DNA of 37,676 nt from a bacterium. Lineage in GTDB: Bacteria; Patescibacteriota; Saccharimonadia; Saccharimonadales; UBA4665. Both the position numbers and the translations under genes were made by a program. The notes beneath the pieces are model-generated. The model saw nothing but the letters and a program-made list of their open reading frames with translations, did not search any database and had not been told where the DNA came from. Positions within the stretch are counted from its first letter, which is position 1. Every line of letters starts with the position of its first letter. The DNA is taken from contig JBAXMV010000001.1 of assembly GCA_037134095.1 (NCBI GenBank), positions 1 to 37,676 on the forward strand, written 5' to 3'. Of this stretch, positions 1 to 37,676 are shown piece by piece.

Positions 1-2
1 CG

Positions 3-689
3 GTTATTATATATAGCTGGATAATATACAACTGGCATGGCAAAAGAACAGCATTCTTATCATTTTTATTATTCACATGTTCAGCCTGGACACTGCACGT
101 ATCAAGATTAGCAAGCTATGACGTAATGTACGCTTTCACTGGCATTGCTTTAATAGGTCTTTATGTAATGCTGAAAAAGTACAAGACAAGCTACTCAGCA
201 CTGCTATTGAACGCTTTTGCTATATCTATGATTATTACCATTCCTGGGATGATATGGATAGCTATCACTACCATGATCCTAACAAGAGAAGAAATAAAAA
301 TAAACTGGAATCATATAAGTAAATTATGGAAAAAACTGCTAGTTATTATAGTTTGGTTCTCATCCTTGCCGCTCATTGTATATTCTATATTCAAATATGG
401 TGGATTCATTAAGTACGTAGGCTTACCCGAACATTTTGCTGGAGTTATTCAAACAATCAAAAATGTAGTAGGTGTTCCTGTGCATTTATTCGTACGTGGT
501 CCCCAAATGCCTGAAATATGGCTAGCTCAAGCAGCCATATTAGACATATTTGTACTCATAGCCTGCCTGGTAGGTATTTTATTCTACGTAACCCACAAGG
601 AAGCATCACGCTCTAGATTCCTATTAATAATATCCCTTGTATCCTTATTGCTGGTTATGCTGGGTGGAGCTGTGTCGATTAGCCATTAA
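3..689 (+). CDS. Polytopic membrane protein, 5'-truncated by the window edge (a GT-C-type glycosyltransferase C-terminal half is only a guess)
   Basis: The frame of the listed 126..689 ORF stays open back to base 3 (VIIYSWIIYNWHGKRTAFLSFLLF...). The product is a run of hydrophobic helices. No diagnostic family motif was recognised. Confidence 0.55.
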   Translation, partial: VIIYSWIIYNWHGKRTAFLSFLLFTCSAWTLHVSRLASYDVMYAFTGIALIGLYVMLKKYKTSYSALLLNAFAISMIITIPGMIWIAITTMILTREEIKINWNHISKLWKKLLVIIVWFSSLPLIVYSIFKYGGFIKYVGLPEHFAGVIQTIKNVVGVPVHLFVRGPQMPEIWLAQAAILDIFVLIACLVGILFYVTHKEASRSRFLLIISLVSLLLVMLGGAVSISH

Positions 690-904
690 TACCACTGCTT
701 TATGTCTATGCAGCTACAGGCATAGCTTATTTATCCAGAGAATGGCTAGTAACTTTCCCGGTTAACCCGTTCGCGAGAACCCTTGGTGTCAGCTTAATTT
801 CGATAGCAGTTGGACTGAGTTGTATTTACGGTATTAGGTCATACTTTGTAGCCTGGCCACACAACCAAATCACTACTATTACTTTTATATATAAAATTAA
901 ATAA
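683..904 (+). CDS. Out-of-frame (-1) C-terminal continuation of the preceding membrane protein (frameshift, pseudogene or sequencing error)
   Basis: My own translation from 683 gives 73 sense codons, PLIPLLYVYAATGIAYLSREWLVTFPVNPFARTLGVSLISIAVGLSCIYGIRSYFVAWPHNQITTITFIYKIK, then TAA at 902-904. It is hydrophobic and helix-like and has no ATG, so it is absent from the ORF track. This frame opens at 683 (TAG at 680-682), only 6 nt before the upstream ORF stops at 687-689. Confidence 0.5.
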   Translation, partial: PLIPLLYVYAATGIAYLSREWLVTFPVNPFARTLGVSLISIAVGLSCIYGIRSYFVAWPHNQITTITFIYKIK

Positions 905-959
905 CAGGTTATTTATATATCGAATAACTGATATACTATAGCTAATATAGGAGGACAAA

Positions 960-1253
960 ATGAGCAGATTCGACCAAGCAAAAATGCTTATGAAAGTTAA
1001 AAAGATTCAGAGTGAACTTCAAAAACAAATCATTACCATAGAAAAAGGTGATGGCGCTGTTAAAGTTGAAATTAACGGCGAACAAAAGATCAAAAAAATA
1101 CATATTGACCCAGACTATGTAGACCTCGAAGACATAGGAGAACTAGAACGATACATAGAAGATGCTGTTAAAGAAGCAATTTCTCAAAGTCAAAAAATTG
1201 CTGCCGAAAAAATGCAACCAATGATGGGTGCACTCGGCAATCTTGGATTATAG
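960..1253 (+). CDS. ybaB: YbaB/EbfC family nucleoid-associated DNA-binding protein
   Basis: The 97-aa size, the KxQxELxK...V.V.G.......I.P pattern and the conserved ybaB-recR gene pair all fit. A strong SD (AGGAGG, 949-954) lies 5 nt upstream of the ATG. Confidence 0.85.
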   Translation: MSRFDQAKMLMKVKKIQSELQKQIITIEKGDGAVKVEINGEQKIKKIHIDPDYVDLEDIGELERYIEDAVKEAISQSQKIAAEKMQPMMGALGNLGL

Positions 1254-1269
1254 ATAAAGGTTTCTGTTA

Positions 1270-1875
1270 ATGTCCATATTACCTAAGGCCCTTCAGGACC
1301 TAATTGAAGCATTTGGTAGTCTACCGGGAGTAGGCTCACGTACTGCTGAGCGTTATGCCTATTATCTGATCAAAAATAGCTCGGATAAAACTAGTAAGCT
1401 GTCTGATGCATTACTCAAATCAGTTGACGGCCTAGATTACTGCAAAGCTACATTTGCATTGGTTCCAAAAGGTGAAGAATATTCAGATCTGTACAAAGAC
1501 CCGAAAAGGAATAAAAAATTAATTGCCGTAGTTGCTGAACCCTTTGATATTGTAGCTTTAGAAAATACGGGTAAATTTGAAGGTACATACCACGTCCTAG
1601 GTGGCTTATTATCACCGATAGATGGTATCAATCCTTCGAAATTGCATATACCGGAGCTTATTAAAAGAGTTTCTGCAGATCAAGTAGAAGAATTAGTAAT
1701 AGCAACTAATGCCAGCGTAGAAGGTGAATCAACGGCTCTATATATAAAGCAGCAAATCAATAATCCGGATATCAAAATTAGCCGACTAGCGAGAGGGCTA
1801 TCTGTTGGCGTAGACTTAGAGTATGCTGACCAAGTAACTCTAGCTAGAGCATTAGAGGGAAGACAAACTATATAA
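1270..1875 (+). CDS. recR: Recombination protein RecR (zinc-finger Cys4 motif degenerate)
   Basis: It has the HhH motif LPGVGSRTAERYAYYL and Toprim motifs (IAVVAEPFDIVALE, ATNASVEGESTALYI), is 201 aa long, and sits in ybaB-recR synteny. Confidence 0.9.
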   Translation: MSILPKALQDLIEAFGSLPGVGSRTAERYAYYLIKNSSDKTSKLSDALLKSVDGLDYCKATFALVPKGEEYSDLYKDPKRNKKLIAVVAEPFDIVALENTGKFEGTYHVLGGLLSPIDGINPSKLHIPELIKRVSADQVEELVIATNASVEGESTALYIKQQINNPDIKISRLARGLSVGVDLEYADQVTLARALEGRQTI

Positions 1876-2873
1876 TGAACGACCAAAATACAGATAAATT
1901 GAACAGTATCATCGATTCGTCTAAAACCGTCTTAATTATGCAAGCTGATAACCCAGACTCTGATAGCCTAGGTTCTGCTGTTGCTCTTGAAAATATATTC
2001 GATAAATTGGGTATTGAAGCAATCCTTTACTGCGGAGTAGACATTCCCAACTACATAAAATATATAGACGGCTGGGATAGAGTGTCTAAGGATATTCCAA
2101 ACAATTTTGATGCGAGCATTTTAGTAGACGTATCAACAATGACCTTATTCGAAAAATTATCAGATACCGATATAAGGAAATTATCATCAAAACCCTCAAT
2201 TGTAATAGATCACCACACTGTATCATCTAATCCAGTCACATTTAGTGATCTGCAGATAATCGATAATACAAATGCGTCAACCGGACAGTTAATATATTCA
2301 ATTGGCAAAAAATTAAAATGGCCAATGGACAAGAAAGCACTCGAATTAATAGCAAATACAATACTAGGCGATACCCAAGGATTAACTAATGACCTGGCTA
2401 CTGCTGACACTTATAGAATAATGGCAGAACTTATTGAAGCTGGAGTTAATAGGCCTGAACTTGAAAACAAACGCAAAGAATTCAACAAAATGACTGAAGC
2501 AATTTTTGAATTCAAAGCAGATCTGATGAAAAAAACTCATTTTGCATATAACAACAAAATATCGCATGTCACGATTTCGCAATCAGAAATTAACCAATAT
2601 AGCCCTTCATATAATCCAAGCGCCCTGGTACTGCCAGAAATGCTTCAAACGGAAGATGTAGTAGTGGCTATAGCCTTCAAAGAATATGATGATGGCAGAA
2701 TAACGGCCGCTATTAGATGCAACCCTGGTGCTGCCATAGCCAATCAATTAGCTGATCATTTTGGCGGCGGAGGACACACCTATGCCAGTGGCTTTAAGGT
2801 TACTAATATAAATATAGATAATCTAAGAAAAGAATATTTAGATAAAGCTCAAGAATTACTGATAAAATTATAA
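1875..2873 (+). CDS. DHH/DHHA1 family phosphoesterase (NrnA-like oligoribonuclease/pAp phosphatase candidate)
   Basis: It carries DHH-family motifs DNPDSDSLGS and VIDHH plus the DHHA1 motif GGGGH near the C-terminus. Its start overlaps the recR stop by 1 nt (TAATG). Confidence 0.8.
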   Translation: MNDQNTDKLNSIIDSSKTVLIMQADNPDSDSLGSAVALENIFDKLGIEAILYCGVDIPNYIKYIDGWDRVSKDIPNNFDASILVDVSTMTLFEKLSDTDIRKLSSKPSIVIDHHTVSSNPVTFSDLQIIDNTNASTGQLIYSIGKKLKWPMDKKALELIANTILGDTQGLTNDLATADTYRIMAELIEAGVNRPELENKRKEFNKMTEAIFEFKADLMKKTHFAYNNKISHVTISQSEINQYSPSYNPSALVLPEMLQTEDVVVAIAFKEYDDGRITAAIRCNPGAAIANQLADHFGGGGHTYASGFKVTNINIDNLRKEYLDKAQELLIKL

Positions 2874-2883
2874 GATAATAAAT

Positions 2884-4290
2884 ATGAAAATACATAACAC
2901 CTTAACCAAACAAGTAGAAACTATAAAACCTATTGATTCTAAAAAATTAGGGATCTATAGTTGTGGACCGACAGTTTATAACAGAGTACATATAGGCAAT
3001 CTAAGTTCTTTTATATATGCTGATTTGATTAATCGAGTTGCTAGAGCGTCAGATTATAAGGTTAAACATGTAATGAACTTCACAGATATCGATGACAAAA
3101 CAATAAAACGCAGTAGTGAGCTATACCCTAATCTATCACCAGAAGAAGCTTTATTGAAACTCACTGAAGCAGAAATCAATCAATTTACTGAAGATGCACG
3201 AGACGTCGGCATCGACACATCTAAAATTGATTTCATCAAAGCAACAGCCAGCATAGATATAATGCAAAATATAATCCTAGAACTCATTGAGCATGAAGGT
3301 GCATATGTAGCTGACGATGGAGTATATTTCTCAATAGAAAACTACACTAAAAATGGTCACGTATATGGCCAATTATCGAATATTGATGCATCTTCAACTA
3401 GTAGCTCTAGGATCAATAATGATGAATACGATAAAGACAATATTCATGACTTCGCTTTATGGAAATTTAAAACAAGTAATGAACCTTCATGGGATTTCGA
3501 AATAAATGGCACAAACTATCCCGGCAGACCTGGCTGGCACATAGAGTGTTCGGCAATGAGCGTGTCTAGCCTAAACATGCCGTTTGACATACATACAGGC
3601 GGTATAGACCTGATATTTCCACATCACGAGAATGAGATTGCCCAAAGTACTGCAACCCAGGGAGACAAGCTAGCGAACTACTTCGTACATAATGAACATA
3701 TGCTCATAGATGGTCATAAAATGAGTAAATCATTGAATAATTTTTATACTTTAGCTGATATTGAATCAAAAAATATACAAAAAATGGCATTAAGAATGCT
3801 GGTTCTACAGGCCCATTATCGCACCCAAGCTCATTTCAGCTGGGAAAACCTATCTTCTGCTGAAAACAGATTGAAAAGTTACAGAGCAATGGCCGATCTA
3901 CGGTGGCAACCAACATCATCTAATAGCAAGATAACAGCTGAGCAAATTGAAGCCACATATAATAGTATGCTTGAATCCGCAAAAGAAGATTTAGATACTC
4001 CAAATGCTCTAGCGACACTTAGTCAATTCGAGAAAGAGGTATCGGCTGCTGGTATTCCTTCGCAATCAGTTGAATCATTCAAAGATTTTATTGTGAAGGT
4101 AGATAAACTCTTAGGCCTAAATATCAGCACAGATGATATTAATCAAAAAGCTAAGGATTTAATTGCAGAACGATTGTCGGCAAGAAGCAATGGTGATTAT
4201 AAAAAATCCGATGAATTGCGTCGTCAATTAGAGGAACAAGGTATTGGCGTAAGAGACCTCGCTGAAACTACTCTTTGGTATCACCTGTAG
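2884..4290 (+). CDS. cysS: Cysteine--tRNA ligase
   Basis: It has class I signatures HIGN ([13 protein letters not shown]) and KMSKS, the Zn/Cys-binding region WHIECSAM...HHENEIAQ, and is 468 aa long. Confidence 0.93.
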
Positions 4291-5389
4291 TACTAGCAAA
4301 CACCTGATTAGATATAATCTTTTTGGTACGCAAAAATTCTAAAAATAATATTCTAATACAACCGGCTACGGGAATAGCCACAATTCCACCAAACAGGCCA
4401 CCTAATCCTACTCCGATAATAATAGACATGAATACCAATAATGGGGACATGTTAGTAGAATTTGCTTGTATGCGCGGTTGGAACAAGATGTTTTCTATCT
4501 GCTGGTATGTAATATAATAAAGTAAAATTATGACAGCTGCTGCAGGAGAAGTGAACAAAGCTACTGTAGTAATGATTATAGCTCCGATTGTATGGCCAAC
4601 CATAGGGATTAAGCCGCATATAAAAACAACAAGCATCAAAGCCAAAGGATAGCTTATTCCAAGCAGTAATATGGCGGGCAGAATTAAAATCGCTGCAATA
4701 GCAGCCAGTATGACCTGTCCATTCACGAACCCTTTTATTACATTGTGCATATCTATAGTTACTCTATCGAAAGCAATTCTGTACTTATCTGGTGTAATGG
4801 ATTTAAAAAATTTGATCCAAAGCGGACCTTCTATCAGCATCATGAAAGTAAGAACCAGGATTGTTAACATTGAAAAAAGGCTTGAACCTATGCGGTTCAC
4901 GGCACTGAAAGCGGAACCTCCACCATTATTTATTTTTGCCGATAATTGACTAGAAAAAGAGTCTATTTGCTTCTCTAATTTATACTGCCTAATGAACTTA
5001 CCTGTAGAAGAATTTTGATCACGGAAATCTCTTACAAGTTGCGGGGCAGTATCAACTAGGCCTTTAGATTGTCGAATGAGTGGTGGCGTAAAGCTTGCAA
5101 TAAACAAGCCAAGAATAGAAACTACCGCCAAGAATGAAAGTGCAGTGCCTATGACTCGGCTGCCACGTTTCTTTCCTGGGATTTTAGAAGCTATATAATT
5201 TACGGGGCTATTTAGAGCTAGCGCAAGCAGTAAAGCAGTAAAAATTAACAATAATGCATGTGCAGATTTTTGAATTGCTATCAAAAATGCAAATGTACCA
5301 ATTATAAGAACCGCTAAACGAAAAAATGTTTGGGTAGAAATTGTTAGCGACACTTCCTGCGAAGCAGATGACTGAGTTTGCTTTGACAT
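4268..5389 (-). CDS. AI-2E family transporter (PerM/UPF0118-like permease)
   Basis: This 373-aa polytopic membrane protein has the typical AI-2E layout and the C-terminal GLGGLFGGIVAIPVAG segment. A paralogue lies at 27363..28433. Confidence 0.7.
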   Translation of the reverse strand: MSKQTQSSASQEVSLTISTQTFFRLAVLIIGTFAFLIAIQKSAHALLLIFTALLLALALNSPVNYIASKIPGKKRGSRVIGTALSFLAVVSILGLFIASFTPPLIRQSKGLVDTAPQLVRDFRDQNSSTGKFIRQYKLEKQIDSFSSQLSAKINNGGGSAFSAVNRIGSSLFSMLTILVLTFMMLIEGPLWIKFFKSITPDKYRIAFDRVTIDMHNVIKGFVNGQVILAAIAAILILPAILLLGISYPLALMLVVFICGLIPMVGHTIGAIIITTVALFTSPAAAVIILLYYITYQQIENILFQPRIQANSTNMSPLLVFMSIIIGVGLGGLFGGIVAIPVAGCIRILFLEFLRTKKIISNQVFASTTGDTKE

Positions 5390-5403
5390 ACTATTATTGT
5401 TTC

Positions 5404-6558
5404 TTATTTATGCTTTTTTAGCAATGTATTTTGATATATGTCCAGTATTTCGGGTCCGACTTTTTTGATATCGAATGTTTTAACATAATTTTCGCCCCAA
5501 TGGGCATAATTTTCACGCCTACTGTCATCTGTTAGTAATTCCTTCAAAGCATCGGCAAGAGCAATGCTATCTAGTGGGTCGAAAAGCATTTCAGGCTTAG
5601 CACCCAGAACCGACCGATAACCGGCATTATCCCCGGCTAAAATAGCAGATTTACCAGAAGCCATTGCTTCGATTAGTACTATGCCAAAACTTTCTCCGCC
5701 GGAACTCGGAAACACTGATATATCAGCAGATGCGTAATAAGATGGTTTATCCTCTTCACTAACATAACCCACGAATTCAACTACTTCTTCTAAGTCATTG
5801 CTTCTTACAAAATTTTTGAGTGAAGTATCTAGAAAACCTTTACCGCAAATTACTAGTTTAAAAGTAGGTACTTTATTGTCTTTATTTAGTAATTTGATTG
5901 CATCTAGAAGTATTTGACAACCTTTTCGAGGCACTAAGCGCCCCAAGAACAATATCGTTTTACTGTCATTCGATCGATATTTAGAAATCGGTTTAGCACT
6001 GTTAAACAAATCATAATCAACTACATTCGGGGATATTGCACAGCTAATGCCAAAAGTATTCTTGGCAAATTCCCGCGCCGCTTCGGAAACACACAAGAAT
6101 TGATCAAATTTTTTGAGTGAAGTACGAAGCCACAATCCCAGTATTTTATTGCTGTAATAGACCGTCTTACTGTTAGGTGCAATATGAAAAGAACCAATGA
6201 TTGCCGTATTTTTATATGCTAGATTAATCAGTTTACTAGACATAAATGGGCTATAAGGCATTTGCACATGCAGCACATCAAAATTCTCTTCATCTAAAAG
6301 TTTTTTAAGTTTGTTGTTAGATGTAGGCAAGGGCATAGTACCAACATTCCCATTAAATTTAACTTTAATGTTGCGAGACACACTGATTACATTCGCTATA
6401 TCCTTCCTATGCGTTTCGCCAACAATATATTTAACATCATGACCTTGATTACTCAGCCAGCCACCGATTGCTAAGATGTATTGCTGTACGCCATCCAACG
6501 AGTCCAGTCCATCATCCAGTACAAGTCCAATTTTGAGTTTTTTAGCGTTTGTGGTCAT
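5404..6558 (-). CDS. Glycosyltransferase family 4 (GT-B fold)
   Basis: It has the C-terminal E-x7-E region GGESFGIVLIEAMASG and an N-terminal GGV/Q-type sugar-binding start. It overlaps the upstream GT4 gene by 17 nt. Confidence 0.8.
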   Translation of the reverse strand: MTTNAKKLKIGLVLDDGLDSLDGVQQYILAIGGWLSNQGHDVKYIVGETHRKDIANVISVSRNIKVKFNGNVGTMPLPTSNNKLKKLLDEENFDVLHVQMPYSPFMSSKLINLAYKNTAIIGSFHIAPNSKTVYYSNKILGLWLRTSLKKFDQFLCVSEAAREFAKNTFGISCAISPNVVDYDLFNSAKPISKYRSNDSKTILFLGRLVPRKGCQILLDAIKLLNKDNKVPTFKLVICGKGFLDTSLKNFVRSNDLEEVVEFVGYVSEEDKPSYYASADISVFPSSGGESFGIVLIEAMASGKSAILAGDNAGYRSVLGAKPEMLFDPLDSIALADALKELLTDDSRRENYAHWGENYVKTFDIKKVGPEILDIYQNTLLKKHK

Positions 6559-7678
6559 GGTTTATAAGAGCTTTTTTATATAACTCTTCGTAGGTATCAA
6601 TAACGGTAGGATAATTAAACTGCAAAACGTAATCACTGGCCCATTGCTTCCATAGTTTTCGGAGATCATTATCATTCAACAGTAAGTCTAATCTACGTGA
6701 GAATTCTTCGGTACTATGTGGATCAACTATCGAGATTGCACCGGTGCCTTGCATTACATCGATATATCCTGAGTTATTTCCAGCAACTGTTACCGTACCA
6801 GTAGCTAGGGCTTCTAACAGTACAATTCCAAAGCTTTCTCCAAATACAGCAGGCGAACAGAATATATCGGCATCTGCAAGTAATTCAATCTTATGTTCTT
6901 CACTAATAAATCCAAGAAATTCTATATTCTCAATTTTGAGATCATCAGCAAGCATTTCTAGTTTTTCTCTATCTGGTCCATCACCTGCGATGAGGAGCTT
7001 TGTATTGGGATTACTGTCTTGAAGTAATGCAAAAGCTTTCAATAAGTACTTAACACCTTTTCGACGCTCTAAACGGCCTACATAAAGAATGGTTTTGTCG
7101 TCATCTTTGCTTTTTTCGGTTTGAACTTGATGTTTGTATTTGCCTAAATCTATTCCGTTGGGAATGATTGTTATTGGCATTTCAGTAAGATTAGATGCAT
7201 ATTCTGCACCCGAAGAAGAAACTGCCGTTAATACATCTAGATATTTCATGACTGATTTAAGGTAGGGACTCACCGCTTTAATCATAGATCTACTCATTAT
7301 TGATTCAGGTACTTTGGCGTGGAAAGTAGCTATGTTCACAGAATTAGAAAGCTGCAAAATCTGCCTACTCAAGAGCGGCACCCATGGCTCGTGGAAATGT
7401 AATACATCGAAGTTTTCTTCTTCGAGCATTTTCTGTATTATTTCTTCGTCGCCATTGGAAGATACTTGTGTAGTGGTGTGAGAAGGAGACCTAAAATCGG
7501 TGGAAACACCGACAAAAATAACACCGTCTATGTGAATTTGATCAGCCCCTCTGGGTTTAGGTGTAATGATGCGCACATCATGTCCACGAGATTCTAAACC
7601 GTTTTTGAGAGCCAAAATAACCTCTAGAACACCACCGTGTTTATTTATGTTATAAGGGCAAACTAATCCAATTTTCAT
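6542..7678 (-). CDS. Glycosyltransferase family 4 (GT-B fold)
   Basis: It has KIGLVCPYNINKHGGV at the N-terminus, GESFGIVLLEALATG (E-x7-E) and LYVGRLERRKG. It forms an operon with 5404..6558. Confidence 0.8.
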   Translation of the reverse strand: MKIGLVCPYNINKHGGVLEVILALKNGLESRGHDVRIITPKPRGADQIHIDGVIFVGVSTDFRSPSHTTTQVSSNGDEEIIQKMLEEENFDVLHFHEPWVPLLSRQILQLSNSVNIATFHAKVPESIMSRSMIKAVSPYLKSVMKYLDVLTAVSSSGAEYASNLTEMPITIIPNGIDLGKYKHQVQTEKSKDDDKTILYVGRLERRKGVKYLLKAFALLQDSNPNTKLLIAGDGPDREKLEMLADDLKIENIEFLGFISEEHKIELLADADIFCSPAVFGESFGIVLLEALATGTVTVAGNNSGYIDVMQGTGAISIVDPHSTEEFSRRLDLLLNDNDLRKLWKQWASDYVLQFNYPTVIDTYEELYKKALINHDHKR

Positions 7679-7696
7679 CTGTTTATTATACCATTG

Positions 7697-8632
7697 TTAC
7701 TTTCTTTCTTGAGCCAGTATTCTTCTAAGGCCTCTAGGGAGCATCACGCTAGCAGCTTTTTTGTCTGCCAATACACTTGGGGTGTGATTCTTACTGTCGG
7801 CGATATATTCTTTAAAATCTTTGTAGGCAATCTGCATGTGCTGTTTCACTATATTTGGATCAAAATAACTATCGCTGCCAGCTCGGACGTGTTTTATTGG
7901 TATATTTATCCGTGACTCGCAATTATTTAGTGAAAAAAATTGGCTGCAAGTAATCCAATGAGTCCGAATATCATTACTGCGCCAAGCCTTAATTTCATAA
8001 TCTAAAGTATTTGTAATTTCATCATCAGAAGCTTCTATAAATTTCTGCTTAGAGTTTGGCATATTTTTATACAAATAACTGATAATGAATTTACGTAACA
8101 CGAAATGTCTCACAAAGAATGAAATAAATTTAGTACCTAATATACGAGTAAGGACCAAGAATGTTTGGCGTCTACGCAGGGAATACACAAAATCGTCTTT
8201 ATGAGTAAAACCCATCAAACTAACAACTAGTTCTACCTTTTTTTCCAGATCAGGATATTTCTGTAGCATTCTAGTCACCACAACAAATCCAAACGATATG
8301 CCCACAATTGTAATTTTTTTACGTTTATAGGTCAGCTTGATATACGAAGCCAGATAATCGGCATATCCATCTATATCAATAGCCTTATTTATCTTGTCAA
8401 AACTATCCATGCCTCCAAACCCAGGCATATCAGGCATAGTAACGTTGCCGTATGTACGTAAGTTTTCTACCAAGCCCCACCACCGCTCAAGAGTTGCATG
8501 ATGACCATATATAAGTAAAATCTCACGCTTCTTTTTATTGGAAGAATTGGCTTTTAGCATACGGCCTTCAAGACCGTTTATATATAAAGGCAATATGTGG
8601 TCAGTAGGACTAGTTAGTATTTTTTTTGGCAT
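7697..8632 (-). CDS. Alpha/beta-fold hydrolase (unknown substrate)
   Basis: It has the oxyanion region LLIYGHH and the nucleophile elbow GISFG. It is collinear over its full length with the paralogue at 25730..26656. Confidence 0.7.
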   Translation of the reverse strand: MPKKILTSPTDHILPLYINGLEGRMLKANSSNKKKREILLIYGHHATLERWWGLVENLRTYGNVTMPDMPGFGGMDSFDKINKAIDIDGYADYLASYIKLTYKRKKITIVGISFGFVVVTRMLQKYPDLEKKVELVVSLMGFTHKDDFVYSLRRRQTFLVLTRILGTKFISFFVRHFVLRKFIISYLYKNMPNSKQKFIEASDDEITNTLDYEIKAWRSNDIRTHWITCSQFFSLNNCESRINIPIKHVRAGSDSYFDPNIVKQHMQIAYKDFKEYIADSKNHTPSVLADKKAASVMLPRGLRRILAQERK

Positions 8633-8723
8633 TATTAGGGCTGCAATGAATTTATATATATTTTAACATATAAATGTATGTTGGTCGATATCGTTAATAA
8701 AACTCATAAATCATAGAATTAAG

Positions 8724-8752
8724 TTGTTAAAATGCCCTAAATAATGTAAAAT
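8724..8752 (+). promoter_or_regulatory. Candidate sigma70-type promoter for tRNA-Gln (TTGTTA-17 nt-TAAAAT)
   Basis: The -35 TTGTTA is at 8724-8729 and the -10 TAAAAT at 8747-8752, with a 17-nt spacer. The -10 ends 13 nt upstream of the mature tRNA 5' end. Confidence 0.45.
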
Positions 8753-8765
8753 CAATCTGTTACGG

Positions 8766-8840
8766 TGGGGCGTGGCCAAGTGGTAAGGCACTGGTTTTTG
8801 GTACCAGCATTCGGGGGTTCGAATCCCTCCGCCCCAGCCA
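8766..8840 (+). tRNA. tRNA-Gln (anticodon UUG), CCA encoded
   Basis: I folded the cloverleaf by hand. The acceptor is TGGGGCG/CGCCCCA (U1:A72, discriminator G73, as in bacterial tRNA-Gln), with D arm GCCA-AGTGGTA-AGGC. The anticodon stem is CTGGT/ACCAG with loop TTTTGGT, the T arm is GGGGG-TTCGAAT-CCCTC, and the 3' CCA is encoded. Confidence 0.93.
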
Positions 8841-8841
8841 C

Positions 8842-8902
8842 GATTTGCACCTAACAAGAACCGATTGCATAATATGCTTACTCAATCTGTTAGGCACAAA
8901 TC
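8842..8902. repeat. Imperfect 15-bp inverted repeat (13/15) with a 31-nt spacer directly 3' of the tRNA
   Basis: GATTTGCACCTAACA (8842-8856) pairs with TGTTAGGCACAAATC (8888-8902), which differs from the reverse complement of the first arm at 2 adjacent positions. Confidence 0.6.
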
Positions 8903-8905
8903 TTA

Positions 8906-9133
8906 CTAAAGCATCAAACCGGCTGAATTGCCGGTTTTAAGGTCTGTTAGCAATTCATTAAATACTGGTCTACATCCAGATTCTTTGGCGGAGTGGCTTT
9001 CGTGTTTAGTTTCCACGACGTTAAGACCATCACGTTCAGCAAATGCCAACATCTCTTTTAACTGCGAATCGATCGACATCGCTTGCCGTTCATCTTACTC
9101 ACTCGAATTTCGAGCATAAAGACAATATTTTAC
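8906..9133 (-). pseudogene. Serine recombinase (resolvase/invertase catalytic domain) remnant: N-terminal fragment with an in-frame stop, C-terminally truncated
   Basis: My minus-strand translation is VKYCLYARNSSE*DERQAMSIDSQLKEMLAFAERDGLNVVETKHESHSAKESGCRPVFNELLTDLKTGNSAGLML*. The YARxSS...DRQ..SI.SQ....A...G......E..SA......RP.F..LL....G pattern is the catalytic-Ser region of serine recombinases. No ATG start remains, and the remaining DRLSR and DNA-binding parts are absent. Confidence 0.7.
8916..8938 (+). terminator. Candidate intrinsic terminator after tRNA-Gln
   Basis: A perfect 8-bp stem AAACCGGC/GCCGGTTT with a 6-nt loop TGAATT runs into TTTT. It lies inside the recombinase remnant, so it could instead be coincidental coding-sequence symmetry. 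Confidence 0.35.
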
Positions 9134-9200
9134 ATCTGTTATTAGTGGATTCATACAGGTACAAGGTACCGCAAAGAATTATTAAGCCTAGCTTTTACGT

Positions 9201-9230
9201 TTGAATGTTCGAGTAAATGTTACCTACAAT
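9201..9230 (+). promoter_or_regulatory. Candidate promoter for the defence operon (TTGAAT-18 nt-TACAAT)
   Basis: The -35 TTGAAT is at 9201-9206 and the -10 TACAAT at 9225-9230, about 37 nt upstream of the ATG at 9267. This is a sequence match only. Confidence 0.3.
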
Positions 9231-9266
9231 GGTTTTTATATCTATAAAAGGGTTATAATAACCAGT

Positions 9267-10721
9267 ATGAAAATTAAACAGAGTACGCCGTATGCACCTT
9301 TACTAATAGAATCCATGCGTTCTCTAGGTTATTCCTTTGATACGGCAATTGCTGATTTGATTGATAATAGTGTTAGCGCGCAAGCAAAAAACATTAGTAT
9401 TCTACTCGATCCTTCGGATGATCCACAGCTTATAATTTTTGATGACGGTAATGGTATGGGCTCCGAAACATTAGAAGAAGCACTGCGTTTTGGAAGTCGA
9501 GGGCCTAACGAAACCCGAAGTGAGTTCGATCTTGGTCGATTTGGACTTGGACTTAAATCCGCTTCACTATCTCAATGTAGACGACTTATTGTTGCAAGTA
9601 AGCATGACGGGGCTCTCTGTTGCTATTCTTGGGACTTAGATGAAGTCGAGAAGACAGGTGATTGGTCAGTATTAGAATATTCACAAGATGAAATTATTCA
9701 ACTTCCTAATATTAGCCTATTTGATTCAGTAGAATCAGGCACCTATGTCTTACTTCAGAATTTTGACAGAATTTCTGCTTCTTCTAATGACGTAAAGAAG
9801 ACCCTTGATACTCTAATCGAAACAGCGGAAGATCATTTATCATTAGTTTTTCATCGTATTATTTCAGAAGACAAAGTCAGTATTTTTATTAATGGCCGAC
9901 TTATCGAGCCGAAAGATCCCTTTTTAGAAAATCATAAGTCTACACAACGTTTACGAGAGCAAAGCATTGCTATAGACGATAAAATGATCACCCTACAACC
10001 CTACATTTTGCCTCACCGGAATAAGCTATCTAGAGAAGATTTAAAAAAAGTTGGAGGCGCAGACGACCTTCGGACAAATCAAGGCTTCTATATTTACCGT
10101 TGCAAACGACTTATCATCTGGGGAACTTGGTTTAGATTGCTGAGCAAAGAAGAGTTGAATAAATTGGCACGCGTAAAAGTTGATATACCCAATTCAATCG
10201 ACGAAATTTGGAGTATTGATGTGAAAAAAAGTACAGCAAATTTACCAGAGAAAATTAGAAAAAATCTATATGGGAGTATTAAGGAATCAGTTTTTGGTAG
10301 CAAGAAAGTAATTGAGTACCGAAGTAAGCTTCGTAGAGACGAAGATATTCATTACGTGTGGCAAAGACTTACGGAAAGAGATGGTAGCATAGCTTATTCA
10401 ATCAATCGAGATTTGCCTCAAGTTCAAATGTTAACCGAAAACTTAGACAAAAATGGTATGCGAGTGCTTGAAACGCTTTTGCAAAATGTAGAAAATAACT
10501 TTCCGGCAAGTAGCGTATATCTTGATGTAGCAGATGGTGATTTACATTCATCGGTTGAAGATATAAATAAGTTGGCGGATGATCTCGAGGCTCAGCTACT
10601 ATATGCAGAGCAGCTTGGGTTTACTCATGATGAGCTTCTAAGCGTTTTACTTAAAACGGAGCCATATTCAAGGAACGAACAGTTGATAAATATGTATTCT
10701 AGAAGTCAGGAAAATAAATGA
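9267..10721 (+). CDS. GHKL (Bergerat-fold) ATPase, MORC/paraMORC-like (HATPase_c_3 type)
   Basis: It has the N-box AIADLIDNSVSA, G1 box FDDGNGMG and G2 box GRFGLGLKSAS. I prefer the ATG at 9267 (MKIKQSTPYAPLLIESMRSLGY) over the listed TTG at 9201. The stop overlaps the next start (ATGA at 10718-10721). Confidence 0.8.
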   Translation: MKIKQSTPYAPLLIESMRSLGYSFDTAIADLIDNSVSAQAKNISILLDPSDDPQLIIFDDGNGMGSETLEEALRFGSRGPNETRSEFDLGRFGLGLKSASLSQCRRLIVASKHDGALCCYSWDLDEVEKTGDWSVLEYSQDEIIQLPNISLFDSVESGTYVLLQNFDRISASSNDVKKTLDTLIETAEDHLSLVFHRIISEDKVSIFINGRLIEPKDPFLENHKSTQRLREQSIAIDDKMITLQPYILPHRNKLSREDLKKVGGADDLRTNQGFYIYRCKRLIIWGTWFRLLSKEELNKLARVKVDIPNSIDEIWSIDVKKSTANLPEKIRKNLYGSIKESVFGSKKVIEYRSKLRRDEDIHYVWQRLTERDGSIAYSINRDLPQVQMLTENLDKNGMRVLETLLQNVENNFPASSVYLDVADGDLHSSVEDINKLADDLEAQLLYAEQLGFTHDELLSVLLKTEPYSRNEQLINMYSRSQENK

Positions 10722-13405
10722 GTAGTGAAATTAAGAAATTTAAAGACATTGTCGGCAATATGGTAGGCATTGGAAACTCAGACTTATTGATTAGTGATAC
10801 AGATGTAGATAAAGCCATCGAAGATTTGTATTCCATTCGAGATAAAATGGGGATCAAAATTTCTGAAGCTGAGAAGGTTAAAGCAAGGAATGAATTACTA
10901 GCTAATATTAAAGTTAGACTTGAACCTGGCGTAGCAATTGTACCCACCGACCATAAAAAATGGTTTGAAGAGAGTAAGAATGAAATTATTTTTGAATATT
11001 GGGATAGATTTAAGACATATCTAGCTCAAGATAAAGGCATTGAATTAAACGTTATCTCAAAAATGGACAAAGTCTCAGATCAAGTAGTCGATCTGCTTGG
11101 CGACCCTAGGCGCGAAGAAGAAGAGCAGCGTCGTGGCTTGATAATCGGAGATGTTCAATCAGGCAAAACAATAAATTATAGCGGTATTATCTGCAAAGCT
11201 GTTGATGCCGGTTTTCGTATTGTGATACTTATGACAGGAACTACTAATGATCTTCGCTCCCAGACACAAATACGTTTAGACGAAGCGTTTTTGGGTATTG
11301 ATACAAGGGCAGCTGCTAAAGGAGGTGGGCGAGTTTTAGTTGGAGCAGGAAAATACAATCCGATCCCAACACCGATCGCATTTACATCTGTAGAAAAAGA
11401 TTTTAGCATTAGTGCAGTTAGGCAAATGACAACATCTCTGTCCAAAAACGCAAACGATAAACCAATGTTGTTTGTTATTAAGAAAAATGTTTCGGTTCTT
11501 AAAAACCTTCTCGAATGGATGGAGTCCTCTGGCAAATATGGAGATCAAAAAATTGATAACTCAGTGCTTGTCATTGACGATGAGGCTGATTACGCTTCAA
11601 TTAATACGAAAATAGCAGGTTCGGAACGAAGCAAAACAAACTATTTGATTGAAAAAATACTAAATATGTACCGATTTGCTAGCTATTCAGGCTTTACTGC
11701 TACACCTTATGCAAACATTTTCATCGATCCCGAAACCGACGAAGAATTGAATACAGAAGGACTTTTTCCCAAAGATTATATTTACTCTCTGAATTCACCA
11801 GACACTTACATAGGTGCTAGAAATATTTTCCCCAAAAATGCCACTTACCATTTTATCCTTCGAGATATAGAAGATGGTGAAGAATTTTATCCGTCTAAAC
11901 ACAAAAAAGACGATGACTTTAGTGTCCTGTCGGAAAGTTTAAAAAAGGCTGTGCGTACTTTCTTAATAGCTAATGTCATAAGGGATTTACGAGGAGATAA
12001 GACTGAACACAGGTCGATGATGATCAATGTTACCCGTTTTATTAATACGCAGAAGCTCGTCAGGAAAGCAGTTGCAGACTATGTAGGAGATATAAAGAGA
12101 TCGATCAAAACTTACGCGTTTCTACCCCAAGAAAAAGCGTTACTAGACGAAGAGTTGAATTTACTTTCTAAAACTTTTGCAGACGAATATTCATCACTTG
12201 ATTTCTCATGGGAACAAATACAGGTAAATCTATTCGGGTCAGTTAATGAAATTGAGGTACTTGCTACCTATGGCGGCGGTGATGATCTCAATTATCACGA
12301 GAACCCAGATGGTCTCAGAGCAATAGTTGTAGGAGGGATGAGACTTTCTCGCGGTTTGACGCTTGAAGGTTTAATTGTAACTTATATTTATCGTAACTCA
12401 ATGGCATATGACACCCTAATGCAGATGGGGCGTTGGTTTGGCTACAGACCAAACTATGGTGATATTTGCCGAATTTGGATGGATAAAAATAGTCAAGACT
12501 GGTACGAATATATATCAGATGCAACGGACGAATTACGTGCAGAAGTAAAACGCATGCGTGATATTGAATCCACGCCTTTAGACTTTGGCCTTAAGGTACG
12601 TAATGACACTGATATGAAGCTTACGATCACCGCACGAAATAAAATGCGAACTGCCAAAGAGAAATCTATCAATGTTTCGCTAAGTAAGGCGTACATTGAA
12701 ACGGCTTTCATTCATAACGATGCGAAAAAGAATAAAGCAAATCTAGCTGCGGTAAGTAACTTGATCAACAGCACTAATTTTGATAAATCAGACAATCAAT
12801 ATATAGCAGAACACGTTGATAAGAACTTAATAGTAAGATTACTTGAAACTATTGATATGCCGCCTACAAACGTACAATTTGACCCACTCTCGGTTGCTAA
12901 TTTTATAGAGCAATATGCAGGTGACGAGCTCAATGATTGGAATGTGGCTATAAAATCAGGAGATCACAAAAAAACTTACACCCTGCCGAACGGAATTTCA
13001 ATCAACCCAAATGATCGTTTGTTTGAATTAATTAGAGAAGATTGTGTTGTAAGAATGAATCGACGCAGGCTAGGAAGCCAAGGAGATGCGAAAACAGGTC
13101 TTAATATTGCCCAATTAGAATTGGTAAAAGAGATTGTCACAAGTAATCCAAATCGTAATTCATCGAATATTAACGACAAGGACTACTTCGCAATCAGTCG
13201 AAAACCACTGCTCCAAGTTTATTTTATTCAGCCTCGTCAAAAAAGCGAAGACTGGGATCGCCTTGCAGAATTTGATTCAATCCCATTAATAGGTTTTAGC
13301 GTTGGTATACCACCACTTGGTGACATTAAAACAAGGAATATTAGATATCAGATTAACAAAATACATCAGGACTTTGGTGGCATCGAGGAATTTGAAGATG
13401 AGTAA
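10718..13405 (+). CDS. Z1 domain protein with SF2 helicase-like P-loop NTPase core
   Basis: It has Walker A GDVQSGKT, DEAD-like Walker B VIDDEADYAS, motif III GFTATPYAN and the Z1 signature LMQMGRWFGYR. It is 895 aa, typical for Z1 proteins in R-M-linked operons. Confidence 0.8.
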   Translation: MSSEIKKFKDIVGNMVGIGNSDLLISDTDVDKAIEDLYSIRDKMGIKISEAEKVKARNELLANIKVRLEPGVAIVPTDHKKWFEESKNEIIFEYWDRFKTYLAQDKGIELNVISKMDKVSDQVVDLLGDPRREEEEQRRGLIIGDVQSGKTINYSGIICKAVDAGFRIVILMTGTTNDLRSQTQIRLDEAFLGIDTRAAAKGGGRVLVGAGKYNPIPTPIAFTSVEKDFSISAVRQMTTSLSKNANDKPMLFVIKKNVSVLKNLLEWMESSGKYGDQKIDNSVLVIDDEADYASINTKIAGSERSKTNYLIEKILNMYRFASYSGFTATPYANIFIDPETDEELNTEGLFPKDYIYSLNSPDTYIGARNIFPKNATYHFILRDIEDGEEFYPSKHKKDDDFSVLSESLKKAVRTFLIANVIRDLRGDKTEHRSMMINVTRFINTQKLVRKAVADYVGDIKRSIKTYAFLPQEKALLDEELNLLSKTFADEYSSLDFSWEQIQVNLFGSVNEIEVLATYGGGDDLNYHENPDGLRAIVVGGMRLSRGLTLEGLIVTYIYRNSMAYDTLMQMGRWFGYRPNYGDICRIWMDKNSQDWYEYISDATDELRAEVKRMRDIESTPLDFGLKVRNDTDMKLTITARNKMRTAKEKSINVSLSKAYIETAFIHNDAKKNKANLAAVSNLINSTNFDKSDNQYIAEHVDKNLIVRLLETIDMPPTNVQFDPLSVANFIEQYAGDELNDWNVAIKSGDHKKTYTLPNGISINPNDRLFELIREDCVVRMNRRRLGSQGDAKTGLNIAQLELVKEIVTSNPNRNSSNINDKDYFAISRKPLLQVYFIQPRQKSEDWDRLAEFDSIPLIGFSVGIPPLGDIKTRNIRYQINKIHQDFGGIEEFEDE

Positions 13406-14315
13406 TCCTATTGATCGTATTAGAAAGCTTCTCGAAGACCACACTAATGAGTCCTACCAGAGATATAGTGCAGAACACCCCCTAGATATTTATCTGGGTA
13501 CTGACCAATATGGCCGCAAAAGTTTGGCATTAATAATTGACGCTCGACGAGAAAGAATTACTTCAACTAAAACCATTGATGCTCAATTTTTTAAACGTGA
13601 TGACGGACAGCTAATGCTAGTATTCTCACTTATTGACGATCAATTAAAAGACATCTTTTATAAGTTTTGTGAGGACATTATCGAGAGTACTAGATTAAGC
13701 AATCAGGTAGAAGGATTTGCACCTGTCGTGGATCGTTGGAACACATGGATTAATTTTTTTTCAAAATCAGTACTCCCACTTTCAGAAAATGAAGTACTAG
13801 GTTTAGTCGGAGAAATATATTTCTTGCAAAATGTGATGATTGAAAAGTATGGTAAAGAACTTGCGTTAGACTCTTATATAGGTACAGATCGGGCGCATAA
13901 AGATTTTGAGGTAAAAAACACTTGGTATGAAATCAAAACCATTCACAACGGAATTCGAGCCGTTAAAATAAGTTCAATAGAACAACTAGATGCACCTAAT
14001 CCAGGCAATCTTGAGATAATTACATTTGACCAAAGCACAGCAACGTATGAGGGTAATATTACCTTAAATAAACTGATATCAGGCTTCAGGAGTACCCTAG
14101 AACGCAAATGGCAGCTTCTGTTTGATGAAAAAATGCGTAGAGCAAGTTATATAGAAGATGAACGTTATGACGAATATAATTTTGTGTTTGTAAGAATTGA
14201 CGAGTATTCCGTAGCTGATGATTTTCCAAAACTAACCAAAGAATTACTTCCTATGGGCGTTACTAAAGCCAGTTACGAGATAGATATATCTGTAATCGAA
14301 AGGTTTCGAACGTAA
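13398..14315 (+). CDS. PD-(D/E)XK motif protein (DUF4420-like putative nuclease)
   Basis: It has the core GLVGEIYFL...HKDFEVKNTWYEIKT (E...D-x-E-x-K). I prefer the start at ATG 13398 (MSNPIDRIRKLL), which overlaps the Z1 stop by 8 nt. The listed 13302 start would lie deep inside the Z1 CDS. Confidence 0.65.
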   Translation: MSNPIDRIRKLLEDHTNESYQRYSAEHPLDIYLGTDQYGRKSLALIIDARRERITSTKTIDAQFFKRDDGQLMLVFSLIDDQLKDIFYKFCEDIIESTRLSNQVEGFAPVVDRWNTWINFFSKSVLPLSENEVLGLVGEIYFLQNVMIEKYGKELALDSYIGTDRAHKDFEVKNTWYEIKTIHNGIRAVKISSIEQLDAPNPGNLEIITFDQSTATYEGNITLNKLISGFRSTLERKWQLLFDEKMRRASYIEDERYDEYNFVFVRIDEYSVADDFPKLTKELLPMGVTKASYEIDISVIERFRT

Positions 14316-14317
14316 CT

Positions 14318-16414
14318 ATGAATTTAGAAGATTTTCGCACAGATTGGGTAAGTGACTTACGGGTTGCCGCAGAAGCTAATCAAAGTGATCCTCATAGTGA
14401 GTTTGTTATTGATGCAATTGATCAGCTTCAAGAAGCAGAAGAAGTTGAAAACGTTGAACTTGGTTACTTCGAGGGCATTGGACCAAATAGAACCAAACTA
14501 ATGGTCGACGGCTATGCTTTTGATGTCGTTGATAAATCATGTGTCTTACTTCTGAGCGATTTTTCGAACAGTGGCGATCTCCAAACGCTTACTCGAACTG
14601 ATATTGATCGACTATATAACAACATGCGTAATCTTTTAGAAGCTTCCCTTAATGGCTATATTGTAGCTAACAAATTCGAAGAGAGTAGCATTGGATATAC
14701 CTTTGCAGTTGAAGCTAAACGACTTTTCGATAATGGTGAAATATCCAAGTTTAGGTTTTACATTCTTACCGACAAAAAGCTCAGTGAAACGGTAAAGAAT
14801 ATCCGAAAGGAACCCATAAATGGTAAGAGCGTAGACTTAAATGCATGGGATATAAATCGTTTTTATCATTTATTTACTTCAACTCAAGGTAAGGAAGAAA
14901 TTGAAATAGACGCCTCGACATTGCTTGGCGGTGGGATCCCATATGTCAGTGCTACCAAAGGAGAAGATTACTCTGCTTACCTCGCTGTAGTTCCAGGGCA
15001 GTTTCTTGCAGATATTTATCTTGAGTATGGTTCTAGGCTTCTTGAAGGAAATGTACGTTCATTTTTGAGCATACGTGGCAAAGTTAACAAAGCAATTCGC
15101 GGTACTATCTTACAGCACCCAGATCTATTCTTTGCTTATAATAACGGAATTGCAGCGACAGCAACATCAATTGAAACTACTAACATAAATGGTAACCATG
15201 TAATTACGAAGATTAATGATATGCAGATAATAAACGGCGGTCAGACTACTGCCTCGATTGCCAATGCTGTAATTCAGGATAAAGCTTCTCTTGAAGATGT
15301 GTATATACCGATGAAGTTATCTGTATTGGATCACGATAAAGCAAAAGATATGATCCCCAATATCTCCCGTAGTGCCAACAGCCAAAACAAGGTAGATGAA
15401 GCAGACTTCTTTTCTAACCATCCTTATCACGTGCGTATTGAGGAGTACTCTAGGCGAATACTTGCTCCACCAGTAGATGGGAATCAGTATCAAACAGCGT
15501 GGTTCTATGAACGTGCACGCGGCCAGTATGTACAAGAGCAGATGAAACTTACACGTTCAGAACGAAAACGCTACCAACTCAAAAACCCTAAGGCACAACT
15601 ATTACGTAAAGTTGATGTTGCCAAGTTTATCAACTCATATGAACAGAAGCCACACATCGTAAGTCGAGGCGCTCAGTTCAATATGAGAAACTTCGCAGAT
15701 TCTATTGGTAAACAATGGAGCCCGACTGATCAGAATACTAGCTTTAACGAATACTATTACAAGAAGTTAATTTCACTAGCCATAATATTCAAGACTACTG
15801 AGAAGATCGTAACTGCTCAGCAATGGTATCAGGAAATTAAAGCATATCGTGCGAACATTGTTACATATAGCATAGCTGTTATTATGCATTCGATTGAAAA
15901 GAAATACCCCGGTAAAACGATAGATTTTTTGCGAATATGGAATACCCAGTCGATTAGTCCACAACTTGAAGCTCAGATAGTTGAAACAACTCGTGAGGTA
16001 TTTGACTTCATTACACGTGACGAGAGGCCAACATTAAATGTTACACAGTGGTGTAAGCAAGAAGACTGTTGGAAACGTGTACAGGAATACAATTTTACGA
16101 TACTCGACAACTTTGCTGAATCGCTGGTGAATGCAAGCGATGAGCAAGAAGAAAAAGCTATTGCTCAGAAAGAGCAGAAAGTAAGCAATCAGATCAGTGC
16201 CGAAATTGAGATTATAAATCTGGGAACAGACTACTGGAAAAAAGTGTTAGATTTTGGCCGGAATGATAGGCTACTCAGTGAAATGGAAGATGGCCTTTTG
16301 AATGTAGCTGCTACTTTTGACACTACTGGTCGAGTTCCCTCGGACAAACAAGCAAAATTGATTATGCAAATTCGAAATCGCTTATTTGATGAAGGCTTGT
16401 CACGAAACATTTAA
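14318..16414 (+). CDS. AIPR (abortive infection phage resistance) family protein
   Basis: It has the conserved AIPR core motifs FFAYNNGIAATA and MQIINGGQTTASI, is 698 aa long, and starts 2 nt after the preceding stop. Confidence 0.75.
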   Translation: MNLEDFRTDWVSDLRVAAEANQSDPHSEFVIDAIDQLQEAEEVENVELGYFEGIGPNRTKLMVDGYAFDVVDKSCVLLLSDFSNSGDLQTLTRTDIDRLYNNMRNLLEASLNGYIVANKFEESSIGYTFAVEAKRLFDNGEISKFRFYILTDKKLSETVKNIRKEPINGKSVDLNAWDINRFYHLFTSTQGKEEIEIDASTLLGGGIPYVSATKGEDYSAYLAVVPGQFLADIYLEYGSRLLEGNVRSFLSIRGKVNKAIRGTILQHPDLFFAYNNGIAATATSIETTNINGNHVITKINDMQIINGGQTTASIANAVIQDKASLEDVYIPMKLSVLDHDKAKDMIPNISRSANSQNKVDEADFFSNHPYHVRIEEYSRRILAPPVDGNQYQTAWFYERARGQYVQEQMKLTRSERKRYQLKNPKAQLLRKVDVAKFINSYEQKPHIVSRGAQFNMRNFADSIGKQWSPTDQNTSFNEYYYKKLISLAIIFKTTEKIVTAQQWYQEIKAYRANIVTYSIAVIMHSIEKKYPGKTIDFLRIWNTQSISPQLEAQIVETTREVFDFITRDERPTLNVTQWCKQEDCWKRVQEYNFTILDNFAESLVNASDEQEEKAIAQKEQKVSNQISAEIEIINLGTDYWKKVLDFGRNDRLLSEMEDGLLNVAATFDTTGRVPSDKQAKLIMQIRNRLFDEGLSRNI

Positions 16415-16455
16415 TAGAGGTAAACACAAGGGGTATTGTGCTATAGTTATAACAT

Positions 16456-17751
16456 ATGCTTAAAGTAATTGAAACGTTCAGTGGAATTGGTGCTCAGTCA
16501 AAAGCACTTAAGAATATTGGGTGTAACTTTAAGATTATCGGAACAGCAGACTGGGACATACATGCGATCATTGCATATGATCTTATTCATAATGGTAAAC
16601 AAGATTTATCTCTGTACGAAAAAGCTACTCGTGAAGAGATGCTACAAAAATTAAAGAAATATACCCTCAGTATTGACGGTAAAGTTGCAGCAGACTGGAA
16701 AAATGTCAAAATATTGAACATGAAAGTGCTAAAGAGGCTTTGCGCTGCCATTGATAGAACCAACAACTACGTAAGTGTAACCGATATGAACGGGGCACTC
16801 TTGCCTGTTGATATGGATGCACTAACTTATTCCTTCCCTTGCCAGGACCTATCTGTAGCTCATGCATGGCATGGTAAAACCGAGGGTATAGATCGAAGCG
16901 CAGCAAACCGATCTAGCCAACTGTGGGAAATTGAACGTATCTTAATGGAACGTAAAGCAAGCCCAAGACCAATGCCAAAATTTCTTCTAATGGAAAATGT
17001 ACCCAATATAATTTCTAGTTCTCATAGCAAAAATTTTGATGAATGGAAGCAATCACTTAACGATCTAGGCTACTATAATCGTTTCAATCTACTCATTTCA
17101 AACAATTTTGGCACACCTCAAATCCGTAAAAGAGCATATCTAATGAGCTTCTATACGGGTGGCGATAAAAAGCTGGAATCTAAGCTGGATAAGTATTTTG
17201 CAACTAATAACTTAGAAGATGTACGCAAAAAACCTACAGAACTCTCTAAGTTTTTGAGGCTTAATTACGAAGAGGGCTCCTTTAGACAAGAGGCCGACGA
17301 ATCAGTGCCTAACGACACCCCTTCACGTCGAGATATATTTATAAAGAGTGTTAAATTATTCGACGGCATAAGTTATTCTGGTTATGTTAAAACGATCACC
17401 ACAAAGCAAGATCGAAGACCTTGCTCCGGTGTCATTGTGTATGACAATAAGCGCGTTGGTAAGAGCACATACAGATACTTAACGGCAAGAGAATGTCTTT
17501 TATTAATGGGGTTCGAAGATAAAGATTATGAAGCACTAATTGAAGGTAATTTTAAGAAAAATATAACGACAGACTTTTTCACTACGAGAAAGATAGTCAA
17601 GATGGCTGGCAATAGCATCGTCGTACAAGTATTAGAAGAGGTGTTCAAGCAAATGATATATGTAGATGAGCACATCCTCTCTAAGGCTACCGCCGAGTTA
17701 CCGATCGAAGAGTTGCAATTAGTCGGAGAGCATAGCCTCGCTACAATCTAG
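16456..17751 (+). CDS. DNA (cytosine-5)-methyltransferase
   Basis: It has a full motif set: I ETFSGIGAQ, IV TYSFPCQDLS, VI LLMENVPN, VIII TPQIRKRAYLMS, IX YLTARECLLLMGF and X AGNSIVVQVLE. A long variable region (TRD) lies between VIII and IX. Confidence 0.92.
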   Translation: MLKVIETFSGIGAQSKALKNIGCNFKIIGTADWDIHAIIAYDLIHNGKQDLSLYEKATREEMLQKLKKYTLSIDGKVAADWKNVKILNMKVLKRLCAAIDRTNNYVSVTDMNGALLPVDMDALTYSFPCQDLSVAHAWHGKTEGIDRSAANRSSQLWEIERILMERKASPRPMPKFLLMENVPNIISSSHSKNFDEWKQSLNDLGYYNRFNLLISNNFGTPQIRKRAYLMSFYTGGDKKLESKLDKYFATNNLEDVRKKPTELSKFLRLNYEEGSFRQEADESVPNDTPSRRDIFIKSVKLFDGISYSGYVKTITTKQDRRPCSGVIVYDNKRVGKSTYRYLTARECLLLMGFEDKDYEALIEGNFKKNITTDFFTTRKIVKMAGNSIVVQVLEEVFKQMIYVDEHILSKATAELPIEELQLVGEHSLATI

Positions 17752-17769
17752 TGGCATGCTACATCTCCT

Positions 17770-18981
17770 ATGAGCATTTATGAATTTGATGACTTAGCGA
17801 ACGCTCCATTGATAATCGATGCGGTATATAAAAGTAAAAGTACACTATTTGGAGACGGTCCGCTTGGTAAATTATTACCGAAGATAGGCAATCAGGGTGG
17901 TTTTAGGTGTGTTAGAAGACAGGACAGAAGCGGTCAACTTGCGTACATTGTTTTGTACACCACTGGCACAGAAATAGATTGGCCTGATTCACTTGATGTG
18001 GAGACGGGTGTATGGCGTTATTTTGGCGACAACAGAACCCCAGGGAAGTCATTACACGACACTTCCGCTAAAGGTAATCTCTATTTGAGCGAGATTTTTG
18101 CTAAGATCGATTCGCCAACTGAAAGAGCTGATATACCTCCATTCCTAATTTTTCAGTGGGCCGGGAATCAATTTGACGCAAAGTTTCTTGGAGTAGCTGC
18201 GCCAGGTAACCCAAATATTCCACCAGATAAGGAATTGAATGCTATATGGAGATCAAAGAAAGGAAGTAGATTTCAGAATTATGAAGCGTACTTTTCAGTA
18301 TTAGATACTGGCCGCGAAGAAATATCAAAAGAGTGGCTCAAACTCCTGATAAGTGATCATGAAAACAGTCTTTCATTTGCCCCTACGGCATGGAAGCAAT
18401 TTATAAAATTTGGTAGACAGGGCGTTAAGCCTCTTTTATCACCAAGAGGCTCCGAAATTCCGAACAAAGAACAACAATTGCCTCAAGATCCAAGTGAAAT
18501 AAAATTATTGCAGAAGATTCGAGACTATTACAAGGACAATCCATTCGATTTTGAGCTATGCTCTACAAAGATTGTCCAGATGATGGACAATAATTTTGGA
18601 CTGTTTGAGTTAACTCGTCCATGGCGTGATGGAGGTAGAGATGCTATAGGAAAATATAGAGTTGGTAATAATCATAGTCCCTTGTTAGTTGAATTCGCAC
18701 TTGAAGCTAAATGTTACTCGATGGACAATTCAGTTGGAGTCAAACCAATGTCGAGGTTAATCTCTAGGCTAAGGTATCGTCAGTTTGGTGTTTTAGTGAC
18801 TACTAGCTACGTACACTCACAAGCATATAAGGAGATTGTTGAGGACGGTCACCCCGTACTGATAATAAATGCGGCTGATATTGCTAAAATTCTTCGAAGT
18901 CAAGGCATCAACCATCATAACGTCGACGTATGGCTCAGCCAAATTGGGCAAAACAACATAGAAAATGAGAAAGTCGATTAG
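17770..18981 (+). CDS. Restriction endonuclease with a C-terminal Mrr-type PD-(D/E)XK domain and a putative SRA-like N-terminal reader domain
   Basis: The C-terminus GGRDAIGKY...LVEFALEAKCY...FGVLVTTSYVHSQAYKEI...PVLIINAADIAKIL matches the Mrr_cat pattern (D...ExK plus G.lvTTs.fs). The N-terminal AYIVLYTTGTEIDWPDSLDVETGVWRYFGDNR...HDTSAKGNLYL is patterned like the SRA core (AYSxVLxGGYxDDxDxGxxxxYTGxGG...DQKLxxxNxAL). Confidence 0.65.
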   Translation: MSIYEFDDLANAPLIIDAVYKSKSTLFGDGPLGKLLPKIGNQGGFRCVRRQDRSGQLAYIVLYTTGTEIDWPDSLDVETGVWRYFGDNRTPGKSLHDTSAKGNLYLSEIFAKIDSPTERADIPPFLIFQWAGNQFDAKFLGVAAPGNPNIPPDKELNAIWRSKKGSRFQNYEAYFSVLDTGREEISKEWLKLLISDHENSLSFAPTAWKQFIKFGRQGVKPLLSPRGSEIPNKEQQLPQDPSEIKLLQKIRDYYKDNPFDFELCSTKIVQMMDNNFGLFELTRPWRDGGRDAIGKYRVGNNHSPLLVEFALEAKCYSMDNSVGVKPMSRLISRLRYRQFGVLVTTSYVHSQAYKEIVEDGHPVLIINAADIAKILRSQGINHHNVDVWLSQIGQNNIENEKVD

Positions 18982-18983
18982 TT

Positions 18984-20339
18984 ATGACCATCTCCAAAAC
19001 AGATTACATGATGTTCCTCAAGCAACCTGCATGGTTGTGGCTAAAAAAGAATGACCCAAAAAAATTGCCACCAATTGATGAAAACACCCAGGCTTTATTT
19101 GATGCAGGTCATCAATTTGAACCTTATGCTGAATCATTATTTCCTGAAGGCGCTACGATTGGTTTTTCTGATTACAAAGAATATCTATCATTGCCGCAGA
19201 GAACACAAGATGCAATTAATAAGGGTGAACCTGTTTTATTTCAACCTCGTTTTGAATGGCTAGAGTTTACTTGCATATGTGACATAGTTAGCTTTGTAGT
19301 TGATAATGAAGTCGATCTCTATGAGATAAAAGCCAGCACTAGCGCCAAAGTCGAACACGAATTCGATCTTGCATTCCAGACTGCGGTGCTTGAAGGAGCG
19401 GGTCTGAAGGTACGAAACATTTTTGTTATTCACGTCAATAACCAGTACGTTCGAAATGGTCCGGTTGAGGCAGACAAGATAACAATCATCCAGGATGTAA
19501 CGAAAAAGGTTCGTAGCAGGGATGAAGTTACTGCCAAAAATATGTCGCTTGCTGTAGCTGCAGCTAAGCAGAAAACCATGCCCGATCCTTCCCCGACGCT
19601 TGCCAAGCTGGGCTCAAAAAACGATTGGCTTCAAGTTTATGAAAATATTGTGCCTCAAGCACGTATTGAATACCCTGCCAATACTAGACCTACGATCAAG
19701 CACGAATATATAAAAGCATTCTTGGAAGATCTTACGTATCCACTTTACTTTCTTGACTATGAAACCATGAAGGGACTTATCCCTTACTTTGATGGACATC
19801 GACCATACCAACAAGTTCCGTTCCAGTATTCGCTCCACATTATTCAGGAGCTTGGAGGAGATGTTGAGCATCGTGAATTCTTACACCGCGAAAATTCAGA
19901 TCCCTCACGATCACTAGTTGAGAAACTAATATATGATGTAGGCAAAGAAGGCACTATCTTAGTTTGGTACGAACAATTTGAAAAGAGCCGTAACAGCGAG
20001 CTTGGTGAAATGTACCCAGAATATATTCAAGATATGGAATCTATAAATGACAGAGTTGTTGATCTAATCATTCCATTTAAGAAGAAATGGTACGATGATC
20101 CCCGCTTTGAAGGCAGTGCAAGTATTAAACATGTACTGCCAGTACTATGCCCAGACTTAAGCTATAAATCATTAGGGATACAAGAGGGCGGATCCGCACA
20201 ACGTCTTTGGATGGAAGCTGTGCTAGACGATAAACGCTCTGATCAAAAGGAAACAATACTCAGTGACCTAATTGAATACTGCAAACTTGATACATTAGCC
20301 ATGGTAGAAATATTCAAAAAGCTCTTGGAGGTAACATGA
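18984..20339 (+). CDS. DUF2779 domain protein (N-terminal RecB/Cas4-like PD-(D/E)XK nuclease fused to a C-terminal RNase H-fold/DEDD-like domain)
   Basis: The N-terminus ISKTDYMMFLKQPAWLWL and VDLYEIKAST (ExK) mark the nuclease. The DUF2779 signature is YPLYFLDYETM...PYQQVPFQYSLHI, and a late acidic motif YCKLDTLAMVEIF follows. It starts 2 nt after the REase stop. Confidence 0.7.
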   Translation: MTISKTDYMMFLKQPAWLWLKKNDPKKLPPIDENTQALFDAGHQFEPYAESLFPEGATIGFSDYKEYLSLPQRTQDAINKGEPVLFQPRFEWLEFTCICDIVSFVVDNEVDLYEIKASTSAKVEHEFDLAFQTAVLEGAGLKVRNIFVIHVNNQYVRNGPVEADKITIIQDVTKKVRSRDEVTAKNMSLAVAAAKQKTMPDPSPTLAKLGSKNDWLQVYENIVPQARIEYPANTRPTIKHEYIKAFLEDLTYPLYFLDYETMKGLIPYFDGHRPYQQVPFQYSLHIIQELGGDVEHREFLHRENSDPSRSLVEKLIYDVGKEGTILVWYEQFEKSRNSELGEMYPEYIQDMESINDRVVDLIIPFKKKWYDDPRFEGSASIKHVLPVLCPDLSYKSLGIQEGGSAQRLWMEAVLDDKRSDQKETILSDLIEYCKLDTLAMVEIFKKLLEVT

Positions 20340-20566
20340 GCGACAGCACAATATGTAAAAATTGCGGGCATGACGAGTCAAAATGTAATCCAGATGAGAC
20401 ATATCGCTGAGCAAAAGAACTGATTGGATTTAAGAAAACAGCATCTGCTGCACTATTACAGCGCGATCTTAAAATAAGCTACGCCATGTCCGCTGAGATA
20501 CTAGAAAAGCTAGAGTCCTAAGGACTAATTGGCCCAGCAATCGAATTGACGGCAAAGCAACAATGA
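20336..20566 (+). pseudogene. Decayed small gene: CxxC Zn-ribbon plus FtsK-gamma-like winged helix, with two in-frame stops
   Basis: A single frame from ATG 20336 (ATGA overlap with the DUF2779 stop) reads MSDSTICKNCGHDESKCNPDETYR*AKELIGFKKTASAALLQRDLKISYAMSAEILEKLES*GLIGPAIELTAKQQ*. The segment ASxxLLQRxLxIxYxxAxxIxxxLExxGxIGP is the FtsK gamma (KOPS-reader) pattern. It is interrupted by TGA at 20408 and TAA at 20519. Confidence 0.6.
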
Positions 20567-20604
20567 ATGGTTAGCGAGGCTTTAACAGCAAAATTGCAGA
20601 TAGA

Positions 20605-20913
20605 ATGAATTTAACTATCGAGTGCATTCGTCTCTATTATCTTGCAAAGGATAGCCCACTATTTAGTACTCTGAAACGTCATGGCAACTTTTTTGATATA
20701 TTTCAGGATTTCAGGGGCTTCGATGAGTTCTTTTTGCTACAAGATGCTGTATCCGAAGACTTTCAATCAGTAAATATCGCTGTGCCTTTTGATGAATTTA
20801 TGTCACCGCCAATTCCAAAAAACCTAGATGAGTATAGGAATTATCTGGATTCGACGGCAGAATTTGTGATAAAAAGAGGTCAAAGAATTGAGAAATATGT
20901 AAAGAGTGCATAA
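20605..20913 (+). CDS. Hypothetical protein (102 aa), possibly a 5'-truncated remnant
   Basis: The ORF carries no motif I recognise. It is acidic and aromatic-rich (FFDIFQDFRGFDEFFLLQDAV), has no SD, and its frame opens only 10 codons upstream of the ATG. Confidence 0.35.
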   Translation: MNLTIECIRLYYLAKDSPLFSTLKRHGNFFDIFQDFRGFDEFFLLQDAVSEDFQSVNIAVPFDEFMSPPIPKNLDEYRNYLDSTAEFVIKRGQRIEKYVKSA

Positions 20914-20985
20914 GCCTTTTTACGGTTTCTCAAATGTATCATTTACACTTTAAAATGTTCTAGACCAGTACGCTCAGCCAGTTTT

Positions 20986-21015
20986 AAACTCGTCAGTTGG
21001 ACGAGTTTTTTATTT
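20986..21015 (+). terminator. Rho-independent terminator at the right end of the island (may also serve the convergent lipase gene weakly)
   Basis: A 9-bp stem AAACTCGTC/GACGAGTTT with loop AGTTG is followed by TTTATTT. It lies between convergent genes ending at 20913 (+) and 21025 (-). Confidence 0.6.
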
Positions 21016-21024
21016 GACGTGGAT

Positions 21025-22278
21025 TTAAGAAGCGGGTATTGGTAGTGGCTGGTTGCAGGTGTTGGGATTGATTTGTTGGGTGAAACGATCGTTGATCCAG
21101 TTGATTACGTTGGGAGAGATTACAGATGGAATTTGCTGGTGCGATACATTGTTAATCCATAAGGTGTTGATGTTTGATCCGGCTGCACAAGCTCTAGATA
21201 TGTATTGTGCTGTGGTAGCCGGCAAAACTACTTGATCGCTCAAGCTTTCACTTATCTGAATTGGAATTGTTTTAGGCAGTACTGGCGCCGTTTGCATTTT
21301 TATAATATCTTGCCAACGTGAATTATTTAAGAAATCTGAAGTGAAGAATCTCTGACCAGTTTTTTGTCGAACTATTCCGCTCACGGAAGACTCAGCTATA
21401 CATTGTCGGCTCAGCTTCACATATTGATCCTGTACCTTACTGTTGATTATATTGTAGGTACTTAGCGTAGGATAGGCAGTCTTCCAACCTGCAACAAGTT
21501 GCGGTCCAATTACCCAGCTGGCTAGAGTGTCGTATTGTGCATTTAATAAGGATTCAAGTTGAGCTGCAGGTGCAGATGCTGATGTTCCTACAAGTTGGTA
21601 TTCTGGCATATATTCAGAAGCATAAAGTGAACTGAAAAGTGCCGAATGACCTCCTTGAGAATGACCCCAAATTGCATACTGTTTGCTGCTATTATTATTC
21701 GCAATATAGCTTACTGCGCGTACGCTATTTAATACATCATGAGCCTCAGATTTACCAACCAAATACTCGCTTATTCCTGGCGTGCCTAAACCTGCATAAT
21801 CAGTTGCGGTCACTATCCAGCCTTTAGCCAGCATACTACTAATCCAAGGTAGTCTCGATGATGATACTGGTTGTTCCTGCCTAGATGGAGCACAGTTATC
21901 GCCTCCGCCCAATGTGCCATGAGCCCAAGCTACCACTGGATGGGGAGAAGCAGCAATCGTGGCCGGCACAAAAATCATTCCTGAAGTAAATGTAATATCA
22001 TCATTGGCTTTTTGGGTCCTATAAAGTACACGGTAAGCCGTACCATTTTCGATGCCTGTTTGAATAATCTCTTTGCGGAGTATTTCCCCTAAAGGACCTT
22101 GCGTCTGTAATCCGGTAGTATCATAAAATCCGCTTATGGATTTTTGAAACTTATCTATCTTGTATGAATTCCAGAAATATACGCCTGCACTAAATACAAT
22201 AATAGCTAAAATAAATATTAGTACGCGTTTGAACATTTTATGCACATGTTTTTTATTATTTTGCTTATGCATACTCAT
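21025..22278 (-). CDS. Membrane-anchored alpha/beta hydrolase, secretory-lipase (LIP)-like
   Basis: It has an N-terminal TM anchor (VLIFILAIIVFSAGVYFW) and the nucleophile motif WGHSQGGHSALF. The 417-aa size is typical of LIP-family proteins. Confidence 0.6.
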   Translation of the reverse strand: MSMHKQNNKKHVHKMFKRVLIFILAIIVFSAGVYFWNSYKIDKFQKSISGFYDTTGLQTQGPLGEILRKEIIQTGIENGTAYRVLYRTQKANDDITFTSGMIFVPATIAASPHPVVAWAHGTLGGGDNCAPSRQEQPVSSSRLPWISSMLAKGWIVTATDYAGLGTPGISEYLVGKSEAHDVLNSVRAVSYIANNNSSKQYAIWGHSQGGHSALFSSLYASEYMPEYQLVGTSASAPAAQLESLLNAQYDTLASWVIGPQLVAGWKTAYPTLSTYNIINSKVQDQYVKLSRQCIAESSVSGIVRQKTGQRFFTSDFLNNSRWQDIIKMQTAPVLPKTIPIQISESLSDQVVLPATTAQYISRACAAGSNINTLWINNVSHQQIPSVISPNVINWINDRFTQQINPNTCNQPLPIPAS

Positions 22279-22361
22279 ATTCTACTCTATAAGCCTGCTA
22301 GCTAAAATGTTTATTTTGCTTACTAAATACTGTTAAAAAGAAAAACCTAGTAAAAGCTTTT

Positions 22362-22390
22362 TTGTTGAATAACTATCATCTTGCTAGAAT
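22362..22390 (+). promoter_or_regulatory. Candidate promoter (TTGTTG-17 nt-TAGAAT), followed by an SD AAGGAG at 22397-22402
   Basis: The hexamers have a 17-nt spacing, and the SD lies 9 nt upstream of ATG 22412. Confidence 0.4.
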
Positions 22391-22411
22391 GTCAAAAAGG
22401 AGCACTAAGAT

Positions 22412-22876
22412 ATGAGTGAGATATTGCATAGAGTTTATGAACATTCTGATGCTGCTAAATCAAAAATAGCTGTTGGTCTAGCGATGGTAGCCGTTGCGGC
22501 AACTGTCCCAGCTACAGCTGAAGCTGGATCTGCAACATCTGATTACAATGGAGTAGCAGGTATTTTTCACCAACACGTAGGGTATAACCGAGCCACTGGT
22601 GAAGCAAATTGTACTATAGATCTCGATACCTATGATTCACAGCGTAAATCTTTTATCACGATTTTACGTGTTCTTAAATATCAAAAAGGGAAATGGCTAC
22701 AAGACAATAAATTTCCAGAAGTTGATAAATTTGTCTCTTATAAAGACAATACCACCCACGTATCAGCTACATCAAAGGCTCATTACAATAAAGCTACTGT
22801 CAAAAAAGAAGCCGCAAAATATCCAATACGTTTATCTTGTGAGCATGGTGAAGGCGGAATTTCTGTCGGACTTTAG
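22412..22876 (+). CDS. Hypothetical exported/N-terminally anchored protein
   Basis: A good SD precedes it. A hydrophobic segment IAVGLAMVAVAATVPATAEA looks like a signal peptide or anchor. No domain was recognised. Confidence 0.5.
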   Translation: MSEILHRVYEHSDAAKSKIAVGLAMVAVAATVPATAEAGSATSDYNGVAGIFHQHVGYNRATGEANCTIDLDTYDSQRKSFITILRVLKYQKGKWLQDNKFPEVDKFVSYKDNTTHVSATSKAHYNKATVKKEAAKYPIRLSCEHGEGGISVGL

Positions 22877-22886
22877 ACAATAAAAA

Positions 22887-24350
22887 TTAAACGTTATAGC
22901 TGCCTGAGCTAGTTGTGCCACCTTGGCCTGTCCAATTGGTGTGATGCATTTCGCCTTTTGGTGTGTCTATACGTTCATAGGTGTGTGCACCAAAATAATC
23001 ACGCTGGGCTTGGAGTAGGCTGGCAGGTAATTTAGCGCTGCGATATCCGTCATAGAATGAAAGGGCAGAGCTCATAGCTGGCAACGGTATTCCGGCCAAT
23101 GCTGCTGTAGCAACAGTTTTCCTGAGTGAATCTTGGGAAGTAGTTAATTCTTGCACAAAGAATGGGTCAATTAGCAAATTGGTGAGTGCAGGATTTGTCT
23201 CGTATGCTTCTTTTATTTTACCCAAGAAACGGCTTCGTATGATGCAGCCACCGCGCCACATTAATGCAATGCCGCCGTAATTGAGATCCCAGCCATATTC
23301 TTTGGCTGCAGCACGCATGAGCATGTAGCCTTGGGCGTAACTCACTATTTTAGCTGCATATAGAGCCTGTCTGACGCTTTCAATGAATTCTTCGGCGTTG
23401 TTTTCGAGTTTACTACTTGGACCTTGTAAGATAGCTGAGGCTGCCACACGTTCATCTTTGATAGATGACAAACATCGAGCAAACACTGCTTCTGATATTA
23501 ATGTTACTGGCTGGCCTAATTGAGCTGAATCGACGACTGTCCATTTACCGGTACCTTTTTGTCCAGCGGTATCCATTATTTTGTCTATTAGAGATTCGTC
23601 ATTTTCCTTAAAGGCCAAAATATCGGCTGTTATTTCTATGAGATAACTATCTAATTCACCTTTATTCCATTCATCAAATATCTGAGCAATACGGTCATTA
23701 CTCAGACCTGCGTATTTTTTCAATAAATCATATGCTTCACAGATTAACTGCATATCACCATATTCAATGCCGTTATGAACCATCTTTACGTAGTGGCCAG
23801 CACCGCCTTGCCCAACCCAGTCGCAGCAGGGAACATCGTTATCAACTTTGGCAGATATTTTCTGAAATATGTCCTTTACGTATGGCCAAGCCTCGGGTGA
23901 TCCTCCAGGCATAATTGATGGTCCATGGCGAGCGCCTTCTTCGCCACCGGAAACACCGGTGCCTACGTATAAAAGCCCTTTAGAACTAACGTATTTCTCT
24001 CTACGTGAAGTGTCTGTATAGAGCGAGTTGCCGCCATCAATGATTATGTCGCCTTTTTCTAGCAGCGGGATTAACTTGTCGATTTCTTGGTCAACCGCAT
24101 CGCCAGCTTTAATCATCAACATTATCTTACGCGGGGATTTGAGTGATGATACTAACTCTTCAAGCGAATGTACACCAACAACATTAGTATCTTTTGCTTC
24201 ATTGGCAATAAATTCGTCTACTTTTGAGGTCGTCCGATTATAAGCAGTTACTACATAACCGTTGTCGTTCATGTTTAATATTAAGTTTTGGCCCATAACG
24301 GCCAATCCTACTACGCCTATATCTGATTGATTTTTTTGGTTTTCGTTCAA
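22887..24350 (-). CDS. gnd: 6-phosphogluconate dehydrogenase, NADP+-dependent, decarboxylating
   Basis: It has the NADP-binding GVVGLAVMGQNL, the core HNGIEYGDMQLI and the C-terminal AQRDYFGAHTYERID. A TTG start is supported by a GGAGGG SD 6 nt upstream. Confidence 0.93.
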   Translation of the reverse strand: MNENQKNQSDIGVVGLAVMGQNLILNMNDNGYVVTAYNRTTSKVDEFIANEAKDTNVVGVHSLEELVSSLKSPRKIMLMIKAGDAVDQEIDKLIPLLEKGDIIIDGGNSLYTDTSRREKYVSSKGLLYVGTGVSGGEEGARHGPSIMPGGSPEAWPYVKDIFQKISAKVDNDVPCCDWVGQGGAGHYVKMVHNGIEYGDMQLICEAYDLLKKYAGLSNDRIAQIFDEWNKGELDSYLIEITADILAFKENDESLIDKIMDTAGQKGTGKWTVVDSAQLGQPVTLISEAVFARCLSSIKDERVAASAILQGPSSKLENNAEEFIESVRQALYAAKIVSYAQGYMLMRAAAKEYGWDLNYGGIALMWRGGCIIRSRFLGKIKEAYETNPALTNLLIDPFFVQELTTSQDSLRKTVATAALAGIPLPAMSSALSFYDGYRSAKLPASLLQAQRDYFGAHTYERIDTPKGEMHHTNWTGQGGTTSSGSYNV

Positions 24351-24423
24351 AATTTACCCTCCGTTGTTCATACTATATTAGTATAAACTTTTTTTGGATA
24401 AATCGCACTGTATATAGGGCTAG

Positions 24424-25074
24424 TTAGCAAGGAATATTTTGGGTTTTAGCAAATTGAATTGCTATTTCACGCTTAGCGTTATTGGCAACGGCTAAATCTT
24501 GAGCAAGTTGAGTGGGCTTAGCTGAAATATCTTCGATTGGTGTTTTGGCAATAACATCTGAACACTGGTGATTATTGCTCATAGTATTTACATCAAAATG
24601 TGGTGTTAGATTACTAAGTTTTGCATTTGCAGGGTAGCAAGATACTTCGTTTGCGGCCGCGAGCTTAGAGCTTTTTGCATAAATCTTTGCATTATCGCTC
24701 AAATATTTATAATTTTCAGGTAAATTCGGCTCATATATTCCTCCTCCAGGGCCTACTATTTTAGCCGCCTTAGAATAGTAGGTAGATTCAGCCTGTAATT
24801 CTGCCGAACAAGCACCATGAGACTTCAAACTATCTACGTTTTCGAGCATTTTGTATCGATAAAAATTTTTACTATTGGTAACAGCAATTTCGTGGCCGGC
24901 CTTATCATTTCGGACAGCCATTGAATTGCCGCCCTCATAAACACCAAAAGTAGTTGCGGCTATAGCAATTCCTGCTAAAAGCTTTCCAGCGGGGGTTTGA
25001 ACGTAGCGTTTAGCGCTCTCCATATATTGAGCTATGGTTTCTTTAGGGGGCATATTATGCAATTTGGACATCAC
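24424..25074 (-). CDS. Hypothetical N-terminally anchored, Cys-containing extracytoplasmic protein
   Basis: A single TM segment (LLAGIAIAATTFGV) follows a tail of about 30 aa. Five Cys lie in the predicted external part. No domain was recognised. Confidence 0.45.
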   Translation of the reverse strand: MMSKLHNMPPKETIAQYMESAKRYVQTPAGKLLAGIAIAATTFGVYEGGNSMAVRNDKAGHEIAVTNSKNFYRYKMLENVDSLKSHGACSAELQAESTYYSKAAKIVGPGGGIYEPNLPENYKYLSDNAKIYAKSSKLAAANEVSCYPANAKLSNLTPHFDVNTMSNNHQCSDVIAKTPIEDISAKPTQLAQDLAVANNAKREIAIQFAKTQNIPC

Positions 25075-25158
25075 GCTATTTTAAACTATTTATTGCTTAT
25101 GGTCAATAGTTTCATGGATTATTTGTCACGGTTATAACTAAGGTCTATAATCAGGCAA

Positions 25159-25728
25159 ATGAATCTGACAGAAAATATCGACAAAGCAATTCGAATAAGC
25201 GCTAGAGCACATCAAAAACAAAGCAGGAAGGGCTCTAATACGCCTTATATAGTGCATCCTTTTGCAGTAATGTGCATTGCGAGCCAGTTTACGGACGACG
25301 AGAGCACCTTAATCGCTTGCTTGCTACACGATGTGATTGAAGATGTCTCCGAGGAATACAGTCAGCGAGCCATGGTAAATGATTTTGGCCAACATGTGGT
25401 AGATATAGTAATTGGTGTCACAAAACAACCTGATATGGGTGATTGGCACGCAACTTGCGAAGCCTATCTAACAAATCTAGAAACAAATGCACCTGTTGAA
25501 TCTGCTGTCGTATCAGTTGCCGACAAAATACATAATATAATGTCTATCCTAGAAGATTATCAAACACAGGGTGAAAAAATTTGGGATATATTTTCGGAAG
25601 ACAAACAATCACAACTATGGTGGTTCAAATCAACCAGAGAAGTTGCTGGCAAAATGATACCTGAAAACAAAATATTAGATCTTTTTGACGAATATATTGC
25701 CAAAATCGAAAACATTATAAATCGATAA
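25159..25728 (+). CDS. HD-domain protein, RelA/SpoT-type (p)ppGpp hydrolase-like (small alarmone hydrolase candidate)
   Basis: It has the metal-binding pattern YIVHPFAV...LLHDVIEDV...VADKIHN, is 189 aa long and has no synthetase domain. Confidence 0.7.
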   Translation: MNLTENIDKAIRISARAHQKQSRKGSNTPYIVHPFAVMCIASQFTDDESTLIACLLHDVIEDVSEEYSQRAMVNDFGQHVVDIVIGVTKQPDMGDWHATCEAYLTNLETNAPVESAVVSVADKIHNIMSILEDYQTQGEKIWDIFSEDKQSQLWWFKSTREVAGKMIPENKILDLFDEYIAKIENIINR

Positions 25729-25729
25729 T

Positions 25730-26656
25730 TTATAACTTACTCAAACGATCGCGTAAATCCTGAGGCAAAATTTCGGCAGCCGCTTTCTCGTCGGCGATTA
25801 CGCTAGGAGCATGCATTTTTGCATCTATCTTAATGTGCAGTACATCTTTGTATATTTCCGATAAATGCTTCTCCACTTTGTTGTTGTCAAAAAAGTGATC
25901 TTCACTGACACCAACGTGCCATACAGGTAGATCCACTTTGACCTTGCTATTTTTGAGGGTAAGTATGGCTACTGTTGTGTAACACCAAGTACGAACATCA
26001 TTGATATGCCACAAGGTAACCTCGGCAGCTTTAATGGCATCAATCTCTTGCTTGGATCCGGCTTCCTTAAATTTATTTTTAGCATTATGCGTTTTACCAT
26101 AAAATGCATTCAAAAATAGTGGGTGAAGGGCGATATGCCTAAATATTATAGAAGGTACTTTATGAGACAAAATACGTGTCGCTTGTATATACACTTGTTT
26201 GCGCACAGGGCTTAGAGTGAAGTCTTCTTGATTTACAAATCCAACAATACTAACAACTATCTTAATCTGTTTGTGCAATTCGGGGTGTCTTTGGAGCATT
26301 CGAGTACTCACTGCAAAGCCAAAGCTCATACCGGCTATCGTAATCTCTTCGTCTTTGAAGTGTTTTTTTATAAATTTGGCTAAGTAATCAGCCATGTTAT
26401 CTATATTCGGCTTTTTGCCAATTTTGTAGAAACTATCCATTCCGCCGAAACCTGGTAAATCTGGCATCGTAACAGAACCATAATTACTAAGAGCCAGCAT
26501 CAATCCCCACCATCGTTCGATACTTGAATGATGGCCATAAATAAAAAGAAGTTTATTTTTAGAAGCACTCTTTGCTGGTAGATCCAACACTCTACCGTTC
26601 ATTCCATCAATATTTATATTAGAAATGTATTTTTCGGGGATATCAATATTATCCAT
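25730..26656 (-). CDS. Alpha/beta-fold hydrolase, paralogue of 7697..8632
   Basis: It has LFIYGHH, ERWWGL, VTMPDLPGFGGMDSF and the nucleophile elbow GMSFG. It is collinear with the other copy, with roughly 40% identity by eye. Confidence 0.7.
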   Translation of the reverse strand: MDNIDIPEKYISNINIDGMNGRVLDLPAKSASKNKLLFIYGHHSSIERWWGLMLALSNYGSVTMPDLPGFGGMDSFYKIGKKPNIDNMADYLAKFIKKHFKDEEITIAGMSFGFAVSTRMLQRHPELHKQIKIVVSIVGFVNQEDFTLSPVRKQVYIQATRILSHKVPSIIFRHIALHPLFLNAFYGKTHNAKNKFKEAGSKQEIDAIKAAEVTLWHINDVRTWCYTTVAILTLKNSKVKVDLPVWHVGVSEDHFFDNNKVEKHLSEIYKDVLHIKIDAKMHAPSVIADEKAAAEILPQDLRDRLSKL

Positions 26657-26661
26657 ACAAC

Positions 26662-27315
26662 TTATGCTCCCAAAATACTTACTGACCTAGCAATAACTAG
26701 TGCGAGCGTAAAAACAGATACAACTGATTGGGCAGCCATGAGATATTTGGCTTGTCTGGTTATGGGCCTGCAGTCCGCTGGCGCAAAATTAAGAGCATTA
26801 GTTACAGAAAGGTATAAATAATCACCAAACTCTGGTGACCAGTTAGGGAATTCTGATTTCATGTCTTGTTGCGTAAATTGAAAATCTTTATCATGTTTTG
26901 ACCATCTTTTACCGCTGAGTCCTGGGCTATCAATTTCCCAGTACCACAAACAGAAGACGATTATATTAGTAAAGAAAATAACAACGGCAGAAGCAAGTAA
27001 CTGTTTGCCGTCAGTTATCTTGTTTTCCACAATTAATGCCTTCAAGACAGCAGACAGAGCAATAATATTAGCTACAGTCAGAATAGCCAAAAACACCACT
27101 GACACATTATGATCTAATGCTCGAGCTTGGCTCTTACGAGAAGTGGCCAACAAGCCCAAAACGGCTGCTAAAAATACTTCTACTGCGATAATTGTGTAAT
27201 GTGCCTGGGGTAACAAAGTATTACTAATTCTCGCAGCAGCTACTTGCAAAGCTATTGCAATAAATAGAGTAGCCTGGGCTTGAATTAATTCTGTATTTTT
27301 TATTCTACGCTGCAT
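26662..27315 (-). CDS. Membrane protein, DUF1345-like
   Basis: It has 4-5 TM helices and a C-terminal segment GDYLYLSVTNALNFAPADCRPITRQAKYLMAAQSVVS resembling the DUF1345 conserved region. The assignment is from memory of the family pattern. Confidence 0.45.
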   Translation of the reverse strand: MQRRIKNTELIQAQATLFIAIALQVAAARISNTLLPQAHYTIIAVEVFLAAVLGLLATSRKSQARALDHNVSVVFLAILTVANIIALSAVLKALIVENKITDGKQLLASAVVIFFTNIIVFCLWYWEIDSPGLSGKRWSKHDKDFQFTQQDMKSEFPNWSPEFGDYLYLSVTNALNFAPADCRPITRQAKYLMAAQSVVSVFTLALVIARSVSILGA

Positions 27316-27362
27316 AATTGTTAAGTTTACGCGTCAATGACAAATTTTGCTATAGTATTAAT

Positions 27363-28433
27363 ATGTCTCAGCTCAACATAAATATTGACCAAAAAAAAGC
27401 ACTGAGTATTACTCTGGCAGTCATGTTGGTAATTGGCTTTTTGTTCCTAAAACCATATTTTACAATTATTATTTTTGCCGGAATCATTGCTTTCTTGTAC
27501 GGACCTTTTTATGATAAGCAGCTCAATCGAACTAGTAGCAAAGGCAAAGCCACCCGAAGAACCTTAGTTTATATCGCAATAAGCTTGATTATCCCGATTT
27601 CCATCATAATTTATGTTTGCTACTTACAGGCAAATCAAATAGCACATCAAACAAATTTCTCTAACCTCAGCGATACTACTTCGCAATTAGTTGGTAAAAC
27701 TAATGACACCCTAGTAAAACTGAAAGTAGACTTCCGCATAGACTCTGAGCATATCCAAGCGGCAGCTGAAAAGGGCATCCGCAACTACGGTAGTAAAATA
27801 GTTTCATCAATACCGGGTTTATTTAGCAGTTTTGCTGAAGTATTTACTAAAATAATCATATTCCTCTATGTTTTGATAGCCTTGCTGCAAAATCGTAAAA
27901 AACTAGGACATACTCTGCGCGAAATAAGCCCTGTCGGTTCATCAATAACCGATACATATATCAAAAAGGCAGAATCTATGACCAAAGGCATGGTCAAAGG
28001 ACAATTCATAATAGCTTTCCTTCAAGGCTTAACGGATGCTAGCCTACTTGCTATTGCTGGGCTACCTCACCTATTCTTTTTCTTTTTGATATTCTTGACC
28101 GCAATATCAATTATTCCACTCGGTGGAGGAATAGTAGCGATTCCAATAGGCGTAATCATGATTGCAACTGGTCATGTGTGGCAAGGCTTGCTCGTAATAA
28201 TAGGCCATGTAGTAATTGTTACTAACATCGACAACGTGTTAAGACCAAAATTAGTACCAAAAGACGCCAAATTAAACGGCGCCCTAACTATACTCTCGGT
28301 ATTCGCCGGCATTAAGGTATTTGGCTTCTTAGGAATTGTGGTAGGACCGATAATTATGATCCTCATAACTACTACTGTAAATGTTTACTTACAAGTTTTT
28401 GACAAGAAATCAGCAACGAATATCGATTCCTAG
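27363..28433 (+). CDS. AI-2E family transporter (second copy)
   Basis: It is a polytopic permease with a layout like 4268..5389. I prefer the ATG at 27363 (MSQLNINIDQKK) over the listed TTG at 27318. Confidence 0.7.
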   Translation: MSQLNINIDQKKALSITLAVMLVIGFLFLKPYFTIIIFAGIIAFLYGPFYDKQLNRTSSKGKATRRTLVYIAISLIIPISIIIYVCYLQANQIAHQTNFSNLSDTTSQLVGKTNDTLVKLKVDFRIDSEHIQAAAEKGIRNYGSKIVSSIPGLFSSFAEVFTKIIIFLYVLIALLQNRKKLGHTLREISPVGSSITDTYIKKAESMTKGMVKGQFIIAFLQGLTDASLLAIAGLPHLFFFFLIFLTAISIIPLGGGIVAIPIGVIMIATGHVWQGLLVIIGHVVIVTNIDNVLRPKLVPKDAKLNGALTILSVFAGIKVFGFLGIVVGPIIMILITTTVNVYLQVFDKKSATNIDS

Positions 28434-28485
28434 AACGACAGTCTTAGGAAAAACATTGGCTACACTATATAATAGGTATTAACGG

Positions 28486-29292
28486 ATGAGTAAAACAATA
28501 ATAAAAGCTGATAAGCTAGTGAAAAAATTCGGTGATTTTGTCGCCGTGAACGAAATATCCTTCGAAGTTAAGCAAGGCGAGATTTTTGCATTCTTGGGAC
28601 CAAATGGTGCAGGCAAAAGCACCACTATCAAGATGCTCACAACCATGCTACATCCTACAAGTGGAATATTAGAAATGGCTGGCCATGACGTAACTACAGA
28701 ACGAGATTCTGCTAGAAAAACCTTTGGAATAGTTTTTCAGGATCCAAGTTTAGACGAAGAATTATCAGCATTCGAAAATATGGATCTACACGGTGTTCTA
28801 TACAGTATTCCTAAAAAAACTAGATATAAACGAATAGAAGAATTATTAAAGCTAGTTGAGCTATGGGATCGCAAAGACACTATGATCAAAACTTTTTCTG
28901 GTGGTATGAGACGCAGACTAGAAATTGCACGAGGACTTTTACATGAACCAAAGATTCTTTTTCTAGATGAGCCAACGCTTGGATTAGACACACAAACCCG
29001 TAATTTAATGTGGGAATATGTTCGCAAACTCAGTAACGAAAAAGGTATGACAATATTCTTTACTACTCATTACCTTGAAGAAGCAGAAGATATTGCTCAA
29101 AAAATCGCTATTATCGATAACGGTAAGATCATTGCCAGAGGTACAACCAAGGAACTGTGCAAAGAAACCAAAACTGAAACCCTAGAAGAAGCTTATTTGA
29201 AGCTCACCGGTAAAACTACTCGTGACGAATCAAGCGCCGACAATAATGGTCTCAATTTTAAGACGGCAATGAGAAACAGGAATCTAAGGTAA
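28486..29292 (+). CDS. ABC transporter ATP-binding protein (ABC-2/DrrA-like exporter type)
   Basis: It has Walker A GPNGAGKST, the signature FSGGMRRRL and Walker B ILFLDEPT. Confidence 0.9.
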   Translation: MSKTIIKADKLVKKFGDFVAVNEISFEVKQGEIFAFLGPNGAGKSTTIKMLTTMLHPTSGILEMAGHDVTTERDSARKTFGIVFQDPSLDEELSAFENMDLHGVLYSIPKKTRYKRIEELLKLVELWDRKDTMIKTFSGGMRRRLEIARGLLHEPKILFLDEPTLGLDTQTRNLMWEYVRKLSNEKGMTIFFTTHYLEEAEDIAQKIAIIDNGKIIARGTTKELCKETKTETLEEAYLKLTGKTTRDESSADNNGLNFKTAMRNRNLR

Positions 29293-29295
29293 CTC

Positions 29296-30042
29296 ATGGA
29301 AATAATTTACGCACTTTGGCTCAGACAAGTTAGACGCTACACCAGGAGTAGCTCTAGACTAATAGGTACTCTTGGGCAACCGCTGTTGCTGCTCTTAGCC
29401 CTTGGCTATGGCATCGGTGCGATCTATCGCAAAGCCGGTGAAGGCGACTATTTGGCCTTTTTAGTGCCCGGCATAATAGCGCAAACTGTATTACTATCAG
29501 GAATATTTTGGGGCTTGATCATACTGCAAGACAAAAGGTTTGGATTCTTAAGCGAACTACTGGTAACACCTGTTTCAAGGATTAAAATTCTGCTCGGGAG
29601 TGCTCTAGGTGGATCAACTATATCTATTATTCAAGGAATACTTATATTTATAATATCAATGGCACTTGGATTTAGACCTTATGATTGGATTCTAGTGCTA
29701 CCGGCATTGCTAATACTAATAGTAATGAGCATATCTTTGACAAGCTTAGGTGCTGGCATAGCTTCTATGGTAAACGATTTCCAAGGTTTTCAAGGTATCA
29801 ACAATCTACTAATAACACCTTTATTCTTCCTCTCCAGTGCGCTGTATCCGCTAAATAATGTACCTAAGCCATTAGCCATAATTAGCTCATGTAATCCTAT
29901 ATCCTACATGGTAGATGCCATGCGATTCTTCTTATCAAACACAACTCATTTTGGCATTCAAAAAGATCTGATCGTGATCACTATCACTATGGTGTTAACT
30001 ATAACTTTTGCAGTCGATCGTTTCAATAAGATTGAAATGTAA
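29296..30042 (+). CDS. ABC-2 type transporter permease
   Basis: This 6-TM protein lies directly downstream (3-nt gap) of the ABC ATPase, with the typical ABC-2 size of 248 aa. Confidence 0.8.
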   Translation: MEIIYALWLRQVRRYTRSSSRLIGTLGQPLLLLLALGYGIGAIYRKAGEGDYLAFLVPGIIAQTVLLSGIFWGLIILQDKRFGFLSELLVTPVSRIKILLGSALGGSTISIIQGILIFIISMALGFRPYDWILVLPALLILIVMSISLTSLGAGIASMVNDFQGFQGINNLLITPLFFLSSALYPLNNVPKPLAIISSCNPISYMVDAMRFFLSNTTHFGIQKDLIVITITMVLTITFAVDRFNKIEM

Positions 30043-30044
30043 AA

Positions 30045-31001
30045 TTAGTTCATTTTGAACTTAATCAAACCTTTGTTCTGAACATACACAAAAGCACCTG
30101 CGCCAATAAGCAAAACAAACCAAAAACTAATAAGCCTATACAAAATAACTGCCGCAAAAGCAGTGGTTGCTGGCATACCGAGTGCTACAAAACCTGCCAC
30201 CATGCCGGCTTCAATAGCGCCTAGTCCTCCTGGTGTTGGAACACTTGATCCAAGCCCTATTCCAAATGAATAAACAATTACAACTACTGTTAATGCTACG
30301 CTTCCACCAACTGCATAGACGCACGCGTACAATCCTAGAAAGTTGAGTATTGATAGAAACGATGAACTACCTAGAGCATAGAGAAGTTTTGAAGGGTTAG
30401 ATTTATATATACTTATTTGTTTTATAACGTCTTTATAGGCTTTTGCTAATTTCTTGCGCCTACTAGCGTTACTCATAAAATAAAGTAAAACTAGTAATCC
30501 TGGCAAAAAAATCAATAAATAAATCCAATTAGCGTGGAATATTGAGTTTTTGGGAATTGAAAAACCCGTTATCAAAATAACCGAGGTTATTATTAAAGTA
30601 TTGCCTACAAATCCTATAAGATTGTTGAGACTAACAACAGTAGCAGCTTGCACATTAGTATGTTTCATCTTTTTCAAATACCCAAAAGACACGCCGATAG
30701 CACCGATGCCTGCAGGCAAGATTCGGTTGATAAACATAGCAGCAAATTGGATGACAGATGCCTGGAAATATTTTATTTTTTTGATTGCTAAGAAATAATA
30801 AGTTGCAGCAGCCATAAAATAGGTTCCTAACGAAAATACTAAAGCCAAGCCAGCATACTGCAACTTAACATTATTAAGTTTATTGAGTGAAGAAGTAAAT
30901 GAATCCAACTGAGGTAGAGTAACCACACTAACAGCCAATATTACAAATAAAACTATGTTCTCTTTCCTGAAAAATAGAGATTTCAGCATTTGCTTGGACA
31001 T
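30045..31001 (-). CDS. Flippase-like membrane protein (UPF0104 / lysyl-phosphatidylglycerol synthase TM-region family)
   Basis: It is a polytopic protein with the characteristic FINRILPAGIGAIG and PTPGGLGAIEAGMVAG motifs. Confidence 0.65.
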   Translation of the reverse strand: MSKQMLKSLFFRKENIVLFVILAVSVVTLPQLDSFTSSLNKLNNVKLQYAGLALVFSLGTYFMAAATYYFLAIKKIKYFQASVIQFAAMFINRILPAGIGAIGVSFGYLKKMKHTNVQAATVVSLNNLIGFVGNTLIITSVILITGFSIPKNSIFHANWIYLLIFLPGLLVLLYFMSNASRRKKLAKAYKDVIKQISIYKSNPSKLLYALGSSSFLSILNFLGLYACVYAVGGSVALTVVVIVYSFGIGLGSSVPTPGGLGAIEAGMVAGFVALGMPATTAFAAVILYRLISFWFVLLIGAGAFVYVQNKGLIKFKMN

Positions 31002-31004
31002 ATA

Positions 31005-32600
31005 TTAATTACTCGTTGACGATGGGGTTTTTGGGATCTTGTCAGCTCCTACTACGATTATGAAATCAGCGTCATAAAGTCCCAAGTAGGGGTTGGTAGT
31101 GGTGTAATGATATCCATAATCCTTACCGAGTAAACTTCGAGTGGCAGGCATTTTACCTTTTGAAAGATCTATAACGGACGATACTGCTTGAGCTGTGCCA
31201 GCATCGCCCACTTTAATTACACGAATTTTTTGTTTACTGAGATTATTTTTTTGCAAAGTTCCTAGGCCATCTGTATCCGTACCATTGAGTACCACAACTC
31301 TTGCTCCTTCTTGAACGATCGGATTACTTGAACTTTGCTGCAAGATGAATGACTGTATTGCGCTGTAGTCGTCTATACCTGCTGCAGGTATCAAGGTGGA
31401 CTGTCCACCCGGTGCAGTATAACTCTTCAGTAAATCAACACCGTTGGCATTATTGAGACTTAAAGATTTGATATTATTGGAGTCAATTTTTTTGACAATT
31501 GTATATAGTCTTTTCACTTGAGCAGCTTTGAGGTCTGTCTGAACATTTTTGCCTACGACATCTGATAAATCGGCTAATTTAGCTGGATTTGCCAACACAC
31601 TACTAGAAGTTGCTTTGTTCTTAAGTGCAACGAGCATCATGCGTTGATTAGCGGTACGATCGAAATCACTAGCAGGGAAACCATATGAATTATAGGAGTC
31701 ACCTCGTGCGCGTGCCAAATTCAAGGCTTGTTGACCAGTCAAATGATGAGGGCCGTTGGTTAGCTTCACCAGAGGTTTACGAGTGGACCAATCAATATTA
31801 GGATCATAGAGGCCTCTAGGGTCTTTGCTGTTGATAACAACGTCTATACCACCTACGGAATCTACAGACTCCTTGAGGGCATTGTAGTTAACCAGGGCGT
31901 AGTAATTAATATCAATACCTAAGTTTTTTTCTAGAACTTGTTCTAGCTGGCCCATTCCACCTCTAGGCAGTCCGGGGCTATAAAAATTATTTTGCTCACC
32001 AACTACATATGCGGAATTAATCTTGCCGTAGCCACTTTTACCGATATCAACGTACAGATCTCTAGGTATACTGAGCATATAGGCTTTATTGTTCTTGGTA
32101 TCAATACTAAGAATCATAATAGAATCTGTTAACTGAGCGCCGTTATGGCCTGCATCGTCTGATGAATTACCAGCAAGCAGTATGTTTACGCGACCACTGT
32201 CTTCACCTTTGAGCTTGGTATTACTGAGGAATCCAAATATGCTGCCGCCGAATACTTTGTGAGCATTATACAAAAATCTACCACCAAACCAAATGAAAGC
32301 TATCAGAATTAGTGCAGTTAGGAATATAGCAGTTCTTTTCAGTGTAATAGAATCCTTGATGCGCTGGAACCTACTTTTACGTACATTTAGTGGTGGAGAG
32401 AAGTTTCTGCTTTTCATATTAACTTTTGGATCCTTATAGCTACTCAGAGTCATACCAATGCTCGGAAATTTGTCGGCTTGTTGCTTAGCAGTAACAGCGT
32501 CTTTACGTGGCTGGGGATTGCCCCCAATCGATGATTTGGTGTTGCGTGGTTGTTTTGGTTTCATGCAAAGTTGCTTATTATTATACCTGAATTCACTCAT
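31005..32600 (-). CDS. LCP (LytR-CpsA-Psr) family cell-wall glycopolymer ligase
   Basis: It has an N-terminal TM anchor, then NILLAGNSSDD...LTDSIMILSID...SIPRDLYV. A long C-terminal extension (LytR_C-like) follows. Confidence 0.8.
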   Translation of the reverse strand: MSEFRYNNKQLCMKPKQPRNTKSSIGGNPQPRKDAVTAKQQADKFPSIGMTLSSYKDPKVNMKSRNFSPPLNVRKSRFQRIKDSITLKRTAIFLTALILIAFIWFGGRFLYNAHKVFGGSIFGFLSNTKLKGEDSGRVNILLAGNSSDDAGHNGAQLTDSIMILSIDTKNNKAYMLSIPRDLYVDIGKSGYGKINSAYVVGEQNNFYSPGLPRGGMGQLEQVLEKNLGIDINYYALVNYNALKESVDSVGGIDVVINSKDPRGLYDPNIDWSTRKPLVKLTNGPHHLTGQQALNLARARGDSYNSYGFPASDFDRTANQRMMLVALKNKATSSSVLANPAKLADLSDVVGKNVQTDLKAAQVKRLYTIVKKIDSNNIKSLSLNNANGVDLLKSYTAPGGQSTLIPAAGIDDYSAIQSFILQQSSSNPIVQEGARVVVLNGTDTDGLGTLQKNNLSKQKIRVIKVGDAGTAQAVSSVIDLSKGKMPATRSLLGKDYGYHYTTTNPYLGLYDADFIIVVGADKIPKTPSSTSN

Positions 32601-32656
32601 AAAACGCTAGTATTAATTAGTTGCTTAAGGTGTTAAACAGGTGCATCTGTAGTACT

Positions 32657-33610
32657 ATGAAAGGTATGAAATTAGTAATTCAGATTCCAGTACTTAATGA
32701 AGAAGCCACTTTGCCCCTGGTTCTAGAAAGCATACCTAAACAAATTGATGGCATAGACGACATAATAATCCTCGTTATAGATGATGGCTGCACCGACAAA
32801 ACGGTAGAAATAGCCAAAAAACACGGGGTTAAGCACTTCGTAAGACATAATAGCAACCAAGGACTAGGCAGATCTTTCCACGATGGCATACTAAAAGCCT
32901 TGGAACTAGGCGCAGATATAGTAGTTAACACCGATGGCGACAACCAATATCCGCAAGCGAAAATTCCTGAATTAATTGAACCAATAATCAAACATAAAGC
33001 TGATATCGTAGTTGCCGATAGGCAAACACACACCATAGAACACTTCTCGTGGGGCAAAAAGAAATTGCAAAAATTCGGAAGCAAAATTGTAAATCTCGCC
33101 GCTGGCACTGATCTGCCAGATGCGGTCAGTGGATTTAGAGCCTACAGTCGTGAATCTTTGATCAGGATTAACACTATAACTAGATTTAGCTACTGCACTG
33201 AAACAATCATCCAAGCAGGCAACAAAGGCTTAGCAATTGTAAGCATTCCAGTAGAAACGAACGCTAAATTGCGCGAATCAAGATTATTTAAATCAACCAC
33301 TGAACATGTCATTAAGTCGGCAGTTACTATTATTAGATCTTACGCAATGTATCGTCCTTACATGATTTTCGGCAGCATTGCTCTATTCTTAGGTGTTCTA
33401 GGCCTGATACCGTTTGCCAGGTTCATCATACTGAGCTTAGAAGACGGATCAACAGCTGGGCATCTCCAGTCCCTGTTAGTGGGCTCACTATTAATCACTG
33501 CGTCATTTTTATGTTTAGTGCTCAATATAATCGCCGATCTAATTCGCATCAACCGCATACTAATTGAAGATAACCTAGAAGCCACAAAAAGACTTAAATT
33601 CGATAAATAA
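32657..33610 (+). CDS. Glycosyltransferase family 2 (polyprenol-phosphate sugar synthase-like, with C-terminal TM helices)
   Basis: It has IPVLNEE, VIDDGCTD and the DxD motif NTDGDNQY, plus two C-terminal TM helices as in DPM/GtrB-type enzymes. I prefer the ATG at 32657 over the listed TTG at 32621. Confidence 0.8.
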   Translation: MKGMKLVIQIPVLNEEATLPLVLESIPKQIDGIDDIIILVIDDGCTDKTVEIAKKHGVKHFVRHNSNQGLGRSFHDGILKALELGADIVVNTDGDNQYPQAKIPELIEPIIKHKADIVVADRQTHTIEHFSWGKKKLQKFGSKIVNLAAGTDLPDAVSGFRAYSRESLIRINTITRFSYCTETIIQAGNKGLAIVSIPVETNAKLRESRLFKSTTEHVIKSAVTIIRSYAMYRPYMIFGSIALFLGVLGLIPFARFIILSLEDGSTAGHLQSLLVGSLLITASFLCLVLNIIADLIRINRILIEDNLEATKRLKFDK

Positions 33611-33611
33611 C

Positions 33612-35138
33612 TTAAACTTTTCTAAGAAATTCGGTAGGACTATTGTAGCCGGGAGTTATCGGACCAATATTTCGCTTAATAAATTGATTCACTGGAGTAG
33701 TAGGGGAATTTGACCAATACCATGTATTTTCACTTCGTAGAACATAGGTCAGTGCGCCACCTCCCCACATAAAACAAATCAACAAAGCAGTAGCAAATAA
33801 GTATTTAATAGTAACGAACTTTTTAAGAAACTGGTCGTAAGCCATAACAATTAACAGCATCAGCATAGGCAGAATAGGGTAGAGATAACGACCGTTTATA
33901 GCTACAGGTTGGTAAGTTTGCGTAAATAATTGATATTGGGTAAACCACAGAATTAAAACACTTAGTATAATAGTCAGAAGAAAAAGCTGAATAACTGATT
34001 TGCTGTATATTTTCCTGATTTTTCCGTAGTAAGCACATAAAACTGCCAAACCGCTAACAGTAAATACCGCACCAGCTATTGCTGGCCAATACAGGGGCCC
34101 TCTGGATTGGTAATCACTTATCTTCCCACCTACCGCAAAGAAATTACGCAACCACATGCCATAACCCCAGCGAGTAGAGTAAGCAATCGGATCGGTATTT
34201 ACGCCTGGGGTTTTATTTCTAGAAAAATTATAATCTCTAATCCAAGGTCCGTAATACTTGCAATTATCATAAGACAACACTTGAGCACAATCTGGGACAG
34301 GCGTATGATATTTTGCTACATTAACTCCGTAGCGTTCCACCATCAAAGCTGAAAATATTATAAGCAAAACTAACAATGTCCATTTGTGTATTGTCGTTGC
34401 ACTACGCCAACCCTTTTTAAAAGAATTGCTGACATTTTTAACAGATGAGTAATTAGATTTTAATTTAAATAAACAATAAATCACTACTGCCACAAATACG
34501 GGCAGGAATGCATACTTCACAAGGCTAGCAATCATACAAACAACTAGCAGCATCAGACCCCTGGCAACATTCATTGAATTATCTTTCATGGACCTGACAA
34601 ATGAAATAGTGAGCAACAGGGTTAGCGCCGTAAGTGGGAATATTAAATTATCGTAGTTAATTTGGGCTCCCAGAAGGGGAACTACCGGTATCAACACAAA
34701 TATCAGCAGTGTGTAGTGGACAATTGCTTTGGACGCACGGGTTTGAAGCAAAAGTTTTCTGAACAAATATAGTCCCGAAGCAAAAAGCGCAACATTGATA
34801 AACCGCAGTATCAAGATTTGGGCCGTTAAGTTATGAACCAGCTCTTTGATAATTAAATACAAAAAACCAAAGCCGTAATGATACAGATAGGATGGATCAC
34901 GAGTTAAAGCTCCGTAGGAGTTACCTGTAACAGGGTGTGACGACCAGAAAGGCACTAGATGCTGGGAGTACAAATTGATCAAGCCCAAATGAAAATCTTC
35001 ATCAAACGCCATAGGGTAATTACTGCTGAGGGCTATCCAACCAGCCTGGATAATAAATAGAATAATTATTCCCACAAAAAATTTATCGGATGAAACTAGT
35101 TTATTGATTGAACTTATAATTCTTTGTTTTCTGCTCAT
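33612..35138 (-). CDS. Large polytopic membrane protein, putative GT-C-fold glycosyltransferase
   Basis: It has more than 10 TM helices and an acidic first-loop motif AFDEDFHLG like GT-C (ArnT/PMT-type) enzymes. It is adjacent to the polyprenol-P sugar synthase-like GT2. Confidence 0.5.
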   Translation of the reverse strand: MSRKQRIISSINKLVSSDKFFVGIIILFIIQAGWIALSSNYPMAFDEDFHLGLINLYSQHLVPFWSSHPVTGNSYGALTRDPSYLYHYGFGFLYLIIKELVHNLTAQILILRFINVALFASGLYLFRKLLLQTRASKAIVHYTLLIFVLIPVVPLLGAQINYDNLIFPLTALTLLLTISFVRSMKDNSMNVARGLMLLVVCMIASLVKYAFLPVFVAVVIYCLFKLKSNYSSVKNVSNSFKKGWRSATTIHKWTLLVLLIIFSALMVERYGVNVAKYHTPVPDCAQVLSYDNCKYYGPWIRDYNFSRNKTPGVNTDPIAYSTRWGYGMWLRNFFAVGGKISDYQSRGPLYWPAIAGAVFTVSGLAVLCAYYGKIRKIYSKSVIQLFLLTIILSVLILWFTQYQLFTQTYQPVAINGRYLYPILPMLMLLIVMAYDQFLKKFVTIKYLFATALLICFMWGGGALTYVLRSENTWYWSNSPTTPVNQFIKRNIGPITPGYNSPTEFLRKV

Positions 35139-35167
35139 TTGTTCTATACCTTAGTATAATAGATTTT

Positions 35168-36037
35168 ATGTACAAACGCATTCCATGGCGATCAATTGCT
35201 GTAATAACCATACTTCTCGTAACTATTTCGGCAATAACAATTTATCTCATAAGAAATCCAAAGTTATTTGAGCTTCTAAAAAATACATCGCCAATAGTAG
35301 TTGCCCTAATTTTTATCTTATATCTGCTTTTTATCCTGTCCCTGGCATTTATAAACGATGCAACACTTAAACTCTGCAAGCAACCAATCAAAGCGTCAGA
35401 AAGTTTGCTAGTTACCATGTATTCATCTGTAGTTAATTTTTTTGGACCTTTGCAAAGTGGCCCAGCTTTCCGAGCATTATATTTCAAGAAACTACACAAC
35501 GTAGATCTCAAGAAATTTACCTTAGCAACTTTCGCCTACTACATATTTTATGCGTTATTCAGTGGCATTTTTTTACTGGCGAGTAGTATAACTTGGTGGC
35601 TGTTACCGCTTTTTGCAGCTGGATTTAGCCTAGTATTCATCTACGCCAAAACTCGGCCATATACGCTTAATAAAATTAAAATACTGAACCTGAGATTTAT
35701 TGGCTACTTAGGTATAGCTACTCTCGTACAGATCCTCATCCAAGCGGTCATCTATTACGTAGAATTAAATTCCATTATATCTGGAGTTGGAATAGGGCAG
35801 GTGCTGGCATATACCGGGGCAGCCAATTTCGCGCTTTTCGTGTCTATTACTCCTGGTGCTATTGGATTTAGAGAATCATTCTTGTTATTTAGCGAAAAAC
35901 TACATCATATAAGTAGCGGCAATATAGTGGTGGCTACAACCCTCGATAGAGCAGTTTATGTAACAGTCTTAATATTTTTAGCAATAATTATATTTGCAAC
36001 CCACGCTCAGAAGAAATTCACTAATCTAGACAAGTAA
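35168..36037 (+). CDS. Flippase-like membrane protein (UPF0104/MprF-TM family), second copy
   Basis: It is polytopic, with a C-terminal motif SITPGAIGFRESFLLF analogous to the PxGxG.E motif of 30045..31001. Confidence 0.55.
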   Translation: MYKRIPWRSIAVITILLVTISAITIYLIRNPKLFELLKNTSPIVVALIFILYLLFILSLAFINDATLKLCKQPIKASESLLVTMYSSVVNFFGPLQSGPAFRALYFKKLHNVDLKKFTLATFAYYIFYALFSGIFLLASSITWWLLPLFAAGFSLVFIYAKTRPYTLNKIKILNLRFIGYLGIATLVQILIQAVIYYVELNSIISGVGIGQVLAYTGAANFALFVSITPGAIGFRESFLLFSEKLHHISSGNIVVATTLDRAVYVTVLIFLAIIIFATHAQKKFTNLDK

Positions 36038-36038
36038 C

Positions 36039-36896
36039 TCAAGTAATCAATCCGTTGACTGAAAGTATCAAGCACCAAAGTGATACAGCAATAAGAGACA
36101 TCAGAAACATATTTTTGCCCCAGATAATATTATCTAATGAATTGAATTTGGTCAGTCCATAGCATAGCCAGGCAGAAGCGAGCAGTACAAATACAATGAG
36201 GGAAGCCTCATTAATCAAACTCATTATATAAAGTACAGTGCAGCTTATTGCAAAAGCTAAAATGTAAAACAAAGTGCTAATTTTAGTTCGTGTATTGCCC
36301 TTAACAACAGGAAGAACAGGAACTTTTGCTTGTTTATAATCTTTTTGTCGATACATCGCGATTGCATAGAAATGTGCCATCTGCCAACACGCAAGAGACA
36401 AGAACAATACAACAGCAGTAGAATCAATATTATTAGCAACTGCAGTGTAGCCCGCAACCGGTGGCAGAGAACCGGAAAGGCTACCAACCAATGTACCGGC
36501 AGAGGATTGTCTCTTGAAATATGAATAAACCACGACATATAAAAATGCGCCCATGAGCCCCAGGATAGCCGTGAGTAAATTTACGAAAAGAACTAATATT
36601 GTAATGCCCGATAATCCAAGTGCTGATGAATAAATTAGTGCCGCTTTTACACTGATCCGTTTTTTAACTAGAGCCCGGTCTTTGGTTCTAATCATCAATT
36701 TATCAATACGTCTGTCTATGACATTATTCAATACGCAGCTTGCAGCCACCACCAAACAAGAACCTATCAATGTAATCAATAACAGGGGCAGATCGATTGA
36801 AGTATACTTACTGGCAATCATAAAACCAGCAATCAGCGTCAGGGCATTTCCTCTGATGATGCCGGGCTTGGTTACATAATAATAATCTTTTATCAC
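36039..36896 (-). CDS. cyoE: Protoheme IX farnesyltransferase (heme O synthase)
   Basis: It has the UbiA-family motif NNVIDRRIDKLMIRTKDRAL and YVTKPGIIRGN at the N-terminus. Its GTG start overlaps the cyoD stop (GTGA). Confidence 0.88.
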   Translation of the reverse strand: MIKDYYYVTKPGIIRGNALTLIAGFMIASKYTSIDLPLLLITLIGSCLVVAASCVLNNVIDRRIDKLMIRTKDRALVKKRISVKAALIYSSALGLSGITILVLFVNLLTAILGLMGAFLYVVVYSYFKRQSSAGTLVGSLSGSLPPVAGYTAVANNIDSTAVVLFLSLACWQMAHFYAIAMYRQKDYKQAKVPVLPVVKGNTRTKISTLFYILAFAISCTVLYIMSLINEASLIVFVLLASAWLCYGLTKFNSLDNIIWGKNMFLMSLIAVSLWCLILSVNGLIT

Positions 36897-37282
36897 TGCT
36901 TAATGAGCTCGTCTTTACGTATGTAACTATCTGAACTATGTGCCATATTGTAATTTAGGTTATTCATAATCCAGATAGAGCCAAATACAACAATTAATAC
37001 TACCGTTGCAGCGAACACGAAGACAGTCACGTTCCAGCGAGGCTTACTCTCTCTGCCCAGATGCAAGAAAAATATTAATTGTACAAATAACTGCAAAATG
37101 GCCAGACTGATAATGATTGATACGACCTGCAAATTACTGGAATATAATTTTGCAGTCACAACATAGTACGCAATCAACGTCAGTATAATCGACAAAACAA
37201 AACCAGTGAGATAACTACCCAGACTTCCCAGACCAGCATCTCGTATTTCTGGCTTGATAGTTACTGTTGAACTTTTTTTCAT
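36893..37282 (-). CDS. cyoD: Cytochrome o (bo3) ubiquinol oxidase subunit IV
   Basis: It has three TM helices, GSYLTGFVLSIILTLIAY and the FLHLG motif. I prefer the ATG at 37282 (MKKSSTVT), which forms an ATGA overlap with the cyoC stop, over the listed 37324 start. Confidence 0.8.
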   Translation of the reverse strand: MKKSSTVTIKPEIRDAGLGSLGSYLTGFVLSIILTLIAYYVVTAKLYSSNLQVVSIIISLAILQLFVQLIFFLHLGRESKPRWNVTVFVFAATVVLIVVFGSIWIMNNLNYNMAHSSDSYIRKDELIKQ

Positions 37283-37676
37283 GATACCCCCATAAGATAG
37301 ACGACTGTAAAAATGAAAATCCAAATTATATCTAGAAAATGCCAGAACAGGCTAAACAATCCTAGCCGTTTGACAGCATGCTGCTTGAGGCCGTTTTTGA
37401 ATATCTGGTACCCCAGAGTAGCCAACCAGAACAATCCTACGGTTATATGCAGCCCATGCGTACCTACAAGAGTAAAGTACGATGACAAGAATGCACTTCT
37501 GGTCCAGCTATTACCCTCAACCACTAAGTGCCTAAATTCGAAAAGCTCCATAGACAAAAATGCTAGGCCTAATCCAAAAGTTATAGCAAGAGCTATAAGT
37601 AGTGCCTTTCGCTGTTTTTTGTGTACGGCAAGCATAGCCAGACCACAGGTGAAACTACTTGTGAGCAGCAGCATCG
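37279..37676 (-). CDS. cyoC: Cytochrome o ubiquinol oxidase subunit III (heme-copper oxidase subunit III), 5'-truncated by the window edge
   Basis: It has YFTLVGTHGLHITVGLFWL and FWHFLDIIWIFIFTVVYL, which are hallmark subunit III segments. The frame is open to the window end. Confidence 0.85.
   Translation of the reverse strand, partial: MLLLTSSFTCGLAMLAVHKKQRKALLIALAITFGLGLAFLSMELFEFRHLVVEGNSWTRSAFLSSYFTLVGTHGLHITVGLFWLATLGYQIFKNGLKQHAVKRLGLFSLFWHFLDIIWIFIFTVVYLMGVS

Follow-up and report, generated by a model that had tools for sequence, protein, structure and literature searches.

The tRNA-Gln locus and its empty counterpart

The window analyzed here, a stretch of 37,676 nucleotides from a Saccharibacteria genome (91% complete), carries directly 3' of a tRNA-Gln(UUG) gene an island of 12,140 bp (positions 8841–20980; Table 1). 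From left to right, the island consists of a short arm, a fragment of a large serine recombinase (LSR) gene, seven intact genes, a disrupted Zn-ribbon/FtsK-gamma gene, the 3' part of a DUF6994 gene, and a terminal non-coding arm. As the initial annotation had proposed, this block starts at the 3' end of the tRNA and is flanked by core-like hydrolase genes, for an alpha/beta hydrolase on the left and a LIP-family lipase on the right. The former is a conserved neighbor of tRNA-Gln(UUG) in several genera, with orthologs adjoining tRNA-Gln in genomes G001, G021, G137, and G073 and in metagenome contig L077. The lipase is 95% identical in G001, a member of the same genus, where it lies adjacent to the tRNA.

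Table 1. Coordinates of features at the tRNA-Gln locus, with the matches on which each assignment is based.
Feature	Position	Strand	Evidence
Host alpha/beta hydrolase, left flank	7697–8632	-	Pfam Abhydrolase_1
tRNA-Gln(UUG), encoded CCA	8766–8840	+	ARAGORN
Putative element-side arm of attL	8841–8938		84% identity over 174 nt (with tRNA) to tRNA-proximal end of G094 element
Left internal deletion junction	8939–8948		blastn blocks 8766–8938 and 8949–9191 match L040 18339–18168 and 15359–15119
LSR remnant	8949–9154	-	ATG at 9154; catalytic-domain N-terminus; Pfam Resolvase
MzaB-like MORC/GHKL ATPase	9267–10721	+	HATPase_c_3 3e-34; PADLOC MzaB 6e-70
MzaC-like Z1 helicase-like protein	10718–13405	+	Pfam Z1 1.8e-70; PADLOC MzaC 2.9e-114
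MzaD-like DUF4420 PD-(D/E)XK protein	13302–14315	+	DUF4420 8e-50; PADLOC MzaD 6e-19
MzaE-like AIPR protein	14318–16414	+	AIPR 1.3e-98, AIPR_N 1.4e-30; PADLOC MzaE 2e-70
Predicted C5 cytosine DNA methyltransferase (Dcm)	16456–17751	+	DNA_methylase 7.7e-47; PADLOC orphan/type II MTase models
Predicted AspBHI/MspJI-family methyl-directed restriction endonuclease	17770–18981	+	RE_AspBHI_N 1.2e-48; Mrr_cat 8e-12; PADLOC mREase_II 1e-141, full length
DUF2779 protein	18984–20339	+	DUF2779 4.7e-42
Zn-ribbon/FtsK-gamma pseudogene	20336–20538 (frame 20336–20566)	+	FtsK_gamma 46.7 bits (cut-off 30.6)
Right internal deletion junction	20529–20538		blastn to L070–L075 ends at 20538; blastn to L082 begins at 20529
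3' part of DUF6994 gene, codons ~105–232	20530–20913	+	Pfam DUF6994, profile positions 133–226 of 226
Right terminal non-coding arm	20914–20980		Ends in TGTTCTAGACCA-GTAC-GCTCAGCCA, 20956–20980; last 6 nt are the right junction-repeat copy
Host hairpin terminator of tRNA-Gln, 9-bp stem	20986–21008	+	Terminator scan
Host LIP-family lipase, right flank	21025–22278	-	Pfam LIP 1.1e-30

The initial annotation had called for an empty site to be sought in a close relative, and G001 provides one on a single contig (C15), where tRNA-Gln leads through a terminator to the lipase gene. The left flank aligns up to the end of the tRNA, itself identical in sequence, with 94% identity over 1,144 nt, and the right flank resumes 36 nt further on with 95% identity over 1,285 nt; the intervening order is CAGCCA, then AAATTTAAACTCG, the hairpin, and the lipase gene. 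Z1/MzaC, DUF2779, DUF6994, and the recombinase had no matches in G001. The island is thus present in one genome and cleanly absent from a close relative, the polymorphism that characterizes a tRNA-associated genomic island. The hairpin terminator had been taken to close the block on its right; its position immediately behind the tRNA in the empty site shows it to be host DNA outside the island, and the insertion would have displaced it by 12 kb. A second hairpin followed by T4, at about 8920–8942 within the left arm, probably replaces it.

The final 6 nt of the tRNA gene, CAGCCA (8835–8840), recur at the right border (20975–20980). Inspection by eye had missed this second copy of the tRNA end, which is just 6 bp long; no longer junction repeat was found between the island borders. 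A border at the 3' end of a tRNA gene and a repeat at the far border again characterize tRNA-associated islands, and a repeat of only 6 bp fits what is expected of a serine recombinase. The left copy is likely to be the attB/attL core.

Base composition, which the initial annotation had put forward as a check of 8.8–21.0 kb against the flanks, does not distinguish the island. GC content is 0.386 within it, 0.384 in the remainder of the contig, and 0.419 in the whole genome, and the island's tetranucleotide distance (z = 2.1) is matched by 3 of 28 chunks lying equally far out. Deviant composition is not required where the donor is a related lineage. The modules do differ in their nearest relatives: the left arm is closest to G094, the Mza-Dcm-AspBHI genes to G057 (where they are part of an island at tRNA-Asn that has another LSR), the DUF2779 and FtsK-gamma genes to L070 and L078, and DUF6994 to L082. 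This makes the island a mosaic, which could stem from more than one event.

The cargo operon

The seven intact, co-directional genes of the initial annotation stand as described; they span 9201/9267 to 20339, and neighbors overlap or are separated by no more than 41 nt. MzaB, MzaC, MzaD, and MzaE equivalents lie in this order in one operon, with PADLOC and Pfam in agreement. The MzaB-like frame opens at a TTG (9201), but the ATG at 9267 agrees with the starts of orthologs, and the predicted protein is 83% identical to its G057 ortholog; the MzaD-like gene probably starts downstream of the TTG at 13302. No ORF lies between the recombinase remnant and MzaB that could encode MzaA, and the Dcm protein matches methyltransferase models, with no MzaA among the best 25 families listed. 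This C5 methyltransferase is 84% identical to its G057 ortholog. The gene that follows combines an AspBHI-type N-terminal domain with a C-terminal Mrr-type catalytic domain, the architecture of the MspJI/AspBHI family.

DUF2779 occurs in 12 of the 151 family genomes. It precedes the FtsK-gamma gene, with an ATGA overlap, in L070, L071, L078, and L079, and appears to be a shuffled add-on that takes this position on related islands. The cargo presumably still acts as anti-phage defense. In comparisons with orthologs pN is far below pS, but pS is saturated, and selection is thus weakly testable.

Element remnants and their intact relatives

In the alignment with G094, identity in the left arm starts immediately after CAGCCA, and the same arm type (ATTGCACC...GACCG) is found in L077. 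The two left homology blocks, about 10 nt apart in the island, are separated by 2,808 nt in G094. The ~2.8 kb missing from the island comprise the C-terminal ~345 codons of the recombinase and two ORFs of 382 and 125 aa. What remains of the recombinase matches Pfam Resolvase with 33.3 bits (cut-off 23.3; profile positions 3–63 of 145) and keeps the YARxSSE motif of a catalytic-serine Resolvase domain. The initial annotation had recognized a serine-recombinase N-terminal fragment with an in-frame stop, and a single TAA (9097–9095, replacing Gln) bears this out; its orientation needed correction, the remnant lying on the minus strand and converging on the tRNA from 9154 down to about 8949. As just ~70–80 N-terminal codons are left, with the TAA inside them and neither the Recombinase and zinc-ribbon domains nor an intact frame, this is an LSR-family pseudogene. 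It is 57–75% identical to the N-termini of intact LSRs of 419–436 aa by alignment, and up to 80% in a genome search (G089). No other Resolvase-domain gene scored above the cut-off in the 91%-complete genome.

Four other Saccharibacteria (G021, G137, G073, and metagenome contig L077) carry intact LSRs of ~420–450 aa at this hydrolase/tRNA-Gln(UUG) locus, at a distance of 100 nt from the tRNA in G137, and the same tRNA site is occupied by intact relatives in sister genera. Further LSRs are found at tRNA-Gln(CUG) in G016, G094, and G104. Deeper branches are found at tRNA-Asn, tRNA-Ser, and tRNA-Met, and in every case point toward the tRNA 3' end. Full-length relatives comprise Resolvase, Recombinase, and Zn_ribbon_recom domains. 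In 10 loci, the LSR is followed by a slot of 2–11 kb and then by TerL, TerS, and ParB-methylase genes; the family carries ParB-methylase and TerS, and often TerL (PHROG E-values of 1e-71 to 1e-80 for TerL and 4e-8 for TerS). Type I RM, type III RM, PLD-SNF2 with MmeI-like genes, or Mza fill the slot, which often ends in DUF2779 and the small Zn-ribbon/FtsK-gamma gene. The intact frame of the family thus reads, in order, as the CAGCCA tRNA end, a short arm, an LSR directed toward the tRNA, a slot of restriction or defense operons reading away from the LSR, a (TerL)-TerS-ParB-methylase backbone, and a terminal arm with TTCTAGACCA-N4-GCTCAGCCA at its end.

The Zn-ribbon/FtsK-gamma-like gene carries the two stops that had been reported, at Arg25 (TGA, 20408–20410) and Glu62 (TAA, 20519–20521), and its final ~10 codons are replaced. 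Profile searches, the suggested check on both fragments, placed FtsK_gamma (46.7 against 30.6 bits) as well as the recombinase above their family cut-offs. The 136 intact relatives of the gene (71–96 aa, 66–87% identity) contain PF09397 only, and the gene belongs to a free-standing family of 77–80 aa that closes defense operons on these elements: of 9 contexts, 8 have it as the last gene of the cargo operon, three of them (L076, L077, and L079) with an LSR also visible. The initial annotation had regarded it as the FtsK/SpoIIIE module of a conjugative element. That reading did not hold, as the FtsK_SpoIIIE motor domain is absent from the 77-codon island frame and from all 136 relatives, and the elements carry terminase rather than transfer genes. 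The match is to the winged-helix gamma fold, the KOPS reader of the chromosomal translocase; unlike chromosomal FtsK, the free-standing island family lacks a motor and bears a Cys/His knuckle at its N-terminus. Identity to the gamma domain of the host's own FtsK is about 40%.

At 20529–20538, homology to FtsK-gamma stops and homology to DUF6994 starts. The ORF near the right end that had been called an orphan is a real ATG-initiated frame (20605–20913), but it is nested in the 3' part of the DUF6994 gene and encodes the C-terminal part of its product; the protein is 88% identical to the 232-aa P0121. Alignment of the right end with L082 extends over 452 nt at 91% DNA identity and stops exactly at CAGCCA, as does homology to G147. 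The motif TTCTAGACCA-N4-GCTCAGCCA marks seven independent right ends, each with unrelated DNA downstream, and a pattern scan matched 4 of 151 genomes, while the control gave 0 hits. In L077, the motif forms the end of an intact element of 11.9 kb that occupies this hydrolase/tRNA-Gln locus and has LSR, FtsK-gamma, TerS, and ParB-methylase genes but no DUF6994. L082 and G147 both have DUF6994 and the motif, though no recognizable LSR, and the G147 genes between tRNA-Gln and the motif appear host-like. No one relative combines all parts of the island.

Origin, decay, and likeness to known systems

The empty site, the remnants scoring above family cut-offs, and the intact recombinases at the same locus together argue that a mobile element delivered the defense cargo and then lost its backbone and mobility functions, as the initial annotation had supposed. 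We consider it very likely that positions 8841–20980 are the immobilized remnant of an LSR-type Saccharibacteria integrative element that targets the 3' end of tRNA-Gln. LSR strand exchange within or next to CAGCCA would have separated the tRNA from its terminator by the inserted element. The LSR gene may then have gained its nonsense codon, before a deletion of ~2.8 kb took the rest of the gene along with two small genes. Through a second deletion, the FtsK-gamma gene would have become fused at its 3' end to the central part of the terminal DUF6994 gene, with loss of the terminase and ParB-methylase backbone, and the FtsK-gamma gene would finally have gained two nonsense codons. Still present are both att arms and an intact cargo of seven genes, for the MzaBCDE-like proteins, Dcm, a 5mC-dependent nuclease of AspBHI/MspJI type, and DUF2779.

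The same object could have had a different history, in which the element was ancestral to both species and was precisely excised in the G001 lineage; we view this as possible, if somewhat doubtful. LSR excision restores attB exactly and would yield the clean G001 site, and three nonsense codons and two deletions suggest long residence. However, the hydrolase/tRNA-Gln locus is also found in genera without any LSR match (G018 and G022), so that empty is the common state. Two genomes and one empty site cannot polarize the event.

We think it rather unlikely that the island is a composite grown by accretion, in which two related elements lay in tandem at tRNA-Gln and an intervening deletion spared the left end of one and, of the other, the right end with DUF6994 and the motif. 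Its two ends do differ in nearest relative (G094 and L082), and the right end shares 91% nucleotide identity with L082 compared with ~70–74% for the housekeeping flanks. G089 has two LSR genes, 18 kb apart, between tRNA-Gln(CUG) and the motif, and the serine-recombinase ssrA islands of Dehalococcoides are a documented case of islands sharing one att site in tandem (PMC3146451). Yet both arm types occur on the single intact element of L077, so one element suffices, and the interior of the island showed no further att copy, whether motif or CAGCCA-flanked arm.

A chromosomal defense hotspot, assembled in place by homologous flank exchange with the recombinase and other fragments as incidental debris, would account for the host-like composition and the mosaic cargo; it is very improbable, given that each border matches a conserved element arm found again at other loci and beside intact LSRs, and that the borders fall exactly at the tRNA end. 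Descent from an integrative conjugative element whose DNA translocase was encoded by the FtsK-like gene would fit the FtsK_gamma match and the type IV secretion genes adjoining one related cargo (L070). The length and domain content of the 136 relatives refute the translocase, the backbone consists of TerS, TerL, and ParB-methylase, and no relaxase, coupling protein, or T4SS was found in the island ORFs (all scanned with Pfam) or the LSR frames examined; the family is thus most probably not conjugative, and we give this origin almost no credence. A split integrase, with attP inside the recombinase gene and its N- and C-terminal halves at attL and attR until excision rebuilds the gene, would agree with an N-terminal piece that reads toward the junction, but this scarcely credible reading was rejected, as tblastn with full-length LSR found nothing at the right end, the 98 nt between remnant and tRNA are a non-coding arm that in G094 lies 1.8 kb from an unsplit LSR, and the remnant contains a nonsense codon.

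CIMEs are cis-mobilizable elements derived from ICEs or IMEs by loss of the recombination module. The island presumably resembles them in having both att arms in flanking position and no working recombinase, though its parent element, unlike theirs, would not have been conjugative.

The ssrA islands of Dehalococcoides, with the serine recombinase DsiB (PMC3146451), share with this family a serine recombinase at the 3' end of a small stable RNA gene, a reverse-strand integration module by attL, a ParB-domain backbone gene, a short conserved motif just upstream of the junction repeat, and decayed or fixed copies. They target tmRNA with a 20-bp direct repeat, in contrast to tRNA-Gln and 6 bp here, and carry reductive dehalogenase cargo and no terminase rather than defense cargo.

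Phage satellites and temperate phages with defense hotspots (P4/P2 and PICI-type; PMC9122126, PMC10085698) have in common with our elements a terminal integrase, a fixed slot of interchangeable anti-phage systems, and a small size of about 12–20 kb; ~7–20 kb would be expected of a PICI-like satellite. They also share packaging genes (TerS, sometimes TerL), and our relatives, as candidate PICI-like satellites, combine LSR and TerS with no recognized capsid, tail, or other structural PHROG hits in those examined, such blanks being weak evidence in this phylum. Unlike these systems, the integrase here is a large serine rather than a tyrosine recombinase, the host is a Saccharibacteria episymbiont, and the window copy has lost its entire backbone, TerS included.

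In the cargo, all equivalents of MzaB to MzaE of the anti-phage system mzaABCDE (as cited in PMC9523054) are present in the same order with strong PADLOC matches. The same source describes a related cluster in which Z1, DUF4420, AIPR, and MORC genes are linked to a methyltransferase, and the island, without MzaA, has a C5 methyltransferase after MzaE as in its "type II" cluster. The putative restriction enzyme shares the AspBHI-type N-terminal reader and Mrr catalytic domain of the MspJI/AspBHI 5mC-dependent enzymes (PMC2938202, PMC3946040). Unlike its relatives, its gene is embedded in a larger Mza operon; about half of the family's genes adjoin a 5mC methyltransferase gene (PMC2938202), and so does that of the island.

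Insertion at tRNA-Gln and its borders

The window spans all of contig C1, which belongs to a 91%-complete genome of 0.74 Mb; relatives of the encoded proteins carry the labels Candidatus Saccharibacteria/Saccharimonadales. Relatives are denoted by G (genomes) and L (loci or contigs, including metagenome contigs). Our same-genus comparison rests on one genome, G001, where the left and right flanks lie on a single contig and strand. By BLAST, the left flank matches up to the final tRNA base at 94% identity over 1,144 nt and the right flank at 95% over 1,285 nt, with 36 nt between the two matches. G001 reads ...CCCCAGCCA, then AAATTTAAACTCG, then the hairpin, while the window reads ...CCCCAGCCA|CGATTTGCACC... 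at the left junction and ...ACGCTCAGCCA|GTTTTAAACTCG... at the right. The insert borders were therefore placed as in the table, with a 6-bp direct repeat, CAGCCA, at both ends. Neither the recombinase piece nor MzaC, DUF2779, or DUF6994 had a match in G001. This genome presents an empty site of the kind that the initial annotation had proposed to look for, here with tRNA-Gln followed by the terminator. It is less likely that the element is instead ancestral, with the one empty site arising by precise excision in G001. The hairpin had been taken to close the block; it exists but is host-owned, being the tRNA's own terminator, displaced 12 kb by the insert.

A repeat of the tRNA 3′ end at the right border, which had not been found by eye, does exist as the 6-bp CAGCCA, though no longer repeat was found. 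In six elements the far end carried no long direct repeat of this tRNA end, the best matches (10–12 of 16) being at chance level. The “P” arm was also compared with the tRNA 3′ end as a possible imperfect copy; it agrees at 14 of the final 25 nt of the tRNA (GTTC.A..CC ... CAGCCA), which beyond the 6-bp core is not statistically compelling. GC and tetranucleotide profiles, proposed as a check, did not discriminate the island from its surroundings, and composition was dropped as a marker of foreignness. The whole contig (1–37676) is low in GC, at 0.384–0.386 against a genome mean of 0.419, which is close to the lowest value of any 12-kb chunk (0.381). To the right of the island lies a second alpha/beta hydrolase, 44% identical to the tRNA-Gln-adjacent one; the hydrolase on contig L082 corresponds to this paralogue and not to the tRNA-linked gene.

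Features of the insertion and its surroundings, in window coordinates
Feature	Position	Strand	Detail
tRNA-Gln(UUG)	8766-8840	+	Sole tRNA in window (ARAGORN)
CAGCCA repeat	8835-8840; 20975-20980		Last 6 nt of tRNA-Gln
Insert	8841-20980		12,140 bp, ± 2-3 nt
Hairpin + T4	~8920-8942		In element arm, now 3′ of tRNA-Gln
Left deletion junction	8939-8948
Serine-recombinase remnant	9154 down to ~8949	-	First ~70-80 residues
ATG of remnant	9152-9154	-	Aligned with intact LSR starts
Gln codon to TAA	9097-9095	-	In remnant
Seven-gene cargo	9201/9267 to 20339		Co-directional, gaps/overlaps ≤41 nt
Gene 1			MzaB-like GHKL ATPase
Gene 2			MzaC-like Z1 protein
Gene 3			MzaD-like DUF4420 protein
Gene 4			MzaE-like AIPR protein
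Gene 5			C5 cytosine methyltransferase
Gene 6			AspBHI/MspJI-type methyl-directed endonuclease (PADLOC 1e-141, full length)
Gene 7			DUF2779 protein
Zn-ribbon/FtsK-gamma frame	20336-20566		ATGA overlap with preceding stop
Stops in FtsK-gamma frame	20408-20410; 20519-20521		TGA; TAA
Right deletion junction	20529-20538
ORF within part of a DUF6994 gene	20605-20913
Doubled heptamer	20925-20950		Candidate protein-binding site
End motif	20956-20980		Closes right arm at CAGCCA
Terminator	20986-21008		9-bp stem
Second alpha/beta hydrolase	25730-26656

Remnants of the recombinase and of the right end

Three corrections aside, the features reported in the initial annotation were all present in the sequence. 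The serine-recombinase N-terminal piece with its in-frame stop is one of them, though its strand is among the corrections, as it lies on the minus strand. It retains the YARxSSE catalytic motif and scores 33.3 bits against Pfam Resolvase (cut-off 23.3) when read through the TAA; the start codon persists at its upstream end. Full-length relatives are ~420–450 aa, with Resolvase, Recombinase, and Zn-ribbon domains, and are compact large serine recombinases (LSRs). The remnant is 57–75% identical to intact LSRs in a five-sequence alignment, and up to 80% (G089) in a genome search. Intact LSRs are found at tRNA-Gln(UUG), beside the same hydrolase neighbour as in the window, in G137, G021, G073, and metagenome contig L077, and at tRNA-Gln(CUG) in G016, G094, and G104, with more distant LSRs (~50% identical) at tRNA-Asn, tRNA-Ser, or tRNA-Met. 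In all of these cases the LSR is directed at the tRNA 3′ end, and 100 nt separate the two in G137. No further Resolvase-domain gene above the cut-off was detected in the 91%-complete genome. A split-integrase reading was rejected; a tblastn query with a full-length LSR matched nothing at the right end.

Nucleotide comparison with the G094 element matched window 8766–8938 (the tRNA plus 98 nt) to its tRNA-proximal end at 84%, and window 8949–9191, at 75%, to the 5′ end of the recombinase gene there. The two blocks are separated in G094 by 2,808 nt, an interval occupied by the remaining part of the recombinase gene and two ORFs (382 and 125 aa); the window has therefore undergone an internal deletion, which the att arm survived. 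Elsewhere, L038 (in G016) and L043 (in G104) carry a second tRNA T-arm-like stretch (GGTTCGAATCCCATTT) ~85–100 nt past tRNA-Gln within the element arm, possibly left over from an earlier integration. On intact elements, an HTH_XRE-SocA/Panacea-domain gene sits beside the LSR (L077 1500–2195; L079 1–681), and could be a backbone regulator or a toxin-antitoxin-type module.

At the other end, window 20529–20980 is 91% identical to contig L082, where the counterpart comprises codons ~105–232 of a DUF6994 gene (232 aa) and the 67 nt that follow it, and identity breaks off exactly at CAGCCA in both. The ORF first described as an orphan exists and is part of a DUF6994 gene. An end motif, (T)TCTAGACCA-N4-GCTCAGCCA, closes seven independent loci (window, L082, G147, L077, L069, G089, and G066), beyond which the DNA is unrelated among them; a pattern scan recovered it in 4 of 151 family genomes, with 0 hits for the reversed control. 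In L077 the motif is found just past the ParB-methylase gene, 11.9 kb from tRNA-Gln, at the end of an intact element that shares the window's type of left arm (ATTGCACC...GACCG). The order in L069 is DUF2779, TerL and TerS (large and small terminase subunits), ParB-methylase, ~3.9 kb, and the motif. G147 has a motif-to-tRNA-Gln distance of 8.4 kb, yet was not counted as an element because the intervening genes look host-like. A doubled heptamer, GTCTCA(T/A)(T/A)TGTCTCATTTAC, was seen ~30–55 nt upstream of the junction in the window, L082, L077, L069, and G147, and could be a protein-binding site.

A second deletion in the window joined the 3′ end of the FtsK-gamma gene to an internal part of the terminal DUF6994 gene, with loss of a backbone that spans ~2.5–7 kb in these relatives. 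Tandem accretion of elements followed by deletion is a less likely alternative. The right-end DNA had no match in five genomes with intact LSRs, DUF6994 had none in IMG/VR, and contig L082 has no LSR or tRNA within 20 kb upstream.

Defence cargo and the terminal FtsK-gamma gene

The seven co-directional, closely spaced ORFs of the initial annotation were recovered, and Pfam and PADLOC assignments were concordant; MzaA is absent from this cargo. All seven match orthologue lengths. Against orthologues, pN is 0.07–0.26 and pS is saturated at 0.75–0.85, values that show long-term constraint only and, pS being saturated, are uninformative on recent selection. The closest Mza-Dcm-AspBHI block (60–88% amino-acid identity) comes from G057, where it lies on an island at tRNA-Asn that has another LSR, of 545 aa, and L078 carries Mza and a different Dcm with DUF2779 and FtsK-gamma. 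The cargo is modular, and its arrangement matches that of a methyltransferase-linked Z1/DUF4420/AIPR/MORC cluster compared with mzaABCDE (PMC9523054). In both the window (16456–18981) and G057 (L041 15749–18261; 84% and 88% amino-acid identity), the C5 methyltransferase gene adjoins that of the 5mC-dependent AspBHI-like nuclease, and the pairing is therefore conserved. Joint action of the two looks self-harmful unless their specificities differ. About half of the MspJI family adjoin a 5mC methyltransferase, a habit still unexplained (PMC2938202).

The frame that follows encodes a Cys/His knuckle and an FtsK-gamma winged helix (46.7 bits; cut-off 30.6). The two stops and the family match first noted both hold, but a translocase fragment is excluded by 136 short, free-standing related protein clusters (71–96 aa, 66–87% identity), mostly from Saccharibacteria/Patescibacteria metagenomes. 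These place the stops at Arg25 and Glu62, and homology to the family is lost after residue 68. In 8 of 9 genomic contexts examined, FtsK-gamma is the terminal gene of a co-directional defence operon, preceded by DUF2779 in L070, L071, L078, and L079 (often with an ATGA overlap as in the window), or by HsdS (L076), an MmeI-like enzyme (L077), or a YgjP-like gene (L074). In L076, L077, and L079 the operon begins divergently beside an LSR of the same clade, and past FtsK-gamma, on the opposite strand, lie a 134–150-aa HTH protein and a ParB-N6/N4-methylase fusion. A query of 150 family genomes found no close small copy, the matches being mainly to chromosomal FtsK. In L074/L075 (8001–10725, a Saccharibacteria contig), FtsK-gamma is the last gene of a type I RM/Shedu operon, and the full-length chromosomal ftsK follows only ~290 nt downstream. 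On metagenome contig L070 (9333–16237), a DUF2779/FtsK-gamma-terminated defence operon adjoins type IV secretion genes (VirB4-like, TraG-like, TraC-like, PrgI, and TrbL/pilin).

The element family and its parallels

Across 31 loci we observed a common frame of tRNA 3′ end, LSR, a 2–11-kb variable slot, (TerL) TerS, and ParB-methylase. The slot holds type I RM (L076, L094), type III RM (L100), PLD-SNF2 with an MmeI-like enzyme (L077, L079, L109), or Mza (G094, window). By PHROGs, the 134–150-aa HTH protein is TerS (4e-8) and a ~500-aa neighbour in other loci is TerL (1e-71 to 1e-80). On IMG/VR viral contigs, ~50%-identical LSR relatives lie beside ParB-methylase, TerS, and TerL. No capsid, portal, or tail families were recognised in the relatives examined, and a structural-gene search beside TerL matched only families of unknown function, PHROG and Pfam blanks being weak evidence in this phylum. 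These elements are therefore phage-related and may be either defective prophages or satellites. In L039 (G089:C1:456978–475057), an 18-kb tRNA-Gln(CUG)-to-motif interval contains two different LSR genes, the one nearest to the window remnant oriented away from the tRNA, and looks like nested or tandem elements.

The earlier proposal of mobile-element delivery followed by loss of mobility functions is borne out by the insertion relative to the empty site, two conserved arms, two deletion junctions, three nonsense codons, and the recurrent frame with intact LSRs at the same tRNA-Gln site. A conjugative-element reading is not: the family backbone is terminase/ParB-methylase and non-conjugative, and an ICE was rejected. 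Integration would have proceeded by LSR strand exchange at or inside CAGCCA, with the tRNA end as attB and the two arms together as attP, and the backbone would then have decayed while the defence genes were kept intact. As no recombinase is left, the block would now be fixed unless a related element provided one in trans. As a tentative joint reading, to which we give somewhat less than an even chance, the island has decayed from a member of an undescribed Saccharibacteria/Patescibacteria family whose elements target tRNAs, carry a serine integrase and terminase genes, and are perhaps phage satellites. On this reading the LSR-to-TerL/TerS interval would be a dedicated anti-phage hotspot closed by a free-standing FtsK-gamma DNA reader, and the window copy, having kept both att arms, could still be excised and moved in trans by a related incoming element.

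A decayed genomic island at a tRNA is of a known, ordinary kind. Its variant features are the terminase/ParB-methylase backbone, the defence slot between LSR and free-standing FtsK-gamma gene, and what appears to be the use of a serine recombinase, with a 6-bp overlap, to target a tRNA 3′ end. Such targeting is usually attributed to tyrosine integrases; here a ~430-aa serine recombinase clade is predicted to target tRNA 3′ ends through a 6-bp overlap only. The family appears to be the main vehicle for restriction/defence transfer between Saccharibacteria, whose genomes are <1 Mb and mostly lack CRISPR. The conserved arms provide a concrete putative attB/attP pair, a potential genetic tool in a phylum with almost no genetics, and the window copy is a natural experiment in which defence cargo is intact after loss of every backbone gene. 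A text search of the available literature (Saccharibacteria, prophage, serine recombinase, defence) returned no description of the family. Small serine recombinases have been linked to defence genes in other phyla (preprint, 10.1101/2025.10.07.681051). Among described systems, one of the nearest parallels is the set of P4/P2/PICI defence hotspots (PMC9122126, PMC10085698). Another is the Dehalococcoides serine-recombinase ssrA islands, whose integration module also lies on the reverse strand at attL and which likewise have a ParB-domain gene and, next to the repeat, a conserved motif (PMC3146451).

Follow-up and report, generated by a model that had tools for sequence, protein, structure and literature searches.

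The locus spanning 9267 to 17751 of the 37.7-kb window (the whole stretch of DNA that was analysed) raises the question of whether its five genes work as a single defence system and, if they do, how such a system could tell the DNA of its host from foreign DNA. The original prediction had treated all five as one translationally coupled, methylation-linked unit, and the co-directional arrangement, the gene junctions and every motif quoted in it were confirmed in the sequence. The five ORFs lie on the plus strand at 9267–10721, 10718–13405, 13398–14315, 14318–16414 and 16456–17751. Genes 1 and 2 overlap by ATGA (10718–10721) and genes 2 and 3 by ATGAGTAA (13398–13405), genes 3 and 4 are separated by 2 nt (CT, 14316–14317), and the gap between genes 4 and 5 is 41 nt (16415–16455). 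The longest possible ORF of gene 1 opens at TTG 9201, and the length of its homologues (480–484 aa) supports ATG 9267 as the likely start. A TATAAT hexamer (9254–9259, plus strand) ends 7 nt before this ATG, upstream of which no Shine-Dalgarno sequence could be read, and it may be the promoter of a leaderless gene 1 transcript; the DNA homology to the related locus L090 begins at 9254. Similarly, the extended −10-like box TGCTATAGT (16439–16447, plus strand) ends 8 nt before the ATG of gene 5 and is a candidate for this gene's own promoter. The first strong terminator-like hairpin past the block is at 20986–21008 on the plus strand, with a 9-bp stem followed by a T run, and nothing comparable was found on that strand between 9267 and 20339, where the only other hairpin matches, at 10329–10344 inside gene 1 and 12414–12430 inside gene 2, have stems of 5–6 bp and no T run. 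Genes 1–4, the effector genes, are one translationally coupled unit, and gene 5, which encodes a DNA methylase, is a separate module that probably has its own promoter.

Gao et al in 2020 reportedly described the mzaABCDE cluster of Salmonella enterica and E. coli as active against phage (cited in PMC9523054 and bioRxiv 10.1101/2022.06.16.496414). The products of genes 1–4 were compared with Mza proteins and with the domain families that had been assigned to them. Gene 1 (484 aa) encodes a GHKL/MORC-type ATPase homologous to MzaB, with the motifs ADLIDNSVSA, DDGNGMG and GRFGLGLKSAS, and it matched HATPase_c_3 of Pfam (PF13589, E = 3e-34), MzaB of PADLOC (E = 8e-70) and MzaB of NCBIfam (E = 1.5e-92, 310 bits; equivalog cut-off 850). 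When it was aligned by BLASTP with the two fragments of the IS-split E. coli MzaB, the identity was 39% for the N-fragment and 26% for the other. In 70 loci, the conservation of D30, N34, D59xGxG and the G90–G95/K97 box is 95% or higher. Gene 2 (895 aa) encodes a DEAD-Z1 SF2 motor protein homologous to MzaC, with the motifs GDVQSGKT, VIDDEADYAS, TATP and MGRWFGYR, and it matched Z1 of Pfam (PF10593, E = 2e-70), MzaC of PADLOC (E = 3e-114) and MzaC of NCBIfam (475 bits; equivalog cut-off 1500), with 31% identity to E. coli MzaC over 896 aligned positions in BLASTP. The Walker A GxVQSGKT, DDExD, TATP and Q569xxR572 are conserved across the related loci.

Gene 3 (305 aa) encodes a DUF4420 nuclease of PD-(D/E)XK type homologous to MzaD, with the core motif HKDFEVKNTWYEIKT, and it matched DUF4420 of Pfam (PF14390, E = 6e-50), MzaD of PADLOC (E = 4.5e-19) and MzaD of NCBIfam (90 bits; equivalog cut-off 420), with 26% identity to E. 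coli MzaD (BLASTP). Conservation across the loci is 95% or more at residues E139, D169, E178 and K180, and a confident AF2 model (pLDDT 88) places E139 on a helix, D169 on a strand and E178/K180 on another strand, whereas a Foldseek search of the PDB with this model returned no significant neighbour. Gene 4 (698 aa) encodes a protein with AIPR_N (PF22879, E = 1e-30) and AIPR (PF10592, E = 1e-98) domains of Pfam and the motifs NNGIAATA and INGGQTT; its match to MzaE of NCBIfam reached 330 bits (equivalog cut-off 1050), its identity to E. coli MzaE was 31% (BLASTP), and neither a structural nor a sequence neighbour was found for it in the PDB. With PF00145 for gene 5, the Pfam profile search recovered all the families that had been predicted, and the PADLOC matches of genes 1–4 to MzaB–MzaE support the proposed role in defence. 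The four proteins scored at 21–37% of the NCBIfam Mza equivalog cut-offs; as these scores are far below the cut-offs, the locus is a sibling subtype and not a strict Mza.

The relation to Mza also bears on AIPR, for which a role as a suicide or abortive effector had been suggested. In such a mechanism, the AIPR protein would be released by a sensor made of the ATPase, the helicase and the nuclease, and the family name, a PADLOC match of gene 4 to AbiU (E = 1e-21) and its many invariant polar residues (57 residues at least 95% conserved across the loci, many of them polar), which suggest an enzymatic or ligand-binding activity, are in line with it. However, the PADLOC match of the same protein to MzaE is far better (E = 2e-70), a toxin-like fold was not found by structure search, and growth arrest was not seen in E. 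coli cells carrying Mza at MOIs from 0.05 to 5, from which direct targeting of phage DNA was inferred by the authors (bioRxiv 10.1101/2022.06.16.496414). We consider an abortive mechanism very unlikely. An AbiU-type single-gene abortive system was rejected as an assignment of gene 4, given its stronger match to MzaE and its place in an invariant four-gene block. The original prediction had also held that no phage-challenge or biochemical characterisation of this architecture existed, which is not the case for its relatives: mzaABCDE of E. coli and Salmonella guards against phage, and the E. coli MzaD is a nuclease that cleaves DNA in vitro and that full activity requires, its mutants losing activity (bioRxiv 10.1101/2022.06.16.496414). 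The mza genes are already named by NCBI PGAP. The literature searched held no experiments on methylase-linked variants, this locus included.

Gene 5 (16456–17751) encodes a C5 cytosine DNA methyltransferase with the motifs FSGIG, PCQ, ENV, QxRxR and GN, as judged by the matches to DNA_methylase of Pfam (PF00145, E = 8e-47), dcm of NCBIfam (134 bits, above the cut-off of 100.65) and, over its full length, the ‘cytosine-specific methyltransferase’ of PDB 4dkj/8c56 (E = 4e-42). Its motifs I, IV, VI, VIII and X are conserved across the loci, and it is the putative self-marking module. Two more co-directional genes follow after gaps of 18 nt and then 2 nt, both lying beyond the end coordinate of the original prediction. 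Gene 6 (17770–18981, plus strand) encodes an AspBHI-like 5mC-dependent restriction endonuclease (PDB 4oc8 AspBHI, E = 5e-96; RE_AspBHI_N and Mrr_cat of Pfam; PADLOC mREase_II, E = 1e-141), which is 96% identical in L090 and is also found in L001, L002 and L030; it is probably a separate neighbouring defence gene that is co-inherited with the methylase. Gene 7 (18984–20339, plus strand) encodes a DUF2779/RecB-like putative nuclease (Pfam DUF2779, E = 5e-42; NCBIfam UU173 family, E = 3e-20, below the cut-off) and recurs 3′ of the AspBHI-like gene in L030.

The left edge of this island is a tRNA-Gln (UUG) gene at 8766–8840 on the plus strand (ARAGORN). Between it and gene 1, on the minus strand at 8912–9133, tblastn detected what is left of a decayed large serine recombinase, an N-terminal piece with 41% identity to residues 8–82 of the recombinase of L003 (E = 2e-15 against a 700-nt region and 9e-13 against the whole window), and an ORF at 8906–9079 gave a weak Resolvase match in Pfam (E = 1e-3). 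Intact recombinases are present upstream of the same cassette in L001–L005 and L090, and the remnant appears to be the one-time integrase of the element, the locus being part of a defence island that was probably brought in by a serine-recombinase element and inserted 3′ of tRNA-Gln. A recombinase shrunk to 75 aa and a truncated neighbouring DUF6994 gene might suggest that the whole cluster has lost its function and is what is left of a mobile element in decay, but all seven ORFs are full length in comparison with their homologues, every catalytic motif is intact, and near-identical cassettes exist in other metagenomes (L090), which makes decay highly improbable. The closest relatives of the locus are Saccharibacteria MAGs, and the host is probably a member of this group; the earlier remark that the genome is apparently reduced is plausible. 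The retention of an 11-kb defence stack (Mza-type genes, methylase and 5mC-dependent nuclease) by episymbiotic, small-genome Saccharibacteria-like bacteria would bear on the phage pressure in such lineages.

The dependence of the effector genes on the methylase was evaluated in 87 related loci from many phyla, 80 of which are from species-representative genomes. Genes 1–4 are arranged identically in all 87, which is far beyond chance, with AIPR and the MORC-type GHKL ATPase present in essentially every locus. Catalytic residues are conserved in all five proteins, and for the four effector proteins this conservation extends across phyla. A C5 methylase was found within 3 kb in 57 of the 58 loci with flanks of 3 kb or more on both sides, and Vsr in 51 of the 87, which upholds the predicted link to methylation. 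The methylase may be on either side of the block and on either strand, and its co-variation with the core proteins (r ∼0.5) is far below that of the core proteins with each other (r = 0.90–0.92). Together with its exchangeability, described below, and its own −10-like box, these features set gene 5 apart, and from the predicted five-gene coupled unit only the coupling of genes 1–4 stood.

One could argue from these observations that genes 1–4 make up a Mza-like system complete in itself, in which self and non-self are distinguished independently of methylation and the methylase is merely a frequent neighbour with another purpose (an orphan or anti-restriction methylase, or a partner of neighbouring genes). 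The methylase co-evolves weakly, varies in position and strand and has a probable promoter of its own, and the E. coli Mza, which has MzaA (ankyrin and sigma-70 domains, 683 aa) and no methylase within 10 kb, is active and non-toxic; the latter also speaks against the explanation that we favour, as the block may not need methylation for self-tolerance. On the other hand, the methylase has been replaced repeatedly and still adjoins the block in 57 of 58 loci across many phyla, which would hardly be expected if the two were functionally independent, and the co-occurrence of Vsr indicates that the methylase truly modifies the host genome. In addition, MzaA homologues were found in only 2 of the 87 loci (L013 and L086), a tblastn search of the 37.7-kb window with E. 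coli MzaA returned nothing at E ≤ 1, and upstream of gene 1 there is no ORF able to encode it. With MzaA this rare and absent from the window, something else must prevent autoimmunity, and a methylation-independent block was judged unlikely.

The methylase is freely exchanged between blocks. In L052 and L069, the core proteins are 73–84% identical while the methylases, which are on opposite sides of the block, share 25% identity overall but 16% in the target-recognition region. Furthermore, when the blocks were clustered at a Z1 identity of 60% or more, up to three methylase clusters were found within one cluster of blocks, with less than 40% identity between them. None of the effector regions was found to co-vary with the methylase, as a whole or in its target-recognition domain. 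When the effector proteins were scanned in 60-aa windows, the partial correlation with methylase distance nowhere exceeded 0.23, and no localised hypervariable effector segment tracks the methylase swap. The small excess of co-variation falls on whichever gene physically adjoins the methylase and is a linkage effect. A classical cognate restriction-modification pair that is sequence-specific would be expected to co-vary. The effector complex might read 5mC itself or its density and not the recognition sequence of the methylase, which would explain why one block can take up unrelated methylases. In this variant of the favoured explanation, the translocating complex would be turned off by C5 methylation of any kind, provided that it is frequent enough. 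All of these exchange and co-variation results are compatible with such reading, but dissimilar methylases can have one common target, a few specificity-determining residues would escape co-variation tests, Pfam matched genes 1–4 to none of the known 5mC-reader domains (such as SRA or EVE), and the E. coli Mza lacks any linked methylase; we regard this variant as a serious possibility, though not a probable one. The bolder proposal that the MORC/Z1/DUF4420/AIPR effector is a sequence-agnostic sensor of cytosine methylation, responding to the presence or density of 5mC on the DNA along which it moves and not to a cognate site, follows from the same block working with unrelated, freely exchanged C5 methylases, and is put forward as doubtful. 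If true, it would amount to a restriction logic unlike Types I–IV and would give the eukaryotic connection of MORC ATPases with DNA methylation a precedent in prokaryotes, and the sigma-factor-bearing enterobacterial Mza would be a derived form with transcriptional gating in place of methyl-marking. In any case, an invariant block with a near-obligatory yet swapped methylase and no detectable co-variation sharpens the question of mechanism for this family and is amenable to methylase-swap experiments.

The explanation that we favour, and hold to be somewhat probable, is that the locus is a methylase-linked system of the Mza family whose translocating complex cuts DNA lacking the 5mC of the host. 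The gene 5 methylase would place 5-methylcytosine on the host DNA, and the products of genes 1–4 would form a putative ATP-dependent complex in which the DEAD-Z1 motor translocates along DNA and the PD-(D/E)XK subunit cuts DNA without the host's 5mC marks. The GHKL dimer might be an ATP-gated clamp or looping switch, and AIPR an essential, non-suicidal accessory such as a sensor of DNA or its modification or a scaffold, both roles being guesses. An ATP-driven translocating restriction complex blocked by 5-methylcytosine is the most likely mechanism, although the empty structure searches for AIPR and DUF4420, like the low scores against the Mza equivalog models, do not speak in its favour.

In comparison with known systems, the locus is an intact copy of a widespread, already described type of anti-phage cluster. 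It shares with Mza the homologues of MzaB, MzaC, MzaD and MzaE, their order, the overlaps between genes and a mobile or defence-island setting beside a tRNA gene, but has a C5 methylase instead of MzaA, and its proteins are only 26–39% identical to those of E. coli. Its gene content (Z1 helicase, E-D-ExK nuclease, C5 methylase, AIPR and MORC-type GHKL) is identical to that of the DCM-(Vsr)-MORC-SFII(Z1)-RE-fold-AIPR operons predicted as a restriction-modification system by Iyer, Abhiman and Aravind in 2008 (their type 3; PMC2292703) and of the ‘type II’ Z1, DUF4420 and cytosine-methylase operons proposed as a putative defence system by Miller et al in 2022 (PMC9523054), both studies being purely computational. 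The locus differs from these in having neither Vsr, which was not found in the 37.7-kb window, nor the putative transcriptional regulator, and in being followed by an AspBHI-like enzyme, and nothing essential differs. In methylase-linked operons of this kind the Z1 helicase, the DUF4420/RE-fold protein and the C5 methylase make up the core, AIPR and the MORC-type ATPase are accessories, and Vsr is not obligatory. As a discovery the locus adds little, its architecture having been published since 2008, its methylase-less relative validated in 2020 and its genes named by pipelines.

The likeness of gene 1 to eukaryotic MORC2/3/4 (PDB matches at E = 1e-5 over residues 24–120) is limited to the ATP-binding N-terminus, where the GHKL module is common to both, and the CW zinc-finger, coiled-coil and chromatin-reader domains of the eukaryotic proteins are missing from it. 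The CglI/NgoAVII ATP-dependent Type II restriction-modification systems (M + R + H) combine a C5 methylase with a DEAD-Z1 motor as this locus does, and the motors have the same GxxQSGKT, DDEAD, TATP and QxxR motifs as gene 2, the unusual Walker A GxxQSGKT and the motif VI QxxR having been noted in H.CglI (PMC5861437). Gene 2 aligned over residues 141–576 with the Z1 subunit of a gonococcal NgoAVII-type operon (24% identity, E = 1e-15). The Z1 proteins differ in size (895 aa for gene 2 and 629 aa for CglI/NgoAVII) and in their N- and C-terminal regions, and gene 2 gave no match to the solved C-domain of H.CglI. The nuclease of CglI/NgoAVII is a PLD protein with a B3 DNA-reading domain, whereas that of the locus is a PD-(D/E)XK DUF4420 protein; RE_NgoFVII and RE_NgoFVII_C of Pfam, which the gonococcal M/PLD-B3/Z1 operon does carry, were matched by none of the seven island proteins, and the locus has GHKL and AIPR as two additional subunits. 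The DEAD-Z1 subunit of CglI is an ATP-driven dsDNA translocase that activates the partner nuclease (PMC5861437), in agreement with the ATPase, translocase and nuclease logic that had been predicted. From homology that is confined to the motor, we infer that ATP-dependent translocation on dsDNA would trigger cleavage at the locus, and a logic in which a translocase activates a separate nuclease is likely to be common to CglI/NgoAVII and to the system described here.

The five co-directional ORFs that the original prediction had placed in this region are present as described and encode a MORC-type GHKL ATPase (gene 1), a DEAD-Z1 motor (gene 2), a DUF4420 nuclease (gene 3), an AIPR protein (gene 4) and a C5 methylase (gene 5); genes 1–4 are named here as the effector block. 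The junctions claimed for them were exact, with an ATGA overlap at 10718–10721, a ATGAGTAA overlap of genes 2 and 3 at 13398–13405, a 2-nt gap at 14316–14317 and a 41-nt gap preceding the methylase. Every motif quoted for these genes was found at the expected residues, the proposed Pfam search recovered all five predicted families (E-values 3e-34 to 1e-98), and the domain-level reading of the five genes was right. The ATG of gene 1 at 9267 gives a product of 484 aa, which compares with 480–484 aa in its homologues, and the TTG at 9201 is simply the longest-ORF start. Downstream of the methylase, two further genes run in the same direction (17770–20339). Gene 6 begins after 18 nt and encodes an AspBHI-like 5mC-dependent endonuclease (match to PDB 4oc8, E-value 5e-96), and gene 7 begins 2 nt past gene 6 and was assigned as DUF2779/RecB-like by Pfam and NCBIfam. 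The first and only strong plus-strand hairpin of the terminator scan is located at 20986–21008. Just before it, an ORF at 20605–20913 matched only the C-terminal part of Pfam DUF6994 (positions 133–226 of 226) and seems to represent a gene cut short at the island's right-hand end.

A TATAAT element at 9254–9259 ends 7 nt ahead of the gene 1 ATG, and an extended −10-like box TGCTATAGT (TGnTATAGT) at 16439–16447 ends 8 nt ahead of the methylase ATG, while no Shine-Dalgarno sequence was found at any of the seven genes. These features together suggested that gene 1 and the methylase may have leaderless starts and that the methylase may be expressed from a separate promoter. The sigma-70 promoter scan returned 33 matches, showing no excess over the 37.2 ± 7.3 obtained in shuffled sequence.

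The effector block starts 427 nt past a tRNA-Gln. The region spanning 8766–9133 contains this tRNA followed by a 75-aa N-terminal remnant of a large serine recombinase on the minus strand (8912–9133), and intact large serine recombinases were found upstream of the same cassette in the related loci L001–L005 and L090. The remnant lies between the tRNA-Gln and the block. The island therefore came in on a serine-recombinase element and has since lost its integrase, and 8766–9133 resembles the scar left by the insertion of a defence island that can no longer move. A search for a direct repeat (att-type) of the 3′ end of the tRNA, which would have placed the right border of the island, found none. 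GpC dinucleotides are in strong excess outside the island (observed/expected 1.44) and in smaller excess inside (1.16), and the CpG ratio is 0.83 outside versus 0.98 inside; this difference in composition is consistent with recent acquisition. The closest relatives are Saccharibacteria MAGs, which fits the earlier remark on a reduced genome.

Relatives of the Z1 protein number more than 6,000 at E ≤ 1e-10. When scanned, species-representative genomes yielded at least 591 loci, and the 80 that were kept came from Saccharibacteria, Bacillota, Pseudomonadota, Chloroflexota, Acidobacteriota, Planctomycetota, Nitrospirota and others. When ORFs were called in 87 loci and classified by iterated HMMs built from the proteins of the window, the order MORC, Z1, DUF4420 and AIPR on a single strand was found to be invariant, and the few departures, with no MORC or DUF4420 call, were chiefly at contig ends. 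The C5 methylase was located within 3 kb of the block in 57 of the 58 loci where the block was complete and flanked by 3 kb or more on each side, and at 4.7 kb in the remaining one. Its placement varied, being upstream in 32 and downstream in 29 cases on the same strand, and downstream in 12 and upstream in three on the opposite strand. The catalytic residues of all five proteins were at least 95% conserved among 70 non-redundant loci. Furthermore, a Vsr gene stands alongside the methylase in 51 of the 87 loci, which argues for actual modification of the host chromosome by the methylase.

In their pairwise distances, the four effector proteins were tightly correlated with each other (r = 0.90–0.92), and the correlation with the methylase was only ~0.5. 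A clear case of methylase replacement is the pair of loci L052 and L069, in which the effector proteins are 73–84% identical. Their methylases flank the block on different sides and share 25% identity overall and 16% in the target-recognition region. The mirror-tree comparisons of whole proteins, 60-aa sliding windows and partial correlations, which looked for a specificity subunit, revealed no effector region tracking the methylase above a partial r of 0.23. The small excess was highest for MORC when the methylase is upstream and for AIPR when it is downstream. Since the excess goes to whichever gene adjoins the methylase, it was read as recombinational linkage and not function. A localised hypervariable segment resembling a target-recognition region was not found in the methylase-swapped pairs. 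This pattern of swaps leaves some room for a sequence-agnostic 5mC-sensing mechanism, which we consider rather unlikely and which would be of real interest if true.

The best solved relatives of the gene 5 product were 4dkj/8c56 (M.MpeI, a CpG methylase; E-value 4e-42); these were judged too distant for a target assignment. The CpG observed/expected ratio was 0.88, and YSCGS, which would be the AspBHI site for a CpG-specific methylase, occurred 159 times against 243 ± 16 expected, i.e., it is depleted yet common and not avoided. The AspBHI-like gene was found to be co-inherited with the methylase and was also located at 17044–18204 in L090, at 17063–18256 in L001 and, together with a DUF2779 gene, at 5801–8367 in locus L030. 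As an enzyme making 5mC here adjoins one cutting at 5mC, their specificities must not overlap. When positions 9267–18981 of the window were compared with L090 (8550–18204) and with L003, the identities to L090 were 83, 69, 74, 92, 95 and 96% for genes 1–6, respectively. The N-terminal part of Z1 (approximately the first 120 aa) was the most divergent, and identity in this part and in residues ~200–240 was down to 27–55%. Such a steep gradient inside one cassette suggests that the operon has recombined internally or that the motor and the nuclease are under diversifying selection, possibly driven by phage inhibitors.

Residues 141–576 of the gene 2 motor align with a gonococcal Z1 subunit (24% identity, E-value 1e-15), whose operon contains a C5 methylase, an NgoFVII-type PLD+B3 nuclease and the Z1 protein. 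Gene 2 also shares with H.CglI the atypical Walker A (GxxQSGKT) and the QxxR motif VI, which are functional in that ATP-driven dsDNA translocase activating a partner nuclease (Toliusis et al, PMC5861437). The sequence and profile searches of PDB gave no matches for the Z1 protein and AIPR. The AlphaFold2 model of DUF4420 (pLDDT 88, pTM 0.82) had no significant PDB neighbours by Foldseek, where the top matches, kinases, were spurious; thus, it was assigned as PD-(D/E)XK from Pfam, the conservation of the E-D-ExK residues and where these fall in the secondary structure. For the AIPR model (pLDDT 71, with a good N-domain) the best PDB match by Foldseek was no better than E 0.8, and the restriction-endonuclease-fold nucleases scattered among its non-significant matches were not counted as evidence. 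Many polar residues are invariant in the AIPR protein, which shows strong conservation; its conserved positions include N306, Q309, T310, E398, R399 and R401. The E. coli Mza system, mzaABCDE, gave 10^3- to 10^4-fold protection against T4 carrying C or hmC and weaker protection against glucosyl-hmC T4; purified MzaD was DNase-active, the D187A and P297A mutants of MzaD partly lost function, and growth arrest was absent at any MOI (Wang et al, 10.1101/2022.06.16.496414). The D187 and P297 residues appear to be the counterparts of the conserved D169 and P277 of gene 3. The suggestion that AIPR acts as a suicide or abortive effector is unlikely in view of these growth curves. Most likely, the cassette encodes a methylation-gated, ATP-dependent translocating restriction complex, in which the methylase would mark self DNA, the DEAD-Z1 motor would move on DNA, the GHKL dimer would act under ATP control as a clamp or a looping element, as proposed by Iyer et al (PMC2292703), and the PD-(D/E)XK subunit would cut.

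The E. coli mzaABCDE reference was obtained from the supplement of 10.1101/2022.06.16.496414 followed by a search of E. coli genomes, and the locus is annotated mzaA through mzaE by PGAP. Mza matches were present in 56 of 5,426 complete E. coli genomes and were chromosomal in every case. In the E. coli locus L088 (NZ_CP025840.1, 3880795–3901587), an IS421 insertion splits mzaB, and Mza of this strain is therefore probably inactivated; an Mrr_cat endonuclease and a further PD-(D/E)XK protein lie just beyond its mzaA.

PADLOC identified genes 1–4 as MzaB (8e-70), MzaC (3e-114), MzaD (4.5e-19) and MzaE (2e-70), in agreement with the best NCBIfam models, and their order matches that of MzaB–E in E. 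coli. BLASTP identities to the E. coli proteins were 39% and 26% for the N- and C-terminal fragments of MzaB, 31% for MzaC, 26% for MzaD and 31% for MzaE. The E. coli system opens with MzaA (683 aa, ankyrin and sigma-70) and lacks any methylase within 10 kb, whereas MzaA was not found across the window, which carries the C5 methylase instead. The products of genes 1–4 reach just 21–37% of the NCBI Mza equivalog cut-offs; these scores and the methylase in place of MzaA identify the locus as a sibling subtype and not strict Mza. The original prediction regarded this architecture as uncharacterised, which is out of date, as Mza phage protection has been reported (10.1101/2022.06.16.496414) and the methylase-linked form is published. 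In the MORC operons described by Iyer et al (2008), a distinct SFII helicase bearing Z1 occurs with an E-D-ExK nuclease, cytosine methylases, Vsr and AIPR (PMC2292703), and the putative “type II” defence system of Miller et al (2022), ~20% identical to MzaBCDE, has a core of Z1, DUF4420 and cytosine methylase plus AIPR and MORC (PMC9523054). The locus adds a member to this described family.

Follow-up and report, generated by a model that had tools for sequence, protein, structure and literature searches.

What does a gene encode that begins directly downstream of a C5-cytosine DNA methyltransferase (MTase): the restriction partner of that MTase, or an enzyme that requires the very base, 5-methylcytosine (5mC), that its neighbor would make? 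The question is raised by a locus within the window considered here, by which we mean the whole 37,676-nucleotide stretch of DNA that was analyzed. The explanation that we favor, at a probability of roughly 0.8, is that the gene encodes a stand-alone, 5mC-dependent restriction endonuclease (REase) of the MspJI family, accessory to a restriction-modification (R-M) cassette made up of the MTase and an upstream GHKL/Z1/DUF4420/AIPR module.

The reading frame itself is uninterrupted from ATG to stop, and the peptide strings quoted in the initial annotation of this locus are all found in its 403-residue product, AYIVLYTTGTEIDWPDSLDVETGVWRYFGDNRTPGKSLHDTSAKGNLYL as residues 58–106 and GGRDAIGKY, EFALEAKCY and FGVLVTTSYVHSQAY in the C-terminal third, where that annotation had rightly seen an Mrr_cat PD-(D/E)XK domain (Table 1). 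In Pfam, residues 31–215 match RE_AspBHI_N (PF18062) with E = 1.2e-48 and 165.6 bits (cutoff 27), and the PADLOC model for methyl-directed REases (mREase_II) returns 1.1e-141. Among PDB sequences, phmmer finds AspBHI (4oc8) at E = 4.6e-96 over residues 3–392, a collinear alignment with 165/379 (~44%) identities, as well as the LpnPI N-domain (4rzl, E = 4e-40) and MspJI (4f0p, E = 2e-20). Matches of this strength lie well outside what chance would give. Comparison of an AlphaFold2 model (pLDDT 85) with known structures, a check proposed at the outset, gives AspBHI, MspJI and LpnPI as the best Foldseek matches, with 4oc8 at the top (7.4e-43), MspJI at 1.8e-25, and target-normalized TM scores of 0.83–0.88 on the AspBHI and LpnPI N-domains. 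With a short linker between its two domains, the product also falls within the family's length range of ~388–456 aa. By sequence, key residues and modeled fold, then, it is a member of the MspJI/AspBHI/LpnPI family, the handful of characterized members of which, MspJI, AspBHI and LpnPI among them, cleave DNA only if it bears 5mC or 5hmC (PMC2938202, PMC3946040, PMC4499157). The original proposal of a modification-dependent enzyme of the MspJI/AspBHI type is supported by this homology (the Pfam and 4oc8 matches, pocket and catalytic residues, and fold); its "Type IV" label is not, as REBASE-style usage places MspJI-type enzymes in Type IIM (PMC3874153), in keeping with the PADLOC mREase_II match.

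Table 1. Coordinates of the nuclease gene, its neighbors and the edges of the island
Feature	Position	Strand	Basis
tRNA-Gln(ttg), left island edge	8766..8840	+	ARAGORN
GHKL/MutL-like (paraMORC-type) ATPase, MzaB-like	9201..10721	+	Pfam HATPase_c_3 3e-34; PADLOC MzaB 6.4e-70
Z1-domain superfamily-II helicase-like, MzaC-like	10718..13405	+	Pfam Z1 1.8e-70; NCBIfam MzaC 3.5e-142
DUF4420 predicted PD-(D/E)XK nuclease, MzaD-like	13398..14315	+	Pfam DUF4420 6.4e-50
AIPR protein, MzaE-like	14318..16414	+	Pfam AIPR 1.3e-98, AIPR_N 1.4e-30
C5-cytosine DNA methyltransferase (Dcm), 431 aa	16456..17751	+	Pfam, NCBIfam, motifs
AspBHI/LpnPI-like modification-dependent (Type IIM) REase, 403 aa	17770..18981	+	ORF, Pfam, phmmer, PADLOC, AlphaFold2/Foldseek, dN/dS
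N-terminal SRA-like 5mC-recognition domain, ~residues 1–215	17770..18414	+	Pfam residues 31–215; LpnPI N-domain 4e-40; Foldseek
D73 pocket codon	17986-17988	+	residue map vs AspBHI
Y84 pocket codon	18019-18021	+	residue map vs AspBHI
D87 pocket codon	18028-18030	+	residue map vs AspBHI
C-terminal Mrr_cat PD-(D/E)XK nuclease domain, residues 257–374	18538..18891	+	Pfam Mrr_cat 8.1e-12
D291 catalytic codon	18640-18642	+	aligned with AspBHI D282
E312 catalytic codon	18703-18705	+	aligned with AspBHI E303
K314 catalytic codon	18709-18711	+	aligned with AspBHI K305
DUF2779 protein, RecB-like N-terminal region	18984..20339	+	Pfam DUF2779 4.7e-42
Best terminator-like hairpin, ends co-directional block 9201-20913	20986..21008	+	nine-pair stem and T-run; scan total not above shuffled expectation

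The residues expected to hold a flipped base and to cut DNA are conserved. W71, D73, Y84 and D87 align with AspBHI W69, D71, Y82 and D85 and are invariant in 22 homologues, as are D291, E312 and K314, and the D-X20-EAK motif that these last three define (D291-X20-E312-A313-K314) is intact. In the AspBHI structure paper, D71, Y82 and D85 are equated with UHRF1 D474, Y483 and S486 (PMC3946040), and the earlier hand alignment of this segment to the SRA core proves correct, D73, Y84 and D87 being the counterparts of that AspBHI trio. The roles of the residues around flipped 5mC are documented for this family (PMC3946040, PMC4499157); in AspBHI, alanine mutants of key residues lose activity, and a catalytic triad has been proposed (PMC3946040). 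The pocket residues of the window nuclease, together with D291, E312 and K314, match those alanine-dead positions or the proposed triad.

AspBHI (Azoarcus sp. BH72, PDB 4OC8; Type IIM, YS(5mC)NS, cutting at N12/N16) shares with the window nuclease an SRA-like N-domain, an Mrr-cat C-domain, the D/Y/D pocket and D-X20-EAK, at 388 versus 403 aa, but its Loop-B3 reads S41-R42-Q43, with R42 essential, where the window nuclease has G40-N41-Q42. Loops 2B, 6C and 78 differ as well, so the sequence context of AspBHI is not transferable. LpnPI (Legionella pneumophila, N-domain PDB 4RZL; C(5mC)DG) has G41-N42-M43 in Loop-B3, and its G-N pair, essential there, is kept in the window nuclease, N41 being the equivalent of N42. 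Of the four DNA-contact residues essential in LpnPI, N27, N42, R98 and R137 (PMC4499157), the other three align with L26, A100 (with K101 next to it) and F135, and Loop-2B is one residue shorter than in LpnPI. An attempt to deduce the sequence context of the window nuclease from LpnPI and AspBHI mutagenesis was dropped, only Loop-B3 being LpnPI-like and the remaining loops unlike those of characterized enzymes. Residues at the positions of LpnPI N27, R98 and R137 determine specificity and do not define the family. Every member of the subclade, even at 63% identity, keeps the unusual loop residues (Loop-2B KSKS-TLFGDGP, Loop-78 QWAGNQFDAK), and because of this constancy the substitutions, as read from the alignments, argue for altered specificity and not for decay; DNA recognition by this nuclease may nonetheless be reduced or different.

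The neighboring gene does encode a 5mC MTase, as initially annotated, with matches to Pfam DNA_methylase (7.7e-47) and TIGR00675 dcm (9.8e-39), and its stop codon is separated from the nuclease ATG by 18 nt (17752–17769). Scans for a separate promoter before 17770 gave promoter and terminator counts not above shuffled expectation and so carry no weight either way. The motifs FSGIG, PCQ, ENV, QIRKR and GNS are all intact. In overall architecture the MTase is nearest to M.MpeI/M.SssI. Because M.MpeI is its best PDB match (4dkj, E = 4.4e-42, full length), and because a CpG methylase would clash with LpnPI- or AspBHI-like contexts, CpG specificity was considered; it was rejected, as the CG-reading residues of M.MpeI (Q141, F302, E305, A323 and S325) are replaced by H, I, S, V and V, and CpG shows no marked depletion in the flanks of the cassette, the observed/expected ratio being 0.82 in the window and 0.84–1.2 in other cassette hosts. 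Both genes are under purifying selection, with dN/dS of ~0.01–0.05 for the nuclease versus its orthologues and 0.07 for the MTase, figures that come from the comparisons with loci L001 and L002 only, since dS is saturated in most pairs.

Upstream of the MTase lie four further genes. The segment 9201–17751 has the same composition (GHKL, Z1, DUF4420, AIPR, Dcm) as MZA and as the operons of MORC/paraMORC ATPase, SFII helicase, novel RE, AIPR, DCM and Vsr that, in the available portion of Iyer et al. 2008 (PMC2292703), Iyer, Abhiman and Aravind describe as R-M systems; appended AspBHI-like or DUF2779 genes do not figure in that portion. With scores far under the NCBIfam equivalog cutoffs (475 vs 1500 bits for MzaC, 90 vs 420 for MzaD, 330 vs 1050 for MzaE), the module is only a relative of MZA proper. 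Downstream of the nuclease, the DUF2779 gene (NCBIfam UU173 family 3.1e-20; TIGR03491 RecB-like 7.4e-4; start placed at 19011 by the gene caller) is a recurrent seventh member of the cassette, found in the same place in L005, L086, L088 and L090. The start of the GHKL ATPase is placed at 9267 by the gene caller on the identical contig L081. At the island's right edge, no att-like direct repeats copying the 3' end of tRNA-Gln were found. There is no flank synteny with the five closest genome loci, which indicates that the cassette is mobile and that relatives in Saccharibacteria/Patescibacteria are no proof of the host of the window.

The gene content of related loci bears most directly on how nuclease, MTase and upstream module belong together. 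The GHKL-Z1-DUF4420-AIPR-C5-MTase order is kept in more than 10 related loci, and in all nine close cassettes for which upstream DNA exists (nine/nine) HATPase-Z1-DUF4420-AIPR-Dcm is present. Dcm homologues with 73–80% identity (L092, L094 and L095) retain the four-gene module while the nuclease slot varies: L092 carries Vsr and no AspBHI-like gene, L094 has nothing in that slot (and fragmented Z1 and DUF4420 genes), and L095, which also has Vsr, carries a convergent AspBHI-like gene that shares just 42% identity with the one in the window. Two unrelated AspBHI-like lineages are thus seen to flank near-identical Dcm cassettes. In L003, Dcm and the AspBHI-like nuclease are 70% and 77% identical to those of the window and the four upstream genes only 37–47%, a hint that the Dcm-nuclease pair is able to travel as a unit.

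The family is large, with 5,830 clusters at E ≤ 1e-10, and a broader survey covered 80 AspBHI-like loci, one per species. In 51/80, the nuclease gene has a C5-MTase no more than 5 kb away, often inside a complete 5mC R-M system of the Sau3AI-like, Eco47II-like or Z1/AIPR kind; 26 loci have MutH/Sau3AI-like REases, 16 have Vsr, 8 each have Z1 and AIPR, and 6 have Eco47II-like REases. The specificity-loop class of the AspBHI-like nuclease tracks the type of partner. The survey matches both the published LpnPI locus and the finding of Zheng et al. 2010 that about half of the MspJI family adjoins 5mC MTases (PMC2938202), so that the adjacency of writer and reader, pointed out in the initial annotation, is not new, having been reported in 2010.

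Two of these published loci are instructive parallels. LpnPI adjoins a complete GGNCC R-M system (PMC2938202), and the logic is shared: a 5mC-dependent nuclease stands beside a full 5mC R-M system, the site of which must stay uncut (PMC2938202). The partner there is an Eco47II-type REase, whereas in the window it is the GHKL/Z1/DUF4420/AIPR module. It was for LpnPI and M.LpnPI that the argument for mutually exclusive sequence contexts was made in 2010 (PMC2938202). MspJI (Mycobacterium sp. JLS, PDB 4F0P/4R28; 5mCNNR) is a more distant relative (23–24% identity; 456 aa, with loop insertions) that likewise adjoins a C5-MTase gene, M.MspJIP, together with a vsr gene that has no counterpart in the window. 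M.MspJI had no detectable activity (PMC2938202), while the window MTase, judging from its motifs and dN/dS, looks intact.

Might the nuclease instead be an integrated part of one multi-protein system, acting as effector or sensor with the GHKL/Z1/DUF4420/AIPR and DUF2779 proteins, or tuned by resident methylation? The compactness of the locus would suit such an arrangement. All seven cassette genes are co-directional with gaps or overlaps of at most 41 nt. At least nine related cassettes repeat the order HATPase-Z1-DUF4420-AIPR-Dcm-AspBHI, and in five of them DUF2779 comes directly next; at least three arrangements (L007/L011, L009 and L095) combine an AspBHI-like gene with a Z1-type cassette; and L003 keeps the Dcm-nuclease pair next to upstream genes that have been exchanged or have diverged widely. 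Against integration, the five-gene cassette exists without an AspBHI-like gene (L092, L094), AspBHI-like genes sit equally beside Sau3AI-like systems, Eco47II-like systems or no visible system, and in vitro AspBHI, LpnPI and MspJI each work without partner proteins (PMC2938202, PMC3946040, PMC4499157). We regard an integrated system as improbable.

Slimmer still is the chance that the MTase or the nuclease is functionally dead, which would remove the problem of writer/reader coexistence and possibly the second arm of defense with it. The inactivity of M.MspJI is a precedent (PMC2938202), the window nuclease lacks equivalents of LpnPI-essential R98 and R137, and the broken genes of L094 indicate that such cassettes decay. 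Set against this are the intact MTase motifs and the intact catalytic and pocket residues of the nuclease, a dN/dS of at most 0.07 for both genes, the constancy of the odd loop residues across the subclade, and six independent metagenome contigs that carry an identical nuclease sequence; the Vsr genes that accompany close Dcm homologues in L092 and L095 imply, moreover, that MTases of this lineage do make 5mC. Finally, a conventional Type II REase with a novel recognition domain, cognate to the adjacent MTase and blocked by its methylation, is very improbable in spite of the intact C5-MTase so close upstream and of the precedent of MspJI, itself initially taken for such an enzyme (PMC3874153): the ~44% full-length identity is to the 5mC-requiring AspBHI, with the 5mC pocket conserved, no MspJI-family member is known to cut unmodified DNA (PMC2938202, PMC3946040, PMC3874153, PMC4499157), co-inheritance is not obligate, the L095 Dcm being paired with a nuclease of another lineage, and the MTase has a different constant partner, the HATPase-Z1-DUF4420-AIPR module, which precedes close Dcm homologues in every case with upstream DNA to inspect, whether or not an AspBHI-like gene follows (L092 and L094 lack one).

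For the stand-alone accessory enzyme, analogy with its relatives suggests how it would work. [quoted passage not shown] The upstream GHKL-ATPase/Z1-helicase/DUF4420-nuclease/AIPR module would have the adjacent MTase as its modification arm, and together the two make up a predicted R-M system that is related to MZA and belongs to the MORC/paraMORC class; the AspBHI-like gene was probably recruited as an accessory at the 3' end of this mobile cassette. One arm of the island would thereby act against DNA without the host 5mC mark, and the other against DNA in which 5mC or 5hmC falls in different contexts, for instance that of phages that carry multispecific MTases or hypermodified cytosine, or DNA with foreign methylation patterns. 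We assume that the specificities of writer and reader are compatible, that is, that they would not overlap. The initial annotation had drawn both corollaries, mutually exclusive contexts and an island that attacks unmethylated as well as foreign-methylated DNA, and they would follow logically from this reading.

A bolder proposal is that the repeated, independent recruitment of MspJI-family genes beside C5-MTase systems has been selected, and that the seven-gene cassette is a co-adapted, two-faced immune module. Under such co-adaptation, the subclade loops would have evolved to spare the site of the partner MTase, and phages that evade the 5mC R-M arm through methylation or hypermodification of their cytosine would meet the nuclease as a hard-wired second line of defense. 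Even a physical interaction of the nuclease with the GHKL/Z1/AIPR/DUF2779 proteins is conceivable on this view. We consider this proposal doubtful.

The stand-alone reading does not overturn current understanding of these enzymes. What is new is a seven-gene mobile cassette conserved in metagenome genomes of the Saccharibacteria/Patescibacteria type and a nuclease subclade with its own set of specificity loops. In 2010, the adjacency of MspJI-family genes and 5mC MTases was called "unusual and calling for further investigation" (PMC2938202); to this the survey adds that the partner is as a rule a complete 5mC R-M system, of one of several unrelated types, that loop classes track partner type, and that the same Dcm cassette has acquired different AspBHI-like lineages. 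If its specificity is distinct, the clade could yield a Type IIM enzyme with a new context for 5mC/5hmC mapping. For annotation, the value lies in reading the gene 3' of the MTase as a probable methylation-dependent cutter and not as its restriction partner, and the island would then hold two restriction activities of opposite sense.

The open reading frame just downstream of the methyltransferase gene carries, at the position it was assigned in the initial annotation, every peptide string quoted there, and was identified by direct sequence searches, remote-homology methods being unnecessary. Pfam places an RE_AspBHI_N domain at residues 31-215 (E=1.2e-48) and the expected C-terminal Mrr_cat domain at residues 257-374 (E=8.1e-12), and the methyl-directed REase model of PADLOC scores 1.1e-141. 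Among PDB sequences, the protein is collinear with AspBHI (4oc8) over residues 3-392 (E=4.6e-96; 165/379 aligned positions identical) and also matches the LpnPI N-domain (4rzl, 4e-40) and MspJI (4f0p, 2e-20). An SRA-like N-terminal region had been proposed by eye, and structural comparison bears it out: with an AlphaFold2 model (mean pLDDT 85.3), the AspBHI, LpnPI and MspJI structures are the first Foldseek matches in the PDB, and the N-domains of AspBHI and LpnPI, taken alone, superpose on it with TM 0.83-0.88 (normalised to target). The neighbor, 18 nt upstream as described, is indeed a C5-cytosine methyltransferase, hereafter Dcm (Pfam DNA_methylase 7.7e-47; TIGR00675 9.8e-39).

The flipped 5mC is held in AspBHI by D71, Y82 and D85, with W69, and alanine at D71, Y82 or D85 abolishes activity (PMC3946040; PMC4499157). 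Alignment gives D73, Y84, D87 and W71 as the equivalents, the same as those implied by the by-eye match to the SRA/YDG core, and places the D-X20-EAK catalytic motif at D291...E312-A-K314; across 22 aligned homologues, pocket and motif do not vary. The gene is under strong purifying selection, with dN/dS ~0.01-0.05 against its orthologues in L001 and L002 (dS near saturation), and six metagenome contigs encode the identical protein. All sequence-testable features of the MspJI/AspBHI/LpnPI family being present, the nuclease is, by homology, an additional member; the observation is confirmed, and homology likewise supports its interpretation as a modification-dependent enzyme. By homology, its SRA-like pocket would take flipped 5mC or 5hmC, loops 2B, B3, 6C and 78 would read a few flanking bases, and a tetramer would cut ~N12/N16 downstream; sites made by the resident methyltransferase would have to be spared. 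Through the GHKL/Z1/DUF4420/AIPR arm and the nuclease, the island would target DNA without the host mark and DNA with 5mC/5hmC elsewhere.

The question of whose partner the METHYLTRANSFERASE is was addressed by two complementary surveys, one centered on the nuclease (one genome per species scanned, giving 80 loci with relatives) and one on homologues of Dcm at 73-80% identity. Wherever upstream DNA exists, these Dcm homologues are preceded by the four-gene HATPase-Z1-DUF4420-AIPR module, whereas downstream content varies: Vsr only in locus L092, nothing in L094, and, in L095 (10337-11974; Dcm 73%), Vsr and a convergent AspBHI-like gene only 42% identical to ours, which indicates that the same kind of nuclease was recruited independently from a different lineage. 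The constant partner of the methyltransferase is therefore the GHKL/Z1/DUF4420/AIPR module, and the AspBHI-like gene is an accessory, recruited more than once. The alternative that the nuclease is an ordinary Type II REase cognate to the adjacent methyltransferase is thereby removed. One observation pulls against the accessory view: in L003 (Patescibacteria MAG, 1446-11182) Dcm (70%) and nuclease (77%) are far closer to those of the window than are the four upstream genes (37-47%), which suggests module exchange between restriction genes and a Dcm-nuclease pair evidently able to move as a unit. In L094 (3313-6753) the Z1 and DUF4420 genes are fragmented and Dcm is intact (77%); this cassette looks like an R-M system decaying toward an orphan methyltransferase.

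Of the 80 loci, 51 have a C5-MTase no more than 5 kb from the AspBHI-like gene; among the 44 with 5 kb or more of sequence to either side, the figure is 29. Other common neighbors are Vsr (16), Z1 (8), AIPR (8) and Eco47II-like REases (6), the commonest, at 26 loci, being a MutH/Sau3AI-like endonuclease of ~490 aa, whose gene usually comes after that of the nuclease and before Dcm. The typical companion of an AspBHI-like gene is therefore a complete 5mC R-M system, and these systems belong to several unrelated types. At L070 (~9965-12300) two adjacent ORFs match the AspBHI-like profile; they represent either a tandem duplication or one gene split in two.

The five closest loci (69-88% identity), all in Saccharibacteria/Patescibacteria MAGs, share the HATPase-Z1-DUF4420-AIPR-Dcm-nuclease order, as do three more metagenome contigs (L086, L088, L090); on a short fourth (L091), a partial Dcm alone is visible directly upstream of the nuclease. 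Because the flanks of these cassettes have nothing in common with those of the window, and T4SS and recombinase genes adjoin two of them, the cassette is mobile. DUF2779 recurs right behind the nuclease in L005, L086, L088 and L090 (57-73% identity), is absent from L001 and L003, and is inverted and divergent in L002. Between the window and L001-L005, L086, L088 and L090, Z1 (55-70%) and DUF4420 (58-82%) diverge faster than HATPase and AIPR (77-88%), and may be specificity-bearing or arms-race components.

Features of the island and its edges
Feature	Position	Strand	Remarks
tRNA-Gln	8766-8840		precedes seven-gene block
Resolvase-like ORF	8906-9079	-	57 aa
GHKL/MutL-like ATPase	9201/9267-10721	+	gene 1
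Z1 helicase-like protein	10718-13405	+	gene 2
DUF4420 protein	13398-14315	+	gene 3; predicted PD-(D/E)XK nuclease
AIPR protein	14318-16414	+	gene 4
Dcm	16456-17751	+	gene 5
AspBHI-like nuclease	17770-18981	+	gene 6; ATG to stop, 403 aa
DUF2779 protein	18984-20339	+	gene 7; RecB-like N-terminal region, UU173 family
FtsK gamma-like frame	~20415-20522	+	ends ...LLQRDLKISYAMSAEILEKLES*
DUF6994 C-terminal fragment	20605-20913	+	last 102 residues only; profile positions 133-226 of 226
Terminator-like hairpin	20986		3' of DUF6994 fragment

Seven genes, closely spaced and all in one direction, lie 3' of tRNA-Gln, that of the nuclease being number six, and the flanks are housekeeping genes (CysS, Gnd, cell-envelope genes); neither a vsr gene nor a second C5-MTase was found in the window. 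Genes 1-5 match the MzaB-E models, yet well under NCBIfam equivalog cutoffs, and have the composition of the predicted R-M operons (MORC/paraMORC ATPase, SFII helicase, novel RE, AIPR and DCM, often Vsr) described by Iyer, Abhiman and Aravind (2008; PMC2292703). The ORF just past the tRNA resembles a serine recombinase/resolvase N-terminal fragment (Pfam Resolvase E=0.0011, under cutoff) and was probably left behind by the element that brought the island. At the right edge, the DUF6994 ORF is a truncated gene, and the frame before it (PF09397, 2.1e-7, barely over cutoff) seems to derive from a DNA-translocase gene that has decayed. GpC obs/exp is 1.42-1.45 in the flanks (1-8700, 21000-37676), a strong excess, and 1.18 in the island (9201-20913), a smaller one; CpG obs/exp is 0.82-0.83 versus 0.98. 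This gap is consistent with a horizontal origin.

The sequence specificity of neither enzyme is predictable from these data (SPECIFICITIES). The closest solved relative of Dcm is the CpG methylase M.MpeI (4dkj; 4.4e-42, full length). A CpG-specific resident methyltransferase would be awkward, since methylated CpGs provide sites of the LpnPI and AspBHI types. Against CpG specificity, the CG-reading residues of M.MpeI (Q141, F302, E305, A323, S325; PMC10899764) have H, I, S, V and V as their counterparts, and CpG is not markedly depleted (obs/exp 0.82 in the window flanks, 0.84-1.2 in other cassette hosts). Since TRD core motifs are conserved across nine cassette methyltransferases, these probably share one site. 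Loop-B3 of the nuclease, G-N-Q, resembles G41-N42-M43 of LpnPI, in which N42 is essential and M43Q behaves as wild type (PMC4499157), and is unlike S41-R42-Q43 of AspBHI; the essential LpnPI residues N27, R98 and R137 are replaced by L26, A100 (K101 next) and F135, with Loop-2B shorter by one residue. These unusual loops are kept in the whole subclade, to as low as 63% identity, which speaks for a distinct specificity and against decay. When the 80 loci are compared, each loop class goes with a type of partner system: GCEN[AS]G and ..GRD[IV]Q with Sau3AI, GCSNSG and ..GWDV[KQ] with Eco47II, KIGNQG and QWAGNQFDAK with Patescibacteria Z1/AIPR. Because shared ancestry confounds this correlation, it is only suggestive of co-adaptation.

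A 5mC writer beside a 5mC-dependent cutter, the point stressed in the initial annotation, is known rather than new: the founding paper (PMC2938202) reported about half of the MspJI/AspBHI/LpnPI family beside 5mC methyltransferases, gave the LpnPI/M.LpnPI (GGNCC) example with the same writer/cutter compatibility argument, and wrote that the association 'calls for further investigation'. We consider it unlikely, at roughly one chance in five, that the linkage is selected and that the cassette forms a two-faced immune module whose parts are co-adapted and perhaps physically integrated. The seven-gene arrangement (MORC/Z1/AIPR-type R-M plus DUF2779) and the subclade's loop set, for neither of which a description was found in the literature examined, are incremental additions.
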